Source: an uncultured Acidobacteriaceae bacterium (GTDB taxonomy: Bacteria > Acidobacteriota > Terriglobia > Terriglobales > Acidobacteriaceae). Taken from it: a stretch of 64,000 nucleotides of DNA. The translations under genes and the position numbers were made by a program. The notes beneath the pieces were generated by a model. That model did not search any database and was not told the origin of the DNA. It saw nothing but the letters and a program-made list of their open reading frames with translations. This document shows, piece by piece, positions 1-64,000 of the stretch (positions are counted from its first letter, which is position 1; each line of letters begins with the position of its first letter). Location of the stretch: the NCBI GenBank assembly GCA_963846215.1, contig CAWJVC010000007.1, positions 27,402 to 91,401 on the forward strand, written 5' to 3'.

Positions 1-1065
1 GCATACTTCTCGGCCGGCGGAATGCGAGGCTTCTATGCGCTCCCGCTCATCGACGACCAGGGGCGTCTCGGCATCCTGTCGTTTGAGAGCAGCGATCCCG
101 ACTTCCTCACCGTGGCGCATCTCGAAATCATTAAGGTGCTGGCCGGTCAGGCCACCGTCGCCTTGCGCAATGCGTCGCTCTATCGGGAAGTCCCGTTCAT
201 CAACCTTCTGGAACCCTTGCTGCAACGGAAGAAGCGTTTTCTCGCGATGGAAAAACGTCGGCGCGGATTCATGATCGCTCTTGCCGCTGCCGCGGGGCTT
301 TTCCTCATCTTTTGCCCATTGCCCATGCGCGTGGTTGGAGACGCTACCATAGCGTCGGCACGCTCTGCGCAAGTGTCCGCTGGCGTCGACGGCGTGGTCA
401 AAAGTGTATACGTCCGAGAGGGCGATTTTGTGAAGCAAGGGACCGTTTTAGCTGACCTTGAAGACTGGAACTACCGCGCAGACTTGGCCGCCGCCGAGGG
501 CAAGTACGAAGAAGCCGTTGCTACGATGAATCGCGCTCTGGCTCAAAATGACGGCGCTCTGGCAGGAACCGAGCGAGTCAAAGTGGACTACTCCCGAGCG
601 GAAGTGGACCGCGCTCGCGAACAATTGAAGCGCACATCTATTAAAGCCCCGTTTGACGGAGTCGTAACCACACCTCAGGTAGCGAATTCTGTCGGCCGCC
701 GCCTTGCGCACGGCGATACCTTCGCCGAAATCATCGAGATATCTCCCATCACCGCCGATGTTGCCATCCCAGAGGAAGATGCCACGTTGCTGCGGAGTGG
801 GGAACCAGCTTCCATCAAACTCGAGAGCTTTCCCCTGCGAACTTTTCGAGGCGACGTAACCCTCGTCAGTCCGCAAAGTCAGGTGGAGTCCGATCGGCAC
901 GTCTTTGTTGCCCGCGTCAGCGTTCCCAACTCGAACGGCGCAATCCGGCCCGGCATGCAGGGACAAGGGAAAGTGTCAGTCGGCTGGCATCCCGCCGGTT
1001 ACGTATTCTTCCGCGGCGCCGCCATGTGGGTCTGGGGAAAATTGTGGTCTTGGTTTGGGTGGTAG
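1..1065 (+). CDS. GAF-domain + HlyD-family membrane-fusion protein, 5' end outside window
   Basis: Frame 1 is open from base 1 (ORF track 22..1065). The sequence shows the end of a GAF-like fold (GILSFESSDPDFLT...ATVALRNASLY) and one hydrophobic helix (MIALAAAAGLFLIF). HlyD-type segments follow (VREGDFVKQGTVLADLED, IKAPFDGVV, IRPGMQGQGKV). Confidence 0.75.
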   Translation, partial: AYFSAGGMRGFYALPLIDDQGRLGILSFESSDPDFLTVAHLEIIKVLAGQATVALRNASLYREVPFINLLEPLLQRKKRFLAMEKRRRGFMIALAAAAGLFLIFCPLPMRVVGDATIASARSAQVSAGVDGVVKSVYVREGDFVKQGTVLADLEDWNYRADLAAAEGKYEEAVATMNRALAQNDGALAGTERVKVDYSRAEVDRAREQLKRTSIKAPFDGVVTTPQVANSVGRRLAHGDTFAEIIEISPITADVAIPEEDATLLRSGEPASIKLESFPLRTFRGDVTLVSPQSQVESDRHVFVARVSVPNSNGAIRPGMQGQGKVSVGWHPAGYVFFRGAAMWVWGKLWSWFGW

Positions 1066-1093
1066 CAAGATATTGGCTTTTGGGGAGCCCCTT

Positions 1094-2005
1094 ATGCCGA
1101 AATCCTATTCTCTCGTCCGCACTCTACTTGCAATCTGTGGGATAACACTTTCGCTTTGCGGCTGCAGCTCCAATCCTGTTGCCGCCGACGCGGCTGCTCC
1201 CCTCCCTTCAAAGCCTCCCGCCGAGGCGTCCAGTCAGAGTCAGCCGACTCCTTCGGACTACATCGCGTCTGGGCCCATCGTAGTCGAAAATCAAGTCGAG
1301 TTGGCTGCCCAGCGCGACGGCGTCGTGACGCAAGTCTTTGTGGAAGCCGGCGCGGCTGTAAAAAAAGGACAGATTCTGGCCCAACTCGATGACCGTCAGC
1401 TCACCGCCGAGAAGGATGCGGCCGCCGCTAAGGCTCGCAGCACGGACGCTGACCTTAAGAACTGGGAGGCAAGCGCCAGAGTTGCCCAATCGGCGCGCGA
1501 CCGCGCCGAACAATTATGGGCGGCGAACATCATCGCCAAATCCGAAGAAGAAAAAGCTAAGTATCAGTACGATGCTACCGAATTTGAGGTCGAGCGCCAA
1601 CGGGAGGACCTGCAACAATCGCAACAGACACTTCGATCTCTAGAACTCGAACTGGAGAAGACCAAAGTCACCGCGCCCTTTGACGGCGTCGTCGCCCGGC
1701 GCTATCTTCATGCCGGTCAGCAGGTCGCCAAGAATGATCATCTCTTCTGGATCTCGGCCGTCGCGCCCTTGCGCGTGAAATTTTCTCTTCCTGAAGCCTA
1801 CCTCGGCCGCGTGCGCAAGGGAACAGATCTGATTGTAGTCATGCCTTCCTCTCCTGGAGACATCCATCCCGCCAAGGTCATGCTCGTAGGCCCGGTCGTC
1901 GATCCTTCCAGCGATACGATTGACGTGACCGCAGAATTGCAAGGACCGACCGGCACATTGCGGCCGGGAATGACAGCCAATATCCGCCTGAAGAATCCTC
2001 AATGA
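1094..2005 (+). CDS. HlyD-family periplasmic adaptor, probable lipoprotein
   Basis: Internal ATG at 1094 with GGGGAG 7 nt upstream. N-terminus MPKSYSLVRTLLAICGITLSLCGCSS looks like a lipoprotein signal with a lipobox. It has a coiled-coil (TAEKDAAAAKARSTDADLKNWEAS...) and HlyD beta-barrel motifs (VTAPFDGVV, LRPGMTANIRL). Confidence 0.8.
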   Translation: MPKSYSLVRTLLAICGITLSLCGCSSNPVAADAAAPLPSKPPAEASSQSQPTPSDYIASGPIVVENQVELAAQRDGVVTQVFVEAGAAVKKGQILAQLDDRQLTAEKDAAAAKARSTDADLKNWEASARVAQSARDRAEQLWAANIIAKSEEEKAKYQYDATEFEVERQREDLQQSQQTLRSLELELEKTKVTAPFDGVVARRYLHAGQQVAKNDHLFWISAVAPLRVKFSLPEAYLGRVRKGTDLIVVMPSSPGDIHPAKVMLVGPVVDPSSDTIDVTAELQGPTGTLRPGMTANIRLKNPQ

Positions 2006-4146
2006 ATCTCGCCGAAGTCCTCAACGTCGCGCTTCCCGAGCTGCCGGCTCGCCGCATGAAGGGATATCCTCGGCTCCATCCCAAGCTGATCTCCGGCGAG
2101 CAGATGGAAGGCGGTGTCCCCACTGTGGTGGCGATGATCTCAGGAGACACCTCGGTATTCCGCTTCACCCCGGCCCAATGGAAGCTGGTCGAGTTGTTCG
2201 ACGGAGAACGGTCCTATCGCGAAATTGCAGAGATGTACTCGCAAAGGACTGGTTTCTACTACACCGAGGATGACATTCGGACCTTTTCCGACGGCCTCGA
2301 AGACGAAGGATTCTTCTACAAGACCTCCATCGAACTTAACATCACTGCCAGCCAGAAGCTCTCCGAAGAGCGCAAGAAGCGAGTACGGAAAAAGAAGATT
2401 GATCTGGCGGTCATGACATTTTCCACCTGGGATCCCGATGCGTTTCTCACCCGCCTGCACCACTCCGTCCGCTTTATCTATTCGAAATGGTTCACTCTCC
2501 TGACCTTGGGCGCTTTTGCGCTTATGTTCCTCATCTTTCTGAACGGATGGCGTGAGATCTCGCGAGATACCGTTGAGTATTACAGCTTTATCGACAAAGG
2601 AGCTGCCGACCTGGCGGAATTCTGGCTGCTATTTTTCGTGCTGGGATTCTTTCACGAATCTGCTCACGGACTGACCTGTAAACACTTCGGAGGAGCGGTG
2701 CACAGGATGGGATTCATGCTCATCTACCTGGAGCCAGCTTTCTTCGCCGACATCACCGAACTGTGGGTCTACGGTGGTAGGTGGCCGCGCGTAGCCGGCA
2801 TCATTGCCGGAATCTGGGTCGAGCTTATGTTCTGCGCCGTGGGGAGCATTGTCTGGTGGGGTACCCCAGCCGGAAGTCCCGTTCATGACTTTGCCTACAA
2901 GATCATGTTGATCACCGGCGTAGCCGTGATTCTGCTGAACCTCAACCCCTTGATGAAACTCGACGGCTATTATCTTTTGGCCGAATTAGTAGGTGTGACG
3001 GACTTGAAGGAGAGTTCTACCCAGTATCTCTCCAGTTGCGTGAAGCGCAAATGGTTCGGTTTGCCAGTGGAGATACCCTTCATTCCCCGTCGTCGCCGCT
3101 GGCTGTTTGCCAGTTATGCTGCCATCTCGGGTTTGTACAGCTACATAGTGCTGTTTGCCGCCGTAGATTTTTGCTATAACGTCTGCTCCCGTTTCAGCCG
3201 GGAATGGGCTTTCTTACCCGCGCTCGCGCTGGCTTTGACCATCTTTCGTTCCCGGCTGCGTTCACTCTGGAGATTTATGCGAGATTTCTATTTGGATAAA
3301 CAACAGCGAGTCCGGGACTGGTGGTCCAAGCCGCGTAAGGCTTTGGCCGCTGTCTTCGTCCTGCTCCTCCTGTTCGCACCGATTTGGCGAGAAACGGTTA
3401 CAGGGAAGTTCTTTCTTGCGCCGGAGCAGCGCTCAGTCATTCGCGCCACCGTCCCAGGAGAAATTACCAATGTCTACACCACCGAAGGAGCCTCGATCGC
3501 TGCTGGCGCCCCCGTGGTTCGCCTGCGAAGCCTTAGCCTGGAAGAGGATGCCGACAAATCCAAGTCGGATCTAACCACCGCCGAAGCAAACGCTCGTCAT
3601 GCGGAACTGTCCTATAACGACCTCGGGCAGGCGCGGGCCGAAAGGCTTTCTCAGCAAGAGCGCTATAACTCTGTGTCCAAACAAGTTGCAGCACTCCAGC
3701 TCTCCAGTCCCATTGCCGGGGTTGTTGTCACTCCCCGACTCCAGAGCTTGGTGGGTACCGTCGTTCAGGAGGGAACTGAGATAGCGGAAGTTGAGGGCGT
3801 CCAACGTCTTCAAGCGCGCATCTTTGTTCCCGAATTCCAAATCAGCAAGGTTGTACCGGGGGCGGAGGTCTCCCTGAAGTTGGAATCTTTTTTTAAGCCG
3901 ATTCGGGGACTGGTCGCCTCCGTGATGCCTGCATCGGAGAGCATTGCCGCTGGATTGCTGCAGCAAAAACAGTATGAGGGAACTGCGTCCCCAAAGTACT
4001 ACCTCGCTACGGTTTTAGTGTTCAACTCAGGCGGCCAACTGCGCCCCGGTATGTCGGGAGAGGCCAAAATCGCTGTCGTACGCAAGAGTATCGCGGAATT
4101 CGTAGGAAAGAACGTTCGTGAGTTTGTTCAGCGGAAACTCTGGTAG
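2002..4146 (+). CDS. Fusion protein: PqqD/RRE-like N-domain + M50 (site-2-protease type) zinc metalloprotease + HlyD-like C-domain
   Basis: The ATG at 2002 overlaps the upstream stop (ATGA). aa 40-106 resemble a PqqD-type winged helix (FRFTPAQWKLVELFDGERSYREIAEMY...DIRTFSDGLEDEGFFY). The multi-TM core carries HESAH (2653-2667) and NLNPLMKLDG (2938-2967). The C-terminal ~240 aa has a coiled-coil plus SSPIAGVV and LRPGMSGEAKI, as in HlyD. Confidence 0.8.
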   Translation: MNLAEVLNVALPELPARRMKGYPRLHPKLISGEQMEGGVPTVVAMISGDTSVFRFTPAQWKLVELFDGERSYREIAEMYSQRTGFYYTEDDIRTFSDGLEDEGFFYKTSIELNITASQKLSEERKKRVRKKKIDLAVMTFSTWDPDAFLTRLHHSVRFIYSKWFTLLTLGAFALMFLIFLNGWREISRDTVEYYSFIDKGAADLAEFWLLFFVLGFFHESAHGLTCKHFGGAVHRMGFMLIYLEPAFFADITELWVYGGRWPRVAGIIAGIWVELMFCAVGSIVWWGTPAGSPVHDFAYKIMLITGVAVILLNLNPLMKLDGYYLLAELVGVTDLKESSTQYLSSCVKRKWFGLPVEIPFIPRRRRWLFASYAAISGLYSYIVLFAAVDFCYNVCSRFSREWAFLPALALALTIFRSRLRSLWRFMRDFYLDKQQRVRDWWSKPRKALAAVFVLLLLFAPIWRETVTGKFFLAPEQRSVIRATVPGEITNVYTTEGASIAAGAPVVRLRSLSLEEDADKSKSDLTTAEANARHAELSYNDLGQARAERLSQQERYNSVSKQVAALQLSSPIAGVVVTPRLQSLVGTVVQEGTEIAEVEGVQRLQARIFVPEFQISKVVPGAEVSLKLESFFKPIRGLVASVMPASESIAAGLLQQKQYEGTASPKYYLATVLVFNSGGQLRPGMSGEAKIAVVRKSIAEFVGKNVREFVQRKLW

Positions 4147-4172
4147 GCAAGTTCTGGGAACGCAGTACACTG

Positions 4173-4212
4173 AAAAAGGAAAAGAGAGACCGGCTCCCCC
4201 AGCCAGTCTCTC
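4173..4212 (-). terminator. Intrinsic terminator of the repeat-peptide gene (possibly bidirectional)
   Basis: Hairpin GAGAGACCGGCT (4184-4195) / AGCCAGTCTCTC (4201-4212) with one mismatch and a 5-nt loop. On the minus strand it is followed by TTTTCCTTTTT. It sits between the convergent stops at 4146 and 4236. Confidence 0.7.
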
Positions 4213-4235
4213 CATATCCTTTCACGACAGGCGCC

Positions 4236-4535
4236 TTAAATTTTCTTGGCGGTCGTTACATTCGGTCCGCGCTTCGCGGTCGTGATATTCGGTCCACGCT
4301 TGGCAGTCGTGACATTCGGTCCACGCTTGGCAGTCGTTACATTCGGTCCGCGCTTGGCAGTCGTTACATTCGGTCCGCGCTTGGCAGTCATTACATTCGG
4401 TCCGCGCTTGGCAGTAGTTAGTCCGGGCTGTCCTTCGACGGCCTGGAGAGGTTGAGTGGAGGCTACGTTCGTCGCGATGATGGCCTTCTTGGCCGCCGAC
4501 AGGTTACCGATCAAGGATTTCTTCTGAATCGACAT
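4236..4535 (-). CDS. 99-aa basic tandem-repeat peptide (39-aa leader-like region + 6 x TTAKRGPN[V/I] + TTAKKI)
   Basis: The ATG at 4535 has GGAGGA 7 nt upstream, a GG-N10-GC promoter about 50 nt upstream, and a hairpin plus U-tract after the stop. Differences among the repeat units are mostly synonymous, which supports this strand and frame. Confidence 0.8.
   Translation of the reverse strand: MSIQKKSLIGNLSAAKKAIIATNVASTQPLQAVEGQPGLTTAKRGPNVMTAKRGPNVTTAKRGPNVTTAKRGPNVTTAKRGPNITTAKRGPNVTTAKKI
4239..4413 (-). repeat. 27-bp tandem repeat, 6 full units (4252-4413) plus a truncated unit (4239-4251), in-frame within the peptide ORF
   Basis: The unit is gtcgttacattcggtccgcgcttggca. Units 4333-4359 and 4360-4386 are identical, and the others differ at 1-3 positions. 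Confidence 0.95.
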
Positions 4536-4584
4536 TTTGTTTTCCTCCGTTTTAATTTCGTCCTTGCTACTCGGCTCTATCGTT

Positions 4585-4600
4585 AGCATCCTGCGTGCCA
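4585..4600 (-). promoter_or_regulatory. Sigma-54 (-24/-12) promoter of the repeat-peptide gene
   Basis: The minus strand reads TGGCACGCAGGATGCT. GG and GC are separated by exactly 10 nt and TGGCAC matches the -24 consensus. It is about 50 nt upstream of the ATG and directly downstream of a sigma-54 activator gene. Confidence 0.7.
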
Positions 4601-4711
4601 AAGTCGAACCACGTCAGCCCCAATTTCGAAAGGGAGCGATATCAGTCAGTTACGGGAAGTCGCGCTATAAGGAAGGGAAAAGCCTGGCCATTCAAATGTT
4701 TGGGGCGTATT

Positions 4712-4769
4712 AAATATTAATCTAGCGTGGATGATATTTTAATCCTTACCGAAGCCTAGATTAAAATTT
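4712..4769. promoter_or_regulatory. AT-rich inverted repeat, candidate enhancer (UAS) for the sigma-54 activator
   Basis: AAATATTAATCTAG (4712-4725) and CTAGATTAAAATTT (4756-4769) are inverted copies (13/14). A third related half-site, ATATTTTAATCC, lies at 4734-4745. The centre is about 165 nt upstream of the predicted start site. Confidence 0.35.
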
Positions 4770-6169
4770 CACGCTTTCCCTATCCCATACTTCCTGCAAA
4801 GGTAATGCATCTTCTGCTTGTCGACCTGCAGAAGGCGGGCCGCTCCGATTTTGCTTCCGTCCGAGCGCCGGAGCGCCGCCGTCAGGTATGCCACCTCGAT
4901 CTTTGCGATTTCCTCGTCAAAATTGACCCCACCGTCGGGAATCAGCATGGACTCCTGGCTGGTCGCGCTGCTGTAGATCAGGCGTTGCGGCAAGTGTTGG
5001 ACCTTAACCACCGGCCCATCGACCATCAGCACCAGCCGCTGCACCAGATTTTCCAGCTCTCGAACATTGCCCGGCCATGTGTCTTCCTCCAAAATATGTA
5101 TAACTTCCGGGTCCAACCGTTTTAAGGGAACTTTATTGGATTCGCAGTAAGAGCGCAGAAAATGGTCGAGCAGCAAAGGTACATCCCCGGGACGATCTCG
5201 CAGCGCCGGAAGAACGATCGGCACCACATTGATTCGGTAATACAAATCTTCCCGAAATCGTCCTGCCCGTACCAATCCTTCTAGATCCTCGTTGGTCGCC
5301 GCAATCAGGCGAAAGTCAATCTTCTTGGGAGTGTGCCCCCCGATCCGGGTTACCGCCCGATCTTCTAATACGCGCAGGAACTTCGCCTGCAACGCCAGTC
5401 CCAGAGTCGCAATTTCATCCAGCAGCAGCGTGCCGGTGTGCGCCATTTCGATGTGGCCAGCCCGGGCATTCCTCGCATCCGTGAACGCTCCCTTCTCATG
5501 GCCGAATAGTTCCGTCTCGATCAGGTTCTCCGGCAGCGCTGCGCAGTTAAGACTGACGAACGGCTTCTGCGCGCGCGACCCCAGAGCCACGATGGCCCGT
5601 GCCACCAGTTCCTTGCCGGTTCCGCTTTCTCCCCGGATCAGCACCGTGCTCGTGCTCTCGGCAACTCTCCGGATCGCCTCATAGACCCGCCTCATCGGTT
5701 CGCTGCCCCCGATCAACTCGCAGAACGATTCTCGTTCCACTTGCTCGTCCTGCCTCTGCCGGCACTCGATATCAAACGCGCGCTTTTCCAGCGACCGCCT
5801 TAGTACATCCCGCACTTCCTCAAAGTCGATGGGCGCCACAAAATATTCATCGACCTTGGCGGCGGCCGCCTGCAGGCGCAAATTGCGGCTACTCGACCGG
5901 GTCAGTCCTACAATCACCAGGTCCGGTTCCATCTTGCGCAGTTCGATCAGGGCGTCGATTCCATCCTGGCTGCGCTCGCCCACCGTGTCGAGATCTAGCA
6001 GCACAGCGTCCGGCGCGCGCTTGTGCATCGATACCGTCAGTTCATCCCAGGTCTCCAGCACGACGAGATCGTGCTCACTTGCCAGATAGGCCTCAGCCTC
6101 GGGCCTGACTCGTTCATCGGTCGTTACGATAACGACGGCGTATCGCTCTCCTTCTGTGCGTGGAGTCAT
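4769..6169 (-). CDS. Sigma-54-dependent response regulator (NtrC family enhancer-binding protein)
   Basis: It has a receiver-like N-domain (DAVLLDLD), an AAA+ core with GESGTGKE, a GAFTDA loop (GAFTGA variant) and RELENLV, and a C-terminal Fis-type HTH (AARLLQVDKQKMHYLCRKYGI). Confidence 0.9.
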   Translation of the reverse strand: MTPRTEGERYAVVIVTTDERVRPEAEAYLASEHDLVVLETWDELTVSMHKRAPDAVLLDLDTVGERSQDGIDALIELRKMEPDLVIVGLTRSSSRNLRLQAAAAKVDEYFVAPIDFEEVRDVLRRSLEKRAFDIECRQRQDEQVERESFCELIGGSEPMRRVYEAIRRVAESTSTVLIRGESGTGKELVARAIVALGSRAQKPFVSLNCAALPENLIETELFGHEKGAFTDARNARAGHIEMAHTGTLLLDEIATLGLALQAKFLRVLEDRAVTRIGGHTPKKIDFRLIAATNEDLEGLVRAGRFREDLYYRINVVPIVLPALRDRPGDVPLLLDHFLRSYCESNKVPLKRLDPEVIHILEEDTWPGNVRELENLVQRLVLMVDGPVVKVQHLPQRLIYSSATSQESMLIPDGGVNFDEEIAKIEVAYLTAALRRSDGSKIGAARLLQVDKQKMHYLCRKYGIGKA

Positions 6170-6464
6170 GGTCCCTCCCCTTTTGCGGCGGCCCCGATTA
6201 TGTCAAAAATTCGACCCTGCAGGATGAATTATTTATTCTTTTTTCTATCGTGTCAGTGCCCTCGTTGATCGTCATACCGAGCGGACGTTTTTGCGCAACG
6301 TGAAAGCTCGGCCGGCCGCGCGAAGCGGGGCGCTCTCTGCCACGCAATAGCCGGGCATTTGGCTCGTTTCCCGATCAAACGGAGCCGCTCCCAACCCTGT
6401 ATGTACTTGCAAAACCCCGCTCGTTCCCGTAACTTTGGACGCATTCTATCGTCATGCTTCATGC

Positions 6465-6803
6465 ATGACGCCCGGTCCTGCGGAGGAGAGTTTGGACATC
6501 AACGTCCGGAAACGTTCACAAGTGCAGTTGATACAGCTGCGGGGCGCGCTTCGCATGGGGCCTGCCGTCGATACTCTGCGCCAAACCCTGGAGGAGGCCA
6601 TCGCCAATGGGGATACCAACATTGTTATGAACCTGTCGGAAGTTCCCATGGTGGATTCCAGCGGAATTGGCTTGCTGGTGCGCCATCTCGCCTTGATTAA
6701 GCAGAAGGGTGGAAATATCAAGCTGGCGCAGCCCTCTAAATTCGCCGTGCAGACCTTGCGTCTGGTGGGCGTTTTGAACCTGTTTGAGATCTTCGACGAA
6801 TGA
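6465..6803 (+). CDS. STAS-domain anti-sigma-factor antagonist (SpoIIAA/RsbV-like)
   Basis: The motif MVDSSGIGLLV carries the conserved phosphorylatable Ser, and the size is about 112 aa. The start could also be the TTG at 6435. Confidence 0.8.
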   Translation: MTPGPAEESLDINVRKRSQVQLIQLRGALRMGPAVDTLRQTLEEAIANGDTNIVMNLSEVPMVDSSGIGLLVRHLALIKQKGGNIKLAQPSKFAVQTLRLVGVLNLFEIFDE

Positions 6804-6873
6804 CGACTCGGCAGTGGAATCTTTCGCTTAAATCAGATCTCCATGCTTAAAATCGAGAACACTATGAGCCCCT

Positions 6874-7314
6874 ATGTCCGCTGAGTGTGGAAGTAACCCG
6901 GAAAACAGCTCTTTGTCGGAGTTGCTCGACCTGAGCGTTCCCGCCGATTCCGAGGCGATTGCCGCCGTCGTCGATACCGTCTCCGAAACCTTGGAGCGCC
7001 TGCAGGTCCCAGAGCAGAAGCGCTTTGAAATCGCCTTGGCTGTGCAGGAAGCCTTAGCCAACGCAGTCGTCCATGGATGCGGCAACGATCCTGCAAAACA
7101 AGTTCGTTGCCAGTTAAAATCTGACCCACAGGGCCGAATTCTGATTAGCGTCGCCGACCCCGGTCCCGGTTTCAGCCCGGATGTCGTCCCCGACCCTAAG
7201 CGTCGCGAGAGTGTTTATGCCGATCATGGCAGAGGCGTTTACCTCATCCGCCAGCTTATGGATGAGGTTCACTTCGAGCGCAGCGGCAGCGAAATCCGCA
7301 TGTGGAAATATTAG
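6874..7314 (+). CDS. Anti-sigma regulatory factor, Ser/Thr kinase (RsbW/SpoIIAB-like, HATPase_c)
   Basis: N-box-like EALANAVVHG, G1-box DPGPGF, and GRGVYLIRQLMDEV. It sits immediately downstream of the STAS gene. Confidence 0.8.
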   Translation: MSAECGSNPENSSLSELLDLSVPADSEAIAAVVDTVSETLERLQVPEQKRFEIALAVQEALANAVVHGCGNDPAKQVRCQLKSDPQGRILISVADPGPGFSPDVVPDPKRRESVYADHGRGVYLIRQLMDEVHFERSGSEIRMWKY

Positions 7315-7372
7315 AGCTCACACCGGATCGGACGCTACAGTCCATGTATTTGTGCATGAACACGAGGCGAAA

Positions 7373-7768
7373 ATGAAGTTTAATAAACTTACCCCGAATC
7401 TTGTTGTCCGCGACGTAGAAGCGAGTATGAAGTTCTACTGCGACATCCTTGGCTTTCAGCGTGGCATCACCGTCCCGGATGCGCCGCCCTACATCTTCGG
7501 CTCTGTTACAGCGGGTACGGTGGAGATTTTTTTCAACGACCAGCGCACCGTTGCCGAGGAATATCCCGCCCTCGGCATGAAGCCCATCGGTGGCAGTCTC
7601 ACACTATTTATCGAAGTCGACGGGATTGAGGAACTGTTCGAAAACTTGCAACGGCACCGCGTCAAGATAACCATGCCCATGAAAGAACAGTTCTACGGTA
7701 TGCGCGAATGTGCCTTCGAAGATCCCGAAGGCTGGATCATTACTCTAGCTCAGCGCATTGTTCCTTAA
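7373..7768 (+). CDS. VOC / glyoxalase-bleomycin-resistance family protein
   Basis: The internal ATG at 7373 gives MKFNKLTPNLVVRDVEASMKFYCDILGF..., a typical VOC N-terminus, and the protein is about 131 aa. The longer ORF from 7181 overlaps the upstream gene. Confidence 0.7.
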   Translation: MKFNKLTPNLVVRDVEASMKFYCDILGFQRGITVPDAPPYIFGSVTAGTVEIFFNDQRTVAEEYPALGMKPIGGSLTLFIEVDGIEELFENLQRHRVKITMPMKEQFYGMRECAFEDPEGWIITLAQRIVP

Positions 7769-7803
7769 CCCCAACCCGCAGAGCAATTTCGCAAACTGAA
7801 ATG

Positions 7804-7834
7804 GAAAAAGGCCGCGACTCACGCCGCGGCCTTT
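7804..7834. terminator. Bidirectional intrinsic terminator
   Basis: GGCCGCG (7810-7816) pairs with CGCGGCC (7825-7831). The hairpin is flanked by AAAAA upstream and TTT downstream and lies between convergent genes. Confidence 0.6.
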
Positions 7835-7888
7835 CCCCTCCCTGTGCGTCGATTCATCCGATAAAATCGGATTTACTACAGCTCGCTC

Positions 7889-8395
7889 TTATTGAACGTG
7901 GATCATCTTGCCGCTTGCGTCCAATGTTCCGTGCACGCGAACTTTTTTCCCATCATACTGTTTAACCTGATCCTGGTGGTCGATGTCATACGTCTTTCCT
8001 GACTCGTCCTGTAGCACGTACTTATCGCCAGCTTTCATGATCGTTCCGCTGAAGCTTTGTGTACCAGCTGTGGCGCCCGCTGCCGGAGTCTGCGCATCTG
8101 GTGTCGCTTGTCCACCTTGGCTGGGAGTCTGGCTCGGACTCTGGCTGGGCTGAGCCTGAGAATCAGGTGCCTGCTGCCCGGATTGGTCGGCCGTCGGACT
8201 CGTCTGGCTCTGAGGCGTCGTCGCCGGTTGTTGCGCCGTCGGATCGGTTGGTTGCGTGCGTTGTGTCTCTGACGACGAAGCGGGATCGCTCGATGTCGTA
8301 GGCGGCGCCGATTGTGCGTTCAGTGAAACGCCGGCAGTCAGCAGCACAGCAAGTGTGCCAAGGGTCCACATGGACTGAAGTTGCTTTTTCATCAA
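7889..8395 (-). CDS. Secreted protein with a P/T/Q/S-rich disordered region and a small C-terminal beta domain
   Basis: Signal peptide MMKKQLQSMWTLGTLAVLLTAGVSLNAQS. About 90 aa of PTQS-rich low complexity follow, then GTIMKAGDKYVLQDESGKTYDIDHQDQVKQYDGKKVRVHGTLD. Confidence 0.6.
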   Translation of the reverse strand: MMKKQLQSMWTLGTLAVLLTAGVSLNAQSAPPTTSSDPASSSETQRTQPTDPTAQQPATTPQSQTSPTADQSGQQAPDSQAQPSQSPSQTPSQGGQATPDAQTPAAGATAGTQSFSGTIMKAGDKYVLQDESGKTYDIDHQDQVKQYDGKKVRVHGTLDASGKMIHVQ

Positions 8396-8697
8396 AATCC
8401 TCCGGGAGACGTAAACACGTCAGTCATCCTGAGCACTTCTTTAAGCAAACTGTTTGCCAAACCAACCGAGCAACGCTTGACCGGCGCTGCCTTACGTCCC
8501 GACTGTTCAATCTGCAACCTTTAATCTCGTTTCAAAATTATTGCCGTCACCGCGCTACGGAACTCATTGGTGCGACGTACCGGAAAGTCCGTAGCGTCCC
8601 CATTTCACGGGGATGCCCACTTTCACACTCTCCGAGTACATTTTGCCGAATATTTTCTTGCCGCTCTGAGCAAGGTGGGGGCGTCCGCGGCTGCGCT

Positions 8698-9150
8698 TCA
8701 TTTCGTCCGGCGCATGTGCCAGATGAGATAAACGACGATCGCGATATTGAGTGCAAGAACCCCAGCTTTGGAGTAACTCGCATGTCGATAAATTTCGTAA
8801 ACCTCAATCGGCACAAGCGAACTCGTAATGATTACGGTGAGCCACTCTCCCCAGCGCTTTCGCAGCCACAAACCTGTGCCTTCCGCCAAGAATAGCCCCG
8901 CGTAGAGAAAGCTCCCTAATCCAAGTTTCTTGATTTGATCCGGCGTCGCTTTGGTCGCCTTCGCCAGAGCTCGATCGAGAAAGCGGTTTCCCGGATCGAG
9001 CCTCAATGCCTCGCACCAATGCTCGAGCACACCCCCGACGTCTTTGTGAAGAAGTTTGAATAGGCCGATCCCCAGGGCGATCAGCAGGGCGGCCTTAAGA
9101 AATTTAAAAACTGCAATCAGCCGTAGCAATCCGTCGTCTGATGATTTCAT
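8698..9150 (-). CDS. DUF2127-like integral membrane protein
   Basis: It has 4 predicted TM helices, and the N-terminus LLRLIAVFKFLKAALLIALGIGLFKL is typical of that family. Confidence 0.6.
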   Translation of the reverse strand: MKSSDDGLLRLIAVFKFLKAALLIALGIGLFKLLHKDVGGVLEHWCEALRLDPGNRFLDRALAKATKATPDQIKKLGLGSFLYAGLFLAEGTGLWLRKRWGEWLTVIITSSLVPIEVYEIYRHASYSKAGVLALNIAIVVYLIWHMRRTK

Positions 9151-9270
9151 GCAAAGCCATTATGCCTGAAGCGCTTGGGTTCTCTTTTGACTTTGATCTG
9201 ATGCCAATCGACTGCGTTCATTGCTTTTGGCTCTGAGTCAAATCTCACTGGGATCAGCCAAGCCAGAAGC

Positions 9271-9298
9271 CAAAAAGGCCACGACTCTCATCGTGGCC
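9271..9298 (-). terminator. Intrinsic terminator downstream of pnp
   Basis: GGCCACGA (9277-9284) pairs with TCGTGGCC (9291-9298) across a 6-nt loop. A U-tract follows on the minus strand (plus-strand AAAAA at 9272-9276). Confidence 0.7.
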
Positions 9299-9346
9299 CT
9301 TCGTATTTTTACCCGAGCGAATCCGCGTAAATCCGCGACGAAGACT

Positions 9347-11796
9347 TTAGTGCCTTCCTCCGCCGCCCGATCCTCCGCGTCCACCGCGATCTCGTCCGCC
9401 GCCGCCCGGCCTTCCGCCGCGTCCGCCGCGTCCGCGATCCCGCCCTCCACCACCGGGCCTTCCACCGCGTCCACCACGATCTCCGCCATGCGGTCGATCG
9501 CCGTGAGGACGATCTCCACCCACACCAACCGGTGCCGCTCCACCTTCACGATTGAAGTTCGGTTCATCATCCGGGAAATCCCCGCCGCCCTCGATCACCA
9601 TCGATCCAGTCAGCACCGGAGCAGGAGCGGATTCCATCTCGGCGCCTGCGCCGTCCGCCGGCACTGCACCATCTCCGCCGCCCATCTTCGCGCGCTGCTC
9701 TTTCAGAATCGCTTTGCGCGACAAACGTATGCGGTTGCCCTCAACGGCCAGCACCTTCACCAGCACCTGATCGCCTTCTTTCAGTTCGTCGCGAACATCC
9801 GCAATGCGATGCTCTGCCACTTCGCTGATATGCAGCAATCCATCCGTGCCCGGAATGATTTCGACGAACGCGCCGAAATCCGCCAGCCGCGTCACCTTCC
9901 CTAAGTATGTCTTCCCAACTTCCGCCGTCGCCGTCAGGTCTCCGATGATCTGCAGCGCCTTCGCCGCCGACGCCTGATCGCTCGACGCAACTTTCACCAG
10001 CCCGGAATCTTCCACATCGATCTTTACTCCGGTCTGTTCGACGATCGAGCGAATCATCTTTCCGCCCGGCCCGATCAAGTCGCGAATCTTGTCGACCGGA
10101 ATCTGTACGGTGTAGAAGCGCGGAGCGAAATCAGAAATCTTCTCGCGCCCCGATGTAATCACTTCTTCCATCTTTCCGAGAATGTGCAACCGCCCGCGCT
10201 TAGCCTGCGCCAGCGCCTCGCGCATAATCTGCGAAGTGATCCCGGCAACCTTAATATCCATCTGCAGCGCCGTGATTCCATCCTTCGTTCCGGCAACTTT
10301 AAAATCCATGTCGCCGTAATGATCTTCCGCGCCCGCAATGTCGGTAAGGATCGCGTACTGATCGCCTTCCTTCACCAATCCCATCGCCACGCCAGCCACC
10401 GGAGCCTTCAAGGGAACGCCTGCATCCATCAACGAGAGCGACGCTCCACAAACGGTTGCCATCGAGGACGATCCATTCGATTCCAGAATGTCCGATACCA
10501 CGCGCATCGCGTAAGGCCATGACTCTTCCGAAGGCAGCACGCCCGAAATCGCCCGCTCTGCCAGGGCTCCGTGCCCAATCTCTCTACGTCCCGCTCCCCG
10601 CATAAAACCAACTTCACCTACCGAAAATGGCGGGAAGTTGTAATGCAGCATGAAGCGTTTCTTGGCCTCGCCTTCGAAGCCTTCCAGGCGCTGCATGTCG
10701 TCGCTGGTGCCAAGCGTGGTCGTAACCAGCGCCTGCGTTTCGCCGCGCGTAAAGATGGCGCTGCCGTGGGTCCGGGGCAGCACTCCCGCTTCAATCCATA
10801 TATCGCGAACTTCGTCGAAGGCGCGAGCATCGGGACGCCGTTTCTTCTCGAGCACTTTTCGCGGAAAATGCGTTCTCGCAGCGTTTCGAAATATTGCTTG
10901 AACTTCGCCAGCGCTTGCTTCGTCATCTTCCGGGATTTCCGCCTGCAACTTCTTCTTTACATCTTTGACCAGCGCGTAGCTCTCCGCTTTCGGATGCTTC
11001 TTCGTATCGAGAGCGTCCGACAAATCCGCGCCCGCTTTTTTCTTCAGCTGGTCGTAATATTTCTGATCGAATTCCGGCGGCGTGACTTCGCGCTTTTTCT
11101 TGCCGGCCTTCTGGCGCAGTTCGTTGATGGCCGTGCAGATCTTCTTGATTTCGGTGTGTCCGAATTCAATCGCGTCGACCACCACTTCTTCGCTCACTTC
11201 TTTTGCGCCTGACTCGATCATCACAATGCCATCCGCAGTTCCAACGACCATGATGTTCAGCAGGCTCTCGCGCATCTCGTCGTAGGTGGGATTGACCACG
11301 AACTGACCACTGACCTGCCCCACGCGTACCGCGCCCAGCGGACCGAGAAATGGGATATCGGAAATCGTCAGCGCAGCAGGAAGCCGCATTAATGCCCAGC
11401 ACATCCGGATCATTGCTCGCAGTCCGCAGACAGCACGAACGTGATGACTTGCGTCTCGCACTTAAATCCCTCGGCAAACATCGGGCGCACCGGCCGATCG
11501 ATCTGCCGGCTCGTAAGCACTTCGCGTTCGCTCATCCGGCCTTCGCGCTTGATAAAGCCTCCGGGGAATCGTCCGCCGGCGTATGTGTATTCGCGGTAAT
11601 CAACCGTGAGGGGGAAGAAATCAATTCCTTCGCGCGGTTCAGGATTCGCCGTCGCGGTGGCGAGCACCACGTTATCGCCCATTCTTACAACGGCTGCGCC
11701 GTGGGCCTGCTTGGCCAGTTTTCCGGTTTCAAACGACATTTGCTTCCCGCCGGCGAGGTCGACGGTGACACTGCTAACTTCTGGTTTCATATTCAT
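9347..11796 (-). pseudogene. pnp: Polynucleotide phosphorylase, reading frame interrupted (true pseudogene or assembly indels)
   Basis: All domains are recognisable: PH1 ([27 protein letters not shown]), PH2 (LPRTHGSAIFTRGETQALV), KH (IRDLIGPGGKMIRSI) and S1 (GKVTRLADFGAFVEI). They are spread over three frames: 11796-11410, a short [13 protein letters not shown] segment, then 11385-9347. The protein ends in an Arg/Gly-rich tail. Confidence 0.9.
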
Positions 11797-12115
11797 CCTT
11801 ATTTGCTTTGATCAGGAGCGCGGTTGCGCTTTCCAGTTGGCACAGGTAGAGAGGTGGACTGCTTGGATTGATAGGCGCGTAGGCCATGGTGAGCGATTAC
11901 GATGAGCAAGTGCCAACGAGAGCTGCCCATACGTGGGGCTCTCCGAAATCCTTCCGAATGCGCACGGAAAATTGGCTCAATGCTGTACCGGCTTCGTGAG
12001 GAAGGCGGTTCTCATATAGATACGTCTCGGGAAAACGTCTGGACTTCGGCCTGTCCTAGCGCCTCCCGCAATTTCGCAAACCTGCGAAGCACGGGGTACC
12101 AGAATTTTCCCAGGA

Positions 12116-12382
12116 TTACTTGCGGATGCCGAGTTTCCCAATGACCGTCTTATAGCGCTCGGAATCGTATCTCTTGAGGTAGTCGAGCAAGCGACGCCGC
12201 TTGCTGACCAGCATGAGCAGGCCGCGGCGCGAGCCGTGGTCCTTCTGGTGCATTTTGAAGTGATCCGTCAACTGGCCAATGCGTTCACTAATAATGGCGA
12301 TCTGAACCTCCGGACTCCCGGTGTCAGTCGCGTGCGTCTGGTACTGGTCAATGACAGATTTCTTTTGCTCTCTGGCTAGCAC
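12116..12382 (-). CDS. rpsO: 30S ribosomal protein S15
   Basis: 88 aa with [49 protein letters not shown], in the canonical position upstream of pnp. Confidence 0.95.
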
Positions 12383-12511
12383 TAACCTGATGCACTCCTG
12401 TTCTCAGTTTCGATTTATCTTGGTGACAGTAGTGAGGATAACATGTGAGGCGTTCGGGGGTAAAGGCGGGCGGCCAACCATCAGTAAGTCCTCTGAGACT
12501 GCCAGCAGGAT

Positions 12512-12878
12512 TGTCATTCCGAACGGCTTCAGCCGTGAGAGCCTGCCTTGAGCAGAGCCGAAGGGAACCTGCTGTCCCCCTGGACCGGCAATGCTGCGGG
12601 AGCGGGAGTTGTTGGGGTTAGGTCGAATCGCTAAGATTTTGTGCCCGCATAGAGTTTCTTGCACAGGTTGTATGTGACGTCTGCCGCCGCGCGAACTCCA
12701 GCCACGCCCTAAGCTCATGTCATTCCGAACGGCTTCAGCCGTGAGGAACCTGCTGTCCCTTGCAGTGGCAGTCGTAATGGCAGGTTGAGGGGCCGGTAAG
12801 ATTTGCTAGACAGGATTTCTTGCACAGGTCGTACGTGACGTCTGCCGCTGTACAAACTCCAGCCAAGCCCTAAACTCT
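12512..12878 (+). repeat. Two head-to-tail copies (12512-12717, 12718-12878) of a ~160-200 bp repeat unit
   Basis: Both units start with tgtcattccgaacggcttcagccgtgag(g)aacctgctgtcc and contain the ACGGCT-TC-AGCCGT hairpin. Both end with ttcttgcacaggtYgtaYgtgacgtctgccgc...aactccagccaMgccctaaRctc. Copy 1 has a ~25-bp internal insertion. Confidence 0.9.
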
Positions 12879-13353
12879 TGTCATTCCAGCCGTGAGGAGG
12901 AGTGGCAATGGTACAGGAGCGGTGCTATTACGTTTACATCATGGCGAGCAAGAGCCGTGTAATCTACGTCGGCGTGACTGGGTTTCTGATGGCGCGTGTC
13001 TCGCGCCACAAGGCCGGCGAAGGCGGTGCGTTCACACGTAAATATCGCGTGCATCGGTTGGTCTATTACCACTGCTTCTCTAGCGTCGGCGATGCTATCG
13101 CGCGCGAGACTGAGATTAAGGGATGGCGTCGAGAGAAGAAACTAGCGCTGATTCACGCCGACAACCCGACGTGGGAGGATCTTTCGGCTGGCTGGGGCGA
13201 AGCGGCGGTGATGAGGGTGTCTGGAAAAGCAGGTTCCTCACCGCGCTTTCAGCCCGATTCGGAATGACATCCCCTTCAACTTCTTGCACTGATCGCGTGA
13301 GCCATGTGTCGTTGTACAAGTGTCGATGATCCCAGGCCCTCATTATAAATGCA
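12879..13353 (+). mobile_element. Third repeat unit carrying a GIY-YIG nuclease ORF between inverted copies of the repeat head
   Basis: A shortened head lies at 12879-12900 (tgtcattcc-agccgtgaggagg). An inverted head lies at 13229-13269 (gcaggttcctcac...cgattcggaatgaca). The unit tail resumes at 13270-13353 (cttcttgcac...tgtacaa...ggccct). Confidence 0.55.
12908..13267 (+). CDS. GIY-YIG nuclease family protein (small, YhbQ/COG2827-like)
   Basis: YYVYIMASKSRVIYVGVT (GIY...YVG), then RVSRHK, REKKLA and ETEIKGWRREKK. GGAGGAG lies 7 nt upstream of the ATG at 12908, and the GTG at 12902 is also possible. Confidence 0.85.
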   Translation: MVQERCYYVYIMASKSRVIYVGVTGFLMARVSRHKAGEGGAFTRKYRVHRLVYYHCFSSVGDAIARETEIKGWRREKKLALIHADNPTWEDLSAGWGEAAVMRVSGKAGSSPRFQPDSE

Positions 13354-13460
13354 TGTCATTCCGAACGGCTTTATGTGAGGAACCTGCTGTCCGTTGGAGC
13401 GGCAACAGTGTGTGACTTGTGACATCTGACCTTGTGCACGCCTTGAAATCAGCTCAACAT
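13354..13460 (+). repeat. Fourth copy of the repeat head and proximal body
   Basis: tgtcattccgaacggctttatgtgaggaacctgctgtccgttggagcggca... matches the heads at 12512 and 12718. Confidence 0.8.
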
Positions 13461-14024
13461 GGACGAGGCGAAAGTGGTCAAGCAATTTCCCGCCAACGCC
13501 CATAAGTCGTTTGTTGTGTGGATTTTGACTCCTAAGCTCTTTGACATCAAGATTTTGCAGACACTTTTTGCAGACCCCGCGCCAGTCAAGACTTTCAGAG
13601 AGTGGGTGGGAGGGGGTACCCCCGAAAAAGACGCTTAACCAGCATCTTCTGACGAGACAGATGGGAATCGGGATACTCGTCAGCAGCATTATTTCGAGCC
13701 GATATCCACAGAGAACCGTCATTGAAATGTATGCAGACGTTGTGAGTCGTACTGCCCACCCTTGCAGAGGATGCAAGAGTGGGCCTTCCCGCTTGAGGTG
13801 GGCGAACCTGACAGGTGGGAGCTTACCGGTATTTCAGGCGGCGGTCTCCATGTAAGCAAGGGCTGGTCGCAGAGCAGAAACGTTTTTGCCACTGACTTGA
13901 AAACAGCATTCGTCGGAGAGAAAACTGGTGATCAACATGGGCATTCTTCCTGCCTGAATAGTGATCGAGCGAAGAATAGCGTTTCAAAATATTGCGACGT
14001 AGTTAGCGTTGCGACGGTGGGTTG

Positions 14025-14534
14025 ATGAAGAACAAAGACGCCGCGTATTGGATCCAGAGATTAGGGCTCGAAGCGCATCCCGAAGGCGGACATTATCGCC
14101 AGACTTACCGAGCCGATTTGACTTTAGCCAGGAAAAGTTTGCCGACGCAGTTCACCGGGGCGCGGGCAGCCTCGACGGCAATTTATTTCTTGCTTAAGGG
14201 TGATGAATTTTCCGCCCTACATCGCTTGCACTCGGATGAGGTTTGGCATTTTTATGTTGGAAGTTCGCTCGTCGTATCTGTGATCGATGCTGACGGGTGT
14301 TATTCGGAGATTTTGTTGGGCAGTGATCCGGAAGCGGGCGAAGTGTTGCAGGCCGTGGTCAAGGCGGGATGCTGGTTCGGTTCGCGAGTAAAGGATGGGC
14401 ACGGGTTTGCGCTAGTCGGATGCACGGTGGCACCAGGTTTTGATTTTGCAGATTTTGAAATGGGCAAGCGGGCGGAATTAACGCGGAAGTATCCGCAGCA
14501 TCGAAATGTGATTGAGAGCTTGACGCGGGAGTGA
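14025..14534 (+). CDS. Cupin-fold protein (DUF985 / cupin_5-like)
   Basis: WIQRLGLEAHPEGGHYRQTYR...FLLKGDEFSALHRLHSDEVWHFY...GCTVAPGFDFADFE matches that family's pattern. Confidence 0.7.
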   Translation: MKNKDAAYWIQRLGLEAHPEGGHYRQTYRADLTLARKSLPTQFTGARAASTAIYFLLKGDEFSALHRLHSDEVWHFYVGSSLVVSVIDADGCYSEILLGSDPEAGEVLQAVVKAGCWFGSRVKDGHGFALVGCTVAPGFDFADFEMGKRAELTRKYPQHRNVIESLTRE

Positions 14535-14556
14535 GGTAGTCCGCTCGATGCGTTCT

Positions 14557-15855
14557 TTAAGCCCGTGCGGGTGCGGCTTTCTTAGGGAACATTTCGCCGA
14601 TGCGTTTAATTTGGGCGCCGACTGCGCGGAGCTTCTCTTCGATATGTTCGTATCCGCGATCGATGTGATACACGCGGTCGATGATCGTCTCGCCGTCTGC
14701 GACCAGAGCGGCGAGAACGAGCGATGCCGAGGCGCGAAGATCGGAGGCGAGTACGGCGGCGGCGCTGAGTGGAGTCTTCCCGCGGACCACCGCACGGCGG
14801 CCTTCAATTTTGATGTTCGCGCCCATGCGGACCAGTTCCTGAGCGTGCATGAATCGGTTCTCGAAAATATTTTCGGTGACGATAGAAGCGCCTTCGGCTT
14901 GCGTGGCCAGCGCCATGAATTGGGCCTGACAATCGGTGGGAAATCCGGGAAACTCTTCGGTGGACATGTCGGCAGCGTTGAAAGGATTGTCACCCATGAC
15001 GCGAACGCAATCGGCGGTCGTCTTGATTTTGACGCCGACTTCTTTGAGCTTGCTGAGCACGGCGTCGAGGTGAGCGGGATCGCAGCCGGCGATATTGAGA
15101 TCGCCGCCGGTCATGGCTCCGGCAATCAGGAATGTTGCGGCTTCAATGCGGTCGGGAATGATGCGGTGCTTTGCGCCGTTTAATTTGCTGACGCCTTTCA
15201 CATGGATGGTCGCGGTGCCCGCGCCTTCGATTCGGGCTCCCATCTTGTTCAGTAGTGCAGCAAGGTCGGCGACTTCGGGCTCGCGGGCACAGTTAAGGAG
15301 AATGGTTTCGCCTTCGGCGAGTGCGGCGGCCATCAGCAAGTCTTCGGTGCCGGTCACAGTAATTTTGTCGAAAACAATTTCGGTGCCTTTGAGGCGATCG
15401 GCAGTGGCTTCGACGTAGCCGTGGTCTTGCGTGATTTTTGCGCCAAGCTGCTCCAGTCCTTTTATGTGCATGTCGATGGGGCGACTGCCGATGGCGCATC
15501 CGCCGGGCAGCGACACGCGGGCGCGGCCGCAACGGGCGACAAGCGGTCCCAGGACGAGCGTGGAGGCGCGCATCGTCTTAACAAGTTCGTAAGATGCTTC
15601 GGGGCTGGCAAGATTCTTGCAGTGGAGGGTGGTGCGGTGATGAGCGCGTCCATAGCCGAGTTCGACTTCGGCGCCCATGGCAGCGAGCAGGTTGCGCGTA
15701 GTTTGAATATCGCGCACTTGCGGAATGTTTTCGAGGATGACCGGTTCGTCGGTGAGCAGGGCAGCGGCCATGCAGGGAAGGGCGGCGTTCTTTGCGCCGC
15801 TCACGCGCACGGTGCCGAGCAGTGGCTCACCGCCGCGGATGACAAGTTTGTCCAT
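14557..15855 (-). CDS. murA: UDP-N-acetylglucosamine 1-carboxyvinyltransferase
   Basis: The internal ATG at 15855 gives [40 protein letters not shown] carries the catalytic Cys, and the protein ends ...[22 protein letters not shown]. Confidence 0.93.
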
Positions 15856-16041
15856 GAGTTCGGAGTCCTGTTGAAAAACTATTCTAGCGGGGAAGTGGGT
15901 TGGGTGTGGGTAATCGGGAGGGCACGGCCTAGCGGATAGCCGAGCATTGCAGCCGAGGAGCGATTGTGGGTGTCGCATGTGCGGGTACGACGAAGAGCAA
16001 GTCTTTCGAAATATTCCGCGGCTACCATCGAGGCTGTCATC

Positions 16042-16302
16042 TCAGTAGCAGTCAGAGCCAGGACTGTGATGGTTCCCGCAAATGTGACAAGGGGTATGAA
16101 TTCCACAGTCCCATTCGCCGCAGTCACAGCGTGAGCCGAGGTGGGGTTCTCGCATTTTCGGAGCGAGCTCGGCACGAATATGCCGTGGAATCTGTGCCCA
16201 TTTCTTGCTGCGGAAAACCTGGGAAACCTCGGCATCCAGCAGCCACTTTAGCCGCCGGTCGCCAGCAGCATCATCCCACTTGTTCGCCATCAAGCGCTCC
16301 AT
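16042..16302 (-). CDS. Hypothetical small Cys/His-rich protein (uncertain)
   Basis: The 86-aa ORF ends CDCGEWDCGIHTPCHICGNHHSPGSDCY. It has only a weak RBS and no recognisable family. Confidence 0.3.
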   Translation of the reverse strand: MERLMANKWDDAAGDRRLKWLLDAEVSQVFRSKKWAQIPRHIRAELAPKMREPHLGSRCDCGEWDCGIHTPCHICGNHHSPGSDCY

Positions 16303-16541
16303 TTCTCAGCTTGATACAGGCGTATTTGACTAAACCCGGCATTCAACTTAATGGATTTAGCTGGCAGAGTAAGTCAATATGAGTCAGTTGAGGTAACCAA
16401 GGTAACTTGAGGTCTCGGATTGAGACGGACCTGAAAGGTTCGGTCTAGAGCTGAATGAGTTTGGCTCAACGCCGAACGTCGCGGGAGCGGCGTGGAGTCG
16501 GGATGAAAGGTTGCGTGCCCAGGTCAATACGGGACGTCTTA

Positions 16542-18131
16542 CTAGAAGGTTTTGCGGAAAATCCAAAACAAGGAACCGGAGAGCATCATGGCTACGGGCA
16601 AGGTCAGAACCCAAGCCAGAGCAAGGTTGCGGACGGTCGACCATTGAATGCCGGAGTGATTGGCGGCCATCGTTCCGGCAATGCCGGAAGAGAGAACGTG
16701 GGTGGTGCTGACGGGGAGACCGAATCCGTCAGCGGCGCCGATGGTGGCCATGGCGGTGATTTCGGCGACCGCGCCTTGCGCATAGGTAAGATGGCTCTTG
16801 CCGATTTTTTCGCCGACGGTAATCACGATGCGTTTCCATCCAACCATGGTGCCGAGGCCGAGGGCCATCGCTACAGCTACCTTTACCCAAAGAGGAATGA
16901 AACGAGTGGAGTGGTCGATGAGCTTTTTGTAGTTGGCGAGAACCGCGGCATCCGAGGTGGAGAAGGCGGGATTATGGCTTTTCTGCATGAGTCGGATGGC
17001 TTCACTGCAGAGGTACATATCATTGCGGAAGTTGCGCACGCGTTCGTTGGGGATATTTTTTAGTTCTTTGTAGAGCGCAGTCTCGTTGCCGATATCGCTG
17101 ACCAGCGTGCGCAGCGCGAGCATGGTGTTGGGGGTGAAATTCTTATCGCGGATGTATTCGGTGACGTCGTCGTGGGCGTCGCCCACTGCGGCATCGGGGC
17201 TGACATATTTGTCGAGAACGTTCGCGGCTTCTTGGGAGACGGCGATGAAGGTTTGAGAATCGCTGTAGGTGACGGCGTGATTGAGGGCGTATGCGGTCGG
17301 GACGGTGCCGATCAGAATCAGCATGATGAGGCCCATGCCTTTTTGTCCGTCATTGGAGCCGTGGAAAAAGCTGACGCCCGTGCAAGTCAGAACAAGCAGG
17401 CAGCGGATGTAGAAGGGCGGAGGTTCGGTACCTTCTGGAGCCGTATAGAGTTTGGGGTCTTTGATAAGGGCTTTAGCGAGGAGCAGAAAGAGAAAAGCGC
17501 AGCCGAAACCCACGAGCGGGGAAAGCAGGAGCGCCTTGCCGATGTTGGCGGCCTGGCTCCAATCCACACCGCTGGTGCCGCTTCTGCCATTCATGAGTTG
17601 GTTGGCGATACCGACTCCGATCACGGATCCGATCAAGGTATGGGAACTGGAGGCGGGCAATCCGAAATACCAGGTGCCGAGATTCCAGATGATGGCGGCG
17701 ACGAGCAAAGCGAAGACCATGGCGAATCCTGCCTTGCTGCCGACTTGAAGGATGAGTTCAACGGGCAGGAGCGAGACGATGGCAAACGCAACCAATCCGC
17801 TGGAGGCGAGAACGCCGAGGAAGTTCCAAAAACCTGACCATACGACAGCAATGTGTGGCTCGAGCGAATGGGTGTAGATGACCGTGGCGACGGCGTTGGC
17901 CGTGTCATGGAATCCGTTGACGAACTCGAAGCCGAGCGCCACCAGCAACGCGAGACCGAGGAGCAAGTAGGGCAGGAGGGAATCGCTATGAACAAAAGAG
18001 AGATCGTGGATCAGGCTGTGGCCGGCATACGCGACTCCTATGGCTAGCACGACTCCAAAAATGAGCATGCCGATTTTGCCTGGAGAGCGGGAGAGCTTCT
18101 GATCGAGAATGTTAGTCGATGCGGTAGCCAT
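16542..18131 (-). CDS. pitA: Inorganic phosphate transporter, PiT family
   Basis: GFEFVNGFHDTANAVATVIY and a second signature FHGSNDGQKGMGLI, with about 10 TM helices. Confidence 0.9.
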   Translation of the reverse strand: MATASTNILDQKLSRSPGKIGMLIFGVVLAIGVAYAGHSLIHDLSFVHSDSLLPYLLLGLALLVALGFEFVNGFHDTANAVATVIYTHSLEPHIAVVWSGFWNFLGVLASSGLVAFAIVSLLPVELILQVGSKAGFAMVFALLVAAIIWNLGTWYFGLPASSSHTLIGSVIGVGIANQLMNGRSGTSGVDWSQAANIGKALLLSPLVGFGCAFLFLLLAKALIKDPKLYTAPEGTEPPPFYIRCLLVLTCTGVSFFHGSNDGQKGMGLIMLILIGTVPTAYALNHAVTYSDSQTFIAVSQEAANVLDKYVSPDAAVGDAHDDVTEYIRDKNFTPNTMLALRTLVSDIGNETALYKELKNIPNERVRNFRNDMYLCSEAIRLMQKSHNPAFSTSDAAVLANYKKLIDHSTRFIPLWVKVAVAMALGLGTMVGWKRIVITVGEKIGKSHLTYAQGAVAEITAMATIGAADGFGLPVSTTHVLSSGIAGTMAANHSGIQWSTVRNLALAWVLTLPVAMMLSGSLFWIFRKTF

Positions 18132-18335
18132 GGAGTCCTCGCTTGTATGCGAATGAAATTTAATAGGAGTGCTGAAGGGCGTAACTATACGGAAGCATTG
18201 TTACGCCAGTGTGAAAATGGCCGCACTAATTTGGCGCGGCAGATTGAAGTTTTGGGATAACGGTAAAGACGTTTCGTGACATCCAACTTCACGCAACTTA
18301 ACCTTTTAGAATTAAATCGCTCTGAGGAGGAGCCC

Positions 18336-18644
18336 ATGCCTAACGTGAGAGTCGCTTTGCTGGCACGAATTGAAGCGAAACCTGGGAAGGAAGAAGAAGT
18401 GGAGAGCTTCTTACGCAGCGCGCTGTCCCTGGTGGAGGAAGAGCCCGAGACCGTGGAATGGTTTGCGATCAAATTGGGCCCTTCGACCTTTGGAATATTT
18501 GACACGTTTAAACAGGAAGCAGGGCGGCAGGCACACCTGAACGGGCGGGTGGCGGCGGCATTGATGGCAAATGCGGGAACGCTGTTAGCGAAGGCTCCGG
18601 TGATCGAAAAATGCGAGGTGCTGGAATGGAAGCCGGCGAAATAG
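18336..18644 (+). CDS. ABM-domain (antibiotic-biosynthesis-monooxygenase-like) protein
   Basis: The ATG at 18336 is preceded by GAGGAGG. About 102 aa, with a ferredoxin-like pattern VRVALLARIEAKPGKEEEVESFL...WFAIKLGPSTFGIFDTF. Confidence 0.6.
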   Translation: MPNVRVALLARIEAKPGKEEEVESFLRSALSLVEEEPETVEWFAIKLGPSTFGIFDTFKQEAGRQAHLNGRVAAALMANAGTLLAKAPVIEKCEVLEWKPAK

Positions 18645-18781
18645 GGAAAAATTTTGCGCAAATGGGTGCAACTTTTATGTCAACCCCATACTGCAGCGTG
18701 GCAACTAATTATCAGAATGCCAGTAATAAACCCCGCAGCGGCAACGGGTAACCGATGCCCTGCAACAATGGAGGAGTAAAC

Positions 18782-18994
18782 ATGGCAGACGATATGAATA
18801 AAAATAAGCAGCAGGGTGGCCAGTACGGCCAAGGGCAAGGCCAGCAAGGACAAAGCCAACAGGGACAGCCCGGTCAAAAGAGCGGACAAACGGGACAGTC
18901 CGGTCAACAGCAGGGAAATGTTGACCCCAACAAGAAGAACTCCTCTCTGGACGATGAGCAGGAAGATCGCGATCGTCAGCGACGCGCGTCCTAA
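18782..18994 (+). CDS. 70-aa Gln/Gly-rich low-complexity protein
   Basis: The ATG at 18782 has GGAGGAG 5 nt upstream, and a strong terminator follows. The sequence is MADDMNKNKQQGGQYGQGQGQQGQSQQGQPGQKSGQTGQSGQQQGN... with an acidic/basic tail. Confidence 0.65.
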   Translation: MADDMNKNKQQGGQYGQGQGQQGQSQQGQPGQKSGQTGQSGQQQGNVDPNKKNSSLDDEQEDRDRQRRAS

Positions 18995-19017
18995 TTGAGC
19001 GCGTAGCAGTTTCTCAC

Positions 19018-19049
19018 GAGCCCCGGTCATTCGATCGGGGCTCTTTATT
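19018..19049 (+). terminator. Intrinsic terminator
   Basis: GAGCCCCG (19018-19025) pairs with CGGGGCTC (19036-19043), followed by TTTATT. Confidence 0.75.
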
Positions 19050-19201
19050 GTCTGGAACTTGATTAATTGGAATTTGCAGCTGCTTCTCCCCTCACCTGAC
19101 TTCGATCGACGAGCGCCCTCTTCAGAAACCCTCAATGTTTGTGCGACATGTTTATTCAACTTGGCCGAGCAGGCCGATGGGGCTTCGGGTAAAGCTGGCA
19201 A

Positions 19202-21580
19202 TTGTTTAGAATAGGGGATTCGTCTAACCTTGGCAGGGGATTCTTGCGCTGGACGAAATTTGCCTTGGAACAGTCCAATCACAAATCCGACGAGTCGGTT
19301 CGAACGGCGCCAACGGTTTATTGGCGCGTAGAAGGCAGCCTGCTCGATCTCACGGTGGTGAAGCCGGTAGCCTTCTTCACCTGGAACGCTCAGACATTTT
19401 CGGAGCGCTTTCGGCGGCGAGGGCTAATTTTCCTAATGGCGGTGCTGCGTCCTTTTCTTTACTCCACCAATCGGAAGTTCGCGACACGGGTGGTGCATAC
19501 GGCGTTACGGGGGGTAACGCGCGATCGACTGGATCTGCTGGGCGAAGAATATTTCCAGTACAAACTAAAGCCCCAGTTGAAGGCGCGGGGAGTGGAGCGC
19601 GTGCAGGAATTGGTGCGCTCAGGTGCGGATGTGGTGCTGGTCAGCCAGGGACTCGAGCACGTGATGAAGCCTTTGGCGTTGCATCTGGGGGTGAAGCGCA
19701 TCGTTGCAAACCGCCTGGAGTTTCGCGATGGGGTGGCGACCGGAAGGTTGCTGGAGCCGATCATTCGTCCGCGCGGGGCGTTCGCGCCGATTCGCGACCA
19801 AAGTCCCGATGGACGGCGGGCTCCGAAGACGTTGGCTCGGCAATTGGATATCACACTGGAAGAATTGAAGGCCGCGGTGATTGAGTCCGAGCGGGAGTCG
19901 CCGGCGCAGGAACGCCCAATTGTTCATTTCGAAGGCAAGCTACAGGAAGCGGGATTTTCAGTACGACGGGCGCTGGCGGATAAGCACGTGATGTTGATCG
20001 GCGTTACCGGGTTTATCGGGAAGGTGTGGCTGGCCAATACGCTGATGCAATTGCCGAAGATCGGTCGAATTTATTTGCTGATCCGGCGGCAGAAATCGAA
20101 TCCGGCGCAGCGGCGGTTTGAAAAAATTGTAGAGGAGTCGCCAGTCTTCGACCCGCTATTCGAGAAATATGGAATTGGGCTGGCGGAATATTTGCGAGAA
20201 AAAGTTGAGGTGGTTGAAGGGGACGTCACGCGCGAAGAGTTAGGACTGGATGCGGAAGTGGCCAGACGGCTGAAGAGAAATCTGGACTTGGTCATCAATA
20301 GTTCGGGATTAACGGACTTCAATCCTGACTTGCGGGATGCCCTAGCGACCAATACAGACGCGGCGATGAACATTCTGGAATTTCTGCGCGCGACGGATCA
20401 TGCGGGTTTACTGCATCTCTCTACATGCTATGTGGCAGGAGAGCGGGACGGACGTGTACCGGAGAAGGTGATCCCAAATTACACGCCGCATCACGTAGCG
20501 AATTTCGACGCCGAGCAGGAGTGGCGGTCGCTGCAGGAATTAATCGCGAAGGCGGAGGCGAAGGCGGAGGGCGCGGATGTTACGGCGGACTTGCGATCGC
20601 AATCGCTGGCCAAGGAACATGCGTCGAAGGCTTTACAGGGCGCGGCGTTGGAAAATCAGATTCGCAAGAACCGGATTCGCTGGCTGAAGACGTACCTGAC
20701 AGACGAAGGAACGAGGCGTGCCAAGGAATTGGGCTGGCCGAATACTTATACGCTGACGAAGAGCCTTGCGGAATCGCTGATTGTGAAGTATGGCAAAGGG
20801 TTGCCGATTGCCGTGGTACGTCCGGCGATTGTAGAGACTTCGGTGGCCAAGCCGTTCCTGGGCTGGAATGAGGGCATCAATACATCGGCATCCCTCTCGT
20901 ATCTGCTGGGGACATATTTCCGACAGTTGCCCTCGAACGAGAGCAAGCGGCTGGACATTATTCCGGTGGATGCGGTCTGCGACGGAATGACGCTGATTGC
21001 GGCCGCGATTGTGGAGCGGCGGCACGATGAGTTGTATCAGCTGGCGACCTCGGCGACGAATCCTTGTGATATGGGGCGGTCGATTGAGCTGACATCGCTG
21101 GCGCACCGTAAACATTATCGGGCGCAGGAAGGCCTGGAATCATGGCTACGGCTGCGATTCGATGCGATTCCAGTGTCGAAGACGCGCTATCAGCGGATGT
21201 CTGCGCCAGCGCAGAAGGCGATTGTGAAATCGATTCAGCGGATTATGGCTCCGCTTCCTCTGAAAAAGACTCCGCTGGTGAAAGCGGAGAGAAGTCTGGA
21301 GCGGCTGGAAAAGTTAATTGAATTATTTGAGCCGTTCATCCTGTTCAATGAGCACGATTTTGCAGCGGACAATGTGGAAAAATTATCGCATGCGCTGGTC
21401 GAGGACGAGCGGGACGAATTTGGCTACAAGGCTCGCTTGCTGGACTGGTGGGATTACTGGATCAACGTGCATATTCCGGCGTTGCGAAAGTGGACGTATC
21501 CTTTGATCGAAGGCAGGCCGCTGGAAGCGCGTCCGGCGCGGAGTTTGGAGAATGGGGAGACGGTGAAGACTGGAACTTAG
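19202..21580 (+). CDS. Fusion: degenerate HAD-IB-like domain + fatty acyl-CoA/ACP reductase (NAD_binding_4 + FAR C-terminal domain)
   Basis: Rossmann motif GVTGFIGKVWL, active-site region STCYV...YTLTK, and a long FAR-type C-terminal domain. The N-terminal ~220 aa is HAD-like (VLVSQGLEHVMKPLALHLG). The start codon is uncertain (TTG at 19202 in the ORF track). Confidence 0.8.
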   Translation: MFRIGDSSNLGRGFLRWTKFALEQSNHKSDESVRTAPTVYWRVEGSLLDLTVVKPVAFFTWNAQTFSERFRRRGLIFLMAVLRPFLYSTNRKFATRVVHTALRGVTRDRLDLLGEEYFQYKLKPQLKARGVERVQELVRSGADVVLVSQGLEHVMKPLALHLGVKRIVANRLEFRDGVATGRLLEPIIRPRGAFAPIRDQSPDGRRAPKTLARQLDITLEELKAAVIESERESPAQERPIVHFEGKLQEAGFSVRRALADKHVMLIGVTGFIGKVWLANTLMQLPKIGRIYLLIRRQKSNPAQRRFEKIVEESPVFDPLFEKYGIGLAEYLREKVEVVEGDVTREELGLDAEVARRLKRNLDLVINSSGLTDFNPDLRDALATNTDAAMNILEFLRATDHAGLLHLSTCYVAGERDGRVPEKVIPNYTPHHVANFDAEQEWRSLQELIAKAEAKAEGADVTADLRSQSLAKEHASKALQGAALENQIRKNRIRWLKTYLTDEGTRRAKELGWPNTYTLTKSLAESLIVKYGKGLPIAVVRPAIVETSVAKPFLGWNEGINTSASLSYLLGTYFRQLPSNESKRLDIIPVDAVCDGMTLIAAAIVERRHDELYQLATSATNPCDMGRSIELTSLAHRKHYRAQEGLESWLRLRFDAIPVSKTRYQRMSAPAQKAIVKSIQRIMAPLPLKKTPLVKAERSLERLEKLIELFEPFILFNEHDFAADNVEKLSHALVEDERDEFGYKARLLDWWDYWINVHIPALRKWTYPLIEGRPLEARPARSLENGETVKTGT

Positions 21581-21647
21581 GCTTCGGCCAGTTGCGTGGC
21601 GCAGAGCTCTTTCGACTTCGCACAGAAAAAGGGAACGGAATTATTGA

Positions 21648-22778
21648 ATGGCGATATTTTTGACGGGATCGACGGGATACATTGGGGCGCATGTGGCGGC
21701 AAACCTGCTGCGTGACGGCGCCGCGCTGAATGTGCTGGTGCGGGCGGCGGATGTGGGCGAGGCGGAAGCGAGGCTGTGGCAGGCGCTGCAGTTGCATTTG
21801 GAGTTCCCGCAGTTCTACGAGTACTTGCAAACGCGGGTGCGGGTTTTTCGGGGAGATCTGACGGATCCAGGATTTGGGTTGGGTCGAGATGAATATGATC
21901 GGCTCGTGCATACGACCGACTCCGTGATTCATTGTGCGGCATCGCTGAATCGCAAGTCCGAGAAGAGTTGTCTGAATGTGAATCTGCGTGGAACCCTGGA
22001 AGTGCTGACGCTGGCCCGGCAAGCCGAGCATTATCATGGACTGAGTCGCTTCAGCCTGGTCAGTACGGTGGCGGTGGCAGGGAAGCGGGAGAACGAGGTG
22101 GTCAGCGAAGACCGATCGATTGACTGGAATCGCTCGGATTACGATCCTTATGCGCGAACAAAAAAATTCAGCGAACATATGATGCGAGTGTTGTTGCCGG
22201 AAACGCCGAAGACGATTTTCCGGCCCAGCATCGTTCTGGGTGACAGTCGATATGCAGAGACCACCCAGTTCGATATGGTGAAGGCTTTTGTGTTTCTGGC
22301 TGGACTGCCGGTGCTGCCGTTTCGTGCGACGGACAAGATCGATATTGTGAATGTGGATTTTGTGGCCGACGCGATCTCAACTCTGCATCAGAAGGAGCAT
22401 CCGCAATTCGACACCTATCACCTTTCGTCGGGAAGGGAATCCCAGACATTTCGAGAGATTACGAAGGCATTAGCGACGTCGCAGAATAAACGGGCGCCGG
22501 TTTTTGTTCCCGTGGCAGAACGTCCATTTGCAGGGTCGGTGAATTTTCTAGCGAATCGCAAAGGGTCCGTCGGGAAAGGCGCGTCGCTGATGAAGGTTTT
22601 CATGCCATATCTGGTGTGGAACACGGTTTTCGATAATACGAGAGTGACCACTGAGTTGGGAAAGAAGCCGGTACCATTTTCAGAGTACTGCTATCCCCTG
22701 CTGAAATTCAGCACGGAGAATCATTTCGAATACAAATATCGACCGTGGCCCGCGGCGGTGGGAGGGTCGGCGGCATGA
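21648..22778 (+). CDS. SDR-family NAD-dependent reductase (thioester-reductase/epimerase-like)
   Basis: [19 protein letters not shown], and YARTKKFSE provides the YxxxK motif. Confidence 0.8.
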
Positions 22779-24184
22779 TGGATTTTGTTCTAGAGGCATG
22801 GGTGAGCAGTTCGATCGAGCGCGCCAAGGCGTCGTGGATGTTGGGCGGGGGCAAGCGCTGGCAGCCTGGGCAGAAATTGAAGTTGCTTTTTGCGGGCTAT
22901 AACGGAACGCGAAATATGGGCTCGGATGTTCGCGTGGAAGAAATGTTGCGCCAGATTCGTCACATTCTGGGTGCGGAGCGGGTGGAATTCAGCGTGATGA
23001 GCCAGAATTTCGATTTCTCGCGCGGATACTTTGAAGGAACGAGGCAGGTGCATCTGCCTGACATTTTTCCACCATTTCTAGCGCACGAAGTGCCGCAGCA
23101 CGATGGAGTGGTGGCGTGCGAAGGATCGATGTTCAAAAGCAAGTTTGCCAATGCGCTGACCACGATGATGATTGGCTCGCTCGGAATTGCGGCGGCCCAA
23201 AATAAATTGTCTGTGGGGTATGGAGCTGAAGCGGGACACATGGATCCGCTGGTGGCGAAGATGTGTGCGCGCTATTGCAAGAGTTCCTTCGTAATTACGC
23301 GCAATGAGGAGTCGCGCGGAGTGCTGCGCGAGTTGGGTGTACCGACGGAACTAGGAACGGATACGGCTTGGACGTTCGAGCCTCGTCCGCCAGAGTACGG
23401 ACAGAGCGTGCTGAGAAAAGTTGGCTGGGACGGTAAGACGCCGGTGCTGGTGGTGTGTCCGATTAATCCATTTGAGTGGCCGGTGAAGGCGTCAGTGGCG
23501 AAGTACGCGTTGCGGAGTCTGACAGGAGTTTATAAGGACAGCCACTACCGGACGGTCTATTTTCACAATTCGGGTCCGGCCGCCAAGCAGGCATATCAGA
23601 AATATTGGACTTCGATTGCCAATGCGGTCGATGCCTTCCGCAAAAAGAAAAATGTTTTCGTAATTCTGGCCGCTACGGAGCGTCTGGATGCGCGTCCGGC
23701 TCACCGCATTTCCGAGAAGCTGGGCGGGGTGCCGGTTCTGACTTCCGACGATTACAGCATGTATGAACTGGTGAGCGTGCTGCGGGCTTGCCACATGATG
23801 GCATCGTCGCGGTATCACGGGATCGTGACGTCGATGCCGGGGTTGGTGCCATCAGCGGGGATCACGATGGACGAGCGGATTCGCAATTTGATGCGGGAAC
23901 GGGGGCATCAGGATTTACTGATGACGGTAGATGATCCGGAACTGGAAGGAAAGTTATTAGCTGCGCTGGAGAAATTGAGTCGCGAGGGAGAGGCGATCGC
24001 GACTGGTATCGCGCGGACGGTAGTGAAGAATTTAAAGGTGATGGCGCGCATGGGAGTTTATTTCGAGGAAGAAGTGCGAAGAAGATATCCGGAGTTTGAA
24101 ACCCGGCGCGGAGAGTGGAGTTGGGAGGATTATTTGCCGCCCATGAGTAGAGGCTTGCAGGAATTAGTGGCGGCTTATAACTAG
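22775..24184 (+). CDS. Polysaccharide pyruvyl-transferase-family protein
   Basis: The ATG overlaps the upstream stop (ATGA). [22 protein letters not shown] and [13 protein letters not shown] resemble the PS_pyruv_trans signature regions. Confidence 0.6.
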
Positions 24185-24223
24185 CGGCATCAACTCCTTC
24201 AATACAAATTCCTGTTCAGGTTT

Positions 24224-25894
24224 GTGAATACGACACTTCCATTTATCGGAGACATTTTTGCCCAACTGCAGAGGGCCGCGGATAGGCGGATTCTTGCCGA
24301 AATCCGCGATGGGCAGGTAACAGGCGTCACCGGAAGCGAGCTGCTGGAGCTGATCCGCAGAGCGCGGACTTTTATCGCGTCAAAGGGATTGAAAAAGGGT
24401 GACCGGTGCGGACTGCTCGCCGCCAACAGCATTCGCTGGGTAGCAATGGATTTGGCGCTGATGGCAGAGGGACTGATTGTGGTGCCTCTTTATTCGCGGC
24501 AAGCACCCTCGGAACTGGTGGCAATGATGAAAGACTGCACGCCATCGATGCTGTGTTGCGGAGAGGCAGGGCTACGAGATGGAATCGTGCAGGCTTGGGG
24601 TGAAGCGCCTCCACAGTTTTTATTCGACGAGATTTTTGCAGGTGTAGACGGTGTGCAGTTGGAGCGGCCGCAGGTAGGGAATGACGATCCGGTCGCGGTT
24701 ATCTATACCTCGGGAACTTCGGGTGAAGCTAAGGGAGTAGTACTGACAGCGGGGAATGTTGGATTCATGCTGGACCGGACGGCGGAGCGTTTGGACGCTT
24801 TGATGGCCGCTGCGGCGCGCGCCGAGGGCCAGGATCAAATCTTTCACTATTTGCCATTTACGTTTGCGGCGTCGTGGATTGCGTTGCTGACTTTTTTGAA
24901 GCGGCGGAGCCTGGTGACGATCAACATGGATCTGACCAAGATCGCGAGCGACATGCGAACGGTGGCACCAGACTATTTCTTGAACGTCCCGCAACTGTTG
25001 GAGCGTATGAGACGCGCGGTAGACGAACAGTTGTGGCAGACGGGCGGTGTGGCGCAAGCCATTTATTCGCGCGCTAAAGCGGCCTGGGTTCGAAAACAAG
25101 AGAAGCAATCTAAACCCGGGGACGCGTTGTGGCTGGGCCTGGCAAATCGCCTGGTATTTCCGGCAATCCGGAAGAAAATGATCGGCAAAAATCTGCAGGC
25201 GCTGATTTGCGGGTCGGCGCCACTGAGCGCTGAGACACAACTTTATTTCATGATGCTGAGCGTGCGTGTTCTGCAAGTGTACGGTCTGACGGAAACGACA
25301 GCGATCTGCACGATGGATGATCCGAACCAGGTTGAGGTGGGACGAGTGGGACCGGCGATTGCGGGAATGGAAATGCGGCTTGGGGAGAATGATGAAATCC
25401 TGGTGCGCGGACCCAATATTTTTCGGGAATACTGGAATCGCCCGGAGCAAACCGCTGAAGCCTTACGGGATGGATGGTTTCACACGGGAGATCAGGGTGA
25501 AGTGGATGCGTCGGGAAATTGGCGGATCGCGGGGAGGATCAAGAATCTGATTGTTCTTGGGTCAGGGCACAAGATTTCGCCGGAGCCGATCGAGAATACG
25601 ATTGCGAAACTCTTGCCAGAGGCGCAGCAAGTGGTGGTGGTGGGGAATGGACGTGGATACCTGTCGGCGCTGGTGACGGGGACTGTGACAGAGGAAAGAG
25701 TAAAAGCCGTCCTCGATGCGGTGAACCCGAATTTGGCGCATTACAAGCAGGTGCGGGCCTTTTGTGTGCTGCCGCAAGCCTTCTCGGTTGAAAATGGCGC
25801 ACTGACGGTGAACGGGAAGTTGAAGCGCGATGTGATTTCAGCGCGAACGAAAAATGAAATCGAAGACATGTACCGCGTGAAGCAAGCGGTGTAG
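24224..25894 (+). CDS. AMP-dependent synthetase/ligase (long-chain acyl-CoA or acyl-ACP synthetase type)
   Basis: IYTSGTSGEAKGVVLT, YGLTET, WFHTGDQG, and GKLKR at the C-terminus. Confidence 0.88.
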   Translation: MNTTLPFIGDIFAQLQRAADRRILAEIRDGQVTGVTGSELLELIRRARTFIASKGLKKGDRCGLLAANSIRWVAMDLALMAEGLIVVPLYSRQAPSELVAMMKDCTPSMLCCGEAGLRDGIVQAWGEAPPQFLFDEIFAGVDGVQLERPQVGNDDPVAVIYTSGTSGEAKGVVLTAGNVGFMLDRTAERLDALMAAAARAEGQDQIFHYLPFTFAASWIALLTFLKRRSLVTINMDLTKIASDMRTVAPDYFLNVPQLLERMRRAVDEQLWQTGGVAQAIYSRAKAAWVRKQEKQSKPGDALWLGLANRLVFPAIRKKMIGKNLQALICGSAPLSAETQLYFMMLSVRVLQVYGLTETTAICTMDDPNQVEVGRVGPAIAGMEMRLGENDEILVRGPNIFREYWNRPEQTAEALRDGWFHTGDQGEVDASGNWRIAGRIKNLIVLGSGHKISPEPIENTIAKLLPEAQQVVVVGNGRGYLSALVTGTVTEERVKAVLDAVNPNLAHYKQVRAFCVLPQAFSVENGALTVNGKLKRDVISARTKNEIEDMYRVKQAV

Positions 25895-25920
25895 TTGAAA
25901 CGGAATTAGTTGCGAAGAAT

Positions 25921-26760
25921 ATGACGGTAAAAGAAGGAAAATCCGGCGCCGGGTTGGGAAGCTCTTGCGGCGGCACAGCTCTGTCCTGGACGGTCACGGA
26001 CGGGGTGATTGAACTGGCATTGCACCGCGCGCCTTGCAACGAATTGGGGTCCACGTCTCTGGAGCAATTGGAAATTTTCGTGACGGCTTTAGAGAGTATG
26101 CAAAGAGACGCGCACGCTCTCATTATCTATAGCGAGATGAAGCCGGGATTCTGCGCAGGTGCGGATTTACGCGAACTCTATCAGCGATCGCAGGCGATGG
26201 AAAAAGTTGAAGCGGCGCGGGGGGTTCGTGACTTTCTGGAACGCATTCACCGCGTGCTGAATGTGATCGACGCTGCTCCCCTGACCACGATTGCGGCCGT
26301 GCACGGCGTCACATTCGGGGGAGGATTTGAGTTAGCGCTGGCTTGCGATTTAATTATTGCCGACAAGATGGCACGATTTTGTTTTCCGGAACTGAGGTTG
26401 GGATTGATTCCGGGATTTGGCGGAATTCCGCGCTTGAAGCGCGACCTTGGCAATGCCGTGGTGAGGGACCTTTTGCTTACGGGGCGGAGTTTCAATGCGG
26501 CAAAGGCGCAGCAGATTGGACTGGTTAGTCAGGTGGTGGGCGAGGGTGAAGCCTTGCGAGCGGCGCGGGGAACAGCCGCGCAATTGAAGAAATTCGATAG
26601 GGCTACGGCGGCAGCAGCAAAACAATTTATCAAACCGATCCCGCATGAGGAGTTGCGGCGCGAGATTGATCTTTTTTGCGAATTGTTTGCCAAGCCGGCT
26701 GTCGAAGCTGGACTGCGTAAGTTTGTGGAGAGCGCAGACGCGCAACCTTACTTGCCGTAA
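25921..26760 (+). CDS. Enoyl-CoA hydratase/isomerase (crotonase) family protein
   Basis: FCAGADLREL, AAVHGVTFGGGFELALACDLIIA and FPELRLGLIPGFGG. Confidence 0.88.
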   Translation: MTVKEGKSGAGLGSSCGGTALSWTVTDGVIELALHRAPCNELGSTSLEQLEIFVTALESMQRDAHALIIYSEMKPGFCAGADLRELYQRSQAMEKVEAARGVRDFLERIHRVLNVIDAAPLTTIAAVHGVTFGGGFELALACDLIIADKMARFCFPELRLGLIPGFGGIPRLKRDLGNAVVRDLLLTGRSFNAAKAQQIGLVSQVVGEGEALRAARGTAAQLKKFDRATAAAAKQFIKPIPHEELRREIDLFCELFAKPAVEAGLRKFVESADAQPYLP

Positions 26761-26797
26761 GGAGTAGTAAGCGGCGGGTGGCGACCGCGAGTAGAGT

Positions 26798-26824
26798 GAA
26801 TCCTTCGCTTCGCTCAGGATGACA
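26798..26824 (-). repeat. Short interspersed repeat head (GTCATCCTGAGCGAAGCGAAGGATTC)
   Basis: It is related to the gtcattccgaacggc... heads at 12.5-13.4 kb and lies in the 92-bp gap between the crotonase and ACP genes. A 12-nt fragment, gtcatcctgagc, also occurs at 8423-8434. Confidence 0.6.
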
Positions 26825-26852
26825 TGGCATTGAGGGAAGCACAGAACATTTT

Positions 26853-27095
26853 ATGAAGACTGCCGATGAGACGCTGGACGAGATATTGACCCTTGCGGCG
26901 ACGCATTTTAAAGTGCCGCGCGAAAAACTTTCTCCTGACGATGATTTCTTCAAGACGCTGGGAATTGATAGTTTGCAGACTCTCGATCTGCTGACCAAGT
27001 TAGAGCATCATTTTCACGTGGAACTGCCAGATTACGAATTGCAGGGAGTTTCTGATTTCCGAACACTGGCGGGAAGAATTCAGGCGAGGCTGTGA
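26853..27095 (+). CDS. Acyl carrier protein
   Basis: 80 aa, with LGIDSLQTLDL carrying the phosphopantetheine-attachment Ser. Confidence 0.88.
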   Translation: MKTADETLDEILTLAATHFKVPREKLSPDDDFFKTLGIDSLQTLDLLTKLEHHFHVELPDYELQGVSDFRTLAGRIQARL

Positions 27096-27201
27096 CCAAA
27101 ATCGTCCATTGTTGATTGCAGATTCCAGATCGATTCTTGCAGTTGCGCACAAACCTGAGTTGTGAATCGCCAATCGTCACTCTACAATCAGCAATTCTCT
27201 T

Positions 27202-28911
27202 ATGCTTGATCTCCAAAAGTATAGTTGTCTGGGCGCTGCGCTGCGGGACGCGCTGGATCGCTTTCCAGCAGAAACATGCCTGATCGAGGCGGACCGCGAC
27301 CGCGAGAAGACACGCCTGACGTATTCTGATTTTAAAGAGATCAGTCTGCCACTGGCGCGTGCTCTCGAAGACGCGGGCTTCGATGCCGGGGATCGCACAG
27401 CGATTCTGATGACCAACCAGTCGAAATGGCTGATTTCTGCATACGCGATTTTTTATAGTGGCGGCGTCCTCGTCCCCTTAGATTACAAACTGACTGCCGC
27501 TGAACAGTTGCAACTCCTGGAACACTCGCAAGCCAAAGTGCTCGTCGTGGAATATCACTTGTGGCGAGCGATCATGCAGACGCCGGAATTCCACAATATC
27601 AAGACGAAGTTGGTACTGGTGACTGAAGCGCCATTGGGGGCGGACCTGGCCGGCGGATTTCGATGGGAAGACTTCAAGCGGAAAGGCGCGCCGGATTTTG
27701 TGATGCGGCAGCGGGAAGACGTGGCCTGCATCGTATATTCGTCGGGCACAGGCGGCCGGCCAAAAGGATGCGTGCTGACGCACGAGAATTATCTGGAGCA
27801 GTGCCGCGCTTTGACCGCATGGTATCCATTCTGGCCGGGCGTGCGCTATTTGAGCATTCTGCCGACGAATCACGCGATCGATTTCATGGTTGGATTCATC
27901 GGGCCATTCGTATGTGGGGCTTGTGTGGTCCATCTACGGACGCTGCGGCCGGAGTTTGTGCGCGATGCGTTTGTTCGCTATCACATTACGTACGTTTCGC
28001 TGGTGCCCATGATCGTCAAGAACCTGGAGCGCGGACTGAGAGCGAAATTTGATGAGCTGCCGTCATGGAAGCGCACGATTCTGAACCGGCTGATTTCGCT
28101 GAATAGACTGCTGACTCGAGGACGACCCCGCGTAAGGGTGAGCCGAACGTTGTTACCGCAAGTGCATCGCGCGTTTGGTGGAGAGTTGCTGGCGTTAATT
28201 ACAGGCGGGGCTTTTATGGAACCCTCTACCATGCAGTTTTTCTACGATCTGGGGATTCCGGTGGTGAACGGATACGGGCTGACGGAGGCGGGCACAGCAC
28301 TTACATTGAATGACTTGAAACCGTTTCGCGCGGACACGGTGGGCAAGCCGCTGCCGGGAGTGGAGCTGAGAGTCTTGAGCCCGAATGAAGAAGGGATTGG
28401 GGAAATTGCGGCGCGAAGCAAGACGGTGATGTCACATTATCTGAACGATCCGGAGTTGACACTGGAAACGATCGTCGACGGCTGGCTGCTGACGGGCGAT
28501 CTGGGAAAGTTCGATAAGAGCGGCCATCTACAGCTTTTCGGACGCAAGAAAAATATGATCGTTACGGAAGGGGGCAAAAATATCTATCCCGAGGATGTTG
28601 AAGCGGTATTCGACGGATTGCCGGTCAAAGAATATTGCGTATATGCGGCGAACTATGTGTGGGGGCAAAACGGGTCGGGACGGGAAATGTTGATGATAGC
28701 GCTGCGACTCGAACAGAATCAGGCATTCGACAGCACGCTCTTGCAGGAGATTGTGAGTCGCAACCGACGGTTGGCAGATTATAAGCGTGTGGGCGGGTAC
28801 TTGATCTGGGAGAAGGATTTTCCCCGGACTGCTTCAATGAAGATCAAGCGACAGGCGCTGGCGGAAGAAATCGGCAAGACAGTGAAACGGGAAACGGTGA
28901 TCGGACTGTGA
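27202..28911 (+). CDS. AMP-dependent synthetase/ligase (second copy)
   Basis: [30 protein letters not shown], and ASMKIKR at the C-terminus. Confidence 0.88.
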
Positions 28912-28947
28912 TGGCGGCATCGTTGGCGGGAGTAAAGCAAAAAGCGC

Positions 28948-29853
28948 GTGATTGACTCCTATCTAGCCATCGTGAATCCTGCCGCGGGGGGCGGCCGCAG
29001 CCGGAAGATGCTAGGGCCGGCTCTCGAGCGATTGAGAGCAAGCGGATTGGCGGTGGACATCGCGGAGACGCAAGCCGTTGGCGATGCCACGCGGATTGCG
29101 CGAGAAGCGTTTGGCGCGGGTCGACGTAAGTTTATTGCGGTTGGCGGAGACGGGACCTCGTATGAAGTGGTGAATGGGCTTTTTCCTGAGGCTGGCCTTT
29201 CGGGTGAGCGGCCTACGCTCGGGTTCTTGCCATTGGGAACGGGAAATTCTTTTCTGCGTGACTTCAGTGATCGAGGAGTGGAGCATGCCATCGAGTCGCT
29301 CATCGCGCAGCGGAAGCAATCATGCGACGTGTTACGACTGCGCCACCGGTCTGGGGTGATTCATTACATCAATCTGCTGAGCGTGGGATTTCCGGCTGAT
29401 GTGGCTACTTTGAGAGCACGGCGATTCAGCGGTCATGGAGAATTCGGGTACGTCGTTTCAATTTTCCTGGGGCTCGCGCGCTTACGAAGGCGTCCATTTC
29501 CCGTCCGAGTGGAGGACGAAGAGGAGTTCGACCGGCGACGTTGTCTTTTTCTCACATTCAATAACAGCAAGTTCACAGGCGGTACGATGATGATCGCGCC
29601 GAAGGCGGAGGTAAACAGCGGGCTGATTGAATACGTTCGGTGGGGTGCAATCGGACGCATGGGCTTGATGCGCAACTTGCCAGGACTTTACGATGGGACT
29701 CACATCGAGCATCCGTTGGCGGAGAGACGCGCGGTGAGTCGGGTGGAATTCGATTTGAATGAGCCCGTGGATGTGATGGTCGATGGAGAAGTTTTGACGC
29801 TGCAGTGCGAAGAGTTAGACGTAATGCCGGCGGCGCTGAGTGTTGTGGCTTGA
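28948..29853 (+). CDS. Lipid kinase, diacylglycerol-kinase catalytic-domain family (YegS/BmrU-like)
   Basis: NPAAGGG, AVGGDGTSYEVVNG and LPLGTGNSF. Confidence 0.85.
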   Translation: MIDSYLAIVNPAAGGGRSRKMLGPALERLRASGLAVDIAETQAVGDATRIAREAFGAGRRKFIAVGGDGTSYEVVNGLFPEAGLSGERPTLGFLPLGTGNSFLRDFSDRGVEHAIESLIAQRKQSCDVLRLRHRSGVIHYINLLSVGFPADVATLRARRFSGHGEFGYVVSIFLGLARLRRRPFPVRVEDEEEFDRRRCLFLTFNNSKFTGGTMMIAPKAEVNSGLIEYVRWGAIGRMGLMRNLPGLYDGTHIEHPLAERRAVSRVEFDLNEPVDVMVDGEVLTLQCEELDVMPAALSVVA

Positions 29854-29889
29854 GCGGGAGCAAGAGACGGGACACGCGGAAAGGGAATC

Positions 29890-30315
29890 ATGTCTGAGAA
29901 GCGACGGGAGCAGCAGCAAAAACGGATAGGCGTTCAAGAAGCTAAACCTATTTCGCGGAAGATGCTGATGTGGGTGGGCATTGCGGTTTTATTTGCCCTC
30001 GCATGGGCGGGTGGCTGGTACTACAAGAACCATCGCTACGACGGGTTCGCAAAGTGCCTGGCTACGAAACAGGCGAAAATGTATGGCTTGTACTGGTGTC
30101 CGCATTGCGCCGAGCAGAAGGAAATGTTCGGCAAAGCTTTTCAGTATGTGCCGTATGTCGAGTGTGCGATCAAGGGGTCGCGCGAGTTGGCTCCGGCATG
30201 CAAGGCGGCGGGGGTCAAGTTATTTCCTAGTTGGCAGTTTGGCGCGAATCCGCCGAAAGAGGGGGTATTTCCCATGGAAGAACTCTCCGATAAGACGGGA
30301 TGCGCCCTACCTTGA
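29890..30315 (+). CDS. Membrane-anchored thioredoxin-like protein (VKOR partner domain)
   Basis: One TM helix (MLMWVGIAVLFALAWAGGWYY), then YGLYWCPHCAEQKEMFG with a CxxC motif. Confidence 0.75.
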   Translation: MSEKRREQQQKRIGVQEAKPISRKMLMWVGIAVLFALAWAGGWYYKNHRYDGFAKCLATKQAKMYGLYWCPHCAEQKEMFGKAFQYVPYVECAIKGSRELAPACKAAGVKLFPSWQFGANPPKEGVFPMEELSDKTGCALP

Positions 30316-30776
30316 GCATTCCCTCAGATCAAATTGATGCATCTAACTCCAACCCCGCGAAGAGCACTATTCTTTTTGTACTCATCGCGGTCCTGGCGCT
30401 CGCAGGGATGACCGTATCGGCGATATCTCTGCAGAGGCACTACGCCAAATCGGCGTCAGCCTTCTGCGATTTTGGGGAAAGATTCAACTGCGACATCGTG
30501 AATCGCAGCGAGTACTCGAGTCTGATGGGAATTCCGGTGGCTGGAATCGGAGTGGCCGGGTATGGATTGCTTTTGGTCCTGGCTACGGCTTATCGATCGC
30601 GCAGGGAAACGCCGCTTCGCCTTCTACTCGCGGCAATGGCGGGGCTGGGTTTCGCGCTGTACCTGACCTATGTGGAGGGGTACGTGTTGGACACGTGGTG
30701 CATTTTGTGTTTGAGTTCGCTGGCGCTGATCTCGGGGATAACGGTGCTGGCTGCAGTGGTGAAAGTGCGTCAATAA
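30300..30776 (+). CDS. Vitamin K epoxide reductase (VKOR) family protein
   Basis: It overlaps the upstream gene by 16 nt. There is a loop Cys pair (CDFGERFNCD), CILC in the last TM helix, and 4 TM helices. Confidence 0.8.
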   Translation: MRPTLSIPSDQIDASNSNPAKSTILFVLIAVLALAGMTVSAISLQRHYAKSASAFCDFGERFNCDIVNRSEYSSLMGIPVAGIGVAGYGLLLVLATAYRSRRETPLRLLLAAMAGLGFALYLTYVEGYVLDTWCILCLSSLALISGITVLAAVVKVRQ

Positions 30777-30788
30777 TAACGAGCTTGT

Positions 30789-31661
30789 GTGACTGGTTAC
30801 CATTTTTCGATGGCAAGTGCGCAGAAATTCGAGATGCAAGCTGCAGCGGTTGGCGATGTGATTCGCGCAGGCGGGGCGACGGGAGATTTGCGTCTGCATC
30901 ATTTTCGCAGCCGGATATTCAAGAACACTCGATTCCTACGCGTGTGGCTGCCGGCCGGTTACGACGATCCGCAAAATGAGGCCCGGCACTATCCTGTCCT
31001 TTATATGAATGACGGGCAAAATCTGTTTGAATCGTCGACCGCTTTTGGCGGGGTGGAGTGGGGAGTGGACGAGACGGCGGATCGGATGATTCGCGACGGA
31101 GCCATCGCTCCCATGATCATCGTGGGTATTGATAATACGGGAAAAGACCGGATGCGCGAATATATGCCGCACCGATCGATGCACCGGATGATGCTGCGAG
31201 TGCAGGGCCGACATTATCCGGATTTCCTGATCAAAGAAGTAATGCCGTTTGTGGAGGGTACGTATCGGGTGGCCACGAGTCCGGAGAGTACAGGACTGGG
31301 AGGGTCGTCTCTAGGTGCTTTGATTGCTTTATACACGGCGATTGTGCGACCGGGCATCATTGGGCGGCTTCTGCTGGAGAGTCCTTCGCTGTGGGCATCG
31401 AACCGTCAAATTATCAAAGACAGCCGTAAGGCGAGAATTTGGCCGGAGAGGATGTTTCTGGCTGCGGGGACAGCTGAGGCGGGAGACCCGGAACGCAGTC
31501 GCACGGTGGTGGATGATGTGCGAGAACTTTCGGCGATCATGAGGCGGGCTGTGCTTAGCGAAAAGCGATTGCGGATGGTGATTACAGAGGGTGCGGGACA
31601 TACGGAGTCGGCATGGGGCGAGCGCTTCCCAGAAGCGCTGCAGTTTCTCTTCGGCGCGTGA
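30789..31661 (+). CDS. Putative esterase (esterase D / enterochelin-esterase-like alpha/beta hydrolase)
   Basis: YPVLYMNDGQNLF, and GLGGSSLGAL forms the nucleophile elbow. Which ATG is the exact start is uncertain. Confidence 0.7.
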   Translation: MTGYHFSMASAQKFEMQAAAVGDVIRAGGATGDLRLHHFRSRIFKNTRFLRVWLPAGYDDPQNEARHYPVLYMNDGQNLFESSTAFGGVEWGVDETADRMIRDGAIAPMIIVGIDNTGKDRMREYMPHRSMHRMMLRVQGRHYPDFLIKEVMPFVEGTYRVATSPESTGLGGSSLGALIALYTAIVRPGIIGRLLLESPSLWASNRQIIKDSRKARIWPERMFLAAGTAEAGDPERSRTVVDDVRELSAIMRRAVLSEKRLRMVITEGAGHTESAWGERFPEALQFLFGA

Positions 31662-31715
31662 ATGCCGAATACTTCGTCGCAGATTCGCTGCGCCGCGAAG
31701 ATTGCAGAAAAAGAT

Positions 31716-32940
31716 CTAAACGGTCGCTGACTCCCGCCTGATTTTCCAAATCAAATAGAGGGTGGCTGTCATTACGGGGACCGAAAGCTGTACGTGTGTC
31801 CAACGTGCTAGTGGTCCGAGGAGTGGCAGTACGAAGACGAGATAGAGGAAGACCTTGAGCTGAGGAGCTTCCGGAAAACGCGGATGAGCCAGGATGAAAT
31901 CCGCAAGCAATAGGAGTGCAGGGGCAAGTATGACGAGGTCGTAAACAGTGAGGTGTGGCGCGATAAGGACGGTCGCCAGCAGCAGCGCAGAGAATCGCAA
32001 CGAAAGCGCGGTGCGGCCACGCCAGCAAGCGATGGTTAACGCAGAGACCACGACCGCGCTGACGAGGTAGAGCGCGAAAGAAATTGTGGGCGAAGGAACG
32101 AGCATGCTCCAGAATGTGCGCAGGCAGTGCGTTTGATAAGGCTTGGGCTCGAGGCAGCGGAAGGAGATGCGGAGCCTCCATTAGCCTCTTAAACCACTCG
32201 TGAATCGGACGAATCCCGTAGTAAAGAAATGCGGCGAAGAGTTGAGCGGCAGCGGAGAGTGTTGCGCCAGCGATGACCCTCCAGCGAAGAGTGATCAGGA
32301 AGACGAGGGCCGCGGCGAGTGCCAGTTGTGGCTTGAACAGCAGACTTCCGAGAGCAAGGCCGGCAAGGAATTCGCGTTTCGACCGAAAGGCAAAGAAGGT
32401 CAACGTGAAACAGGCGAGAGCTAAAGCGGAAGTTTGTCCCCAGGCGACCAAATGCCAGAAGGCAGGGAAGGCAACCGCGAGAATAAAAACCGTGAGCCAG
32501 TAATTGCGCAGGTTTGGGCAGACACGCCACGCGGCGTAGCAGCACACGGCATACGTGAGCTTGCTCAAAGAGAGCCAGAAAAGCAGAGCCCAGGGATAGG
32601 GCAATCGGGCAAACGGTGCGAAGAAAATTGAAACCTGTGGGGGGTAGAGCGGCAGGTAACGGATGCCAGCGGCGGCCGGAACGCGGTGCGCCGCGAGTTC
32701 TGACTGCGCTTGCATGTTATAAAGATCGGCGCCGCGGTGAGCCAGGGCGAGAGAGCCTAGCGTATAGAAATGAAGGAAGTCCGTGCCTTTGAGGTTGGAG
32801 GAGCGATCAAGCAGGCCGGGCGTGGCCATGTTCCAGATATAGACTGACCACAAGGCGAGTGCGAGGATGATGCCGTGGGCACGCAGGCGTTTCGCGGTCA
32901 TCCACGAACTCGCACGAGTAATCGGCATCGGTTCGCCCAT
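31716..32940 (-). pseudogene. GT-C-type membrane glycosyltransferase (DUF2029/GT87-like) with one frameshift
   Basis: The N-terminal ~270 aa (KGTDFLHFYTLGSLALAHRGADLY...) lies in the frame of ORF 31582..33027. The hydrophobic C-terminus (SFRCLEPKPYQTHCLRTFWSMLVPSPTISFALYL...) lies in the frame of ORF 31716..32105. The junction is near 32130-32160. Confidence 0.65.
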
Positions 32941-33062
32941 GATACGCAAGATGAATCGAAAATACAGGTCCATAGCGTAAAGATAGAGTGGCAGAGTTAA
33001 ACACGATAATCGCCTGTGGCGAACCACATTTTTAATGTTTTGGGTAATTGGTCAGGGAGCCG

Positions 33063-34259
33063 ATGGCAAAGGCCTTAAACGAGGAACGAAGACCGTGGGT
33101 TTGGATGACTCGGCCGGTGTGGATCTTTCTGTTCGCGTTTATTTCGCGTATCGCGGTGATGGGTGTTCTCGCAGCAAACAATAAATTATCGTGGGGAGCC
33201 AACGAATTGGGAGCAATTGCCCGGGCGCTGGTGGAAGGGCATGGATTCTCTTTCGCGTTTCACGATGCAGCCGGACCGACCGCCTGGTTTGCTCCTGGCT
33301 ATCCTGTGTTGCTTGCCTGCGTTTTTCGGATTTTCGGCATCGAAACCAGAATTTCCGCAATGGTGGCAATTTTTCTTAACGTGATTTTCGCCTCCATGAC
33401 GGCATGGATTCTGGTTCAGTTGGGCAAGGAACAATTCGACGAAACCACAGGAGTCGTTGCAGGATGGGCGTGGGCACTGGCACCTCCTCTTTTATTCATG
33501 CCCTGGATACCTTGGGAAACATGCCTTTCAGCCTTGGCGTTTGCCTTTTGTCTTTTGACAATACTTCGACTGGACGCGACTTCCAGTTTGTGGCAATGGA
33601 CAGGTTGCGGGTTCACTTGGGGTGCTGCGGCACTGGTGAATCCGGCGATACTGGCACCACTTCCAGTACTGATTGTGTGTGCCGCAGTTCGAAGTCGCCG
33701 TTGGAAGGGCGTGGCGGTTATGGCCACGGTTTGCACGCTGTGCATTCTGCCTTGGACGGTGAGGAATTTTATGGCACTTGGGCGCGTTGTGCCCGTACGC
33801 AGTAATTTTTGGCCCGAGCTTTATTTCGGAAATGTGGACTTCTCGCTGCATCCGTTAGGTACGAGCATGTTGTATCAACAGGAAGGAGAGGGTCCTTTTA
33901 TTGCCGAGATGAAGGGCCGAGCGCTCAACTTTGTACGAACGAATCCGGGCGCATTCTGGCGGCTCACGGAAAAACGCGCGGTCGCATTCTGGTCGCAGCC
34001 GCCGCAACTGTGGCCGTATCCCTGGGTGCTTTTTCTGATGACGTTGGGAGGTATTGTCGAGAGTGTACGGCGCCGGAAACGGTGGGTAGAATTTTTGTCG
34101 GTATTCTTGCTTTACCCTCCGGCATATTACGTAACTCACGCCTTTTCGCGCTTCCGGTATCCGATTGAGCCACTGATGTATGCATTGGCCGCGTATTTTG
34201 TATGCAGGGGATTGAAGGGAATCTCCGAGCAGAGTTGGCGGCGATTGGACAAAGTGTAA
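33063..34259 (+). CDS. GT-C-type membrane glycosyltransferase (ArnT/PMT, GT39-like)
   Basis: The ATG at 33063 has AGGGAG upstream. The protein is multi-TM, with an N-terminal pattern FISRIAVMGVLAANNKLSWGANELGAIARALVEGHGFSF typical of ArnT-like enzymes. Confidence 0.6.
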   Translation: MAKALNEERRPWVWMTRPVWIFLFAFISRIAVMGVLAANNKLSWGANELGAIARALVEGHGFSFAFHDAAGPTAWFAPGYPVLLACVFRIFGIETRISAMVAIFLNVIFASMTAWILVQLGKEQFDETTGVVAGWAWALAPPLLFMPWIPWETCLSALAFAFCLLTILRLDATSSLWQWTGCGFTWGAAALVNPAILAPLPVLIVCAAVRSRRWKGVAVMATVCTLCILPWTVRNFMALGRVVPVRSNFWPELYFGNVDFSLHPLGTSMLYQQEGEGPFIAEMKGRALNFVRTNPGAFWRLTEKRAVAFWSQPPQLWPYPWVLFLMTLGGIVESVRRRKRWVEFLSVFLLYPPAYYVTHAFSRFRYPIEPLMYALAAYFVCRGLKGISEQSWRRLDKV

Positions 34260-34265
34260 GGGCAG

Positions 34266-35981
34266 TTAGTTTGCAATCGAAGGTTCTTCCAACACAGGCT
34301 TGTCACCATCCAAAAACCAAAGGTGTCGATCGCTAAAATATTGCGCCAACAGTTGGTTTTCAGGTCCGCCCATGTCGCGCGCCCAGACTACTTTCGATGT
34401 ATCAATATTTGCATCGTTGTAAACCCACTCCCAGTCAACATCGTGACCTGGCCGATAGCGAACGATGACGAGTTGTTTTCCTGGAAGCCGTTCAAGCTGT
34501 CGCTTAATTTGCGCTCTCTCCAAATTACCGCGCGGCCATGCAGGCTCAATTTGTACGTGCAGGGCTGCAGCGGTAAGCCGCAGAAACAGCATTGAGCACG
34601 CCAGCACGGGGATTGCCCGAATGAAAGCATGTCCCACGGGGCGACGATAAGGCTGCCAGTGCCACAGTTGGCGCATGCACTGCACCAAGAGGATGTAAAG
34701 TGCACCGGTAGCGGGGGAAAAATAATGGGGGAGAGTCCAAGTCTGCACCGAGAAGCCAACGAGCATGGCGGCGCAAATCGCGACTGGCAGGCGCATTTTT
34801 CGGCGCCGAGCCGCGTAGGGAAGCGCAAGGAGGGGAAGCGTAAGCAAAGGCCCCAAATATACTTGCCACCAGGAGAAGACCTTTTGCCCGGCACGGCGAA
34901 AAAAACCCCTAAGAGTGACATTTTCCTCAAACTGTCGCAACTCCCAGCGATAGAAGTCGCGCATCACAGGATGGTGATAGACCGGTTCAGGGGGGGGTGT
35001 TTGCCATAGAAAATAGGGTGCCGTTGCGTAGGTCGCCCGATTGACCTGATATGTCATCCGAAGAGGGTTTCCAGTGACTCGGAGGTAGTAATAGCTGGTC
35101 GCGAGTGTGCCGCATACAAGAACCATCAGCAGCGGCAGAACCACACGGGTGAGCGTGAGTTTGTAAGGTGGGTGGGATTTGCTTGCAAGCCACCAAAGCA
35201 TACTTACGGCCACAGGTATGCTAAACACCAACCCTTCATAAGGCCGGCTGTTTGCCAAGATGACGAGTCCGCAGCCTAAGATCAGGGCGTCGCGGGATCG
35301 AATACGCTTTTGCAGACGCGGCCAAGCTCCCAATACGAGTGCTCCGCCCAGTGCCGCAACGGAAGCGCACCAGTAAGTATTCATCCAATAGCTCAAGAGT
35401 CCGAGCCGGAGCACGGCCAGCGATGCGCCGAAGAGCGCCCACGGCGGAGGCAACCAGGCTTGCAGCATCCAGCACAGGGCGGAGCACATGAGGGCTGTAA
35501 TCAAAAGTTGCCCGATCCAGGGACTACCCAGCAACTGGCCCGCGGCAAGCACAAGGCCCTGCGCGGGAGGATACATCGACATGTAAGTGGGCTTTTCGAT
35601 GATGTGGAAACTTTCGAAGTGAATCCACATGGGATGAGTCGGATTGGTTATTTTGCCGTGAGCGAAGGTGTCGCCGGCGAGCAAGTAGCTGAACTCGTCA
35701 TTGAAACGGGGTTGAGGGACCCCGAGGACGGGAATCAGCGCGACGCGAATTGTTACGACACTCAGGCCGACGAGGAAAACGGAGAGGCCCTTTCGCTTCG
35801 ATAATTGGCCGAAGCGATATTGAATCGATTGGAGCGCCGAAGGCTGGTCATCGCTCGAATTGCGTCGAGAACTGACCGAGATCAGCAAGATAGCCGAGAG
35901 CAGTAGTACGGCCTCAATCAACGCCACCAGGTAGGGAGCGAGCAGCGAATATAAATTCTGCATTGTGACCGAGCCGGGCAT
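34266..35981 (-). CDS. Large polytopic membrane protein, GT-C-like (uncharacterised)
   Basis: About 13 TM helices, and the first periplasmic loop carries NDEFSYLLAGDTF (acidic DE motif). It has a soluble C-terminal domain. Confidence 0.5.
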   Translation of the reverse strand: MPGSVTMQNLYSLLAPYLVALIEAVLLLSAILLISVSSRRNSSDDQPSALQSIQYRFGQLSKRKGLSVFLVGLSVVTIRVALIPVLGVPQPRFNDEFSYLLAGDTFAHGKITNPTHPMWIHFESFHIIEKPTYMSMYPPAQGLVLAAGQLLGSPWIGQLLITALMCSALCWMLQAWLPPPWALFGASLAVLRLGLLSYWMNTYWCASVAALGGALVLGAWPRLQKRIRSRDALILGCGLVILANSRPYEGLVFSIPVAVSMLWWLASKSHPPYKLTLTRVVLPLLMVLVCGTLATSYYYLRVTGNPLRMTYQVNRATYATAPYFLWQTPPPEPVYHHPVMRDFYRWELRQFEENVTLRGFFRRAGQKVFSWWQVYLGPLLTLPLLALPYAARRRKMRLPVAICAAMLVGFSVQTWTLPHYFSPATGALYILLVQCMRQLWHWQPYRRPVGHAFIRAIPVLACSMLFLRLTAAALHVQIEPAWPRGNLERAQIKRQLERLPGKQLVIVRYRPGHDVDWEWVYNDANIDTSKVVWARDMGGPENQLLAQYFSDRHLWFLDGDKPVLEEPSIAN

Positions 35982-36041
35982 TGCCCGCCAAGATTAAGTT
36001 ATTCGAAGACCGATGAAAAAAGCTGATTGCGCCAACGGCTT

Positions 36042-37100
36042 TTATTTGTCGGCCGACCTTTCGAACAATCCGTCGACGATCTGAATCATTTCGTTATCCA
36101 CAACGCGGTTCTTCGAAATGGCCTCCAGCAACGGAATCGAAACGATTTTGTTGGAGCGGAGTGCGGCCATGCATCCGAACTCGCCGCGGTGGACCATATC
36201 GATTGCGCCCAAGCCGTAGCGCGTGGCCAGAACGCGGTCAAACGCGCTAGGCGAGCCGCCGCGCTGAATGTGTCCGAGGACAACGGCGCGAGTTTCGAAG
36301 CCGGTTCGTTTTTCTATCTCGCGCGCAAGGATGTTGGCGATGCCACCAAGCTTGACGTGGCCGAATTCGTCCTTGCCCATGTCTTGCAGCACGGGCGCTC
36401 CGTGTCCCGGTTCGGAAGAAGAGAATTTTGCCCCTTCGGCGACTACGACAATCGAGAAATAGAGTCCGCGCTCGTGGCGCTGGCGAATTGAGTCTGCAAC
36501 CTTGTCGACGTCAAAAGGACGCTCCGGGATGAGGATGACATCGGCGCCGCCGGCGATGCCGCTATAAAGAGCGATCCAGCCGGCGTCACGGCCCATGACC
36601 TCGACCACCATCACGCGATTGTGCGCTTCGGCCGTGGTGTGGACGCGGTCGAGAGCCTCGCAGACGATGTTGCAGGCGGTGTCGAATCCGAAAGTGTAGT
36701 CGGTGCCACCGAGATCGTTGTCGATGGTTTTAGGAACGCCGACGACCTTGGCGCCACGTTCGTGGAGTTTCTGGGCTACGGAGAGCGTATCGTCCCCGCC
36801 GATGGCGATGATGGCGTCGATCTTATGTTTCTCAAGCGTAGCCATGCAGCGATCAATGCCATCGGGGCGCTTGGAAGGGTTGGTGCGCGAGGTACGCAGG
36901 ATGGTTCCGCCACGCGGCAGGATGCCGCCCACCGCTTCCAAATCGAGAGTCATGGAGTTATCGTCGACCAAACCGCGCCAGCCTTCCAGGAATCCGACAA
37001 ACTCGTCGCCATAGGTGAAAATTCCCTTGCGCACGACCGCGCGAATCACCGCATTCAATCCTGGACAATCGCCACCGCCGGTTAACATGCCGATCTTCAT
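36042..37100 (-). CDS. 6-phosphofructokinase family enzyme (signature residues suggest the PPi-dependent type)
   Basis: The internal ATG at 37100 gives MKIGMLTGGGDCPGLNAVIRAVV. The GGDDT and PKTIDND variants are the residues usually associated with PPi rather than ATP use. Confidence 0.85.
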   Translation of the reverse strand: MKIGMLTGGGDCPGLNAVIRAVVRKGIFTYGDEFVGFLEGWRGLVDDNSMTLDLEAVGGILPRGGTILRTSRTNPSKRPDGIDRCMATLEKHKIDAIIAIGGDDTLSVAQKLHERGAKVVGVPKTIDNDLGGTDYTFGFDTACNIVCEALDRVHTTAEAHNRVMVVEVMGRDAGWIALYSGIAGGADVILIPERPFDVDKVADSIRQRHERGLYFSIVVVAEGAKFSSSEPGHGAPVLQDMGKDEFGHVKLGGIANILAREIEKRTGFETRAVVLGHIQRGGSPSAFDRVLATRYGLGAIDMVHRGEFGCMAALRSNKIVSIPLLEAISKNRVVDNEMIQIVDGLFERSADK

Positions 37101-37264
37101 GGTCCGCTCCCTTAAGAATGATTTCAGATTAAGAAATTCCTTGGAATGCACCCCGGACCCGGGTCGTAAGTTGCAACCCTAAGCACAGGAAATCTGCAGT
37201 CGCCGGGAAGAGATAGATTATCACCAAAGGTCGAGGATGCAGGTAAACAAGCTGCTTCGGAGGA

Positions 37265-37957
37265 TCACGCGTTTTTGGGGAAAAGCGCGTCGATCTTTTC
37301 CAGCAGTGCGGCGCAGGCTTCGCTGGCATCACGGGTGGAGAAATCGCTTCCCAACTCAACTACGGGGAGGCTGGCGCACGCAGTGCGGAAAGCCTGCTGG
37401 GCACTAGAAGAAGCATTAGGGTCGTCGCCCTTAATCAGAAGATCAAAGCGGGTGACCCGCATTAGGAGCAAAGCGTCGCGCAGGTGACTACTGGTGTGGA
37501 CATCGTAGCCGGAGCGACGCAAGAATTCACGCAAGTAAGCGAGCACGTCAGCATTGCTATCCAGGCAAAGCACGCTGCGCCCGGTGAGTGCAGGCGTCTC
37601 GGCGCGAGATCCCGGACGGTAGAAGGAAGCAATGGCGGCTTCTTCCGATTCGTGCCTATCGAACAAACTTGTCAGATGCGAGAGTTCCAGTACTTTGCGT
37701 AGAGGATCCGGGACGTTGCATAGCTTCAAGTCCCCATGAACTTGGCGAGTACTGGTGAGCGCACGGACGAGAGTGCCCAAGCCGCTGCTGTCGACAAAAG
37801 CAACCTCACCTAAGTGCAAAACGATGGAACGGCGGTCGCGCAAAACCCAGGCAACGTGGGAGCGCAGAGATTCGCTTTCGGCGCCGGCAACAATACGGCC
37901 GTTGCAGTGGACGATGGTGACGCGTCCGACTTCACGAGTGTCGAGCGATAGGCGCAA
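37265..37957 (-). CDS. STAS-domain + receiver-like domain fusion protein
   Basis: The N-terminus has EVAFVDSSGLGTLV, the STAS motif. The C-terminus has VLCLDSNADVLAYLREFLRRSGYDVHTSS...FDLLI, which is receiver-like. Confidence 0.7.
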   Translation of the reverse strand: MRLSLDTREVGRVTIVHCNGRIVAGAESESLRSHVAWVLRDRRSIVLHLGEVAFVDSSGLGTLVRALTSTRQVHGDLKLCNVPDPLRKVLELSHLTSLFDRHESEEAAIASFYRPGSRAETPALTGRSVLCLDSNADVLAYLREFLRRSGYDVHTSSHLRDALLLMRVTRFDLLIKGDDPNASSSAQQAFRTACASLPVVELGSDFSTRDASEACAALLEKIDALFPKNA

Positions 37958-38167
37958 GAGCTCTCTGAGCGACCGATTTCAACCTGCGAAGACGCAACAT
38001 TATAACCGGAGGGGCTTCGAACCGGTAGCACCGAGTCAGGTGTTTGCGCCCGGCGCCACGAAGTGGAGCGTCGGTCGGGGTCGAGTTTCGCACAGCAACC
38101 CGACCCGTCGGCACGGAATCAGATATGAGGCTTGAAGATGTAGCCCATAAGAGTCACAGGAGGCGGC

Positions 38168-38734
38168 GTGGACCAGCACCAACTTACCATCCTGATTGCG
38201 GTAGTGGTGGCAGTCGTTGTGATTGCCGCGATTAGCTTCATTCTTTCGCGAAAGCGACGGAGCCAACAGCTGAAAGAGCGATTTGGGCCGGAATACGATC
38301 GAGTGCTCAAGAAGGAAGGCGAGGTACGCCGCGCTGAGGGGGTGCTCGAGATTCGCGCCAAACGGCGGGATAAGTTTCAGATCCGCCCGCTGTCAGCGGC
38401 CAATCGCGCCGATTTTTCGGAGCGCTGGAGAGTGGTGCAATCGCAGTTTGTCGATAGTCCGAAAAACTCTGTATCACGAGCCGACGGGCTGGTAGCTGAA
38501 GTCATGGAGGCCCGGGGATATCCTATGGCCAACTTCGAGCAGCGTGCCGCAGACATCTCTGTCGACTACCCGGTGGTTGTCGAGAATTATCGCGCGGCGC
38601 ATGACATAGCGCTGCGTCACGGCCGAGGCCAGGCCAGCACGGAAGATCTCCGCAAAGCGATGGTGCACTACCGTTCACTGTTTGAAGAGTTGCTCCATGA
38701 TCCAATACCCGAAAGAAAGGAGGCACGAGGATGA
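38168..38734 (+). CDS. Membrane-anchored hypothetical protein (paralog 1)
   Basis: GTG start and one TM helix (ILIAVVVAVVVIAAISFIL). The domain reads RWRVVQSQFVDSPKNSVSRADGLVAEVM...STEDLRKAMVHYRSLFEELL. Confidence 0.6.
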   Translation: MDQHQLTILIAVVVAVVVIAAISFILSRKRRSQQLKERFGPEYDRVLKKEGEVRRAEGVLEIRAKRRDKFQIRPLSAANRADFSERWRVVQSQFVDSPKNSVSRADGLVAEVMEARGYPMANFEQRAADISVDYPVVVENYRAAHDIALRHGRGQASTEDLRKAMVHYRSLFEELLHDPIPERKEARG

Positions 38735-39189
38735 GCGTGCCATTGAGGAAAGAGGAACCAGAATTCGAGGAAAATCTAACCACGGCTGATCTGGCTCAGG
38801 GCAAGCGTCCTGTGGCGGAGGATCGACCGAAACCTGTTCTCGCTGAGCGTCCCATCGCGGATCGTTCAATGGACAGCGAGGATGATAATGTCTCTTCCGA
38901 AGCCAGGAATGCGACGGATAGCACGCCGCTTTTCCCGGCCGGTGAACTGGACGAATTGCGAAGTCGCTGGAGTGATGTTCAAACGGCATTTGTGGATGAA
39001 CCTCGACGAGCTGTGGAGCAAGCCGACGGTCTGGTTGCCTCCGCAATGAAGCGATTGGCCGAAGTTTTTGCAGAGGAGCGGTCAAAGCTGGAGCAGCAAT
39101 GGGATCGCGGCGATAACGTTTCAACCGAGGACCTTCGTATCGCACTGCAGCGCTATCGCACTTTCTTTCACCGCTTGCTTTCAATCTAA
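38731..39189 (+). CDS. Hypothetical protein (paralog 2 of the upstream gene)
   Basis: It has an ATGA overlap with the upstream gene. The same domain pattern is present: RWSDVQTAFVDEPRRAVEQADGLVASAM...STEDLRIALQRYRTFFHRLL. Confidence 0.6.
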   Translation: MSVPLRKEEPEFEENLTTADLAQGKRPVAEDRPKPVLAERPIADRSMDSEDDNVSSEARNATDSTPLFPAGELDELRSRWSDVQTAFVDEPRRAVEQADGLVASAMKRLAEVFAEERSKLEQQWDRGDNVSTEDLRIALQRYRTFFHRLLSI

Positions 39190-39368
39190 GAGATCTCGGG
39201 CGAATCGGACTCGGTCTGGTTCGCCCGTTCCTCTCTCTATCTGCGAGCTCCCCGCCGTCTCGCCACGGACTGTTGAGCAGCGTAAATCTTCGGGCGTACT
39301 GACCGGGAAACGATGGTAACGTTGTTCCAAGCGGTGCGACGTTGCAATATCTCGGCAGAGGCTTCACC

Positions 39369-39941
39369 ATGCGCGTCCGCGGAACGTTGCTCTGTCTTGT
39401 TGTAGCGTTCGCTCTTCAAAGTCGCGCAAGCGGCGCGCCTTTCGTGGTTTTCCCAAAGGCCGCACAATTACCCTCACCGGACGGACGCTTTGTGGTTGTC
39501 AATCGCGATCGGGAAGCTCCGATGAGTCAGTATGTGGGGACGTTTCACTTTCTGGAACTTCTCGAAACAGCGACCGGGCGAACCCGCGAACTGTGCGATT
39601 ACGTTGGCGTCGCCTCGGTCGGCTGGAGCAGCAGTGACAGGATCATTGTGACGCAGTACGTCAGCAAGCGAACTTCGCGGGCGTTGGTTTTCACTGCCAG
39701 CGATTCCCGCGAGCCGGTGGTGATCGACAAATCATTCCTTACTACACTGGTTCCGGTGGAGTTGCGCCCGCACCTTCGAGAGAACGATCGTGTGTTTGTG
39801 GAGGCGTCGCGCGTGGAAGGTGAGATTCTAGCCTTACACGTTTGGGGGTATGGGCAACATGACGCCAATGGATTTAGCTGGAACTGCGACTATAACTTGC
39901 TCAGCGGCGACGCTTCCTGCCAGGAAGAGAAGCGGCAATAG
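39369..39941 (+). CDS. Secreted hypothetical protein
   Basis: Signal peptide MRVRGTLLCLVVAFALQSRASG. No recognisable family. Confidence 0.5.
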   Translation: MRVRGTLLCLVVAFALQSRASGAPFVVFPKAAQLPSPDGRFVVVNRDREAPMSQYVGTFHFLELLETATGRTRELCDYVGVASVGWSSSDRIIVTQYVSKRTSRALVFTASDSREPVVIDKSFLTTLVPVELRPHLRENDRVFVEASRVEGEILALHVWGYGQHDANGFSWNCDYNLLSGDASCQEEKRQ

Positions 39942-40145
39942 CCTGCGATTCCTAACGGCTGAGAAAAACGTACATCTGAATATTCGAAGTGGGGCGCCAA
40001 ATTCAACGCGCAAGGTCGCTGTGGCTTTCCTCTTCTAAGATGACGCTGGTTTATTGGACGGGTTACTGACGTGATCTTTCCCGTCCATTGGAGCAACATT
40101 AGGATCATGGGTTGCTCGCATTAATACTTACGCGTCATAACCAAT

Positions 40146-40490
40146 ATGAAACTTATCCTAAGACGCCAGTGGTGTTGGTTGGCGACGGCAGTTATCGCGT
40201 TCTCGGTCTTTGGGGCTTTTGCGTTGCAGGCTCAAGAGGTTTCCGCTAAACGACGGGTGGTGGAGCGCAGCGTTCCTGCGTATCCGGCCCTGGCGCGAAG
40301 CATGGCGCTGGCAGGGACGGTTCGTGTGGAAGCGCTAGTTTCTCCAAATGGCAGCGTCAAGACGGTGGCTATCAGGGGCGGGCATCCGGTTCTGGCACAG
40401 GCTGCGGTCAATTCCGTGCGCACATGGAAGTGGGAACCGGCCTCGCACGAATCCCGTGAAACGGTCGAACTGAAGTTCGACCCAGAGTAG
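40146..40490 (+). CDS. TonB C-terminal-domain protein
   Basis: An N-terminal hydrophobic segment, then PAYPALARSMALAGTVRVEALVSPNGSVKTVAIRGGHPVLAQAAVNSVRTWKWEP. Confidence 0.75.
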   Translation: MKLILRRQWCWLATAVIAFSVFGAFALQAQEVSAKRRVVERSVPAYPALARSMALAGTVRVEALVSPNGSVKTVAIRGGHPVLAQAAVNSVRTWKWEPASHESRETVELKFDPE

Positions 40491-40495
40491 TTTTT

Positions 40496-42193
40496 TTAAC
40501 TTTTCAGGCCAATCGCAGCCGCTTCCAACTGGTCGTGGACTTCCTCGGCGCGACGAATCGCACTCTGAACGTTGTCGCAGATATTTTGTGCGCCGACCAT
40601 TTCCTCGAACTCCGACTGATGAATCAGAGCAGCGGGCTGCTCGCGAGCGCCGCAAAGAATCAATACCCGGTTCGTAGCCTGTAATGCTCGGGCTACTTCT
40701 TCAATGGCGAATAAGCCTGTGGCATCGAGCGCGGTCATATTACGCAGACGCAGGATTACGACCGGGGGGAGCGCGTGCAAGTTTTCGGTAACGATGGAGA
40801 TTTTGTCCGTCGCGCCGAATAGAAACGGTCCGTGGATGCGGAAGATCGTAGCGTAATAAGGTATGTCCTTGTCCTGAAGAATGTGCATGCGGCCATCCTC
40901 GACGTACTCGTCGGTGACCTGGGAAACCGTAGTCGTGGCGGCAACGCGGCCGATGAAGAGTAAAGCGGCGAGAATCATGCCGGCCTCGACCGCGACTGTG
41001 AGGTCGGCAAAAACAGTGAGGGCCAGGGTGACGAGCCAGACGCTGACGTCTGTCTTAGTGAGCTTCAAAAGTTGTGGGATCTCGCGCCATTCGCCCATGT
41101 TGTAGGCCACGACCATCAATATGCCTGCGAGCACCGCTAGCGGAACATGTGCCACGAGCGGCGCTGCGAACAGCAAAATGCACAGCAGCGTTAGGGCGTG
41201 GATCATGCCTGCGACTGGGGACTGGGCTCCGGCGCGGATGTTGGTTGCTGTGCGGGCGATGGCACCCGTGGCCGGCAGTCCGCCAAACATCGGAGAAATA
41301 ATATTCGCTACACCTTGTCCGAAGAGTTCAACGTTGGGGTTATGGTGGTCGTTGCTCATGCGATCAGAGACCACGGCTGACATCAGCGATTCGATTGCGC
41401 CCAGCATAGCAACGGTGAGAGCGGGACCGAGAAGGCCATGAATCAGATCGGCGCGGAAGTGGGGAATCACGAAGTGAGGCAGCCCCGCTGGAATTCCTCC
41501 AAAACGCGAACCGATGGTGTCTACCGGCAACTTGAACAAAACTACGGCGCCCGTACCGAGGACAAAAACAACTATTGCGCCCGGGATTCGATTGGAAAGT
41601 GCCCGGCACAGGATCATCACAGCTACCGTGCCCGCGGCTAACGCGGTGGCGGTATATGAAAGGGTGTGGAAGCTCGCGGCCAGAGCTTCCATGCGATACC
41701 AGAAGACGCCGGGAACCTTGGCGAGCTGCAATCCAAAGAAATCTTTTACTTGCGTGCTGGCGATCAGGATGGCGATGCCATTGGTGAATCCGATGACCAC
41801 CGGGCGCGGAATGAACTTGACCGCTGTGCCTAAGCCGGCAATGCCCATGATCATCAGCAGAACACCTGCCATCACGGTGCACATGAAGAGTCCGTCTATG
41901 CCGTGAAGGGCGATGATTCCCGAAATAACCACGACGAAGGCGCCCGTCGGCCCGCCAATTTGCGTTTTGGAACCGCCGAGGGCAGAGATCAAGAAGCCGG
42001 TGACGATTGCGCAATAAATTCCGGCCTGGGGTGTGAGACCGGATGCGATCGCGAAGGCCATGGCCAGGGGCAGAGCCACCAGACCCACCGTGATGCCGGC
42101 AATCAGATCATGAAGAAATTTACTTGCATTGTAGTCGCGCAGGCACAGGACAGACTTCGGCAACCAACGTTCTTCGACAAAGGCACGCGCCAT
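40496..42193 (-). CDS. SulP-family anion permease with C-terminal STAS domain
   Basis: The internal ATG at 42193 gives MARAFVEERWLPKS...DLIAGITVGLVALPLAMAFAIASG, and the C-terminal STAS region reads VVILRLRNMTALDATGL. Confidence 0.88.
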   Translation of the reverse strand: MARAFVEERWLPKSVLCLRDYNASKFLHDLIAGITVGLVALPLAMAFAIASGLTPQAGIYCAIVTGFLISALGGSKTQIGGPTGAFVVVISGIIALHGIDGLFMCTVMAGVLLMIMGIAGLGTAVKFIPRPVVIGFTNGIAILIASTQVKDFFGLQLAKVPGVFWYRMEALAASFHTLSYTATALAAGTVAVMILCRALSNRIPGAIVVFVLGTGAVVLFKLPVDTIGSRFGGIPAGLPHFVIPHFRADLIHGLLGPALTVAMLGAIESLMSAVVSDRMSNDHHNPNVELFGQGVANIISPMFGGLPATGAIARTATNIRAGAQSPVAGMIHALTLLCILLFAAPLVAHVPLAVLAGILMVVAYNMGEWREIPQLLKLTKTDVSVWLVTLALTVFADLTVAVEAGMILAALLFIGRVAATTTVSQVTDEYVEDGRMHILQDKDIPYYATIFRIHGPFLFGATDKISIVTENLHALPPVVILRLRNMTALDATGLFAIEEVARALQATNRVLILCGAREQPAALIHQSEFEEMVGAQNICDNVQSAIRRAEEVHDQLEAAAIGLKS

Positions 42194-42395
42194 CCTCTTA
42201 TTATGCAGCACGGAGTGCGGTATTAAAGATAACTGCGCAGGAGCAGACCACTCCAAGGACCATGGCTGGAAGAGAGGCGGAGAACGCCGAGGCTGCGCCG
42301 CAGAGGACGGGCGGAGGCTACCTCGCTTGACGGTATTGCGTCTTGAAGCAGCTTTCGGCACAATTCACAACTAGCTTGGTCAAGCAAAATTTCTT

Positions 42396-44438
42396 ATGCG
42401 TAAGACTCTAATCCTGGCTGGTTGGGCTTTGATCGCCGTTTTCGGGGCGGTGGCGGTGGGAGCGATTGCATTGCATCGCGGTGAGCCGATCAACGCTCTC
42501 TGGTTAGTGGTTGCGGCGACGTGTTGTTACTCGCTCGGTTACCGCTTTTACAGCAAATGCATATCCACGAAGATCCTCGCTTTGGATGGCATGCGCGCGA
42601 CTCCAGCAGAGCGACTAGAGAATGGCCGCGACTTTCTGGTTACCAATAAGTGGGTTGTATTCGGACATCACTTCGCCGCGATTGCCGGACCTGGGCCGCT
42701 CGTGGGGCCGGTGTTGGCGGCGCAATTTGGGTATCTTCCGGGAACCATGTGGGTGCTGGCAGGTGCTGTCTTTGCAGGGTGTGTGCAGGATTTCGTGATC
42801 TTACTGTTCTCGGTAAGACGCGATGGGAAATCGTTAACGGAGATGGCCAAGGACGAAATCGGCCGCGTGGGAGGATTTGTAGCATACGTCGCGGTGATCG
42901 CGATTCTGATTATCTTGCTGGGTGTGGCTGCGCTGATTGTGGTGAACGCCCTGAAAGCAAGTCCGTGGGGAACCTTCACGATTGCGATGACGATGCCGAT
43001 CGCTTTGCTGATGGGGGTTTATCTGCGCCGGATTCGTCCGGGGAAGGTGCTCGAGGTATCTGCGTTGGGTTTCGTACTCGTGATGGCTGCGATTTGGGGC
43101 GGGCAGTATGTTTCCCAGCATGAAGGGTGGGCAAAGTTGTTTACGTTCAGCGCGCCAACGCTGGCAATCATGATTATGGTGTACGGATTTGCCGCGTCGG
43201 CATTGCCGGTGTGGCTGCTACTGGCCCCTCGCGATTATCTCAGCACTTTTGTAAAGCTGGGAACGATTGCGCTTCTGGGGGTGGGAATTGTCGCGCTGCA
43301 TCCCACACTTAACATGCCGGCGTTAACCCGATTTGTGGATGGAAGTGGTCCAGTGTTTGCGGGAAAGATATTTCCATTTGCTTTCATCACCATTGCCTGC
43401 GGAGCGATCAGCGGATTCCATGCGCTGATCTCCAGCGGCACGACACCAAAAATGATTGCGCGAGAAACAGAGACGCGCATGGTTGGCTATGGCGCGATGA
43501 TGGCGGAGTCTGCGGTCGCGGTGATGGCAATCATTGCGGCTTGCGTGATGCAGCCGGGTGTATATTTCGCGATTAATAGTCCTGCGGGGATTGTGGGGCA
43601 GGCGCCAGAAGCGGCGGCGGCAACTATTGCGAGCTGGGGTTTTCCTGTTACTGCGGGAGACATGCAAGCGCTCGCCCATGCGGTCGGGGAGCAAACACTC
43701 TACAACCGAACGGGGGGCGCGCCGGCCTTTGCGGTGGGGATGGCGCACATTTTCTCGCACAGCCTGGGCGGTGAGACTTTGATGGCACTGTGGTATCACT
43801 TCGCGATCATGTTCGAAGCATTATTTATATTGACCATCCTCGATGCGGGGACGCGCGTAGCGCGATTCATGGTGCAGGATGCGCTGGGGCATCTCTATAA
43901 GCCGTTGGGACGAACGAGCTGGTACCCCTCGATATTGGTAACCAGTGCGCTGATCGTAAGTTCGTGGGGATATTTTCTGTGGCAAGGAGTGAAGGATCCG
44001 CTGGGCGGGATCAATTCATTATGGCCGCTGTTTGGGATTGCCAATCAACTGCTGGCGACGGTGGCGTTGTGCGTGGCGACGACGATCATTATCAAGATGC
44101 ATCGGGCGAAGTACGCGGCAGTAACGCTGGTGCCGCTGGCGTGGCTGGTGGCCGTGACCTTCACCGCATCGTGGCACAAGATGTTCGACCCGAATCCGCG
44201 GGTTGGATTTCTCGCGCAGGCGCGCGTGTTGGCCGCGGGACCTATGACGAGCGCGACCGCGCGGGTGATCTTCAACAATCGGCTGGATGCCGTGGTGACT
44301 GCAGTTTTAGTGATTATGGTGACGCTGGTGCTGTTGGAGTCGGCGCGGCAGTGGATTGGAATTGTGAGTGGAGCAAGAGAGGCGCGCGTAAAGGAATCTC
44401 CGTTTGTAAAAACGCGCCTGGTGCAGGAGCGGGGATGA
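42396..44438 (+). CDS. cstA: Carbon starvation protein A (peptide/pyruvate transporter family)
   Basis: 680 aa and polytopic, with [28 protein letters not shown] and [18 protein letters not shown]. Confidence 0.92.
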
Positions 44439-44635
44439 ACATCTCAAGCAAGACACTGCGAGCTCTGATTGTAGAGACAAGCGGCATCCTATGGGCGACA
44501 CTGCGCGAAATCTTCGATGAGGCTGCTTATGCACGATTTCTGAGGCGCGGCGGAATGGTTTCATCAAACGAAGCGTATGCTGCATTTCGCAGGGAATTCG
44601 AAGAGAGCAAAATGCGTCGTCCAAAGTGTTGCTGA
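44435..44635 (+). CDS. ybdD: YbdD/YjiX-family small protein (DUF466)
   Basis: 66 aa with an ATGA overlap with cstA. It ends KMRRPKCC, the usual C-terminus of this cstA-linked family. Confidence 0.8.
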
Positions 44636-44678
44636 CGGGAGAAGCCAGTTCACAATCGTCAAACGACATCGGTAAAGA

Positions 44679-46136
44679 CTAACGTGACTCCGGCGTTTTC
44701 TGGCGCGTAGCACGTTTCGCGCGGGCCCACCCATCCTTCATCACTTGCCGCGAACGTCCGATCGCCAAAGCATTGTCGGGCACGTCATCTGTGATACAAG
44801 AAGCGGCCGCGACGTAGGCTCCTTTGCCCACGCGAACGGGTGCCACCAGAGTGCTGTCACTGCCAATGAAAACATCGTCTTCGATGATGGTGGTGTGCTT
44901 GTGAACGCCATCGTAATTGCAAGTGATCGTGCCGGCCCCGATGTTCACACCCGCTCCGATTTCGGCATCGCCCAGATAGGTGAGATGGTTGGCCTTGGAG
45001 CCTTTCCCCAGCTTGATCTTTTTCGTTTCGACAAAGTTTCCTACATGCGCGCCTTCACCGATCACGCTACCGGGGCGAAGATGGGAATAAGGTCCGAGGA
45101 TGGCTTTGGAACTGATGTGAGCATCGTCCAGGATGCAGCCCGGACGGATGAGAACGCCCTCGCCAACTTCGGAATTCTGAATCACTGAATAAGAACGAAT
45201 ATGGCAGCCGGAACCAATGCGCGAATGGCCAAGAATCTGGACGAAGGGCTCAATCACGGTGTCTGGGGCGATTTCGACTTCGATATCGATCACGCAGCTT
45301 GCGGGATAAAAGATGGTAACGCCTTCGGACATGAGTTCCTGGCACTTGCGCACACGCATCTGATAATCAATGAACGAGAGTTCCGCGCGGGTATTTGCGC
45401 CGAGGACTTCTGCTGAATTTTCCGTCTTCCAGGCGACGACACGCTGCCTATTCTGGCGGAGGACCTGAGCCATGTCGGTAAGGTAGTACTCCGCGTGAGG
45501 ATTAGCGGTGGAAAGTTTCTTAATGAATGCGAATAGCTGAGGCACAGAGAAGGCGTAGAAGCCGGCATTGATCTCGTGGATTTTCTTTTGAGCCGGAGTG
45601 GCGGATTTTTCTTCGACAATCGCTTGCACTTCAGCGCTGCGGGCACTCCTGCGAAGCACGCGGCCGTATCCGGTGGGACGGTCGAGGTCAGCACTGAGAA
45701 GCGTCATCGCGGCTTGTTCATCGAGGTGGAAGTTGAGTAGCCGAGCGATGGTTTGAGGCGTGATTTGAGGAGCGTCGCCAGAAAGCACGATCACATGATC
45801 GTAGCTGGAGAGCGCAGACTGCGCAACCATTAGAGCGTGGCCGGTGCCGCGCTGCTCGGCCTGCAAGACGAACTTTACGCCGGTGGCCGCGAGAGCGGCT
45901 CGGACGCGATCTGCCTCGTGGCCAATGATGGCATACACGTCCTCGGCTGGAACCACGCGAGTAGCGGCGGCAATGACATGCGCGAGCAGAGGTTTGCCGC
46001 CGACCTCATGCAACACTTTGGGCAGCTGAGACTTGAGCCGGGTGCCTTTGCCCGCAGCCATGATGGCGACGGCGACACGTGGCGTGAAGGGAGCTTTCGA
46101 CGAGGCGGCGTTCGTAGATTTCTTCATTTTTCCCAA
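44679..46136 (-). CDS. glmU: Bifunctional GlcNAc-1-P uridyltransferase / GlcN-1-P acetyltransferase
   Basis: AIMAAGKGTRLKS and LSGDAP, with C-terminal hexapeptide-repeat (LbH) segments (GAGVNIGAGTITCNYDG). Confidence 0.92.
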   Translation of the reverse strand: MGKMKKSTNAASSKAPFTPRVAVAIMAAGKGTRLKSQLPKVLHEVGGKPLLAHVIAAATRVVPAEDVYAIIGHEADRVRAALAATGVKFVLQAEQRGTGHALMVAQSALSSYDHVIVLSGDAPQITPQTIARLLNFHLDEQAAMTLLSADLDRPTGYGRVLRRSARSAEVQAIVEEKSATPAQKKIHEINAGFYAFSVPQLFAFIKKLSTANPHAEYYLTDMAQVLRQNRQRVVAWKTENSAEVLGANTRAELSFIDYQMRVRKCQELMSEGVTIFYPASCVIDIEVEIAPDTVIEPFVQILGHSRIGSGCHIRSYSVIQNSEVGEGVLIRPGCILDDAHISSKAILGPYSHLRPGSVIGEGAHVGNFVETKKIKLGKGSKANHLTYLGDAEIGAGVNIGAGTITCNYDGVHKHTTIIEDDVFIGSDSTLVAPVRVGKGAYVAAASCITDDVPDNALAIGRSRQVMKDGWARAKRATRQKTPESR

Positions 46137-46216
46137 TATACCTTGTCACGGAAAGCTACAGAAGCGGCGTGGACCGATTCTGTATCAAGGCAGCTATTTG
46201 GCGCGCCCTTGTGCCG

Positions 46217-46993
46217 CTAAAGCCCGAGTCCACCGTCGACAGCGAGAATCTGACCGGTGATGAATTGCGGAGCGGTAGCGAAGAACAGCACGGCGGCGGC
46301 GATTTCGTCGTCTCTTCCGTTTCGTTGCATGGGAGTTTCTTTGGCCATACGGCGCATGAATGCGGCGGCCGATTTCTCGCCCAGATCGATCATGCCCGGA
46401 GCGACTGCGTTGACTGCAATGTCGGGAGCTAGCGCTTTTGCCATGACTTTCGTCAGCATGTGCAAGGCGGCTTTCGAGGAGCAATAATGCGCATGCGTGG
46501 CCCAGGGACGCAATCCACCCAGCGAGCCCATGTGAATAATTTTCGCCTCAATCTTCTCCGCCCGTGCTGATCCGGTTCGCTTCCGGCGCATCCATTTCAA
46601 CGCTTCCCGAGAAACCAGGAAAGGCCCACGGGTGTTGGAGGCGAACATGGCATCCCACTGACGAACGGTGAGGCGCTCGAAATCTGCGGTTTCGTAGTTG
46701 GCGGCGTTGTTCACGAGAACGTCGATACGTCCAAGTTCGCGTCCGACATCCTTCATCATGGACTTGACGCTGGCTTCGTCGGTGACATCGCAGCGCATGG
46801 CGAAGGCGCGGACGCCAAGGCTGGAAAGATCGACGACGGTGTGTTGCGCTTCGCGAGCGGAATGGAGAAAAGTGATGGCGAGATCTGCGCCGGCTTCGGC
46901 TAAGGCTGTGGCTGAAGCGCGCCCAAGTCGCCGGGCGCCGCCAGTGACCAGGCAGGCCTTGCCGCGCAGAGGCTTGAAATCAGGAGAAAGCAT
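46217..46993 (-). CDS. Short-chain dehydrogenase/reductase
   Basis: CLVTGGARRLGRA, NNAA and YCSSKAAL (YxxxK). Confidence 0.85.
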   Translation of the reverse strand: MLSPDFKPLRGKACLVTGGARRLGRASATALAEAGADLAITFLHSAREAQHTVVDLSSLGVRAFAMRCDVTDEASVKSMMKDVGRELGRIDVLVNNAANYETADFERLTVRQWDAMFASNTRGPFLVSREALKWMRRKRTGSARAEKIEAKIIHMGSLGGLRPWATHAHYCSSKAALHMLTKVMAKALAPDIAVNAVAPGMIDLGEKSAAAFMRRMAKETPMQRNGRDDEIAAAVLFFATAPQFITGQILAVDGGLGL

Positions 46994-47091
46994 GGTGGGA
47001 TTCTACTCCAGCGATTTAGCTCAAGACGATTGTGGGAAGTGGTAAGACCATTGGAGCAGCATGTGCTCGCTTTTTTACTTGCCAGAGGGTG

Positions 47092-47361
47092 ATGCGGCAA
47101 CGATACAATCGCGGCGTGACGGATGCCCGAAAGGTTGTTATTTACTCACGCAAAGGCTGCCACCTTTGCGAAGTGGTCAAGGAGAGTCTAGCGAAATTGT
47201 CCCGCCGCGGCGGTTTCACCTGGCAGGAAGTAGACGTCGATAGCGATAACGAATTGCGGCGACAGTTCAATGATGAAGTGCCCGTCGTTTTCATCGATGG
47301 ACGAAAGGCCTTCAAGTACCGTATGGATGAGCGCGAATTCCTGCGCAAACTGGCGAGCTAG
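47092..47361 (+). CDS. Glutaredoxin-like protein (DUF836/Grx2 family)
   Basis: VVIYSRKGCHLCEVV (CxxC) and VPVVFIDG. The choice of start at 47092 rests on the upstream AGAGGG. Confidence 0.7.
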   Translation: MRQRYNRGVTDARKVVIYSRKGCHLCEVVKESLAKLSRRGGFTWQEVDVDSDNELRRQFNDEVPVVFIDGRKAFKYRMDEREFLRKLAS

Positions 47362-47433
47362 CGCCATTTTCCACCGATACCTCAGTGACGATCCCTCAGA
47401 GACGGCTGCTTTCAGTCGTCCCGTCGGCGCTGT

Positions 47434-50400
47434 TTATTGAGTTGGCAGGGTTACTGTTACAGAGGTTCCGGTCGAACTAGAGCGAATCTCAAACTCTCCA
47501 CGTAACTGACGAACTCGCTCCTGCATACCTTGCACACCGACTCCAACCTTTACTGGTAGATTCTTGGTCGAGTCAAACTGCGCAATTCCTGTGCCTGCAT
47601 CCCGAATCTCCACCCTCACGCGATGTGCGCCGTATTCAACACGGATTTCGGCACTATCGCTTCCGGAATGGCGATGAATGTTGGTAAGTGATTCCTGCAC
47701 GATCCGGAAGATGGCTGTCTCGATCTCCTGAGAAAGTCGTGGCAGCTTCTGATCAATCTGCAAATCCACGGGGATTCCGCTTCTTTCGGCAAAACCTTCT
47801 ATGTACCAGCGCAGAGCGGAAGCTAGTCCGGCCTCGTCCAGCAGGGGCGGATGAAGCAGGTGGGACATGGTGCGAAGTTGTTTAGATAAGTCGTCAACCA
47901 GTGCAACACTGCTAATGGCAACCTTATCCAATTCCGGATCTTTTTTCTGCAGCTGTTGCTCAAGAGAAAATAAATTCATTTTCAGTGCGACCAGAATTTG
48001 TCCGGCGCTGTCGTGCAAATCGCGCGCCAAGCGGCGTCGTTCCTCATCCTGGGCCTGCAAGAGCCTGCTGTTCAGTGCGCGAAGTTTGTGTTCTGCTTCC
48101 TGGAGTTCGGCGGTGCGCTCCTTGACCCGTTCCTCCAATTGAGTGCGCGCCAAAACTTGTTCGGTGACATTGACGACATGCACCAAGATACCTTCAACGT
48201 TTCCCGCCACGTTTCTGACGGCTTGATAGCTGAATGTTACGTAAACGATCTCCTCTTTGCCCTTGCGCTGAAGGAGGAGTTTACGGTCCGTATTAAGAAA
48301 AGGCTCGCCGCTCTCGTAAACCTGATTCAAGAGTTGGAGGAAGCCTTGCTTCTCAACCTCGGGAAGGATATCTTTCACAGTTTTGCCGACGATCTGGGTG
48401 GCGTCCTCGCGTCCGATTAAATCGAGATAAGCGGAGTTCACGAATGTGAAACGATGCTCAGGACCGCTCAGCAGAGCCATTCCAGCTGGAGCCAAAATGA
48501 AGGACTCGCGAAACCGGCCGCGCTCCAAATCGGCCTCGGCCCGCAGCAGGCGCTCCTTTTCGGCAGCTTCCGCGCGCACACGCGCCAATCTCAAGTGAGC
48601 GCCTACACGGGCCAGAAGTTCACGAGCGGTGAAGGGTTTAACCAGGTAATCGTCTGCGCCGGCATGCAGTCCTTCCACTCGTGATTCCTCGCCTGCCCGA
48701 GCCGAAAGTAGAATGACGGGCATCGATTGGGTTTCAGGATCGCTTTTCAAGTCGCGCAAGACTTCGAAGCCGTCCATGCCTGGCATGATCACATCGGTGA
48801 GAACGAGATCGGCGTGCAATTCACGCGCGGCCTTTACCGCAGCAAGTCCGTTGGAAACGGAATGGACCCGGTAGCGCTCACCCAGAAGTCGACGTAAATA
48901 ATCGCGCATGTCGGCGTTGTCATCGGCCAAGACAATCAAAGCGCCTCCGCTATCGAACTCGGAGGATTCCGTTGTGGATCCGGCAAGTGGACGGGATACC
49001 CTAATTTCGTTTGCAGCGACGGGCTCGGTTGAAGATTCGGGTAACCATCGGAGAGCTTCTTCAACGTAACTATCTGCGCGAATAGCGCTCGAAGCGAGAG
49101 TTCGTGCAGCGTCAACCCTCTCCGGGGGAAGGTGGTTTCTTCCTTTCGGGATGGTCACCGAAAAGGTCGTCCCGACCCCTTCTTTGCTGGAGGCTGTGAT
49201 GGTTCCGTGATGGAGTTTGACCAATTCTTGAACCAGAGCCAATCCGATGCCTGTGCCTTCATGGGTTCGGCCCCGGGCTCCTTCCACGCGGTGGAAACGT
49301 TCGAACAAGCGCGGCAGTTCGTGTTCAGCAATTCCGATACCCGTGTCGCTGATCTGTAACTGGACGGAGTCATTGAGAGATTCGAGACGGACCGAAACAC
49401 TTCCTTCAAAAGTAAATTTGAACGCGTTTGAAAGAAGATTCAGGACGATCTTTTCCCACATGTCGCGGTCGATGTAAATCAGCTCTGAGATGGGCTGGCA
49501 TTGAACGTCGAAATGCAAACCTGCGCGATCCATGGCCGAGCGAAATGAACTAGCGAGCTCCGCGGTGAAACTGCTAAGGTCTGTGGGCTGGTAGATGGCC
49601 TCAACCCGACCTGCTTCGATCCGCGAGAAATCAAGGAGCGAGTTCACGAGCTTTAACAAACGCAAGGCGTTGCGGTGGACCACGGTGAGGTGCTCACGGT
49701 TGGGAGCGGATAGGTTCGCGCTCGGGTTGGCGAGCGTATCTTCTAACGGGCCTAAGATCAGGGTTAACGGAGTGCGGAACTCGTGGCTGACATTGCTGAA
49801 GAAAGCAGTCTTGGCTCGATCCAACTCGGCTAAGGCTTCCACGCGCTTCTGTTGGTCCTCGAAGGCGCGAGCATCGGCGATGGCGGCTGCGAGGTTGCGG
49901 GCGACCAAGCCGAAGAACGCAGAATATTTTTCATCGAACGCCCGCCGCGGGCTGATTCCGGCAATTAAAACGCCCGTCGCCTGATTTTCTCCCGCGGCGG
50001 CGATCGGCATCAGCACTACGCTCTTGGCTTTTTGTGGCCAAGGTCCCCCAGGAAGGTTGTCGAGAGGCGCCGCCAAGGTATTCAGGACCAACGCCTCGCC
50101 GGTCGACAAAACCTTAGTCAGCGGCCAGGCAGTTTCCTGGTCTGCCTGAAGTAAGATGCGCTGCGGTGCGGCTTCATGACCTGGTTCAAGATGCATGGCA
50201 GCCACGAGAGTGGCGGACGCGCCATCGCCTTCGAGGAGATAAATAAGCGCGAATGGAATATCCAGAGAGTACTTGGCCAGAACCTCCGCAGCTAATTTGC
50301 AAGCCTGGACCGCGCTGGTGGACGGCGATTGGGAAGCGCCTAATTCTTGTAAAGCGGTTAGCCGGCGCTCGCTCAGAATTTTGTCGGTGGTTTCGGTAAC

Positions 50401-50931
50401 TGCCGTAAAAATGCCGCCCACTTCGCCAGATTCATCCCGAATCGGACTGTAAGAAAAAGTGAAATAACATTCCTCGACGTATCCATTTCGATCCAGCAGG
50501 AGAAGCTGATCTTCCGACCAGGTGGCCTCGCCTTTTTGCAAAACTCCTTCAAGCATCGGGCCGATGACGTCCCAAATTTCCGGCCAACACTCAGCACCCG
50601 CCTGTCCCATAGCGCTGGGGTGCTTCGTGCTTCCCAGGATTACCCGGTAAGCATCGTTGTAAAGCATGAACAACTCGGTGCCCCACCAGATCAGGATGGG
50701 GAACCGCGACTCAAGGCATATGCTGACAGCGGTGCACAAGCTTTGCGGCCACAAGGAGACCGGCCCGAGCGGGTGGGAATGCCAGTTGTAACTCCGCATC
50801 AAGGCGCCCATTTCTCCGCCGGCAGCGAAGCAGTTGATCTTTCCAGTCGCCGTGCCTTGGCCCTTGGAAGAAGATAATTGGGATGGGTGGCTTGGTAGGA
50901 GATCAGGTGAAGTATCGGATTTCACAGGCAC
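47434..50931 (-). CDS. Hybrid sensor kinase with two transmitter modules (PAS-GAF-HisKA-HATPase-REC-PAS-HisKA_3-HATPase)
   Basis: H-box 1 is SHEFRTPLT with DTGIGI/GTGIGL. The receiver has LTDVIMPGMDG and LSARA. H-box 2 is ARDLHDSAGQ (NarX/DesK type), with a second ATPase region (VEIRDAGTGI). Confidence 0.88.
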   Translation of the reverse strand: MPVKSDTSPDLLPSHPSQLSSSKGQGTATGKINCFAAGGEMGALMRSYNWHSHPLGPVSLWPQSLCTAVSICLESRFPILIWWGTELFMLYNDAYRVILGSTKHPSAMGQAGAECWPEIWDVIGPMLEGVLQKGEATWSEDQLLLLDRNGYVEECYFTFSYSPIRDESGEVGGIFTAVTETTDKILSERRLTALQELGASQSPSTSAVQACKLAAEVLAKYSLDIPFALIYLLEGDGASATLVAAMHLEPGHEAAPQRILLQADQETAWPLTKVLSTGEALVLNTLAAPLDNLPGGPWPQKAKSVVLMPIAAAGENQATGVLIAGISPRRAFDEKYSAFFGLVARNLAAAIADARAFEDQQKRVEALAELDRAKTAFFSNVSHEFRTPLTLILGPLEDTLANPSANLSAPNREHLTVVHRNALRLLKLVNSLLDFSRIEAGRVEAIYQPTDLSSFTAELASSFRSAMDRAGLHFDVQCQPISELIYIDRDMWEKIVLNLLSNAFKFTFEGSVSVRLESLNDSVQLQISDTGIGIAEHELPRLFERFHRVEGARGRTHEGTGIGLALVQELVKLHHGTITASSKEGVGTTFSVTIPKGRNHLPPERVDAARTLASSAIRADSYVEEALRWLPESSTEPVAANEIRVSRPLAGSTTESSEFDSGGALIVLADDNADMRDYLRRLLGERYRVHSVSNGLAAVKAARELHADLVLTDVIMPGMDGFEVLRDLKSDPETQSMPVILLSARAGEESRVEGLHAGADDYLVKPFTARELLARVGAHLRLARVRAEAAEKERLLRAEADLERGRFRESFILAPAGMALLSGPEHRFTFVNSAYLDLIGREDATQIVGKTVKDILPEVEKQGFLQLLNQVYESGEPFLNTDRKLLLQRKGKEEIVYVTFSYQAVRNVAGNVEGILVHVVNVTEQVLARTQLEERVKERTAELQEAEHKLRALNSRLLQAQDEERRRLARDLHDSAGQILVALKMNLFSLEQQLQKKDPELDKVAISSVALVDDLSKQLRTMSHLLHPPLLDEAGLASALRWYIEGFAERSGIPVDLQIDQKLPRLSQEIETAIFRIVQESLTNIHRHSGSDSAEIRVEYGAHRVRVEIRDAGTGIAQFDSTKNLPVKVGVGVQGMQERVRQLRGEFEIRSSSTGTSVTVTLPTQ

Positions 50932-51204
50932 TTTAACTCGCTCATTTAAGCTGCTCTTGCTGTCGGAATCTCATTATTTTTGTGCAGCTTGCGGGCTCAC
51001 CTATCAAGCTGCCAGGGTCGGGGAAGAGGAACCCCTCTTTGTAAGGATAATCAGGTCTTTTGTGGATCGCATATACGGTATTTACCCTAGCGACTCGAAA
51101 ATGTGCTAGAGACAGTTGCGCCTAGGGAGCGTCATTGAATCGCATGGTGCCCTGAATATGTACGCGAGTTTAATGCTGCCGCTTCCGCTACAATCATCCC
51201 GCGT

Positions 51205-52806
51205 ATGAAGCGTACTCAGTTATATGGTGACCCCAAGAACGTCTTTGTTCATGAGGCGATTCTGGCTTCATGCGGGAAGCATCCTCAGAAAACAGCACTA
51301 GTCGATACCTCGTGTGGACGGCGGCTCACATACGCGGATTATGGAGAGACGATCGAAGCACTGGCGCGTGGACTGGTTGCGTCCGGAGTGAAGCCGGGTG
51401 AAGTGATAGCGATTTTTCTGCCGAATTCCTGGGAATTCTGCGCCGCTTACCATGCGGCAACGCTGGCAGGTGCCATCCCAACGTTGCTGAATCCGACCTA
51501 TCGTGACCGGGAGGTGCGGTATCAGTTGGAGAATTCCGGCGCGGCACTGCTGATCACTGACGGCCCACAAATCAATGGAATCAATCTGGGCGCGCTACCG
51601 AAGTTGCGGCGAATCTTCTGCACGCGGCAGCAGGGAAGCGCAAGCGAGGATTTCTCCAACCTATTGAAGCCTGTGAGTTCTCCGCTGCCGAGGCCCGCTC
51701 TGAGTTCCGAAGACACTCTGGCGGCACTTCCTTATTCGAGCGGCACGACGGGACTCCCGAAAGGCGTGATGCTCTCGCATCACAACCTAGTGGCGAATGT
51801 TTATCAGCTGCTGGCGCCGAATACGGTGATGATGAAGCCGGAGGACCACTTGCTGTGCTTCCTGCCGCTTTATCACATTTATGGATTAAACGTTGCACTG
51901 AACCCGATTCTGACCCTGGGGGCGACACTGGTCCTGATGCCTCGTTTCAGCGTAGGACACCTGTGCTCGCTGCTGACTGAAGAATCGATTACTACGATGC
52001 CAGTAGTTCCGCCGGCGATGAACGCCCTGTGTCTGGCCGCGGAAGCCGGGCAGTTTCCGAAACAACACAAATTACATTGGGTGAAGTCTGGAGCCGCACC
52101 GCTTGCGCCGGATTTAGCGCGGAGATTCACTGCGCTTACCGGTGTCCTGGTCTGTCAGGGCTATGGCATGACGGAGGCGTCGCCGGTGACGCATGTGGGG
52201 TATCTTGAGCCTCAACTCTATCGGCCGGATTCGATCGGCCATCCCGTGGCGCAGACCGAATGCAGAGTGCTTGGAGCGCAGAATCTGGCGGCTTCGGCGG
52301 AGCTTGTTGAGGAGGTTGCGCCGGGTGAACCGGGAGAATTGGTGATGCGCGGACCACAGTTTATGCGCGGCTACTGGAAAGAGCCGGAGGCTACGGCGGC
52401 GGTGCTCCGGGATGGCTGGTATTTTTCCGGCGATATTGTCACGCGAGACGAAGACGGTTTCTATCGGGTGGTGGATCGGAAAAAGGAGATGATCAAGTAC
52501 AAAGGTTTTCCCGTGGCTCCGGCCGAGGTAGAAGCGGTGCTACTGGAGCATCCGGCGGTGCGCGAGTGCGGCGTGGTAGGGCGGGCGGATGAGGCGGCGG
52601 GAGAGATTCCGGTGGCCTTTATCGCTTTGCGAGATGGGTTTGTGAAGTGCAAGAAAATGGAAAAAGAGCTGTGCGAATTCGTTGGCGAGAGGCTGACCCA
52701 CTACAAGCAGCCGCGAGAGGTGCACTTCATAGAGGCTGTGCCCAAAACTGCCTCAGGGAAAATACTGCGGCGAGAGCTGAGACAGACGATACGCGGGACG
52801 AGTTGA
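51205..52806 (+). CDS. AMP-dependent acyl-CoA ligase (4-coumarate/long-chain type)
   Basis: LPYSSGTTGLPKGVMLSH, GYGMTEA, WYFSGDIV, and SGKILRR at the C-terminus. Confidence 0.88.
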   Translation: MKRTQLYGDPKNVFVHEAILASCGKHPQKTALVDTSCGRRLTYADYGETIEALARGLVASGVKPGEVIAIFLPNSWEFCAAYHAATLAGAIPTLLNPTYRDREVRYQLENSGAALLITDGPQINGINLGALPKLRRIFCTRQQGSASEDFSNLLKPVSSPLPRPALSSEDTLAALPYSSGTTGLPKGVMLSHHNLVANVYQLLAPNTVMMKPEDHLLCFLPLYHIYGLNVALNPILTLGATLVLMPRFSVGHLCSLLTEESITTMPVVPPAMNALCLAAEAGQFPKQHKLHWVKSGAAPLAPDLARRFTALTGVLVCQGYGMTEASPVTHVGYLEPQLYRPDSIGHPVAQTECRVLGAQNLAASAELVEEVAPGEPGELVMRGPQFMRGYWKEPEATAAVLRDGWYFSGDIVTRDEDGFYRVVDRKKEMIKYKGFPVAPAEVEAVLLEHPAVRECGVVGRADEAAGEIPVAFIALRDGFVKCKKMEKELCEFVGERLTHYKQPREVHFIEAVPKTASGKILRRELRQTIRGTS

Positions 52807-53021
52807 TGCTGACGAAAACAGGAGGACCGTCCCTCAATCGAACAGTGAAAGTGGCGTTCTCTTACTGGCATCCCGGTGAGACTCCTTCAACGCAGAAGTG
52901 ACAGCAAATTGACAATTCGCTGACAATCCCCCTTGCGACTCATCCCAGACTGATTCCGGTGCAGTTGCGGTTTTCGGACGCCGACCTTCCTTACCCCAAC
53001 CCGCATTTACAGGAGGATCCT

Positions 53022-54209
53022 ATGAGTCGATTTTACAAAGTCAAAGCCTGTGCTGTTGTCATCGTGCTGGTTACTTCTTTTAACTTGTTGGCCAACGGGC
53101 AGGGAAGCAGCTTGCATGCATCAGGCATTAGCGTCGTTGCGTCCACCGTTCCGTCCAATGGCGACTTGAATCCGTACGGCGTGGCGCGTGTTCCTGAAAG
53201 CTCAGGGACCTTGGTCCAAGGAAATATTCTGGTAAGTAATTTCAATAACAGCGCGAACCTTCAAGGCACAGGGACAACGATCGTGCAGATTGCGCCCGAT
53301 GGAACCAGCAGCTTGTTCGCCCAGATTGATGCCACGAATCTTCCGGGTCCGTGTCCCGGGGGAGTCGGCTTGACGACGGCTCTGGCGGCGCTGCGCACGG
53401 GATGGGTGATTGTGGGCAGCCTGCCGACCACGGACGGCACGTCGGCAACGGCTCAGGCGGGATGTCTGCTGGTGTTGGACAGTTACGGGAATGTTGCCGA
53501 GACGTTCTACGGTTCGCTGATCAACGGTCCGTGGGACATGACGGCATTGGACTCAGGAAGCACAGTGAATTTGTTCGTTACGAATGTTCTGAACGGAACT
53601 CAAGCGGGCGGCGGGAAAGTGGTGCATGGTGGGACGGTAGTGCGGTTGACGCTGAATGTGACGCTTCGCTCATGCCTAGTTTGGAATCGATGACTGTGAT
53701 TGGATCGGGTTTTGCCGAGCGCACCGATCCGGCGGCACTGGTGATCGGGCCGACCGGGTGTGGGCATTAGCGGCAACGCGTCGATACTTTACGTGGCCGA
53801 TAGTCTGAACAATCGCATCGCCGCGATTCCGAACCCTGTCTTCCGCAACACGTCGGCTGGAACAGGCGCAACCGTCTCCCAAGGCGGCAGCTTGAATGAT
53901 CCACTCGGCTTGGCGGTCGCGCCGGACGGCAATATCCTGACGGTGAATGGGAACAATGGATATCTGGTTACAACGACTCCGGAGGGGAACCAGACCGGCA
54001 AGGTTTTGCTGGATAGCAGCGGTAATCCTCCAGGTGCTGGCGCGCTGTTTGGATTGGTCCCGGTGCCAGGCCAGGGACTCTACTATGTGGACGATGCCAC
54101 CAACACTTTGAATTTGTTTCAACTGACAGGCGCGAACGCTTGCGTAACATCTAAGCCCACCTTCTGCAATTTTCTGGAGGGTGGGTTTCTTGTTGGTGGA
54201 TTGATTTAA
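53022..54209 (+). pseudogene. Secreted NHL/beta-propeller-like repeat protein with two frameshifts
   Basis: The SD sequence GGAGGA is followed by signal peptide MSRFYKVKACAVVIVLVTSFNLLANG. The sequence continues in frame 2 (SLMPSLESMTVIGSGFAERTDPAALVIGPTG, ~53660-53760) and then returns to the first frame (GISGNASILYVADSLNNRIAAIP...). Confidence 0.6.
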
Positions 54210-54291
54210 GAATTTGATTCAAGCTATAGATTTCTTAATAGCTTTATTCCCCATTGCTATGCGGTCGTGCTTGCGGTAGTATCGCTGCCCC

Positions 54292-55047
54292 ATGTTCCGA
54301 ATCTTGCTGCTGTTCTTGCGGCGGTTGTGGCTGCCGCTGGTGGTGTTCGCCGGATTCAGCCTGATGTGTGTGCTGGTGTACCGGCGGCTGGAGGGTCTGA
54401 GCTGGCAGGACGCTCTTGTTCTGGATGATCCAGCCGCACGCGATCGATGCGAAGCGGGTTCACAATGCGACCAAGCTGTTCTCAATTTTTGTTTACTGCG
54501 GGCGTGTTTGCGTTTCAGATCTGGGTGGCGGAACGGGTGGCGGTTACGATCTTCAACCGGCAGGGGATGGAGGCCTGGAGAACTATGGTGAACGACGTCA
54601 GCATCGAAAAACTACGCGATCACTTCATCATCTGTGGCTACGGGCAAGTGGGCCGGACGGTGGTGGATCAACTGAACCGGCTGAAGATTCCTTTTGTGCT
54701 GATCGAGACCAACGAAGGGTTGTGCCGCGAGCTGCTGAAGGAAAAGGTGCTGACCATTCAGGGAGACGCTAAGCGGCACGACGTGCTGCAGTCCGCCGGA
54801 ATCGAGCGGGCGCGCGGGGTGTGCATTGTGATCGACAACGATGCCGACAATCTTTACATCACGGTGACGGCGAAGGCGATGAATCCGAAAGCGCGCATCA
54901 TTACGCGGGCCGGGCAGTCGCGCTACGCGCAGGCCATGCGAAATTCGGGTGCAGACGAGGTGATCATTCCGGAATACGAAGGCGGATCTGATGACGGGAC
55001 GGATGATTGCCAAGTTCTATCCCGGACGCACATCCAGCCTGGCGTAA
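54292..55047 (+). pseudogene. TrkA-N/RCK-domain membrane protein (Kch-like), at least 3 frameshifts
   Basis: The N-terminal TM segment starts at 54292 (frame 1). It continues in frame 2 (~54416) and frame 3 (54447 onward, with IICGYGQVGRTVV as the Rossmann motif). The C-terminus LMTGRMIAKFYPGRTSSLA is back in frame 1, ending at the TAA at 55045-55047. Confidence 0.7.
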
Positions 55048-56222
55048 GGGTGCCAGTTATTTTTCGGCTGCCGCTTTCGGCCGCGAATTTTCTCGGTGGC
55101 CAGAAAGTTCCAGATGGTTTCGTTGGCGTTGATGGCATTGCTGGTTTTGCCAACTTCTTTTTCGCTCATGTACTGCTCGCCGCCGGGCCAGGTATTGCCG
55201 CCATCCTTTACGCTGTAGAGCACGACCTGAGCGTTGTCCTGGCAGCCGCTGTAGGTGAAGGTTTTAGTTTCCTTGCCGCCTTTTTGCGAAGGCGGAACTT
55301 TGTCCTGAGCGGGCTTTTCGTCGCAGCGGTCGAACTTGGCCCAGGTCTTGGCGCTGTCTTCGGCGGAGAGCACGTGGAACCGGCCCGGTTTGTAAGTGCC
55401 GCCGTTGTAGGGAACGATGGGGTCATCCGTGCCATTGATGAAAACCGCGGGAACGGGCGCGAGCCGGAAGGCAGATCATGGTTTTCGGCATGGCTGCGCC
55501 GACGGGAGCAATTGCGGCGACGCGATCCGCCATATTGCAGCCCACTGCGCAAGCGCCATGAAGCCGCCATCGCCCAAGCCGGTGGCGTAGATGCGGTGAG
55601 TGTCGACCGAGTACTTGAGAGCGAGCTGGTCGAGCATCTGGTTCAGAAAAGCAACATCATCCGCCGGCTCGGATCTGTTATTGTTCTGGTCGGGATTCTG
55701 TCCTCCCTGCCCCTGTCCCTGTCCTTGACCACCGCCAGGATAGCCGCCGCCACCGCCCGGATATCCTCCACCCCCGCCGGGGTAGCCACCTCCGCCACCG
55801 GGATATCCTCCGCCGCCACCCTCCGCGACGGCCTTGGCCACCGCGGCGGGGCATGCTCTCCGACGCCTGCTCAGCGTGCACTCCAATATTCCACCGCCCG
55901 CGCGTGGCGTTTGGATAGACGGCAATGATGCCAGTCTTTGTCGGCAAGCTGGTTGAAGTGCGTAAGGCGCGCCATGTCGTCGGCGTCCTGATATTGGCCA
56001 TGCAAGAGAATGACAACTGGATAACGCTGCTGTTGGTCGTAGCCTTTTGGCAGATGCACGACGTAGCTGCGGGAAACGTCGTCGACGTCGACTTTTCGTG
56101 GACGTCCTGGCCGAGCAGAGGGAGTCGGAATAGCAATTCCCGACGAGGCCAACTGCCGACGAATATGCGAACGGAGACGAGCCTGGGAAACGAAGATTGG
56201 GCGGCGAGACTTTCAACCTCAT
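55017..56222 (-). pseudogene. PHB-depolymerase-family esterase (LpqC-like), multiple frameshifts
   Basis: Fragments lie in three frames: SYVVHLPKGYDQQQRYPVVILLHG, DGIIAVYPNATRGRWNIG, RIYATGLGDGGFMA, MADRVAAIAPVGAAMP, PAVFINGTDDPIVPYNGG, and WPGGEQYMSEK. The nucleophile elbow reads GLGDG rather than GxSxG. Confidence 0.6.
55700..55822 (-). repeat. Low-complexity coding repeats: (GQ)n followed by 4 x 21-bp GGGGGYP units
   Basis: The minus strand translates to GGGGGYPGGGGGYPGGGGGYPGGGGGYPGGGQGQGQGQGGQ, inside the esterase remnant. Confidence 0.85.
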
Positions 56223-56462
56223 TCGTGCAATGCCTTTGTAAGTTTCGTGAGTGGTTAAGACTTATGGCCAGCCTGCACTGGCCAATCTGCGTAAGAACCC
56301 CAAGCGTCTGCGGGTTGCTAAGGGAGGGCGAGGGATTGCAAAGTTTTGTAAGCGAAATTCGCCAAGGCGGACGGAACTTTTTCTCGAGGCCTTCGTAACT
56401 ATGAGTGTTCGAACTAACGCAACGACAGAGCGCTGCGATCAACCGCGCTCACGGGAGGATTT

Positions 56463-56816
56463 ATGGACGGAAATTTCGTGGGACTGGCAGCGGTGGTAAT
56501 GATTTTCGGGATCCCCATGGCGGCGATGTACACGTTTTTCCGGGTGCGCAAACTGCGCAGCGAAGAGCGCTTGGCGGCGATTGCGCGAGGAGTCGAAGTG
56601 CCGATGCAGCCGGAACTTTCGGAGGCGGCACGTTCGCGGCGGTCGGGAATTCTGTTGGTGGCGGGGGCGATCGGATATATCGCGACGTTCATTCTGATCG
56701 GACGCGTTGAACCTGATGCGATGATTGCGGCGACGTTCGGCGTGATTCCGCTGGCGGTGGGAATCGGTTTTTTTGTCGATCACGCGTTGATCCGGCGTGA
56801 CGCTAACGCGCAATGA
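56463..56816 (+). CDS. Small 3-TM membrane protein, hypothetical
   Basis: An intact 117-aa ORF with three hydrophobic helices and an R/K-rich loop (RVRKLRSEERLAAIARG). Confidence 0.55.
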   Translation: MDGNFVGLAAVVMIFGIPMAAMYTFFRVRKLRSEERLAAIARGVEVPMQPELSEAARSRRSGILLVAGAIGYIATFILIGRVEPDAMIAATFGVIPLAVGIGFFVDHALIRRDANAQ

Positions 56817-57212
56817 AGATTGGTACGACTTATGACCCGAGAGATGAATTGTGCCTGAGCGTCGGTCAAGGGCACGACGCTGAGCCTTCCTTGCCGCACC
56901 AGGGGCGAGTCGGCAAATAGTTTGTTGGCTTTCATCTCGGCCAGCGTCACTGGCTTGGCCAATGGCTTGCCGACTTTAATCTTCACCTGCGGATTCTTGG
57001 GGTCGCCGACGTCCACTGAGACGACGGTGGCGGTTCCGACGGCGCTCTTCTCGTCGCCGGTGTGATAGATGATCAGATGTCGTCCGGCTTCATGCCGCGC
57101 AGATTCTTCAGGGCGACGGGATTGGTGACTCCGTCCCAAATCGTCGTGTCTGCTCGCGTTGCAGATCGGCGAAAGAATAAACCGTGGGTTCGGTTTTTAG
57201 AAGGTAGGTCAT
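56780..57212 (-). pseudogene. EVE (PUA-like) domain protein, two frameshifts
   Basis: MTYLLKTEPTVYSFADLQREQ is in frame a, from the ATG at 57212. DTTIWDGVTNPVALKNLRGMKP is in frame b. HLIIYHTGDEKSAVGTATVVSV...LVRQGRLSVVPL is in frame c. The 3' end is uncertain. Confidence 0.65.
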
Positions 57213-57260
57213 GGGCAAGATTTTACTCGCCGAGGGCCCGGATTCACACTGGTCCTGTCG

Positions 57261-59744
57261 CTAGTCCTGATCGTCCCCGATCGGCTGCCCGGGAGGAATG
57301 GGACATCGCTTGCCGGCGTGAACTTCTCCGGATCTTTCTCGAATGCATCAATGCGCGCGATGGCGGCGGCTCGCAAGGCCTTTTCTTCGGAGATTCGGCG
57401 CCTGCGTTGCTGGAGATCCAGGACCGCAAGAGACAAAGCTTCGGCGCGTGCTTGAGCGCGCAGCTTCCGGCGAAGCGCTATGGTTCGCCGCCAGCGCAAG
57501 CAAGATGTTCCAGCGCTGGAACTTTCGGTGATGCGCTGCATTTCGCTCCCCAACCCGGTGGCGCGCGGCGCCTTCCAGGTGGACTTGGAACAAGCTTCGA
57601 TCACCTTGAGTAAGAGCTGGGATTGGCGGCATTGCGGGCGTGATATTCGACCAGCCGCGAGGCACGTTCCGGATCAAGAAGCAGTTTGAGCGTGAGAGCG
57701 GCGGCCGACTCCGCCGCTCCGCCTGGATCAAAGGTCAGGCCGGTGTGTCCGCCGAACGATTCGACGGTCCTGGGATAGCCGAAGCGCGCGAGGCGGCAGG
57801 ATGCGCAGCAGCGACTCAGGCAGGGTCAGGGTTTCAGGGGCAGAGCGTTTTCAGCACAGCCGTCGAGAGCCTTTTGCTGATCTGCCGGATCGACAATCTT
57901 TGGTTACGAGTTCTGCCGTCGCCGCGAAGCGCATAGCGATAGTCGAGGCCTCCGATTTCCTTTGGCGGCGGCTTCGGTCTGATAGCGATGCAGCAAATAA
58001 AGAGGGACCAGCGTGTCTTCCAGCTCGGCCATGGGCTGATCGAGGCGGAATCGCATTTTCGCCGAAACGCGCCAAGGCCGCGGCGCGAATCTTGAGGATG
58101 CGATCGAGTTCCGCCGCCGGGTCCGGGCCATTATCCCAGAGATGCGCATGCGGATGGGCGCTGCCGAGCGGTCGCGCATCCTCGTCGGTGATGAAATAAA
58201 GGCCGCTGTGCCTGAGCCGTGCTCAGGATGTTGTCGAGGGCCGCGCGCTCATCAGTGCCCGGCATCGAATTGCGAATAGCCGTATTGGATCGATACTTTA
58301 TCCCAGGCGCCGATCCCGGTGGCGTAGGCTTTCGAGAGATCGGGCCGGCCGCTGGCATCGAGCGTGATCCAGGGATGGGGATAGTCCATGACCGAGGTGC
58401 CCGGCGCGATGGAACTGGCGGCGAAGTTGTGGGCGAGGCCTAGAGTGTGACCGACTTCATGGGCGGCGAGTTGCCGAAGCCGGGCCAGCACCATCTGCTG
58501 CATCTCCGGTGATGACGGGCTTGCCTTTTTCGTAGGGCGAGAGCAATGCTTCGGCGATCATGTAGTCCTGGCGGGCGCGCAGCGAGCCGAGAGTGACGCG
58601 GCCTTGAATAATTTCGCCGGTGCGAGGATCGGAAACGGTGGTTCCCATCGACCAGCCGCGAGTGGAGCGATGCACCCATTGGATCACGTTGTAGCGCACA
58701 TCCATGGGATCGGCTCCGTGCGGCAGCACTTCGACGCGAAACGCGTTCTTGAAGCCGGCAGCCTCGAATGCCTGGTTCCACCAACTCGCGCCCTCGACCA
58801 GCGCACTGCGAATCGGTTCCGGGGCCCCGGAGTCGACGTAATAGACGATGGGTTTTACGGGCTCGCTCACGGCCGCGTTGGGATCTTTCTTGATCAAGCG
58901 ATGACGCTCGATAAGGCGCACATCAAGCGGTGTGCCGAGAGGCGCGGAATAGTCCCGGTAGGAGATGTCGAAGAAGCCGGAGCGAGGATCGAAGGCGCGC
59001 GGCTGATAGCTTATCGTCGGGCAGTTGGACGAACGAATAATGTTCGCGCAAGCGTGACGAAGTGGGCATCTGGAGTTACGGTCGCGACCAGCGAGTGTTC
59101 GGCTGGGTGTTCGGTGGAGAAAGTCAGAATCGATTCGAATTCTGTGTTGAGCGGGAAAGTTCTTGGTGTTTTCCAGTGCGAACGCGCTGCGGTTTTGGTC
59201 CAGTTTGTATGTGCCCTGCTTGGTGGCTGCAAGCTGTTCGGCCGCGCCCAACGCATCACTCTGCAAGAAAGTCGGTGGCGTCGACCAACACCGCGCCATC
59301 CTCTTCGGCTTCGACTTTGAAACCGGCAAGAACGGACTCCGCAAAGGACTGCCGGACGGCCAGATGTTCCATGGGATTGCGCGGAGGTCGAACGGTATTG
59401 CAGATTCGGCGCGACCAGCAAAACGCGCGGCCCGACGCGGGTAAAATGCACGATCGCGTTCGTGCCCAGCGGCCGCGGTCCAGTCCGATGTCATTCGATC
59501 CCAGGCCGTAAGGCAGGGAAACCACCAGCAGAAAATCCTGGTCGAACTTGTGGATCGTGAGGAAGAGTTGTCCGTTCTTCGCGTCCCAAGCGGTTGGAAA
59601 CAGGCCGTCCGCGGTCTTCATGCCGTTGATGCGATCGTGGATGGTTGGAGTGGATTCCGGATTTTCGGCGGCCAGAAGAAAGTGTGAAAGAAGCACGCAG
59701 ACAGCGGCACAGCACAAAAAGCGGCGGCGGATTGGCATGGTCAT
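57261..59744 (-). pseudogene. Secreted zinc metalloprotease ([13 protein letters not shown] type, DUF5117/DUF4953-like), at least 8 frameshifts
   Basis: The signal peptide MTMPIRRRFLCCAAVCVLLSHFLLA lies at the 59.7-kb end. Conserved blocks are scattered over all three minus frames (ORFs 59256..59777, 59011..59451, 58457..59494, 58252..58503, 58131..58358, 57904..58179, 57209..57604). The end coordinates are approximate. Confidence 0.65.
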
Positions 59745-59847
59745 CTCCAGGCAAGGATCGGAGTATGACACTAACATCTTCGTAATCTAGTTGCGAGAGA
59801 AATTTTATTCAAAGTAACCAGAATTGCGTATGCGAATCAGTCGCCAC

Positions 59848-60305
59848 TCATTGCGGTTTGGCGTTCGGATCGCGGGCGGCGGTGCCTTGTCGTCTTTTTT
59901 CTCTTTTGTCTCCGAGGATGGCCTTGTAAATCGAATACTGGCCTTGAGGACGTTTCAGCTTGACGGTGAAATCCATCTTGGCGCTTATCGATGTCGATAA
60001 TCTTCGCCGAAAGTCTGGAATCCGGAAGCCAGCACCTGCACGCGCAGCTTGCCGTAAGGAACGCCATCAAAGCTGGTCTTGCCGTCGACGTCGGTTTTGA
60101 GTTCGAGTCCGCCCCGTCCCTGCTTGCCGTGCGAGTTTACCGGATGCATGATCACGGCGGCATTGCGAACTGGCTTGCCATTATCGTCTTTGATGACCAG
60201 AAAATTCAGAATCGCGGTTGGTTCTTCGGCCTCGTCCCGCTGCGCGGCGGCGCCGTGAACAGCGTCAGAAGTCGAAAGCACGCAAGCCAGAGTCTTGATC
60301 GTCAT
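59848..60305 (-). pseudogene. Carboxypeptidase-regulatory-like (Ig-fold) domain protein, two frameshifts
   Basis: ILNFLVIKDDNGKPVRNAAVIMHP...DVDGKTSFDGVPYGKLRVQVLASGFQTFGEDY is in one frame. The sequence continues as IDIDK, then MDFTVKLKRPQGQYSIYKAILGDK... in two other frames. Confidence 0.55.
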
Positions 60306-60355
60306 TACCGCGTCTATCAGTTGTCAACCTTCGTCGCGATTTCATATTGGTCATT

Positions 60356-61567
60356 CTAGCGATTGAGAAGGGCTCCGGGGAAGAGCAGGAAAAGAAGAAG
60401 AGGGACAAGCGCTAGGGTTTGGCGGCCGAGCTTGTTCTCGTCGTCTACGCTTGTCGAGTCGGAAAGGAGTTGCACCAGGTCGCTGGCTACGCGGGCGGTA
60501 TTGTGACGAGCGACGCCGGCCTCTTCCAGATAATCTCCAAGAACAGGGATCACGCCGAGAGCTTCGATGGCTTCGAGATCGGCAACGATCTGGCATGCAC
60601 CCTCGAGAGCATACTTAGCCTTGAGTCCATCGGAAACGGGCGTGCGATTGATCAGCGCGTAGTCGAAGATTTGTTGGCCGGCGTGGCGATTGAGAGCGCG
60701 GATGTGATCGGCCGCGGTGAGGCCCAGACTCTCATTAGCCTGAGTCATCAGGTTGCAGATGTAAACCTTGGTTGCCGGCGAGTTGACGATCGCATCGGCG
60801 ATGCCGTGTACCAGCAGGTTAGGGATGAGGCTGGTGAAAAGCGAACCCGGACCGATGCTGATGATATCGGCGCGAGCAATGGCATCGAGCGTCTGGGGCA
60901 GAGGTTCGACATCGGCGGGAACGAGAAAGAGTTCCTGAATACGTACTTTGCTGGCGGTGATCTTGGTCTCTCCGCGCACCCGGGTGCCGTCTTCCATCAG
61001 AGCTTCCAGTTCGATATTGGAAGTGGTTGCGGGATGAATGTGGCCGCGGGTCACCAGAATTTCCGAAGAGAGGCGCACAGCTTCGGAGAAGTCATGGGTG
61101 ATGTGAGTCAGCGCGGCCAGAAAAAGATTGCCGAAGCTGTGACCCTCAAGGCCGGAGCCTTTCTCGAAGCGGTGGCGGAAGAGCTGGGAAAGCAGAGCTT
61201 CATCCTCGCTGAGGGCGACGATGCAGTTGCGAATATCGCCGGGAGGAAGCATGTTGAGTTCTTTGCGCAGGCGTCCGCTGGAGCCGCCGTCGTCGCTGAC
61301 GGTGACCACGGCGCAAAGATCCCGAATGATGGGCGAGCCCGGCGGCGCCGCGGCCAACTCCGCCGGCGTAAGAGCGAAGCGTTTGAGTCCTTTGAGAAGA
61401 GTGGAAAGGCCGGTGCCGCCGCCGATGGCGACGACCCGCAGGCCACGCTCGCGCGTGGCTTCTCCAGGGGCAAGAGATCGGCGATTCTGGTTTCCATCGA
61501 GCTGAGTCTCGATTGCTGTCTGCCTAGAACGATTCGTCTTCCCGGAAAGAGCTTTCCGGCGAAGCAA
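60356..61567 (-). CDS. yvcK: YvcK/CofD-family gluconeogenesis-factor-like protein
   Basis: LRVVAIGGGTGLSTLLKGLK, VTVSDDGGSSGRLR, GHSFGNLFLAAL and IGPGSLFTSLIPNLL. The start is uncertain. There is no ATG in frame near the domain, so the start is either the TTG at 61567 or an ATG at 61497 in another frame with a frameshift. Confidence 0.8.
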   Translation of the reverse strand: MLRRKALSGKTNRSRQTAIETQLDGNQNRRSLAPGEATRERGLRVVAIGGGTGLSTLLKGLKRFALTPAELAAAPPGSPIIRDLCAVVTVSDDGGSSGRLRKELNMLPPGDIRNCIVALSEDEALLSQLFRHRFEKGSGLEGHSFGNLFLAALTHITHDFSEAVRLSSEILVTRGHIHPATTSNIELEALMEDGTRVRGETKITASKVRIQELFLVPADVEPLPQTLDAIARADIISIGPGSLFTSLIPNLLVHGIADAIVNSPATKVYICNLMTQANESLGLTAADHIRALNRHAGQQIFDYALINRTPVSDGLKAKYALEGACQIVADLEAIEALGVIPVLGDYLEEAGVARHNTARVASDLVQLLSDSTSVDDENKLGRQTLALVPLLLFLLFPGALLNR

Positions 61568-62104
61568 GGTCGGCAGCAGGATCCGGGTACAACAGCTCGG
61601 TGAAGCGGGGGTCTTCGGCCAGGTTGTGGAAATCGGAGTCGTTACGCGCCTGGTAGCGCAGGCTGGCATTCAGACGCAGAGCTTCGTCGAGATGCTTGAG
61701 AGAGTCCTCCACGTGGCCGGTAAGACAATCGAGCGCGGCGAGGCCGTAGATGACGAAATCAGTCTTGGGCGACTGCTTGAGCAGCTTCTCGATGTGCTCG
61801 CGGGCGGTGACGTAGTCGCCGACGTTCATGAGAGAGACGGCGTAGTCGAAGTGCTCCTCGACGGTCTTGAACTGCGTGCGTGGTGGAGCGCTCGAGATGC
61901 TGGTTGCAGATGCTGAGATGGATCGCAGCCCGGTCGCTCAGTTCCTTGCTGGCGCCGGCCAGCACCTTCTGAAACAGCGGCTTCGCCTTCTCGAACTTGT
62001 GTTCCTGCAAAGCGCGCAAGCCCGGCCTCGTAGTTCTGCAGGGCCTGAGTGGCGCGCGGATCGTCCGCGATCGATGATTTCTTAGGGGTAGCCTTTTGAG
62101 CCAT
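61524..62104 (-). pseudogene. TPR-like repeat protein, two frameshifts
   Basis: MAQKATPKKSSIADDPRATQALQNYEAGL is in frame a. ALQEHKFEKAKPLFQKVLAGASKELSDRAAIHLSICNQHLER is in frame b. FKTVEEHFDYAVSLMNVGDYVTAREHIEKLL... is in frame c. Confidence 0.6.
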
Positions 62105-62290
62105 GTGGAGAATTTTTCCTGTGCTCGTCGTAATAGGGACTCCTTGCTTGGACTCGAAGAGCCGACCAAGTATCACTCAAAGAGCGGGTATAGGGCAATT
62201 GCGGTGCGGGGCCGGGAGTATCGACTCTGGCAAGGCACTCGACCATGCAACCTGCGTCCGCTGGCCAGAAGACGAGGGCTTGGGTACGCG

Positions 62291-62778
62291 TTAATTCATG
62301 GTAGCGGCAGTTTCAAGGTCGATCTGTTTCCACTCGCCCTTGATGATGCCGGCACGAATCTGAGTAGCGGTCTTGCCAGCTTGATGTTCTTATAAGAGTA
62401 GTAAAGCTCCTTCAGGCAGGTGGCGCAGCGTGCTCCATGCGTGTCTTTCAAAACAGCTGTGCAGGCTGTTGTGGCCCATGCGATCGCAAAACAGTAGCAG
62501 GGCTGCTGGTGGAGAACCGCCGGAATCTTCGCCGCCAGGTCGTAGGCATGAGTCTGGTAGGGATATTGCGCATCCGCTCCCCAAAGCTGGTCCTTGGTAA
62601 GGATGGCAGGTAGCTTGGTTCCTTTCGGCGGAGGCCCGGCGTTGTACGCGGGAATGCCGGTTCCTTCTTCGTCCTGGGGCGCGGCCCAAAGCGACGTCAT
62701 GGTCAGGGTAACAATCAAAAGCAAACCGAGGCTGAGCATGCGGTGAACAATCTTGTGATGAAAAAGGGTCGCTGTCAT
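62291..62778 (-). pseudogene. CYCxC-motif periplasmic protein, three frameshifts
   Basis: A signal/TM segment is followed by ...VLHQQPCYC (frame a), FCDRMGHNSLHSCFE (frame b), THGARCATCLKELYYSYKNIKL (frame a) and GKTATQIRAGIIKGEWKQIDLETAATMN (frame c). The first shift lies in the A4 run at 62488-62491. Confidence 0.55.
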
Positions 62779-63018
62779 CGCTGTCTCCTAGCGCCTATTT
62801 TACATTGCTTTTCGAAGTTGGCGGAAGACGGGCCAATGCTACCCGGCAGATCGCGGATTCGTACAACTAACTGCTGCCGTGACGCGATCTGTATACAATA
62901 GGAATCGCATGCCGGACGTACCCAGCCCAGAAACCAGGATGGCCTCTGTTGCGACGCCTCCTCGCCCCAAACTGGGAGCAGCGAAGGAGCGGGCGTTCGA
63001 CTACGGCCAGCGCTTGGA

Positions 63019-63513
63019 GTGTGGTTACGGGATTTGATTCTTTCGCTGGCAATTTCGGCCTTCATCATCGTCTTCATTTATCAGCCGGTAAAGGTGGAGG
63101 GCACCAGCATGATGCCGTCTCTCGAAGACCAGGAGCGAATCTTCGTCAACAAGTTTGTGTACCGGCTGGAGCCGATTTCGCGGGGAGACATTGTGGTGTT
63201 CCGTTATCCCCGTGACCCTTCGAAGAGCTATATCAAGCGCGTGATCGGGGTGGCAGGAGACCGCATCCGCATCGATGGCGGACAGGTGTATGTGAATGGC
63301 GAGGCGTTGGATGAGGATTACGTTCCGCCCGCCTATGCGGACTCGCGTTCGTATCCTGAAACGGTGGTTCCACCCCAGAGCTATCTCGTACTTGGGGATC
63401 ACCGATCGATGTCGAACGATAGCCGTGATTTCGGACCGGTGAATCAAAGCTACATCTACGGCAAGGCGGTGTTCGGATATTGGCCCATGGATAAGTTGGG
63501 GCGGGTGCGGTAA
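63019..63513 (+). CDS. lepB: Signal peptidase I
   Basis: VKVEGTSMMPSL carries the catalytic Ser, YIKRVIGVAGD the catalytic Lys, and GDHRSMSNDSR is also present. The start is the GTG at 63019. An upstream ATG at 62939 in another frame could be the true start if another indel is present. Confidence 0.9.
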   Translation: MWLRDLILSLAISAFIIVFIYQPVKVEGTSMMPSLEDQERIFVNKFVYRLEPISRGDIVVFRYPRDPSKSYIKRVIGVAGDRIRIDGGQVYVNGEALDEDYVPPAYADSRSYPETVVPPQSYLVLGDHRSMSNDSRDFGPVNQSYIYGKAVFGYWPMDKLGRVR

Positions 63514-63546
63514 CTTCCAGGGCGGTAATTTTCCCAGTCAAGTTCA

Positions 63547-63573
63547 GGAGAAGAAATGCGTTTCTTCTCTTTC
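63547..63573 (+). terminator. Intrinsic terminator after lepB
   Basis: GAGAAGAAA (63548-63556) pairs with TTTCTTCTC (63561-63569) across a 4-nt loop, followed by TTTC. Confidence 0.65.
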
Positions 63574-63635
63574 AACCTCGTGCGGACTTGGCGGCGGGAA
63601 TAAGCCGTAGTCCTCGAGCGCGCTGGCAAATTGCA

Positions 63636-64000
63636 ATGGCTACTGAAACGATTAAACCTCTGGCTTACATCTCTCCTTACAGTTGGATATTCTGGGCTGC
63701 ATTCCTGTTCGCATATGTGCCGGAGTTTCGCCTGATCGCGCGCTCGCGGCCGGCACAAGGCGAGAAGACCGACCGCGGTTCAACCACATTTATTATGTTG
63801 GCGGGATGGTTGGGGATGATGGGCGCGTTTGCGGTAGCAGGGATTCGAGCATTCTTAATCACGCGAGGGCAAATTGCGTGGTTTGTAGCGGGGGTGGTGA
63901 TTCTGGTCTCCGGCAGTCTGCTGCGGCGTCATTGTTGGCGGATGCTCGGCAGGCATTTCACTGGTAATGTGAAGGCTTCCGCGGATCAACCGGTAATCGA
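63636..64000 (+). CDS. Isoprenylcysteine carboxyl / phospholipid methyltransferase-family membrane protein, 3' end outside window
   Basis: The frame is open from the ATG at 63636 to the window end, so it is absent from the ORF track. The sequence is MATETIKPLAYISPYSWIFWAAFLFAYV...LLRRHCWRMLGRHFTGNV, as is typical of ICMT/PEMT proteins. Confidence 0.6.
   Translation, partial: MATETIKPLAYISPYSWIFWAAFLFAYVPEFRLIARSRPAQGEKTDRGSTTFIMLAGWLGMMGAFAVAGIRAFLITRGQIAWFVAGVVILVSGSLLRRHCWRMLGRHFTGNVKASADQPVI

Follow-up and report, generated by a model that had tools for sequence, protein, structure and literature searches.

Soil Acidobacteria possess a conserved, apparently undescribed gene set in which, most likely, a membrane protease carrying parts of an export tunnel would trim and secrete a repeat peptide. 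The sequence evidence makes it reasonably probable that this set processes and exports a ribosomal peptide under the guidance of its leader, and that it would do so without a tailoring enzyme or an ABC ATPase. No description of such a gene set was found in the literature searched, in line with the first-pass annotation, which had not recognised the combination as a described family. The features of the window, i.e. the whole 64-kb stretch of DNA that was analysed, are listed below; the positions given earlier for the genes, for the 99-aa ORF (39 aa followed by 6.5 units of 9 aa), for the GG-N10-GC promoter, and for the activator are all confirmed.

1..1065, + strand: gene 1, 3' part, GAF-GAF-GAF / transmembrane / HlyD-type periplasmic adaptor (Pfam, orthologue, full-length gene)
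1094..2005, + strand: gene 2, lipoprotein-type HlyD/RND_mfp periplasmic adaptor, 303 aa (TIGR01730, HlyD_D23)
2002..4146, + strand: gene 3, fusion of RRE (PqqD-like), M50/site-2-protease membrane domain, and HlyD adaptor, 714 aa (NCBIfam, motifs, homologues, AlphaFold2)
2062..2325, + strand: predicted RRE / PqqD-like leader-binding domain of gene 3, residues 21-108 (model topology, daptide profile, Pfam in homologues)
2434..3381, + strand: M50 intramembrane metalloprotease domain of gene 3 (invariant motifs, Pfam in members, hydrophobic helices)
2653..2667, + strand: HESAH motif in the M50 domain
2938..2967, + strand: NLNPLMKLDG motif in the M50 domain
3382..4146, + strand: C-terminal periplasmic adaptor (HlyD) domain of gene 3 with alpha-hairpin (Foldseek, PDB profile)
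4184..4212, no strand: G+C-rich hairpin between the convergent genes (inverted repeat)
4236..4535, - strand: candidate precursor peptide gene, 99 aa (ORF, repeats, RBS, family)
4245..4420, - strand: tandem array, 6.5 x 27 bp, encoding TTAKRGPNV units (TRF)
4455..4535, - strand: conserved leader MSIQKKSLIGNLSAAKKAIIATNVAST, residues 1-27 (40 distinct leaders)
4586..4601, - strand: sigma-54 type -24/-12 promoter TTGGCACGCAGGATGC, GG-N10-GC (read from sequence)
4712..4769, no strand: A+T-rich palindromes (inverted repeats)
4769..6169, - strand: sigma-54 enhancer-binding response regulator with receiver, AAA+ domain, and HTH_8 (Pfam, NCBIfam)
6435..6803, + strand: SpoIIAA/RsbV-like STAS protein with DSSGIG motif, divergent from the activator (Pfam STAS 5e-14)
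6874..7314, + strand: RsbW/SpoIIAB-like serine kinase (Pfam HATPase_c_2 5.8e-28)

The RRE-M50-HlyD protein

The 714-aa product of gene 3 is related to the daptide leader peptidase and carries an additional MexA/MacA-like adaptor. Residues 23-387 matched the NCBIfam model NF041824 (daptide_HExxH) at 5.9e-43, with a score of 147 bits that lies below the cut-off of 300, residues 472-695 matched RND_mfp at 1e-17, and NF058609 gave a weak match (4.2e-8; 33 bits, far under its cut-off of 225). Members of NF041824 combine an N-terminal RRE with an intramembrane site-2 protease in one protein, and they are proposed to remove the daptide leader (PMC10028931). Among the candidates scored, 1699 homologues were found at E <= 1e-10; a relative is present in at least 565 species genomes, and homologues carry the JGI name 'putative peptide zinc metalloprotease protein' (YydH label).

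Pfam matched neither PqqD nor Peptidase_M50 in the window's protein at E <= 0.01; both domains are assigned from NCBIfam, from motifs in the sequence, from homologues, and from the predicted structure (AlphaFold2, mean pLDDT 83.5). The RRE region is modelled as three strands followed by three helices (pLDDT 75-91) and aligns with the N-terminus of the daptide RRE-peptidase profile; Pfam PqqD was found in 10 of 61 family members, and one homologue (L121) scored 25.7 bits, over the cut-off of 23.4. The M50 domain contains hydrophobic helices (pLDDT 80-96), and Peptidase_M50 was matched in 54 of the 61 members. The HExxH and NxxPxxxxDG motifs are invariant in the fusion family, with H218, E219, H222, N313, P316, D321, and G322 kept in all 61 sequences, at identities to the window's protein down to 20%. 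For the C-terminal domain, the best Foldseek matches were MexA, AcrA, and MacA (about E 1e-15), and a profile search against the PDB gave MacA at 7.6e-29; this resemblance to TolC-docking adaptors may be taken to favour export. Overall, the PqqD, M50, and HlyD assignments of the first-pass annotation hold at the level of the family, by NF041824, the Pfam counts, and the models, but the window's own protein stays under the Pfam thresholds for PqqD and M50.

The small repeat-peptide gene

The span of the small ORF begins 89 bp past the stop codon of gene 3 on the opposite strand, the two genes being convergent. Its product has 39 non-repeat residues followed by TTAKRGPNV-type units, a dibasic KR ending each unit, and with 18 K/R and one D/E it carries a net charge of about +17. 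No transmembrane or Sec-type segment was found in the 99-aa peptide, which was counted in favour of export. A GGAGG ribosome-binding site lies 5' of the ATG, and a ribosome-binding-site-like motif precedes all 76 family genes.

The leader is conserved and the core is hypervariable. The Terriglobales consensus of the leader is MSIQKKSLI..KKAI.A; across 40 distinct leaders M1, K5, K6, and L8 are invariant, and conservation is 90% or higher at S7, I9, K17, A18, and A21. A search with the leader profile returned 565 proteins, of which all source-named ones are called 'hypothetical protein', and every named organism among the matches is a member of Terriglobales or Sulfotelmatobacter. The cores, by contrast, are unrelated between species, with units of 3-18 aa. 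The array of the window's ORF (Tandem Repeats Finder: 27-bp period, 6.5 copies, 91% matches, score 282) is the strongest tandem repeat in the 64 kb. Across the family, the period was a multiple of 3 in all 48 DNA-defined arrays, and among their 522 unit-to-unit differences 474 were synonymous (156 expected) and 48 nonsynonymous, 457 of them falling at codon position 3. Since almost all differences are synonymous, the units are held identical at the peptide level by purifying selection.

These patterns leave it almost inconceivable that the small ORF is not a gene, i.e. that it is a repeat of non-coding DNA or RNA, or a reading frame that arose by chance. The exact product is absent from the assembly collection records and has no match in Pfam or NCBIfam, which would suit such a reading; the periods and synonymous differences, the leader region, in which codon position 3 is the most variable, the ribosome-binding-site-like motifs, and an amino-acid leader conserved in 565 predicted proteins already contradict it at the level of sequence.

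The state in which the core would be released is less clear-cut. It had been proposed that the ORF is a multi-core precursor cut into several identical peptides. The identical units under selection lend this real weight; however, at least three tandem copies are present in 56 of 76 peptides only, the other 20 having fewer than three and some none, and units of 3 aa, implausibly short as discrete products, fit a periodic polymer equally with a multi-copy pheromone. With the same machinery, the whole repeat region may instead be released uncut, to coat the envelope, bind exopolysaccharide, or act as a cationic antimicrobial, and this is a genuine if minority possibility. The roughly constant K/R spacing within units of 3-18 aa, the basic amphipathic tail kept by non-repeat family members, and the lack of any second protease conserved in the locus all speak for a polymer, but strict unit identity under selection and the dibasic KR at the unit ends in the window fit multi-copy release equally.

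Conservation of the locus

The gene content of the locus and its conservation were established in Terriglobales, where the order GAF-HlyD, HlyD, RRE-M50-HlyD, convergent small ORF, and sigma-54 activator is found in about 70 of 80 species-level genomes, the syntenic fusion proteins spanning 43-76% identity. The GAF-HlyD gene is kept in 79/80 loci, the second HlyD gene in 78/80, and an activator gene convergent to the M50-HlyD gene in 71/80. Of 76 related genome loci, 53 have a repeat-coding region no more than 1.3 kb downstream of the M50-HlyD gene, as against a single such region in the remaining 1.44 Mb of flanking DNA; this excludes a chance pairing of the two. Thus the neighbourhood survey found repeat ORFs with this operon type to be near-universal in Terriglobales; their failure to co-occur had been named in advance as evidence against the first interpretation, and the survey decisively showed the opposite. 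For peptide P0129, many metagenome assemblies show this gene context, too. Counted against the preferred explanation are three loci (L013, L015, L020) that keep the HlyD operon and lack both activator and peptide, and one (L082) in which the leader peptides lie away from the operon.

The co-occurrence extends beyond Terriglobales to Blastocatellia, Verrucomicrobia, and further lineages, whose leaders are unrelated. Distant HlyD-fused homologues are directly preceded by co-directional genes for peptides with an EELEERIAP leader, and no activator was detected in these loci; the peptide association goes with the protease and not with the activator alone. Blastocatellia-type loci have a third leader with RANP-delimited repeats.

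The cores of these lineages bear on whether the peptide is an intracellular polycation resembling histone H1 or AlgP, which, expressed under sigma-54 control, would bind DNA, RNA, or polyphosphate and would adjoin the HlyD operon for reasons unrelated to substrate-enzyme pairing. Terriglobales cores are indeed basic, with one K/R per 3-6 residues and almost no acidic residues, and units of the PAVAR, APAKA, and AAVRPKVS type presumably resemble H1/AlgP tails. However, Blastocatellia-type cores adjoining the same machinery are acidic (RANPLAIGAEETA), and Verrucomicrobial and other cores are G/N/P/Q-rich; therefore charge is not the shared property. An intracellular polycation also leaves the conserved leader unexplained, and peptide genes accompany the RRE-M50-HlyD gene in loci that have no activator, too. 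Such a role seems very improbable.

Promoter and activator

The promoter TTGGCACGCAGGATGC lies 51 nt upstream of the small-ORF ATG. The motif GTTTGGCAC-N5-TTGC[TA] was found 60-110 nt upstream of 66/76 peptide genes, as against 5% of shuffled sequences, which bears out the earlier claim that the small ORF has a sigma-54 promoter of its own. Further upstream, about 110-170 bp from this promoter, two inverted repeats (4712-4725 / 4756-4769 and 4732-4744 / 4759-4771) abut the stop codon of the activator, and other loci have two to three copies of GGTTAA-N3-TTAACC at the equivalent position; these conserved palindromes are probably binding sites of the activator. An orphan two-peptide locus likewise has a sigma-54 promoter and upstream palindromes. 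The activator itself matched Sigma54_activat (4e-67), an AAA lid, and HTH_8 in Pfam, its receiver domain scoring 29.9 bits, slightly under the cut-off of 30.2; it has the loop sequence GAFTDA, and its acidic pocket and phospho-acceptor Asp are conserved in 67 orthologues.

No conserved sigma-54 promoter was found for the HlyD operon, which was counted against the preferred explanation. Sigma-54 control, under which the peptide had been proposed to be exported, is limited to the peptide gene. The first interpretation as a whole is supported in part: it is favoured by synteny, promoter, family architecture, gene absences, and selection on the units, and weakened by the repeat-poor family members and by the lack of such a promoter at the HlyD operon.

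Other genes and a possible regulatory role

Gene 1 is truncated by the window edge and encodes the C-terminal 354 aa of the GAF-HlyD protein (HlyD_D23 6.8e-28 and a GAF tail in Pfam), with a single hydrophobic helix (fragment residues 89-107). The full-length gene on another assembly contig encodes 799 aa with GAF and adaptor domains, and a 799-aa orthologue has HlyD and three GAF stretches. The gene 2 product (TIGR01730 2.2e-49; HlyD_D23 2e-23) begins with a hydrophobic segment ending in LSLCGC, and its gene overlaps the start of gene 3 by ATGA. The hairpin between the convergent genes (GAGAGACCGGCT / AGCCAGTCTCTC; 12-nt arms, 92% complementary, 5-nt loop) is probably a bidirectional terminator. 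A STAS gene, divergent from the activator or from the GAF-HlyD gene, is present in about 64/80 loci and an RsbW-like kinase gene in about 22/80; the two products likely form a partner-switching module, which, to judge from adjacency, may be connected to the peptide system.

Conserved genes for a tailoring enzyme, an ABC transporter, or immunity are missing within +/-10 kb of the Terriglobales loci, in agreement with what had been noted for positions 1-6169. The suggestion that the system might continue upstream of base 1 was not borne out, nothing conserved being found there.

Site-2 proteases of the M50 type classically work in signalling, e.g. RseP and SpoIVFB. Accordingly, the small protein may be a cytoplasmic or membrane-peripheral regulator that the RRE-M50 protein destroys as a feedback switch, acting e.g. 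on the activator, the STAS/RsbW module, or the GAF domains, with the HlyD assembly serving another purpose, e.g. efflux or envelope work. The STAS, RsbW-like, and, at one locus (L084), SpoIIE-like partner-switching genes that accompany the operon, the GAF sensor domains joined to an adaptor, and an HlyD operon without its own sigma-54 promoter would all be in keeping with this. Yet a regulator with conserved partners would not be expected to have a core that shows no relation from one close species to the next and is still unit-identical, the fusion of a protease to a TolC-docking adaptor and the OEP genes within the cluster in other phyla best suit export, and the nearest characterised relatives process secreted peptides. 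A regulatory switch therefore seems unlikely, though less so than an intracellular polycation.

A proposed mechanism

The preferred reading, processing and export of the peptide, can be potentially described as follows. The response-regulator activator would bind the palindromes right past its own stop codon and fire the sigma-54 promoter that drives the small gene only. The product would comprise a conserved leader of 25-27 aa and a species-specific core of identical tandem units, strongly basic in Terriglobales. In the cytoplasm, the RRE (PqqD-like) domain of the gene 3 product would capture the leader, the M50 domain of the same protein would take the leader off at the inner membrane, and the core would enter a periplasmic tunnel formed by the fused HlyD domain and the two HlyD paralogues, one of them a lipoprotein and the other bearing three GAF sensor domains on the cytoplasmic side, through which the machine could be gated. 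Exit would occur via an unlinked outer-membrane channel of the TolC type. The steps that we infer are the binding of the leader, its cleavage and the cleavage site, translocation with its energy source, and the use of TolC; the core might further be cut into single units, and the product might serve as a signal, an antimicrobial peptide, or a matrix polycation. Counted against export are the absence of a conserved inner-membrane transporter or ATPase from the locus and of a TolC gene from the 64-kb window, and, to our knowledge, M50 proteases are not established as translocons. OEP/TolC genes do lie within the cluster in Bdellovibrio and Magnetomorum relatives.

Comparison with known systems

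The daptide peptidase MpaP (NF041824) shares the N-terminal RRE and M50 membrane protease, and in daptide systems, too, the protease adjoins the gene of a small precursor whose leader is conserved. The daptide leader logo, ELExMEAP (PMC10028931), resembles the EELEERIAP leader of the distant HlyD-fused relatives. Unlike MpaP, the protein described here has a C-terminal HlyD adaptor and scores below the NF041824 cut-off; the locus lacks daptide tailoring enzymes, its leader differs and its peptide has no C-terminal Thr, and it combines a diderm host, sigma-54 control, and tandem-repeat cores.

In the epipeptide systems YydFGHIJ and EpeXEPAB, an M50 membrane protease (YydH/EpeP) is likewise responsible for the maturation of a small ribosomal peptide, and EpeP is regarded as both cleaving its peptide and exporting it (PMC10885120). 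The weak NF058609 match and the YydH label of the homologues are further links to these systems, with the NF058609 score far under its cut-off. The present locus differs in having no radical-SAM epimerase and no ABC transporter, and in its HlyD domains and Gram-negative envelope.

Type I secretion of bacteriocins and microcins, by a C39-peptidase ABC transporter with HlyD and TolC, is similar in its HlyD-family adaptor (leader removal coupled to one-step export is proposed here), its conserved leader and variable core, and the TolC-family genes in the cluster of some relatives. Here, however, there is no ABC transporter, C39 domain, or double-glycine leader; an adaptor-fused intramembrane metalloprotease and three adaptor paralogues are found instead.

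Peptide-pheromone circuits include ComC/ComAB/ComDE and the Eep-processed enterococcal pheromones, and yeast alpha-factor is made from a multi-copy precursor. Multi-core microviridins are likewise multi-copy precursors (PMC5934393). As we compare them, the circuits share a dedicated response regulator that drives a small precursor gene beside a processing and export machine, and circuits and multi-copy precursors share a conserved leader, a species-specific mature part, and identical tandem copies. In contrast to the pheromone circuits, the Terriglobales loci have no linked sensor kinase (in L084, one lies next to the locus), the activator belongs to the sigma-54 class, and units go down to 3 aa.

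Finally, HExxH and NxxPxxxxDG in a polytopic membrane domain are shared with RseP and SpoIVFB. In the present system, PDZ and CBS domains are missing, as is a membrane-anchored substrate of the anti-sigma or pro-sigma kind, and the candidate substrate is a peptide free of transmembrane segments.

Organization of the locus

According to the first-pass annotation, three tightly coupled, co-directional genes converge on a tandem-repeat ORF that has its own promoter and lies directly downstream of a sigma-54 activator gene. Since every one of these elements was located in the window, this description is correct in every particular. The features of the locus are as follows.

1..1065, forward strand: gene 1, truncated at the window edge; the part present encodes the last stretch of a GAF domain, a single hydrophobic helix and a HlyD-type adaptor
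1094..2005, forward strand: gene 2; RND_mfp/HlyD adaptor with a lipoprotein-like N-terminus
2002..4146, forward strand: gene 3; 714 aa, with its start in an ATGA overlap with gene 2
4184-4212: G+C-rich hairpin of 12 nt, between gene 3 and the small ORF
4236..4535, reverse strand: small ORF, 89 bp from the gene 3 stop; 39 non-repeat residues, then TTAKRGPNV-type units
4586..4601, reverse strand: promoter TTGGCACGCAGGATGC (GG-N10-GC), 51 nt upstream of the small-ORF ATG
4712-4769: A+T-rich palindromes abutting the activator stop codon
4769..6169, reverse strand: activator (receiver, sigma-54 AAA+, HTH_8), upstream of the small ORF on the same strand
6435..6803: SpoIIAA-like STAS protein, divergent from the activator
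6874..7314: RsbW-like kinase, divergent from the activator

Genes 1 to 3 run in one direction across 1..4146 of the forward strand, and each encodes a periplasmic adaptor of the HlyD/MFP family with an alpha-hairpin. The full length of gene 1, as found on another assembly contig, is 799 aa, and a 799-aa orthologue has three GAF stretches and a HlyD domain.

The peptide gene and its family

The array in the small ORF (period 27 bp, 6.5 copies, TRF score 282) is the strongest tandem repeat of the 64-kb window. Its ATG is preceded by the ribosome-binding site GGAGG, and the encoded 99-aa peptide begins with MSIQKKSLI, ends with ...TTAKKI and has KR closing each repeat unit. No transmembrane or Sec-like segment was found in it, and a look-up of the exact product gave none on record. 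Apart from this array, the window contains a single sizeable tandem repeat, a 21-bp unit present four times at 55729-55814; it encodes GGGGGYP x4 within a minus-strand ORF (55476-56222) and appears unrelated to the peptide system.

A motif search recovered 76 small ORFs, the window's own included, with the common leader M-[SAT]-[IV]-Q-K-K-S-L-I-x-N-x-x-A-x-K-K-A-I-x-A, in which M1, K5, K6 and L8 are invariant. The cores that follow are unrelated between species; their units include GLQTAKHP x15, TLAKG x12, VELGKR x9, NLGGK, AKT, AKV, LDATKR, PAVAR and LSGGKG x20, among others. Units are 3-18 aa long, with about one K/R per 3-6 residues, and three or more tandem copies occur in 56 of the 76 peptides. 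Copy number varies even among close relatives, TLAKG being present 3 times in peptide P0122 and 12 times at loci L011 and L014. Repeat-coding regions are found no further than 1.3 kb from the fusion gene (gene 3) in 53 of the 76 loci, with just one such region in the remaining 1.44 Mb. Using a 42-aa leader profile, 565 predicted proteins were matched; those with a source name are all called 'hypothetical protein', and the named organisms are all Terriglobales or Sulfotelmatobacter.

Several lines of evidence indicate that the small ORF is a real coding gene. A ribosome-binding-site-like motif is present in all 76 peptide genes, third positions are the most variable in the leader codons, and periods are multiples of three in 48 of 48 arrays defined purely at the DNA level. 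Within these arrays, single-base differences between units comprise 474 synonymous and 48 nonsynonymous changes, where 156 synonymous changes would be expected under random change, and codon position 3 holds 457 of the 522 differences. An amino-acid-defined version of the test was set aside, being biased by the choice of arrays. Since the differences are mostly synonymous, the units are not merely freshly slipped DNA; selection holds the peptide units of an array identical, whereas different species have entirely different arrays. A non-coding repeat, which was considered as an explanation of the ORF, is excluded by the period and synonymous-change test. Evidence of transcription was sought in short contigs of an abundant homologue, which proved to be genomic contigs only.

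Some members depart from the common pattern. Peptides of a non-repeat subfamily are marked by a conserved motif, KANSLTAQSMK, and by a tail that is basic and amphipathic. Far from M50-HlyD operons, two peptide genes form an orphan locus in L082 (5510-6198), as also in L083; those of L082 encode MSVQKKSLVSKK... and MSIQKKSLISNRQAVKKALIAS...KANSLTAQSMK... At L037 (12224-12645) the PVLSKT x12 repeat is out of frame with its leader, which reads PSRRNRSS when translated in the frame of the repeat; either an assembly frameshift or slippage that inactivated the allele accounts for this.

Identity of the fusion protein

The 714-aa product of gene 3 had been assigned a PqqD-like domain (RRE) and an M50 protease domain in front of its HlyD adaptor. 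These assignments hold at the family level, whereas Pfam applied to the window protein alone recognizes HlyD only, with no PqqD or M50 match at E <= 0.01. The support comes from agreement between NCBIfam, sequence motifs, Pfam scans of homologues and a structural model. The NCBIfam model of the daptide intramembrane metalloprotease, NF041824, aligns over nearly its full length to residues 23-387 (E 5.9e-43), with a score of 147.4 bits, under the equivalog cut-off of 300; the match to YydH/LiaK (NF058609) is weaker (33.2 bits, cut-off 225). In the daptide peptidase, an RRE precedes an intramembrane site-2 protease within one polypeptide, and the enzyme was proposed to remove the leader (PMC10028931). 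The motifs HExxH and NxxPxxxxDG occur in membrane helices as HESAH (residues 218-222) and NLNPLMKLDG (313-322), and their catalytic residues are invariant in 61 sequences with identity to the window protein down to 20%. When these 61 members were scanned individually, Pfam gave HlyD in 61, Peptidase_M50 in 54 and PqqD in 10, and one metagenomic homologue exceeded the PqqD cut-off.

An AlphaFold2 model based on the 61-sequence alignment has a mean pLDDT of 83.5; it replaced an earlier model from 14 close sequences, in which the membrane domain was below 50. In the model, an RRE-like domain is followed by a helical membrane domain and the adaptor domain, and residues 21-108 form three strands and then three helices, the RRE/PqqD topology. 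The best Foldseek matches of the adaptor domain are MexA, AcrA and MacA (about E 1e-15). With both full-length models the top 50 matches were all MFP adaptors, and therefore the M50 and RRE folds were left unmatched to solved structures by this route. A PDB sequence search with two family profiles (A1 and A5) likewise returned adaptors only, with no S2P or PqqD.

Distribution of the gene arrangement

Of the candidates that were scored, 1699 are relatives of the 714-aa protein at E <= 1e-10; the best 120 are Terriglobales proteins of the same length and 58-76% identity. A genome scan found a relative in at least 565 species genomes. For the neighbourhood survey, 80 loci with 10-kb flanks were retained. 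These show GAF-HlyD, HlyD and M50-HlyD genes followed, 470-890 bp further on, by a convergent activator gene, and a convergent small ORF almost always lies inside the gap. The question raised by the first-pass annotation, whether small ORFs and a sigma-54 activator recur beside the fusion gene in related genomes, is thus answered in the affirmative. Three loci (L013, L015 and L020) keep the three-adaptor operon without activator and leader peptide; downstream of the M50-HlyD gene their place is taken by a protein of 179-200 aa that has a Cys-rich N-terminus and an XRE-like HTH.

Beyond the Terriglobales, an exhaustive search with residues 1-460 returned 9650 clusters (50% identity) at E <= 0.001 from several phyla, many of which are 680-760 aa long, 23-35% identical and represent the same fusion. 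Named relatives are from Blastocatellia, Bdellovibrionota, Candidatus Magnetomorum, Methylomirabilis, Nitrospiraceae, Gemmataceae and Verrucomicrobia. In a Blastocatellia-type locus, the same three adaptor genes face a convergent 141-aa ORF, followed by an activator and a kinase; this ORF differs in its leader (MAEKKEVTIKLTEEQRRQVKQATGKDI...) and carries eight acidic repeats of 13 aa each (RANPLAIGAEETA). A second locus of this type encodes RANP-delimited units. The window peptide, with 18 K/R against 1 D/E, might be taken for an H1-like polycation, but this reading is contradicted by the acidic and neutral cores found beside the same machinery.

Distant relatives have small ORFs with an ...EELEERIAP leader and cores that are rich in G/N/P/Q or repetitive (ATQATH x10, NGYEGQPGNQG x2), placed directly upstream of the fusion gene and co-directional with it. 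Such genes are present in L108, L115, L121 (903-1792, three in tandem), L143 (1505-1804), L153, L163, L164 and L168 (5781-5933), and no activator was detected in these loci. Since leader-bearing genes are found beside distant homologues without an activator, they track the RRE-M50-HlyD gene and not only the activator. Each clade has a separate leader family, the pattern that RRE-dependent recognition of the leader would predict.

Probable control by sigma-54

The peptide gene of the window is preceded by -24 GG and -12 GC elements with 10-nt spacing. The pattern GTTTGGCAC-N5-TTGC[TA] occurs 60-110 nt upstream in 66 of the 76 peptide genes, compared with 5% of shuffled upstream regions; the second peptide genes of two-gene loci are without this promoter. 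For the GAF-HlyD operon a sigma-54 promoter is not conserved, as 8 of 76 loci reached a score of at least 17 of 21 in the 330-nt upstream region, a count for which the sole shuffle control (5%) came from shorter, 160-nt regions.

The activator matches Sigma54_activat (4.2e-67), AAA_lid_14 and HTH_8 in Pfam and has a GAFTGA-type loop, GAFTDA. Two or three palindromes lie just past its stop codon, 110-170 bp upstream of the promoter; the sequence is GGTTAA-N3-TTAACC in most lineages and a GATTAA...TTAATC variant in the window's group. The same palindrome, together with a TGGAAC-N5-ATGC promoter, is present at the orphan locus of L082, and the regulon of the activator probably comprises a small number of such peptides. 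The acidic pocket and phospho-acceptor Asp of the receiver are kept in 67 activator orthologues. In the K-P motif of the receiver, Lys is replaced by Ala in the window lineage (FVAPID, with the phospho-acceptor Asp kept) and is Lys elsewhere (FLKPVD, FRKPVD).

No linked kinase was found in the Terriglobales loci, and one is adjacent in the Blastocatellia-type locus L084. A hybrid sensor kinase (GAF, HisKA, HATPase, receiver, PAS, HisKA_3 and a second HATPase) is encoded at 47434-50931 on the reverse strand of the window, 41 kb from the activator, with no evidence that it is the cognate kinase. A STAS gene is present on either side at about 64 of the 80 loci. Genes of the partner-switching type accompany the system in different lineages, at 6435-7314 of the window, at 14224-16238 of L084 and in L081. 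They encode a SpoIIAA-like STAS protein with DSSGIG and an RsbW-like kinase, to which L084 adds an FHA-GAF-SpoIIE phosphatase. Their target could be the activator, sigma-54 or the GAF-adaptor.

Transport, modification and neighbouring genes

Within 10 kb on either side of the 80 loci, no ABC, RND, MFS, TolC, radical-SAM, YcaO, LanM or immunity gene is conserved. In the window, neither an energised transporter (ABC, RND or MFS) among the large ORFs scanned nor a TolC-family outer-membrane factor was found, the other large ORFs scanned being unrelated housekeeping or lipid genes. TolC-family OEP genes are located inside the cluster in L085 (Bdellovibrio) and L086 (Magnetomorum). The 80 loci offer no conserved candidate for a core-modifying enzyme either, and, unless an unlinked enzyme modifies it, the product would be a peptide matured by proteolysis and otherwise unmodified.

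In a Gemmataceae MAG (L167, 3967-5934), a 655-aa SecA-like ATPase (SecA_DEAD, SecA_PP_bind, P-loop_SecA) is encoded directly upstream of the M50-HlyD homologue; a GAF-adaptor and a WD40 gene precede it. In a planctomycete version of the system, this ATPase could provide the motor that is otherwise missing. Elsewhere in the window, the cluster at 19202-29853 encodes two fatty-acyl reductase-like proteins of the NAD_binding_4 type, one of them also carrying HAD and Sterile domains, together with a pyruvyl-transferase-like protein, two AMP-binding ligases and a DAGK/YegS-like kinase. It looks like a lipid or wax-type pathway and appears unrelated to the peptide system.

Proposed mechanism

The best-supported reading of the locus is a leader-guided peptide processing and export system, whose biochemical steps we infer from sequence. 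In the proposed scheme, the precursor would be switched on by the activator with sigma-54, its leader would be bound by the RRE domain of the fusion protein and cleaved at the membrane by the M50 domain, and the core would exit via a periplasmic tunnel formed by the three HlyD paralogues and an unlinked TolC. Gating or input could plausibly be provided by the GAF domains and the STAS/RsbW module. The locus contains no gene for a motor. As a less likely alternative, the small protein could stay inside the cell and be subject to regulatory proteolysis, which fits poorly with the hypervariable core and with the fusion to a TolC-docking adaptor.

The first-pass annotation had further proposed that the precursor is cut into several identical short peptides. 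The identical units under selection and the KR at every unit end in the window speak for cutting into single units, whereas the 3-aa units, the repeat-less members and the lack of a second protease in the locus are against it or neutral.

According to a bolder version of the export reading, which we regard as improbable, diderm bacteria would have a new route of peptide secretion across the whole envelope, in which the RRE-guided M50 protease would itself be the inner-membrane gate, fused to and ringed by TolC-docking HlyD adaptors and motorless (no ABC, RND or MFS). From each precursor it would release numerous identical copies of a short, species-specific peptide, as extracellular signals that feed back via the two-component sigma-54 activator, a Gram-negative counterpart of Gram-positive pheromone circuits that would be widespread in soil Acidobacteriota and occur in several other phyla.

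Significance

Acidobacteriota are among the most abundant soil bacteria, and to our knowledge almost nothing is known of their communication and competition. The system is widespread in this dominant phylum and mechanistically unusual in its protease-adaptor fusion without a transporter. The family is large (at least 565 species genomes with the fusion protein, 565 peptide clusters from the leader profile and about 9,650 RRE-M50 clusters), and no member bears an annotation more specific than 'hypothetical protein' or 'HlyD family adaptor'. If the proposed reading is true, leader removal would be coupled to two-membrane export in a new way, without an ABC transporter, and the peptides would form a new ribosomal class whose cores are tandem identical units under selection. 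As far as we know, such units within one precursor are rare in bacteria. For Gram-negative soil bacteria, there would also be a candidate system of peptide signalling or antagonism that is open to direct testing, since Granulicella sp. S190 and Tunturibacter empetritectus M8US30 are cultured carriers. The conserved leader provides a simple handle for genome mining.

Comparison with known systems

In the literature searched, no account of the protein fusion, of its operon or of the leader motifs was found, and only the daptide paper and a protease review were relevant. With the daptide peptidase (MpaP-type), the fusion protein shares an RRE placed N-terminal to an M50/S2P protease, but it falls under the NF041824 cut-off (147.4 vs 300 bits). 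Neither near the locus in the window nor among the ORFs conserved in the 10-kb flanks of the 80 loci is there a gene for the DUF-RRE protein MpaB, the oxidative decarboxylase, the aminotransferase or the methyltransferase of daptide clusters. Daptide precursors have an ELExMEAP leader and an invariant C-terminal Thr, whereas the window peptide has neither. The EELEERIAP leader of the distant HlyD-fused relatives resembles the ELExMEAP logo; no daptide tailoring genes were seen near these leader genes.

In the epipeptide system (YydFGHIJ/Epe), the M50 protease EpeP provides a precedent, being proposed to cleave and also export its own peptide (PMC10885120). The fusion protein is under the YydH/LiaK cut-off (33.2 vs 225 bits), and neither the window locus nor the conserved neighbourhood contains the radical-SAM epimerase or the ABC transporter. 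MFP adaptors are shared with type I secretion and tripartite export, but no transporter is encoded with the window adaptors. Unlike C39-ABC bacteriocin export, the window system has neither a C39-ABC transporter nor a double-glycine leader. A conserved leader and a variable core beside an RRE protein are shared with RiPP systems, although no conserved candidate for a core-modifying enzyme was found at the locus. The HExxH and NxxPxxxxDG motifs are those of site-2 proteases in regulated intramembrane proteolysis (RIP); in contrast to these, the fusion protein has no PDZ/CBS domain and the candidate substrate peptide has no transmembrane segment. The system thus falls outside each of the known systems. 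The fusion protease is homologous to the M50 enzymes of daptides and epipeptides, and the system as a whole would work like a bacteriocin or RiPP leader-peptidase/exporter.

Follow-up and report, generated by a model that had tools for sequence, protein, structure and literature searches.

Near its start, the window (the whole 64,000-nt stretch of DNA that was analysed) carries a cluster of adaptor, peptide and regulatory genes. Its features are listed below, with the evidence for each in brackets.

22..1065, + strand: 3′ part (347 aa) of a GAF-GAF-TM-HlyD gene, the rest of which lies beyond the window start (Pfam, contig with an identical protein)
1094..2005, + strand: lipoprotein-type periplasmic adaptor (303 aa), second HlyD paralogue (TIGR01730, Pfam, signal peptide)
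2002..4146, + strand: RRE-S2P(M50)-PAP fusion protein, 714 aa (ORF translation, domain models, homologues, motif alignment)
2062..2340, + strand: predicted cytoplasmic RRE / PqqD-fold leader-recognition domain, aa 21-113 of the fusion protein (AF2, Foldseek, domain profile)
2485..3393, + strand: seven-TM region with S2P core, aa 162-464 (motifs, invariance, PDB profile matches, hydropathy)
3394..4143, + strand: periplasmic adaptor domain (HlyD/MexA-like; lipoyl, alpha-hairpin, beta-barrel), aa 465-714 (Pfam, Foldseek)
4183..4213, − strand: intrinsic-terminator hairpin (13 bp) with T-run, just after the peptide gene (sequence)
4236..4535, − strand: candidate substrate gene, 99 aa (translation, TRF, homologues at the same position)
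4586..4600, − strand: predicted sigma-54 type -24/-12 promoter TGGCACgcaggATGC, 50 nt before the start codon of the peptide gene (motif)
4769..6169, − strand: sigma-54 enhancer-binding protein with N-terminal receiver domain (Pfam)
6435-6803, + strand: STAS anti-sigma-antagonist-like gene (Pfam labels in syntenic loci)
6874-7314, + strand: RsbW-like HATPase_c_2 kinase gene (Pfam labels in syntenic loci)

The analysis confirmed that the ORF at 2002..4146 encodes one 714-aa membrane protein in which a predicted leader-binding domain is combined with a membrane protease of the zinc type and with an adaptor that would span the periplasm. The search yielded more than 1,700 full-length homologues; among the matches listed, 120 of 120 were 710-717 aa long. 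The architecture recurs in all 80 genome loci compared (43-70% identity) and was also found in other phyla (23-40% identity). Carrier genomes number at least 578, with Granulicella sp. S190 and Tunturibacter empetritectus M8US30 as candidate cultured carriers. The protein belongs to a large uncharacterised family of thousands of sequence clusters from several phyla; a literature search on the fusion protein and on its peptides found nothing.

The AF2 model of aa 21-113 (pLDDT 90.7) has the order beta-beta-beta-alpha-alpha-alpha, with the winged helix-turn-helix pattern present. The strands span residues 9-16, 19-26 and 32-35 of the model and the helices residues 37-43, 52-63 and 69-81 (adding 20 gives the position in the protein). 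In the Foldseek comparison with the PDB the best six matches were the lasso-peptide RREs TbiB1 and TfuB1 in complexes with leader peptides (TM 0.62-0.70), CteB and SkfB ranking after them. The sequence profile of the domain matched PqqD 5sxy (E 0.006), TbiB1 (0.03), PqqD 3g2b (0.19) and TfuB1 (1.3), and 5 of its 10 PDB matches were PqqD or RRE proteins, counting PqqC/D 5vrd. The Pfam PqqD model (PF05402) did not match the fusion protein itself even at E 10; precomputed PF05402 matches are present on two distant family members. The predicted structure points to an RRE/PqqD fold.

The membrane core carries the two motifs of site-2 proteases. HESAH (nt 2653-2667, aa 218-222) lies within the hydrophobic helix 203-226, and NLNPLMKLDG (nt 2938-2967, aa 313-322) fits the NxxPxxxxDG (LDG) motif with the third zinc ligand Asp. 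All of 29 relatives that share 58-76% identity keep H218, E219, H222, N313, N315, P316, D321 and G322 unchanged, and the motif residues are likewise invariant in the homologues at 23-40% identity. When the profile of the core was compared with 177,635 PDB sequences, only site-2 proteases were matched: 3b4r (E 0.002), 9j82 and 7w6x, NLNPLMKLDG aligning with FNLIPLPILDG of the Aquifex S2P 9j82. Pfam Peptidase_M50 (PF02163) gave E 0.0098 and 15.7 bits on the fusion protein, under the cutoff of 27.2; many relatives carry precomputed PF02163 matches, and the M50 RiPP protease models NF041824 and NF058609 match the core. The full-length AF2 model was poor (pLDDT 64), so the fold of the membrane domain is assigned from sequence only. 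Hydropathy and the K+R counts (at least 22 inside vs 4 outside) fit an N-in, C-out topology, which would place the RRE inside and the adaptor outside. The last helix, TM7, anchors the adaptor domain.

The adaptor domain scored above cutoff with Pfam HlyD_D23 (42.4 bits, cutoff 30) and HlyD_3 (41.4 bits, cutoff 22.2), and Foldseek matched it to MexA, AcrA and MacA with probability 1.0. The helices of its hairpin span residues 511-537 and 541-563. It shares 27% identity over 250 aa (E 1e-20) with the adaptor domain of the GAF-HlyD protein encoded at 22..1065, in which two cytoplasmic GAF domains and one TM helix, preceded on its N-terminal side by a K/R-rich stretch, are followed by a periplasmic HlyD/PAP domain. 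The part of this gene inside the window contains the tail of a GAF_2 match and matches to HlyD_D23 (98 bits) and HlyD_3 (68 bits); on a contig with an identical downstream protein the full-length gene encodes 799 aa. The third adaptor, at 1094..2005, was matched by TIGR01730 RND_mfp (168 bits, cutoff 94.9) and by Pfam HlyD_D23 and HlyD_3. Its N-terminal signal peptide contains a Cys (LSLCGC; canonical LLTGC in relatives), and its stop codon overlaps the start codon of the fusion gene (ATGA). Among 80 related loci, 79 have the GAF-HlyD gene upstream and 78 have the lipoprotein adaptor gene, and the adaptor trio is found together in 78-79.

The original prediction had read the fusion gene as a single polypeptide with a PqqD-like segment, an S2P/M50 core with HExxH in a hydrophobic segment and a HlyD-type adaptor region. 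All three assignments hold, the first by the predicted fold and the second by motif invariance and profile matches. The two further HlyD paralogues that it named, at 22..1065 and 1094..2005, are real, and the ORF coordinates reproduced both its motif positions, so its numbering of E219 and D321 is right.

Downstream of the fusion gene lies a small convergent gene (4236..4535, minus strand) that the original prediction had passed over; its product is probably the substrate of the fusion protein. In this product the leader MSIQKKSLIGNLSAAKKAIIATN is followed, after a short spacer, by (TTAKRGPNV)x7, and the end is ...AKKI. The repeats correspond to a 27-bp tandem array at 4245-4420 (TRF: period 27, 6.5 copies), and GGAGG is found 8 nt upstream of the ATG. 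Immediately downstream of the fusion gene such a leader-plus-repeat gene is present in about 72 of the 76 evaluable Terriglobia loci; no peptide gene was detectable in 4. The 22-residue leader is near-invariant in the family (MxIQKKSLI..KKAI.A), whereas the tails that follow it are hypervariable cationic tandem repeats, which differ between lineages. The tails are A/K/R/P-rich and almost free of acidic residues, the net charge of the peptide being about +13. Each repeat unit carries a basic residue, and the shortest units have three residues (TAK, VAK). Codon differences between repeat units were synonymous in 708 cases and nonsynonymous in 367 (66% synonymous; 42 arrays), which indicates that the units are translated and constrained. 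Transcription of the peptide gene runs towards the adaptor operon and is separate from it, which counts against the reading favoured below. Cationic A/K/P-rich repeats may also resemble the DNA-binding tails of histone-H1-like proteins, which would count against it too.

The sigma-54 type site upstream of the peptide gene recurs as TGGCA[CT]-N6-TGC in 57 of 68 homologous peptide genes, in most cases 46-87 nt upstream, and its GG and GC do not vary. No sigma-70-like site was found in the peptide promoter region, and no site comparable to the sigma-54 promoter upstream of the adaptor operon. The neighbouring gene (4769..6169, minus strand) matches Pfam Sigma54_activat (225 bits), AAA_lid_14, Response_reg and HTH_8; 72 of the 80 loci have a sigma-54 activator gene downstream, in minus-strand orientation, and its product is probably the activator of the peptide gene. 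The STAS and RsbW-like genes (6435..7314) make up a partner-switching pair that is linked with the cluster: STAS occurs in the flanking DNA of 64 of 80 loci, upstream or downstream, and RsbW in 22 of 80. The flanks upstream of the cluster vary between relatives.

The original prediction had noted that no recognisable pump is encoded in the 4 kb that it covered, and this absence now covers a much larger sample. The other 60 kb of the window contained no pump gene. No ABC, RND, MFS or TolC gene is conserved across 80 Terriglobia loci (±8 kb), no pump across 80 loci of a distant clade from metagenomes, and no energised transporter (ABC, RND, MFS, PET) was found in the Pfam-annotated contexts of relatives. 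In the window and the Terriglobia loci no ABC or C39 peptidase gene is linked to the system, and no outer-membrane channel (OEP) gene was found in the window or conserved in these loci. Two Bdellovibrionota loci, from Bdellovibrio and Bacteriovoracaceae, contain the same adaptor trio and, in addition, two OEP (TolC-like) genes, but lack a pump. On the contig with the identical fusion protein an ORF two genes upstream is cut at 820 aa. In the distant clade the fusions have 750-830 aa, and in 58 of 63 loci 1-5 peptide genes lie directly upstream. Their leader, ELEERIAP, is unrelated to that of the Terriglobia peptides, and their cores are repetitive, neutral or acidic and G/N/P/S-rich.

On balance we favour the view that the locus encodes an apparatus for leader-guided maturation and secretion of a peptide. 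The sigma-54 activator would switch on the small gene with its conserved 22-residue leader and lineage-specific cationic repeat tail. In the cytoplasm, the RRE domain of the fusion protein would bind the leader, and the S2P core, with its zinc site at the cytoplasmic side of the membrane, would cleave the peptide. The C-terminal adaptor would join the two paralogous adaptors, one lipid-anchored and one with cytoplasmic GAF sensor domains, in a hetero-oligomeric ring; the three could build a sleeve across the periplasm and dock onto a TolC-type outer-membrane channel whose gene lies elsewhere, and through this channel the processed peptide would leave the cell. Across the inner membrane the peptide may pass through the protease domain or beside it, or use an unlinked transporter. 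That the M50 domain itself may be the export route, as the original prediction proposed, is suggested by the absence of a pump and by analogy with EpeP (see below); its observations stand and its interpretation is supported in part. To move a peptide of about +13 outwards against a membrane potential that is negative inside, energy would be required, and none of the cluster's genes provides a source of it.

A conventional tripartite or type-I-like exporter, in which an unlinked energised transporter (e.g. a MacB-type ABC pump) and TolC do the work and the fusion adds leader removal, is a possible though unlikely explanation. The adaptors characterised so far all work with an energised transporter, which is established knowledge and is covered in a review (PMC8277102). 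The lack of an energy source in the cluster speaks for such an exporter, as does the lack of a channel gene adjoining the Terriglobia clusters, which means that at least one component must be encoded away from the cluster. The ORF cut at 820 aa could also be counted in its favour. Adaptor genes normally adjoin their pump, however, and no pump is conserved in either set of 80 loci. The two Bdellovibrionota loci keep OEP genes beside the trio, still without a pump, and the upstream flanks differ among relatives.

The cluster might instead be a signalling device, a reading that we consider doubtful. The small basic protein would remain intracellular (DNA-, RNA- or polyphosphate-binding, or regulatory), the RRE-S2P part would set its level by regulated proteolysis, and the adaptor-like and GAF domains would sense the state of the envelope or of metabolism. 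S2P proteases classically act in signal transduction, and the cluster is rich in regulators (receiver-EBP, STAS, RsbW-like kinase, GAF domains). The composition of the tails may be common to bacterial H1-like proteins, and neither pump nor channel is linked in Terriglobia. On the other hand, a device that lacks a channel partner would hardly account for three paralogous adaptor domains, each of them complete and with an alpha-hairpin, and two TolC-like genes lie inside the Bdellovibrionota clusters. The neutral or acidic cores of the distant clade would not bind nucleic acids, and the closest characterised relatives process secreted peptides.

That the fusion is an artefact (a sequencing frameshift, HlyD and protease genes joined wrongly in assembly, or an HExxH arisen by chance in a hydrophobic adaptor anchor) is refuted by the conservation data and is hardly credible: HExxH alone is a short motif and Peptidase_M50 scores below threshold, but the architecture keeps a length of 710-717 aa among the relatives listed from independent assemblies, is found in every one of the 80 loci and in other phyla, and keeps both zinc-ligand motifs invariant.

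The secretion apparatus that we favour shares features with several known systems. Multi-core precursors (cyanobactins, fungal Kex2-processed dikaritins, yeast alpha-factor) carry several identical units behind one leader. The candidate peptides resemble them in that the repeat units are under purifying selection within a lineage and differ between lineages, and the basic residue in each unit could mark a cleavage site. They differ from multi-core RiPPs in that modifying enzymes are absent and that a unit may have as few as three residues.

S2P enzymes of the Eep/RseP type mature small secreted peptide pheromones in Enterococcus and Streptococcus. Eep has PDZ domains and neither RRE nor adaptor, and export uses a separate ABC transporter, PptAB. 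Its substrates are signal-peptide-like hydrophobic segments, whereas the candidate substrates here are soluble cationic repeats.

With MexA/AcrA, MacA, EmrA, HlyD and CvaA the adaptors have in common the lipoyl/alpha-hairpin/beta-barrel fold and a lipoprotein or TM anchor; TolC-like genes in the cluster are a likeness to tripartite pumps seen only through the Bdellovibrionota relatives. Unlike tripartite pumps and type I secretion, the system has three different adaptors, one of them with cytoplasmic GAF domains, and no linked ABC, RND, MFS or PET transporter. In peptidase-containing ABC exporters such as colicin V CvaB with CvaA, leader cleavage is physically coupled to export. Those exporters carry a C39 cysteine peptidase on the pump; in the present system it is the adaptor that carries the protease, and this is a zinc S2P. 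Assignment as a type I HlyD or as part of a peptidase-containing ABC bacteriocin exporter was rejected, as TIGR01843 (type I secretion HlyD) gave 48 bits against a cutoff of 208.65 and no ABC or C39 gene is linked; the NHLM_micro_HlyD model did not match the fusion protein.

EpeP (YydH), the M50 peptidase of the Bacillus subtilis epeXEPAB epipeptide operon, has been described as processing its peptide for secretion. It was proposed to act in both cleavage and release, the linked ABC transporter serving immunity, not export. Both systems pair an M50 intramembrane metalloprotease with a small ribosomal peptide. EpeP has no detected RRE and no adaptor and belongs to a single-membrane organism, and the fusion system lacks the radical-SAM epimerase. 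With the YydH/LiaK model (NF058609) the fusion gave E 4e-8 and 33 bits, far below the cutoff of 225; with no radical-SAM gene in the cluster, it was not classed as an epipeptide protease of this type.

The fusion protein also resembles the daptide leader peptidase MpaP/DapP, in which an RRE is fused N-terminally to an intramembrane site-2 protease that removes daptide leaders (Ren et al., bioRxiv 10.1101/2023.03.08.531785). Residues 23-387 of the fusion matched the DapP equivalog model NF041824 with E 6e-43 and 147 bits, below its cutoff of 300. This score and the peptide end ...AKKI in place of Thr exclude it as DapP proper. None of the daptide enzymes (DUF-RRE, oxidative decarboxylase, aminotransferase, methyltransferase) was found in the window or syntenic loci, and the C-terminal Thr cores of daptide systems are absent. 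DapP comes from Gram-positive bacteria and has no adaptor domain, whereas the fusion has an extra TM helix and a 250-aa adaptor and is accompanied by two further adaptors. In both, an N-terminal RRE and an M50/S2P core adjoin small leader-bearing peptide genes, and ELEERIAP of the distant clade resembles the daptide leader ELExMEAP. Judged by sequence similarity, the first two domains of the fusion are homologous to DapP/MpaP, which gives the recognise-and-cleave logic of the original prediction a direct precedent that the fusion would, by analogy, follow.

The fusion gene encodes a single polypeptide, and its start codon shares an ATGA with the stop codon of the gene upstream. The features of this gene and of the two adaptor genes preceding it are as follows.

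2002..4146 (+), fusion ORF, 714 aa
2653-2667 (+), HESAH motif in the fusion protein, aa 218-222
2938-2967 (+), NLNPLMKLDG motif in the fusion protein, aa 313-322
22..1065 (+), 3′ end of a GAF-GAF-TM-HlyD gene, which continues beyond the window start
1094..2005 (+), lipoprotein-type adaptor, 303 aa, with a lipoprotein-type signal peptide

The motif coordinates place E219 and D321 where the original prediction had numbered them. That prediction had read the protein as a PqqD/RRE-like domain, an S2P/M50 protease core and a HlyD-type adaptor in one chain, accompanied by two further HlyD paralogs; all of these parts were borne out by the analyses described below.

The N-terminal domain is, by its predicted fold and its profile matches, an RRE. 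PqqD was absent from the Pfam results, both for the whole fusion protein and for cut-out segments. Aa 21-113 were aligned with twelve homologues (18-31% identity), and the resulting profile gave ten matches among all PDB sequences. Five of these were PqqD/RRE proteins, aligned near full length: PqqD 5sxy (E 0.006), TbiB1 5v1u (E 0.03), PqqC/D 5vrd, PqqD 3g2b and TfuB1 6jx3. AlphaFold2 modelling of the same alignment yielded three strands followed by three helices (pLDDT 90.7, pTM 0.78). When the model was compared with the PDB by Foldseek, the top six matches were TbiB1 and TfuB1 with bound leader peptides (TM 0.62-0.70, probability 1.0), followed by the RRE-containing radical-SAM enzymes CteB and SkfB. 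The predicted fold and these matches agree with a winged helix.

The membrane core is, as predicted from sequence, a site-2 protease. Both zinc-ligand motifs were invariant in 29 close relatives and also in homologues down to 23-40% identity. The profile of the core had four matches among PDB sequences (E up to 10), all of them S2Ps: M. jannaschii 3b4r (E 0.002), Aquifex aq_1964 (two entries, 9j82 and 9j83) and E. coli RseP. The membrane region alone found no match among PDB sequences with phmmer, and the Pfam Peptidase_M50 match of the fusion protein was sub-threshold (E 0.01), this family being recorded for many relatives. We infer seven membrane helices, the RRE facing the cytoplasm and the adaptor lying outside, from hydropathy, from the helices of the AF2 model and from where Lys and Arg fall in the chain. 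By these simple rules (hydropathy and positive-inside) the predicted cytoplasmic loops contain at least 22 K+R versus 4 in the periplasmic loops, and the HExxH and NxxPxxxxDG motifs lie at the cytoplasmic ends of predicted helices 2 and 4.

The C-terminal domain belongs to the periplasmic adaptors. Pfam matched aa 475-646 to HlyD_D23 (42.4 bits, cutoff 30) and HlyD_3 (41.4 bits, cutoff 22.2), and the best Foldseek matches of this part were all MexA, AcrA, MacA and relatives. AF2 modelling of the whole protein gave a mediocre result (pLDDT 64, pTM 0.37) in which aa 470-610 are nevertheless well predicted; its Foldseek list contained adaptor proteins only. The fusion adaptor domain shares 27% identity over 250 residues (E 1e-20) with that of the GAF protein and 22% with the lipoprotein adaptor. 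The GAF-GAF-TM-HlyD protein is complete at 799 aa on a contig with an identical fusion protein downstream; on the same contig, the ORF two genes upstream is cut at 820 aa by the contig end.

A first protein search returned more than 1,700 homologues of the fusion protein. The best 120 of these, from Terriglobales and Sulfotelmatobacter, were all full length (710-717 aa) and carried the names "putative peptide zinc metalloprotease protein" or "HlyD family efflux transporter periplasmic adaptor subunit". HMMER, with aa 1-440 as query against 1.84 billion representatives, found 9,671 clusters at E <= 1e-3 and 641 at E <= 1e-30, the clusters being defined at 50% identity. Most complete sequences among the matches listed were 680-750 aa long, down to about 25% identity, and the named sources of relatives include Bdellovibrionota, Oligoflexia, Nitrospiraceae, Verrucomicrobiota and Handelsmanbacteria. 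These conservation data rule out a gene-fusion artefact. One pattern scan, with one genome per species, identified at least 578 carrier genomes; the best 80 of these were all from Terriglobia, and Granulicella sp. S190 and Tunturibacter empetritectus, both cultured, are among them.

The neighbourhood of the fusion gene was surveyed over +/-8 kb in these best 80 loci. The fusion gene itself (80/80) was accompanied by the GAF-HlyD gene in 79/80, by the lipoprotein adaptor gene in 78/80 and, downstream on the opposite strand, by a gene for a sigma-54 enhancer-binding protein in 71-72/80. A STAS gene was present in 64/80 loci and an RsbW-like kinase gene in 21-22/80. All other ORF clusters recurring in more than about a dozen of the 80 loci were antisense shadows of these genes. 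The STAS gene changes sides among the 64 linked loci, lying upstream on the minus strand in 36 and downstream on the plus strand in 28. In the window the activator, which has a receiver domain, adjoins the STAS/RsbW-like partner-switching pair (4769-7314), and no histidine kinase is adjacent. With PADLOC, none of the three adaptors matched a defence system, nor did STAS or the kinase, and the activator had only a generic AAA+ match. In a more distant relative (L089, 4064-12238, GCA_936404035.1) the cluster still comprises the STAS, GAF-HlyD, HlyD and fusion genes, together with a gene for a sigma-54 activator that lacks the receiver domain. The M50-HlyD protein encoded there (P0338, 715 aa) shares 30% identity with P0161, a member of the Bdellovibrionota-type family.

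The original prediction had also remarked that no recognisable pump was encoded in the 4 kb it considered, and this held over the much wider range now covered. Pfam-annotated contexts of seven relatives, whose flanks are variable, had no ABC, RND, MFS or OEP gene adjoining the operon; the contig of the nearest relative with a longer contig stops just upstream of it. Across the other 60 kb of the window there are genes for housekeeping functions and lipid metabolism, but none for an exporter or TolC, and no pump gene is conserved in the 80 loci. The loci of a Bdellovibrio sp. and a Bacteriovoracaceae MAG encode the adaptor trio together with two OEP (TolC-like) genes, and no pump gene. The same two loci (L085, 1-7833, and L088, 1-7866) share a conserved 1012-aa adhesin-like protein with faint RibLong/pAdhesive_11 matches, which may be another kind of cargo; a leader-type small peptide is not obvious there.

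Several features of the remaining window were recorded in passing. The polynucleotide phosphorylase gene (9347-11796, minus strand) is seemingly split into two overlapping ORFs in different frames, the N-terminal 128 aa at 11410-11796 and the remainder at 9347-11461, which points to a frameshift or to erroneous sequencing near 11410-11461; its product ends in a long Gly/Arg-rich tail (GGDRPHGDRPHGGDRGGRGGRPGGGG...). A secreted-looking 168-aa protein (7889-8395, minus strand) combines a C-terminal DUF5818 domain with a long stretch of low complexity that is rich in Q/P/T/S. The run of lipid-related genes at 19202-28911 (plus strand) encodes two fatty-acyl reductase-like proteins (NAD_binding_4, 'male sterility'), one with a fused HAD domain, a polysaccharide pyruvyl-transferase-like protein and two AMP-binding enzymes, and may represent a fatty alcohol or unusual lipid pathway.

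Between the fusion gene and the activator gene lies a small gene.

4236..4535 (-), peptide gene, 99 aa, convergent with the fusion gene
4245-4420, 27-bp tandem array within the peptide gene

The peptide consists of MSIQKKSLIGNLSAAKKAIIATN, a short spacer and seven copies of TTAKRGPNV. The gene has a GGAGG ribosome-binding site, a terminator hairpin of 13 bp and, 50 nt upstream, a -24/-12 element (TGGCACgcaggATGC); no sigma-70-like site was found at this gene. A leader regex detected a peptide gene at the same position in 61/80 genome loci (65/84 loci overall). Inspection of the misses revealed diverged leaders (MxIEKKSLI and others) or truncated contigs, so that about 72 of 76 evaluable loci carry the gene. 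Some Terriglobia loci (L025, L026, L035, L056, L063) have two tandem copies of it downstream of the fusion gene. The intergenic gap of L089 contains nothing beyond one short ORF with a basic product (MAKKTLKKAKKLEATKPLTTINLGR), which may be the peptide in a minimal form.

The leader is near-invariant (M-x-[IV]-Q-K-K-S-L-I, then K16-K17-A18), and the tails vary in almost every species (TAK x11, LAKGT x12, PAVAR x14, NPTKL x16, HPGLQTAK x15). Strongly periodic tails, with units of 3-16 residues, were found in 45/67 peptides. Several loci (L025, L026, L027, L035, L063, L072, L075, L083) have basic but non-repetitive tails; repeats are thus common, not obligatory. The tails are rich in Ala (21.5%) and K+R (21%) and poor in D+E (1.6%), with a median net charge of +13. 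Codon differences between units within arrays were 708 synonymous versus 367 nonsynonymous, which argues that the units are translated and kept by selection within a lineage. Between species the tails evolve fast; within each species the repeat units are under purifying selection. A profile built from a 44-aa alignment of the leader retrieved 367 clusters, all "hypothetical protein" and nearly all from Terriglobales.

The sigma-54 element was present at 57/68 peptide genes, mostly 46-87 nt upstream, with invariant GG and GC. A conserved sigma-54 promoter was also sought upstream of the three-adaptor operon, and none was found, a result that doubles as a control for the element at the peptide gene. 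Sigma-54 control suggests a conditional role of the peptide, possibly competitive or signalling, in these abundant soil bacteria.

The pairing of fusion and small peptides recurs in an independent, distant group of fusions (750-830 aa), which have a longer hairpin and stand alone, without extra adaptors. These are preceded by small ORFs on the same strand, whose conserved leader, [LI]x[VI]EELE[EQ]RIAP, differs from the Terriglobia leader. Their cores are hypervariable, of low complexity and often tandemly repeated (HATQAT x n, GYEGQPGNQG x2, SG or HGSKGS runs). A metagenome scan detected one to five such ORFs in 58/63 evaluable loci, 78 in total; no pump, channel or second adaptor was conserved in the metagenome loci of this clade. 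Neither peptide type has a family in Pfam or NCBIfam. Two clades with unrelated leaders thus both pair the fusion with variable-core leader peptides. This is the main evidence for the small gene of the window as the probable cognate substrate of the fusion protein. The ELEERIAP leader is similar to that of the daptides, ELExMEAP, which is cleaved off immediately behind its last AP by MpaP, an RRE-S2P fusion (bioRxiv 10.1101/2023.03.08.531785).

Other features of this clade are less uniform. One metagenomic member (L146, 562-3885) has a duplicated N-terminal region with a long low-complexity linker between the copies, which looks like two tandem RRE domains. A protein of about 324 aa and of unknown function is encoded directly downstream of the fusion gene in 15/80 loci of the clade (L087, 10481-11479; L150, 3448-4515; 13 others of L091-L170), and a 2OG-Fe(II) oxygenase-like gene recurs in nine (e.g. 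L090, 10303-10974). Both proteins could be tailoring enzymes.

In the proposed mechanism the sigma-54 activator would switch on the peptide gene, the cytoplasmic RRE would bind the leader and the S2P site would cleave the peptide. The adaptor domain and its two paralogues would form a ring reaching a TolC-type channel, and the product would be released. This scheme is slightly more probable than not. In a bolder reading, which is less likely, the RRE-S2P-adaptor proteins would be a new class of envelope-spanning peptide secretion machine. The S2P membrane domain, not an ABC, RND, MFS or PET transporter, would be the inner-membrane partner of the adaptor and the TolC-type channel, and a single polypeptide would bind the leader, cleave the peptide and pass it on to the periplasmic conduit. 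As cargo it would carry unmodified ribosomal peptides of a class not recognised before, whose leaders are conserved and whose tandem-repeat cores differ by lineage, these being polycationic and sigma-54-controlled in Terriglobia; the repeat units may emerge as many copies of one short peptide. The original prediction raised the possibility that the conduit is the M50 domain itself, an idea in keeping with the lack of a pump throughout. It would also agree, by analogy, with how the M50 protease EpeP is seen, namely as handling both the processing and the release of its peptide, the linked ABC transporter there serving immunity. The idea is weakened by the lack of an apparent energy source and by the need to move a polycation against the membrane potential. 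A conventional exporter, its transporter encoded unlinked elsewhere in the genome, is a less likely alternative to the scheme. That the peptide has an intracellular regulatory role appears improbable.

The new peptide family comprises several hundred "hypothetical" small proteins with a near-invariant leader in common. Automatic annotation overlooks their genes, and the names it gives to the fusion protein conceal its fused nature. The literature searched, including a 2021 and a 2026 review of adaptors, contained no description of the covalent union of RRE, S2P and adaptor, of a GAF-adaptor and lipoprotein adaptor accompanying it, of a pump-less adaptor system of this sort or of leader-plus-repeat peptides under sigma-54 control; nor did it mention an S2P/M50-HlyD fusion, GAF-HlyD proteins or these peptides.

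Among known systems, the closest in homology is the daptide intramembrane metalloprotease, a leader peptidase whose NCBIfam model NF041824 matched aa 23-387 (E 5.9e-43, 147 bits; below the cutoff of 300); the YydH/LiaK epipeptide protease model matched more weakly. Membership in the daptide or the epipeptide systems was rejected, since the scores are below cutoff and tailoring enzymes are lacking. No ABC or C39 gene is linked, which speaks against a type I or bacteriocin ABC system of the classical sort, and for the type I HlyD family, too, the protein falls short of the cutoff and its context does not fit. RRE-S2P fusions are already known from DapP/MpaP, and M50 proteases in peptide maturation from EpeP and TglG. 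Eep is a further such protease, and periplasmic adaptors are textbook. RiPP leader peptidases and tripartite envelope-spanning exporters are each well studied and so far unconnected. If the model holds, they are joined by a very common, unstudied gene family, spread over several phyla with soil Acidobacteriota prominent, and one can ask if anything other than an energised pump is able to feed a conduit of adaptor and TolC.

Follow-up and report, generated by a model that had tools for sequence, protein, structure and literature searches.

A constrained tandem-repeat gene beside an RRE/site-2 protease/adaptor fusion in an acidobacterium: a probable precursor of processed peptides

The window analysed here, 64,000 nucleotides of DNA from an uncultured Acidobacteriaceae bacterium, contains a 99-codon open reading frame (ORF) that carries a tandem array and converges with the gene for a membrane protease. 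The locus raises the question of whether such a frame is a gene or a by-product of the repeat and, if it is a gene, what becomes of the encoded peptide. A preliminary description had proposed a multi-core peptide precursor, with a small, basic, disordered nucleic-acid binder as the alternative.

The reading frame, its repeats and its signals

The ORF lies on the minus strand, with its ATG at 4535 and its stop codon at 4238-4236 (Table 1). Tandem Repeats Finder returned a 27-bp period with 6.5 copies over 4245-4420 (91% matches, score 282), which together with the ORF call bears out the first account of a 99-aa ORF with six 27-bp/9-aa tandem units. The range given in that account, 4252-4413, covers this array too, but in a register that is 5 nt off the codon register. 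Units 2 and 3 are indeed identical at the DNA level in the shifted register; in the codon register even the most similar pairs of units have 1 nt of difference. Among the six full units, one reads MTAKRGPNV and one TTAKRGPNI, and these T>M and V>I changes are the only two replacements, the same two that had been reported. The truncated C-terminal unit TTAKKI, the lack of Cys and of a long hydrophobic N-terminal stretch, and the non-repetitive first 39 residues had likewise been described correctly. Synonymous variant codons number five (ACT and ACG for Thr, ACC, GCG, CGT and GTC). The four that had been claimed are all there, and the fifth sits just beyond the range then given. The 5:2 split between synonymous and replacement variants has a binomial p of about 0.01, assuming that some 25-29% of random changes are synonymous, and taken alone it is only suggestive.

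The peptide has a charge of +13 and a repeat tail of 60 aa, and Pfam and NCBIfam scans matched it to no family, HC2 included. Both the exact peptide and its Tunturiibacter orthologue are missing from a collection of 15 billion proteins. Gene callers frequently overlook the precursor gene. The reverse strand across the repeat also holds an ORF, of 69 aa.

Table 1. Features of the locus, in window coordinates
Feature	Position (nt)	Strand	Basis or remark
GAF-domain/HlyD adaptor fusion, 3' part	1..1065	+	cut by window start
Second periplasmic adaptor, HlyD/RND_mfp family (MPKSYSLVRTLLAICGITLSLCGC...)	1094..2005	+	
Triple fusion, 714 aa	2002..4146	+	profile, motif and structure-model matches
RRE part of fusion, about aa 25-105	2074-2316	+	AF2 model and Foldseek
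HExxH of site-2-type intramembrane metalloprotease	2653-2667	+	
NPLMKLDG of site-2-type intramembrane metalloprotease	2944-2967	+	
HlyD/MacA-like periplasmic adaptor part of fusion, about aa 470-714		+	
Intrinsic-terminator-like hairpin, 13 bp stem, then T run	4183..4213	-	23 nt past stop codon
Probable precursor gene, 99 aa and stop	4236..4535	-	ORF, repeat analysis, leader pN/pS, orthologues
Leader, aa 1-26	4535-4458	-	
Variable linker, aa 27-39	4457-4419	-	
Six full 9-aa units, TTAKRGPNV	4418-4257	-	codon register
Truncated seventh unit, TTAKKI	4256-4239	-	codon register
Ribosome-binding site GGAGGA	4543..4548	-	7 nt 5' of ATG
Sigma-54 type -24/-12 promoter element TGGCACGCAGGATGCT	4585..4600	-	predicted from sequence
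Three AT-rich palindromic sites (GGATTAAAAnnTnATCC-like)	4709..4771	.	inverted repeats I2, I3
Sigma-54-dependent activator (bEBP), atypical receiver domain	4769..6169	-	directly upstream of precursor, same strand
STAS-domain protein (anti-sigma antagonist type)	6435..6803	+	Pfam annotation of orthologues; divergent from activator
HATPase_c_2 protein, RsbW-like serine kinase/anti-sigma type	6874..7314	+	partner of STAS protein

Whereas the window's own array is only suggestive, the constraint on the units is decisive because many orthologous arrays were pooled. In 21 arrays the variant codons were 143 synonymous against 15 non-synonymous, with 45 synonymous expected (p = 5e-60), and a second set of 31 metagenomic arrays gave 204 against 44 (p = 1e-67). 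DNA identity to the unit consensus was 80-98% in all arrays but one. Judged by these counts, the amino-acid units are kept identical by selection within each protein, and the proposal that the amino-acid unit is constrained, and not just the DNA repeat, stands on both sets. The leader gave a pN/pS of 0.085, with pS about 0.5, in 17 close orthologues; on this measure its codons are under strong purifying selection.

The family shares a conserved leader of about 25 aa (M-S/A-I-Q-KKSLIGN..AAKKAIIAT; MSIQKKSLIGN at its start in the window) followed by tandem units of 3-13 aa. Leader residues M1, I3, Q4, K5, K6, S7, L8, I9, G10 and N11 are among those that are invariant, and the tails are unrelated in sequence. 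Periods of 3, 4, 5, 6, 7, 8, 9 and 13 were seen, the shortest units being of 3-4 aa (TAK, VAK, LGK, RPAV), and tails are 40-130 aa long in relatives. Close relatives have swapped tails wholesale (LAKGT, LAKNA and LAKST, for example), and some relatives have KPAH or PAKAPAKM units. Median net charge of the tails is +8; acidic residues make up only 3% of them, and Cys, Trp and Tyr are nearly absent. A common amphipathic helix and a pentapeptide-repeat beta-helix were considered for the tail and rejected, with unit lengths running from 3 to 13. At least one Lys or Arg occurs in 86 of 87 repeat units drawn from a family of about 180 members, and 48 of the 87 have exactly one (LAKGT, TAK and PGTVR among them). 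Dibasic KR is limited to the window's own subclade (TAKRG..., P0001-P0005). The earlier idea of a KR site per unit as the processing rule therefore fails: 'KR-separated cores' are not a family rule, since what stays constant is that nearly all units contain a basic residue.

Copy number, whose comparison between strains had been proposed at the outset, varies from 2 to about 20 across the family, and nearly all of the orthologous ORFs inspected stay in frame although unit lengths differ. Four inspected ORFs have a shifted or missing leader. Frame disruption, which the preliminary description had named as counter-evidence, was found at only two inspected genome loci, both in MAG assemblies with other frameshifts, and two metagenome loci (leader shifted or missing). 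The joint decay of peptide and protease in one of these assemblies (L001) was considered as evidence for functional coupling and dropped because L001 and L025 are MAG assemblies, whose scattered frameshifts may be assembly errors. In all, the family comprises at least 157 precursor clusters at 50% identity and at least 553 metagenomic loci.

Upstream of the ORF lie the features expected of a sigma-54-dependent unit, as predicted from the DNA: GG/GC at the correct spacing, an adjacent bEBP and upstream palindromes. The GC of the -12 box is 50 nt upstream of the ATG, and a TGGCAY-N5-TTGCT element (7-10 of 10 consensus positions) was found 47-91 nt upstream of the ATG at 26 of 27 loci examined. 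The palindromic sites overlap the 3' end of the activator gene, and at most orthologous loci the corresponding position has two or three palindromes that resemble them; they form a putative enhancer (UAS), which the adjacent activator may bind. A GGAG-type site is kept upstream of orthologues, and the terminator-like hairpin sits between the convergent precursor and protease genes. A sub-threshold Rfam match of this hairpin to a miRNA was set aside as chance; there was no other Rfam match.

The protease-adaptor fusion and the remaining genes

At 81 of the 87 related loci from Terriglobia the leader motif lies next to a protease gene and converges with it, and more than 1,699 homologues of the protease were found. 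In the window this gene encodes a triple fusion. Against the NCBIfam model NF041824 (daptide_HExxH) the fusion scored 147.4 bits (E = 5.9e-43, model positions 1-341 of 379), and it is not an equivalog of that family because the cut-off is 300; the match to NF058609 was weak (4.2e-8, 33 bits against a 225-bit cut-off), and that to Peptidase_M50 (PF02163), at 13.8 bits, fell below the gathering score of 27.2. The protease thus lies under the curated cut-offs of every named family. Both catalytic motifs, HExxH and NxxPxxxLDG, are present and invariant, with H218, E219, H222 and N315, P316, L317, K319, L320, D321 and G322 unchanged in 31 sequences. By its motifs and profile matches the protease is a divergent M50/site-2 protease relative.

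A lenient Pfam scan of the fusion N-terminus gave no PqqD match, and since the Pfam scan missed the RRE, the domain came to light through a structure model. The AF2 model of aa 1-165 (pLDDT about 80) had as its top Foldseek match TbiB1-leader (5v1u; E = 3e-3, probability 1.0). TM on target was 0.70 for leader-bound TbiB1 (5v1u) and lasso B1 (6jx3), with probability 1.0; further matches were to CteB and SkfB, radical SAM enzymes that bear an RRE. As modelled, the N-terminal domain is an RRE, a leader-binding fold. For aa 1-470, AF2 gave a model with a mean pLDDT of 57 whose membrane part was poor. In the C-terminal part, HlyD_D23 and HlyD_3 scored above the Pfam cut-offs, as they do in all three adaptor proteins, and a PDB sequence search matched only this MacA-like part (MacA, 4dk1). 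Conservation was 83% in the N-terminus, 74% in the S2P core, 58% in the RRE and 59% in the adaptor, and this per-domain comparison gave no pointer to which part of the fusion contacts the variable tail.

Across 28 compared loci, the genes conserved with the precursor are three adaptors (one being the RRE-protease fusion), the activator, the STAS protein and the RsbW-like protein. The GAF/HlyD adaptor, whose full-length orthologues have 700-800 aa and three GAF domains, and the second adaptor, probably a lipoprotein by its sequence, were each found at 27 of the 28. The activator was present at 26 (median identity 82%), the STAS protein at 24 and the HATPase_c_2 protein at 16, a count limited by the length of the flanks. 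The flanks of the 28 loci contained no conserved modifying enzyme and no second protease; nor did they contain a conserved ATPase, an ABC, RND or MFS pump or an outer-membrane factor, which may be encoded elsewhere in the genome. The sole PADLOC match was that of the AAA+ activator to RtcR/PspF-type models, and no defence system was therefore assigned. The module is also present in Tunturiibacter gelidiferens X5P2 (locus L023), a strain that is in culture.

A proposed route for the peptide, and its rivals

Because the conserved leader and repeats pair almost invariably with a membrane protease bearing a leader-binding domain, the gene probably encodes a precursor from which peptides are processed and, probably, exported. 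We give a probability of about 0.6 to the reading that it encodes the substrate of a seven-gene module for the maturation and export of peptides. The activator would turn on the gene from the sigma-54 promoter, the leader (KKSLIGN...AAKKAIIAT) would dock on the cytoplasmic RRE of the fusion, and the HExxH intramembrane protease would cut the leader off. The basic repeat tail might then enter a periplasmic conduit made of the three adaptor proteins, with the repeat units as functional cargo. All steps after transcription we infer. There is a precedent in the M50 protease EpeP, which is thought to cleave and also export its own peptide. Outward movement of a +13 peptide opposes the membrane potential, which counts against export, as does the lack of an ATPase, a pump and an outer-membrane factor in the module.

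We favour, as a preference short of proof, the release of the units as numerous short, basic peptides of one sequence (in the window about GPNVTTAK/R). By analogy with multi-copy pheromone or antimicrobial-peptide precursors, such release would raise the yield per translation. A far-reaching version, which we regard as speculative and rather improbable, holds that the RRE grips the leader while the protease processively cuts the threaded tail before or after each basic residue. Identical cationic peptides of 3-13 residues would enter an adaptor conduit that lacks an ATP-driven pump and would act, under sigma-54 and partner-switching control, as species-specific signals (quorum sensing or kin recognition) or as amplified antimicrobials. 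The multi-core precursor first proposed stands as to its conserved leader with hypervariable repeats, its adjacent RRE metalloprotease and its selected units, but not as to KR, which is not a family rule, or modification, for which no enzyme was found. With no modifying enzyme in the module, the product falls outside the strict definition of a RiPP.

The close alternative to unit release is that only the leader is removed and the whole polycationic tail is exported uncut and works as a polymer, for instance as a polycation with antimicrobial action or as one that binds or cross-links anionic polymers of the envelope or matrix. This is an unlikely but serious contender. The charge and composition of the family tails suit it, the module encodes no second protease, and units of 3-4 aa are implausibly short to be separately active and make little sense as free peptides. 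A polycationic product has precedents in epsilon-polylysine and in cationic antimicrobial peptides that contain repeats. A function of charge only should, however, allow conservative changes, and replacements are almost absent where synonymous divergence reaches about 20%; in addition, no single amphipathic geometry fits all the observed periods. A small, basic, disordered cytoplasmic binder of nucleic acid or polyphosphate, in the manner of histone H1, Hc2 or AlgP, is disfavoured because the precursor is linked to the RRE-protease-adaptor fusion, and we consider it quite improbable. Here the protease would free a membrane-tethered pro-form (the pro-sigma-K/SpoIVFB model) or be unrelated. The richness in Lys, Ala, Pro and Thr, the KPAH and PAKAPAKM units, a weak precomputed Pfam HC2 match in one relative (P0008), the positive-inside rule, by which the tail should stay in the cytoplasm, and the missing pump all point this way. 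Against it, the window protein itself matched neither HC2 nor any other Pfam or NCBIfam family, three conserved periplasmic adaptor domains, one of them fused to the protease, would have no role in a purely cytoplasmic pathway, and exact unit identity under selection with rapid turnover between species is atypical of nucleoid proteins.

We hold it to be very improbable that the peptide instead has a regulatory role, as ligand or decoy substrate for either the adaptor-protease complex or the sigma-54 activator/partner-switching circuit. One form of this would be a plug, or a feedback element, that the GAF domains sense. The module is rich in regulators (activator, STAS protein, RsbW-like protein and the three GAF domains of one adaptor), and the precursor is the sole obvious sigma-54 target beside the activator, but a regulator should keep its sequence between species, whereas these tails are replaced wholesale and range from 2 to about 20 copies. 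The remaining idea, that there is no gene and the ORF is a by-product of a DNA tandem repeat between two convergent genes, could draw on the missing database entries for the window sequence and the Tunturiibacter orthologue and on the opposite-strand ORF. It is refuted for practical purposes by the purifying selection on leader codons, the large synonymous excess in the arrays, the conserved ribosome-binding site, promoter and terminator, and a frame that, apart from the four ORFs with altered leaders, is kept in nearly all inspected orthologues despite their varied units. On this comparative evidence the ORF is a real, translated and selectively constrained gene.

Significance and comparison with known systems

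Acidobacteria of the class Terriglobia rank with the most abundant bacteria of soils and, to our knowledge, almost nothing is known of peptide-based chemistry or signalling in them. Should the units be released, the module would parallel in bacteria the multi-copy pro-hormone and antimicrobial-peptide precursors of eukaryotes, and it would be a candidate for peptide signalling within a Gram-negative phylum; with export of the uncut tail, the product would be a polycation made on the ribosome and secreted by a dedicated route. Both outcomes are directly testable because T. gelidiferens X5P2 is in culture. The literature searched contained no description of the precursor family or of the fusion, in which three known parts (RRE, site-2 protease and HlyD adaptor) are joined in one polypeptide; one apparent match, in a Granulicella omics paper, was no more than a DOI string. 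The module stands out in having neither a modifying enzyme nor a pump, and its substrates are tandem repeats whose amino-acid units are fixed within species and replaced between them.

The daptides of Actinomycetota and Bacillota (MpaA/MpaP) also have small leader-bearing precursors next to an RRE fused N-terminally to a HExxH intramembrane protease. Daptide MpaP has been described as an RRE-dependent intramembrane leader peptidase, and by profile similarity the window protease is homologous to it. The window module differs in its 28 loci by having none of the MpaB, C, D and M enzymes, and its protease carries an additional C-terminal HlyD adaptor domain. The leader contains KKSLIGN instead of ELExMEAP, the cargo is a basic tandem repeat instead of a hydrophobic helix, the peptide ends in ...TTAKKI without the invariant C-terminal Thr of daptides, and the host is a Gram-negative acidobacterium. 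In the epipeptide system YydF/EpeX of Bacillus, an M50-type HExxH membrane protease (YydH/EpeP) is similarly proposed to cleave and export a small ribosomal peptide, and the weak NF058609 match of the window protein given above belongs here; the window module has no radical SAM epimerase and no ABC transporter, and the two differ in precursor architecture and regulation.

Exporters of the C39-peptidase ABC, HlyD and TolC type (CvaAB, NHLP/Nif11) share with our module an N-terminal leader, a leader protease coupled to export machinery and HlyD-family adaptors. Their protease is a Cys enzyme on an ABC pump, however, whereas here a metallo intramembrane protease sits on an adaptor; the module has no gene for an ABC transporter or outer-membrane factor, and the leader lacks a double-glycine motif. 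The tails of Hc2, AlgP and actinobacterial HU are likewise low-complexity, basic and rich in Ala, Lys and Pro, and one relative has the weak HC2 match noted above. The window protein is set apart from them by its lack of a family match, its conserved leader and its linkage to a protease/adaptor module, and its family swaps repeat units wholesale between species.

In layout the family also resembles multi-copy precursors: fungal alpha-factor, dikaritins (Kex2 KR sites), insect apidaecin, cyanobactin PatE and the multi-repeat Phr pro-peptides. The present family differs from these in that dibasic KR is not conserved, units are as short as 3-4 aa, and the module has no subtilisin/Kex2-like or PatA/G-like protease. 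It shares with them a leader ahead of tandem units whose amino acids are identical but whose synonymous sites are not, a basic residue at nearly all unit boundaries, and a copy number that varies between strains.

The probable precursor family and selection on its repeats

A 27-bp repeat of 6.5 copies was found by Tandem Repeats Finder at 4245-4420, within a 99-aa minus-strand ORF (91% matches, score 282), and is by a large margin the strongest repeat of the window. Among its units, five codon variants are synonymous and two are conservative replacements (one MTAKRGPNV, one TTAKRGPNI). The preliminary description had recorded this array 5 nt out of codon register, where two units are indeed identical at the DNA level. 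Both the ORF and its repeats are confirmed, and the product lacks Cys and any hydrophobic signal-like segment.

Features of the window and occurrence of the module genes in an all-against-all comparison of 28 loci
Feature	Position	Strand	Remark
Protease-adaptor fusion	2002-4146	+	714 aa; 27/28 loci
Precursor ORF	4535-4236	-	ATG 4535, stop codon 4238-4236; member of conserved module
Six full units, consensus TTAKRGPNV	4418-4257	-	codon register
Truncated seventh unit TTAKKI	4256-4239	-	codon register
Ribosome-binding site GGAGGA		-	7 nt upstream of precursor ATG
Sigma-54 type element TGGCACGCAGGATGCT	4600-4585	-	-12 GC 50 nt upstream of ATG
Hairpin, 13 bp, then T run			after precursor stop codon
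Three AT-rich palindromes, type GGATTAAAAnnTnATCC			between activator and precursor genes
Sigma-54-dependent activator gene	6169-4769	-	next gene upstream of precursor, same strand; 26/28 loci
GAF-adaptor fusion			27/28 loci
Probable lipoprotein adaptor			27/28 loci
STAS protein			24/28 loci
RsbW-like HATPase_c_2 protein			16/28 loci, number limited by flank length

A first protein search returned 15 small proteins with the N-terminus MSIQKKSLIGNLxAAKKAIIATNVAS in common and wholly different repeated tails (TAKRGAGMP, TTKRGLLE, LAKGT and AKNTAHVAVAKY, for example). Searching 1.84 billion representative proteins with a profile extended the family to 157 clusters at E <= 0.001. Leaving aside two long low-complexity proteins, the small matches all have the leader in common, followed by a basic, low-complexity and mostly repetitive tail. 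Near-perfect tandem repeats were present in 87 of 180 distinct sequences, with units of 3 to 13 aa (modes 5 and 8); Lys or Arg occurs at least once in 86 of these 87 units, and exactly once in 48. The Lys-Arg pair, stressed in the preliminary description, is restricted to the window's own subclade. Across the 180 sequences the tails are made up of Ala (16%), Lys (13%), Ser (9%), Thr (9%), Val (8%), Gly (7%), Leu (7%), Pro (6%) and Arg (6%), with 3% Asp plus Glu, almost no Cys, Trp or Tyr, and a median net charge of +8. Neither the window peptide nor its Tunturiibacter orthologue is present as a called gene in a collection of 15 billion proteins.

Selection was estimated separately for leader and units. 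Leader codons 2-23 gave a pN/pS of 0.085 (pS about 0.5) in 17 close loci, indicating that the precursor gene is translated and constrained. For the arrays, distinct variant codons were counted against the unit consensus, with random single-base changes as the expectation. In 21 arrays, where the DNA matches the consensus at only 82-98% identity, the count was 143 synonymous to 15 non-synonymous variants (45 synonymous expected, p = 5e-60), and 31 metagenomic arrays forming an independent set gave 204 versus 44 (72 synonymous expected, p = 1e-67). Every unit within one protein is thus kept at a single amino-acid sequence, so that the constraint suspected from seven variable sites in the window becomes a rule for the family. 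These counts and the leader pN/pS rule out a non-coding DNA repeat. Close relatives have near-identical leaders, yet their units differ (LAKGT, LAKNA, LAKST), as does copy number (2 to about 20).

Out-of-frame orthologues had been named beforehand as evidence against a precursor. Frame-shifted tails were seen in two inspected genome loci, L001 (10001-12576, protease gene frame-shifted too) and L025 (7200-7520), reflecting either indels that assembly introduced into the repeats or a real decay of the module; they are not taken as decay because both are MAG assemblies. The leader is shifted or missing in metagenome loci L054 and L059.

Several other repetitive sequences were noted. A 136-aa, secreted-looking protein with a classical signal peptide (P0016, from an 845-bp metagenome contig) has five repeats of SAKRGPNVPTDPWDLT that carry the heptapeptide AKRGPNV of the window unit. 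Its N-terminus differs and the protein is unrelated. The two may share a functional motif, or the match may be fortuitous. In the window, a polynucleotide phosphorylase homologue (9347-11461, -) has a long C-terminal Gly/Arg-rich tail with GGRGGRPGGGGRDRG repeats, which appear as 9-15-bp tandem repeats at 9374-9518. A 168-aa protein (7889-8395, -) consists of a signal-peptide-like N-terminus, a long Gln/Pro/Ser/Thr/Ala-rich low-complexity region and a short globular C-terminus. Four copies of a 21/42-bp tandem repeat, CCACCGCCGGGATAGCCTCCG, lie at 55728-55814, and the opposite strand would encode a Gly/Tyr/Pro-rich repeat.

The conserved module and its protease fusion

The protease fusion, encoded convergently to the precursor ORF, has more than 1,699 homologues, with Terriglobales or Candidatus Sulfotelmatobacter as the stated organism; their annotations read "putative peptide zinc metalloprotease" or "HlyD family efflux transporter periplasmic adaptor subunit". 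We retrieved 26 genome loci and 80 metagenome loci, the latter drawn from at least 553 matching stretches. Every genome record is titled as Acidobacteriota; Acidobacteriaceae, Ca. Sulfotelmatobacter and other Terriglobia account for the majority, and the cultured strain Tunturiibacter gelidiferens X5P2 is among them. Where the 3' end of the protease gene was complete and at least 450 nt followed (87 loci), 81 had the leader motif no further than 1.3 kb away, on the strand convergent to the protease. Two or three tandem leader-bearing genes, whose tails are basic and weakly repetitive (e.g. ...LKANSLTAQSMKKKR...), make L016, L043, L044, L045, L047 and L052 multi-precursor variants of the module. 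The flanks of the 28 compared loci held no further conserved gene, and no modifying enzyme, ABC/RND/MFS pump or outer-membrane factor is conserved there.

The protease is a triple fusion of RRE, site-2 protease and adaptor, as judged from an RRE-like structural model, site-2 protease motifs and a MacA/HlyD-type adaptor part (residues 470-714). Residues 23-387 match positions 1-341 of 379 of the NCBIfam model daptide_HExxH (E = 5.9e-43), with a score of 147 bits, under the 300-bit cut-off. HExxH (218-222) and NPLxKLDG (315-322), both site-2 protease motifs, are invariant in 31 homologues. The RRE was not picked up by sequence profiles. In an AlphaFold2 model of aa 1-165 (pLDDT about 80 over aa 21-100), three strands are followed by three helices, and the top structural matches are the leader-bound RREs of TbiB1 (5v1u; E = 3e-3, probability 1.0, TM 0.70 on target) and lasso B1 (6jx3); the radical SAM enzymes CteB and SkfB, which also bear an RRE, rank next. 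The extreme N-terminus (aa 1-24, window 2002-2073, MNLAEVLNVALPELPARR...) is the most conserved segment of the protein: its mean pairwise identity is 83%, while the RRE reaches 58% and the protease core 74%.

In 26 of 27 loci examined, a sigma-54 element precedes the ATG by 47-91 nt and is accompanied by a GGAG ribosome-binding site; in most orthologous loci, two or three palindromes occupy the equivalent upstream position. Two further window sites match the sigma-54 consensus with one mismatch (15606-15621, +; 48014-48029, -), a total of three in the window being no more than chance would give. The activator's receiver domain (aa 1-125) is atypical (Pfam Response_reg 29.9, cut-off 30.2), and where a conserved Lys would precede Pro the sequence reads FVAPIDF. 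A STAS/RsbW-like partner-switching pair adjoins the gene, which together with this receiver hints at non-canonical control of the sigma-54 activator.

Proposed fate of the basic tail

The comparisons establish the gene, its expression signals and the selection on it, and show that it is obligatorily paired with a protein in which a leader-binding fold, homology to a leader peptidase and a periplasmic adaptor domain are combined. In the proposed mechanism, the activator would switch on the sigma-54 promoter, the leader would bind the cytoplasmic RRE and be cut off by the intramembrane protease, and the basic tail would pass into a periplasmic conduit built of three adaptors. Cutting at each basic residue may then yield identical short peptides.

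Cutting into unit peptides is favoured over export of the whole tail as one polycation, on the grounds that selection on each unit is sequence-specific and that multi-copy precursors diverge in exactly this synonymous-only way. The intact polycation is nevertheless the better fit to units of 3-4 aa and to the absence of a second protease from the module. The tail might also stay in the cytoplasm as a basic binder of nucleic acid or polyphosphate, a possible reading given that the positive-inside rule favours retention and that the composition resembles histone-like tails, but one that leaves no role for three periplasmic adaptor domains. A purely regulatory peptide is unlikely, since tails are swapped wholesale between species. 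The multi-core precursor suggested in the preliminary description is thus partly supported: selection holds the units identical, but its KR site is not conserved across the family.

Comparison with known systems

No description of the family or the fusion was found in the literature searched, leader string included; the substrate is unusual. The module works like leader-guided peptide maturation. The enzymes closest to the fusion are the daptide RRE-S2P peptidase and the epipeptide M50 protease. The daptide paper presents MpaP as the peptidase that removes the leader, an intramembrane site-2 protease with an RRE fused to its N-terminus, and according to a review EpeP is thought both to cleave and to export its epipeptide, a precedent for coupling cleavage with export. 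However, the fusion misses the curated cut-offs of both families, and the daptide and epipeptide enzymes are absent at the locus. Multi-copy pro-peptides are closest in substrate architecture, but their dibasic site is not conserved in this family; C39-ABC/HlyD bacteriocin exporters are closest in overall logic, but their pump is absent from the module. The module therefore belongs to none of these systems. The feature is real, and is a new form of leader-guided peptide processing that is widespread in Terriglobia.
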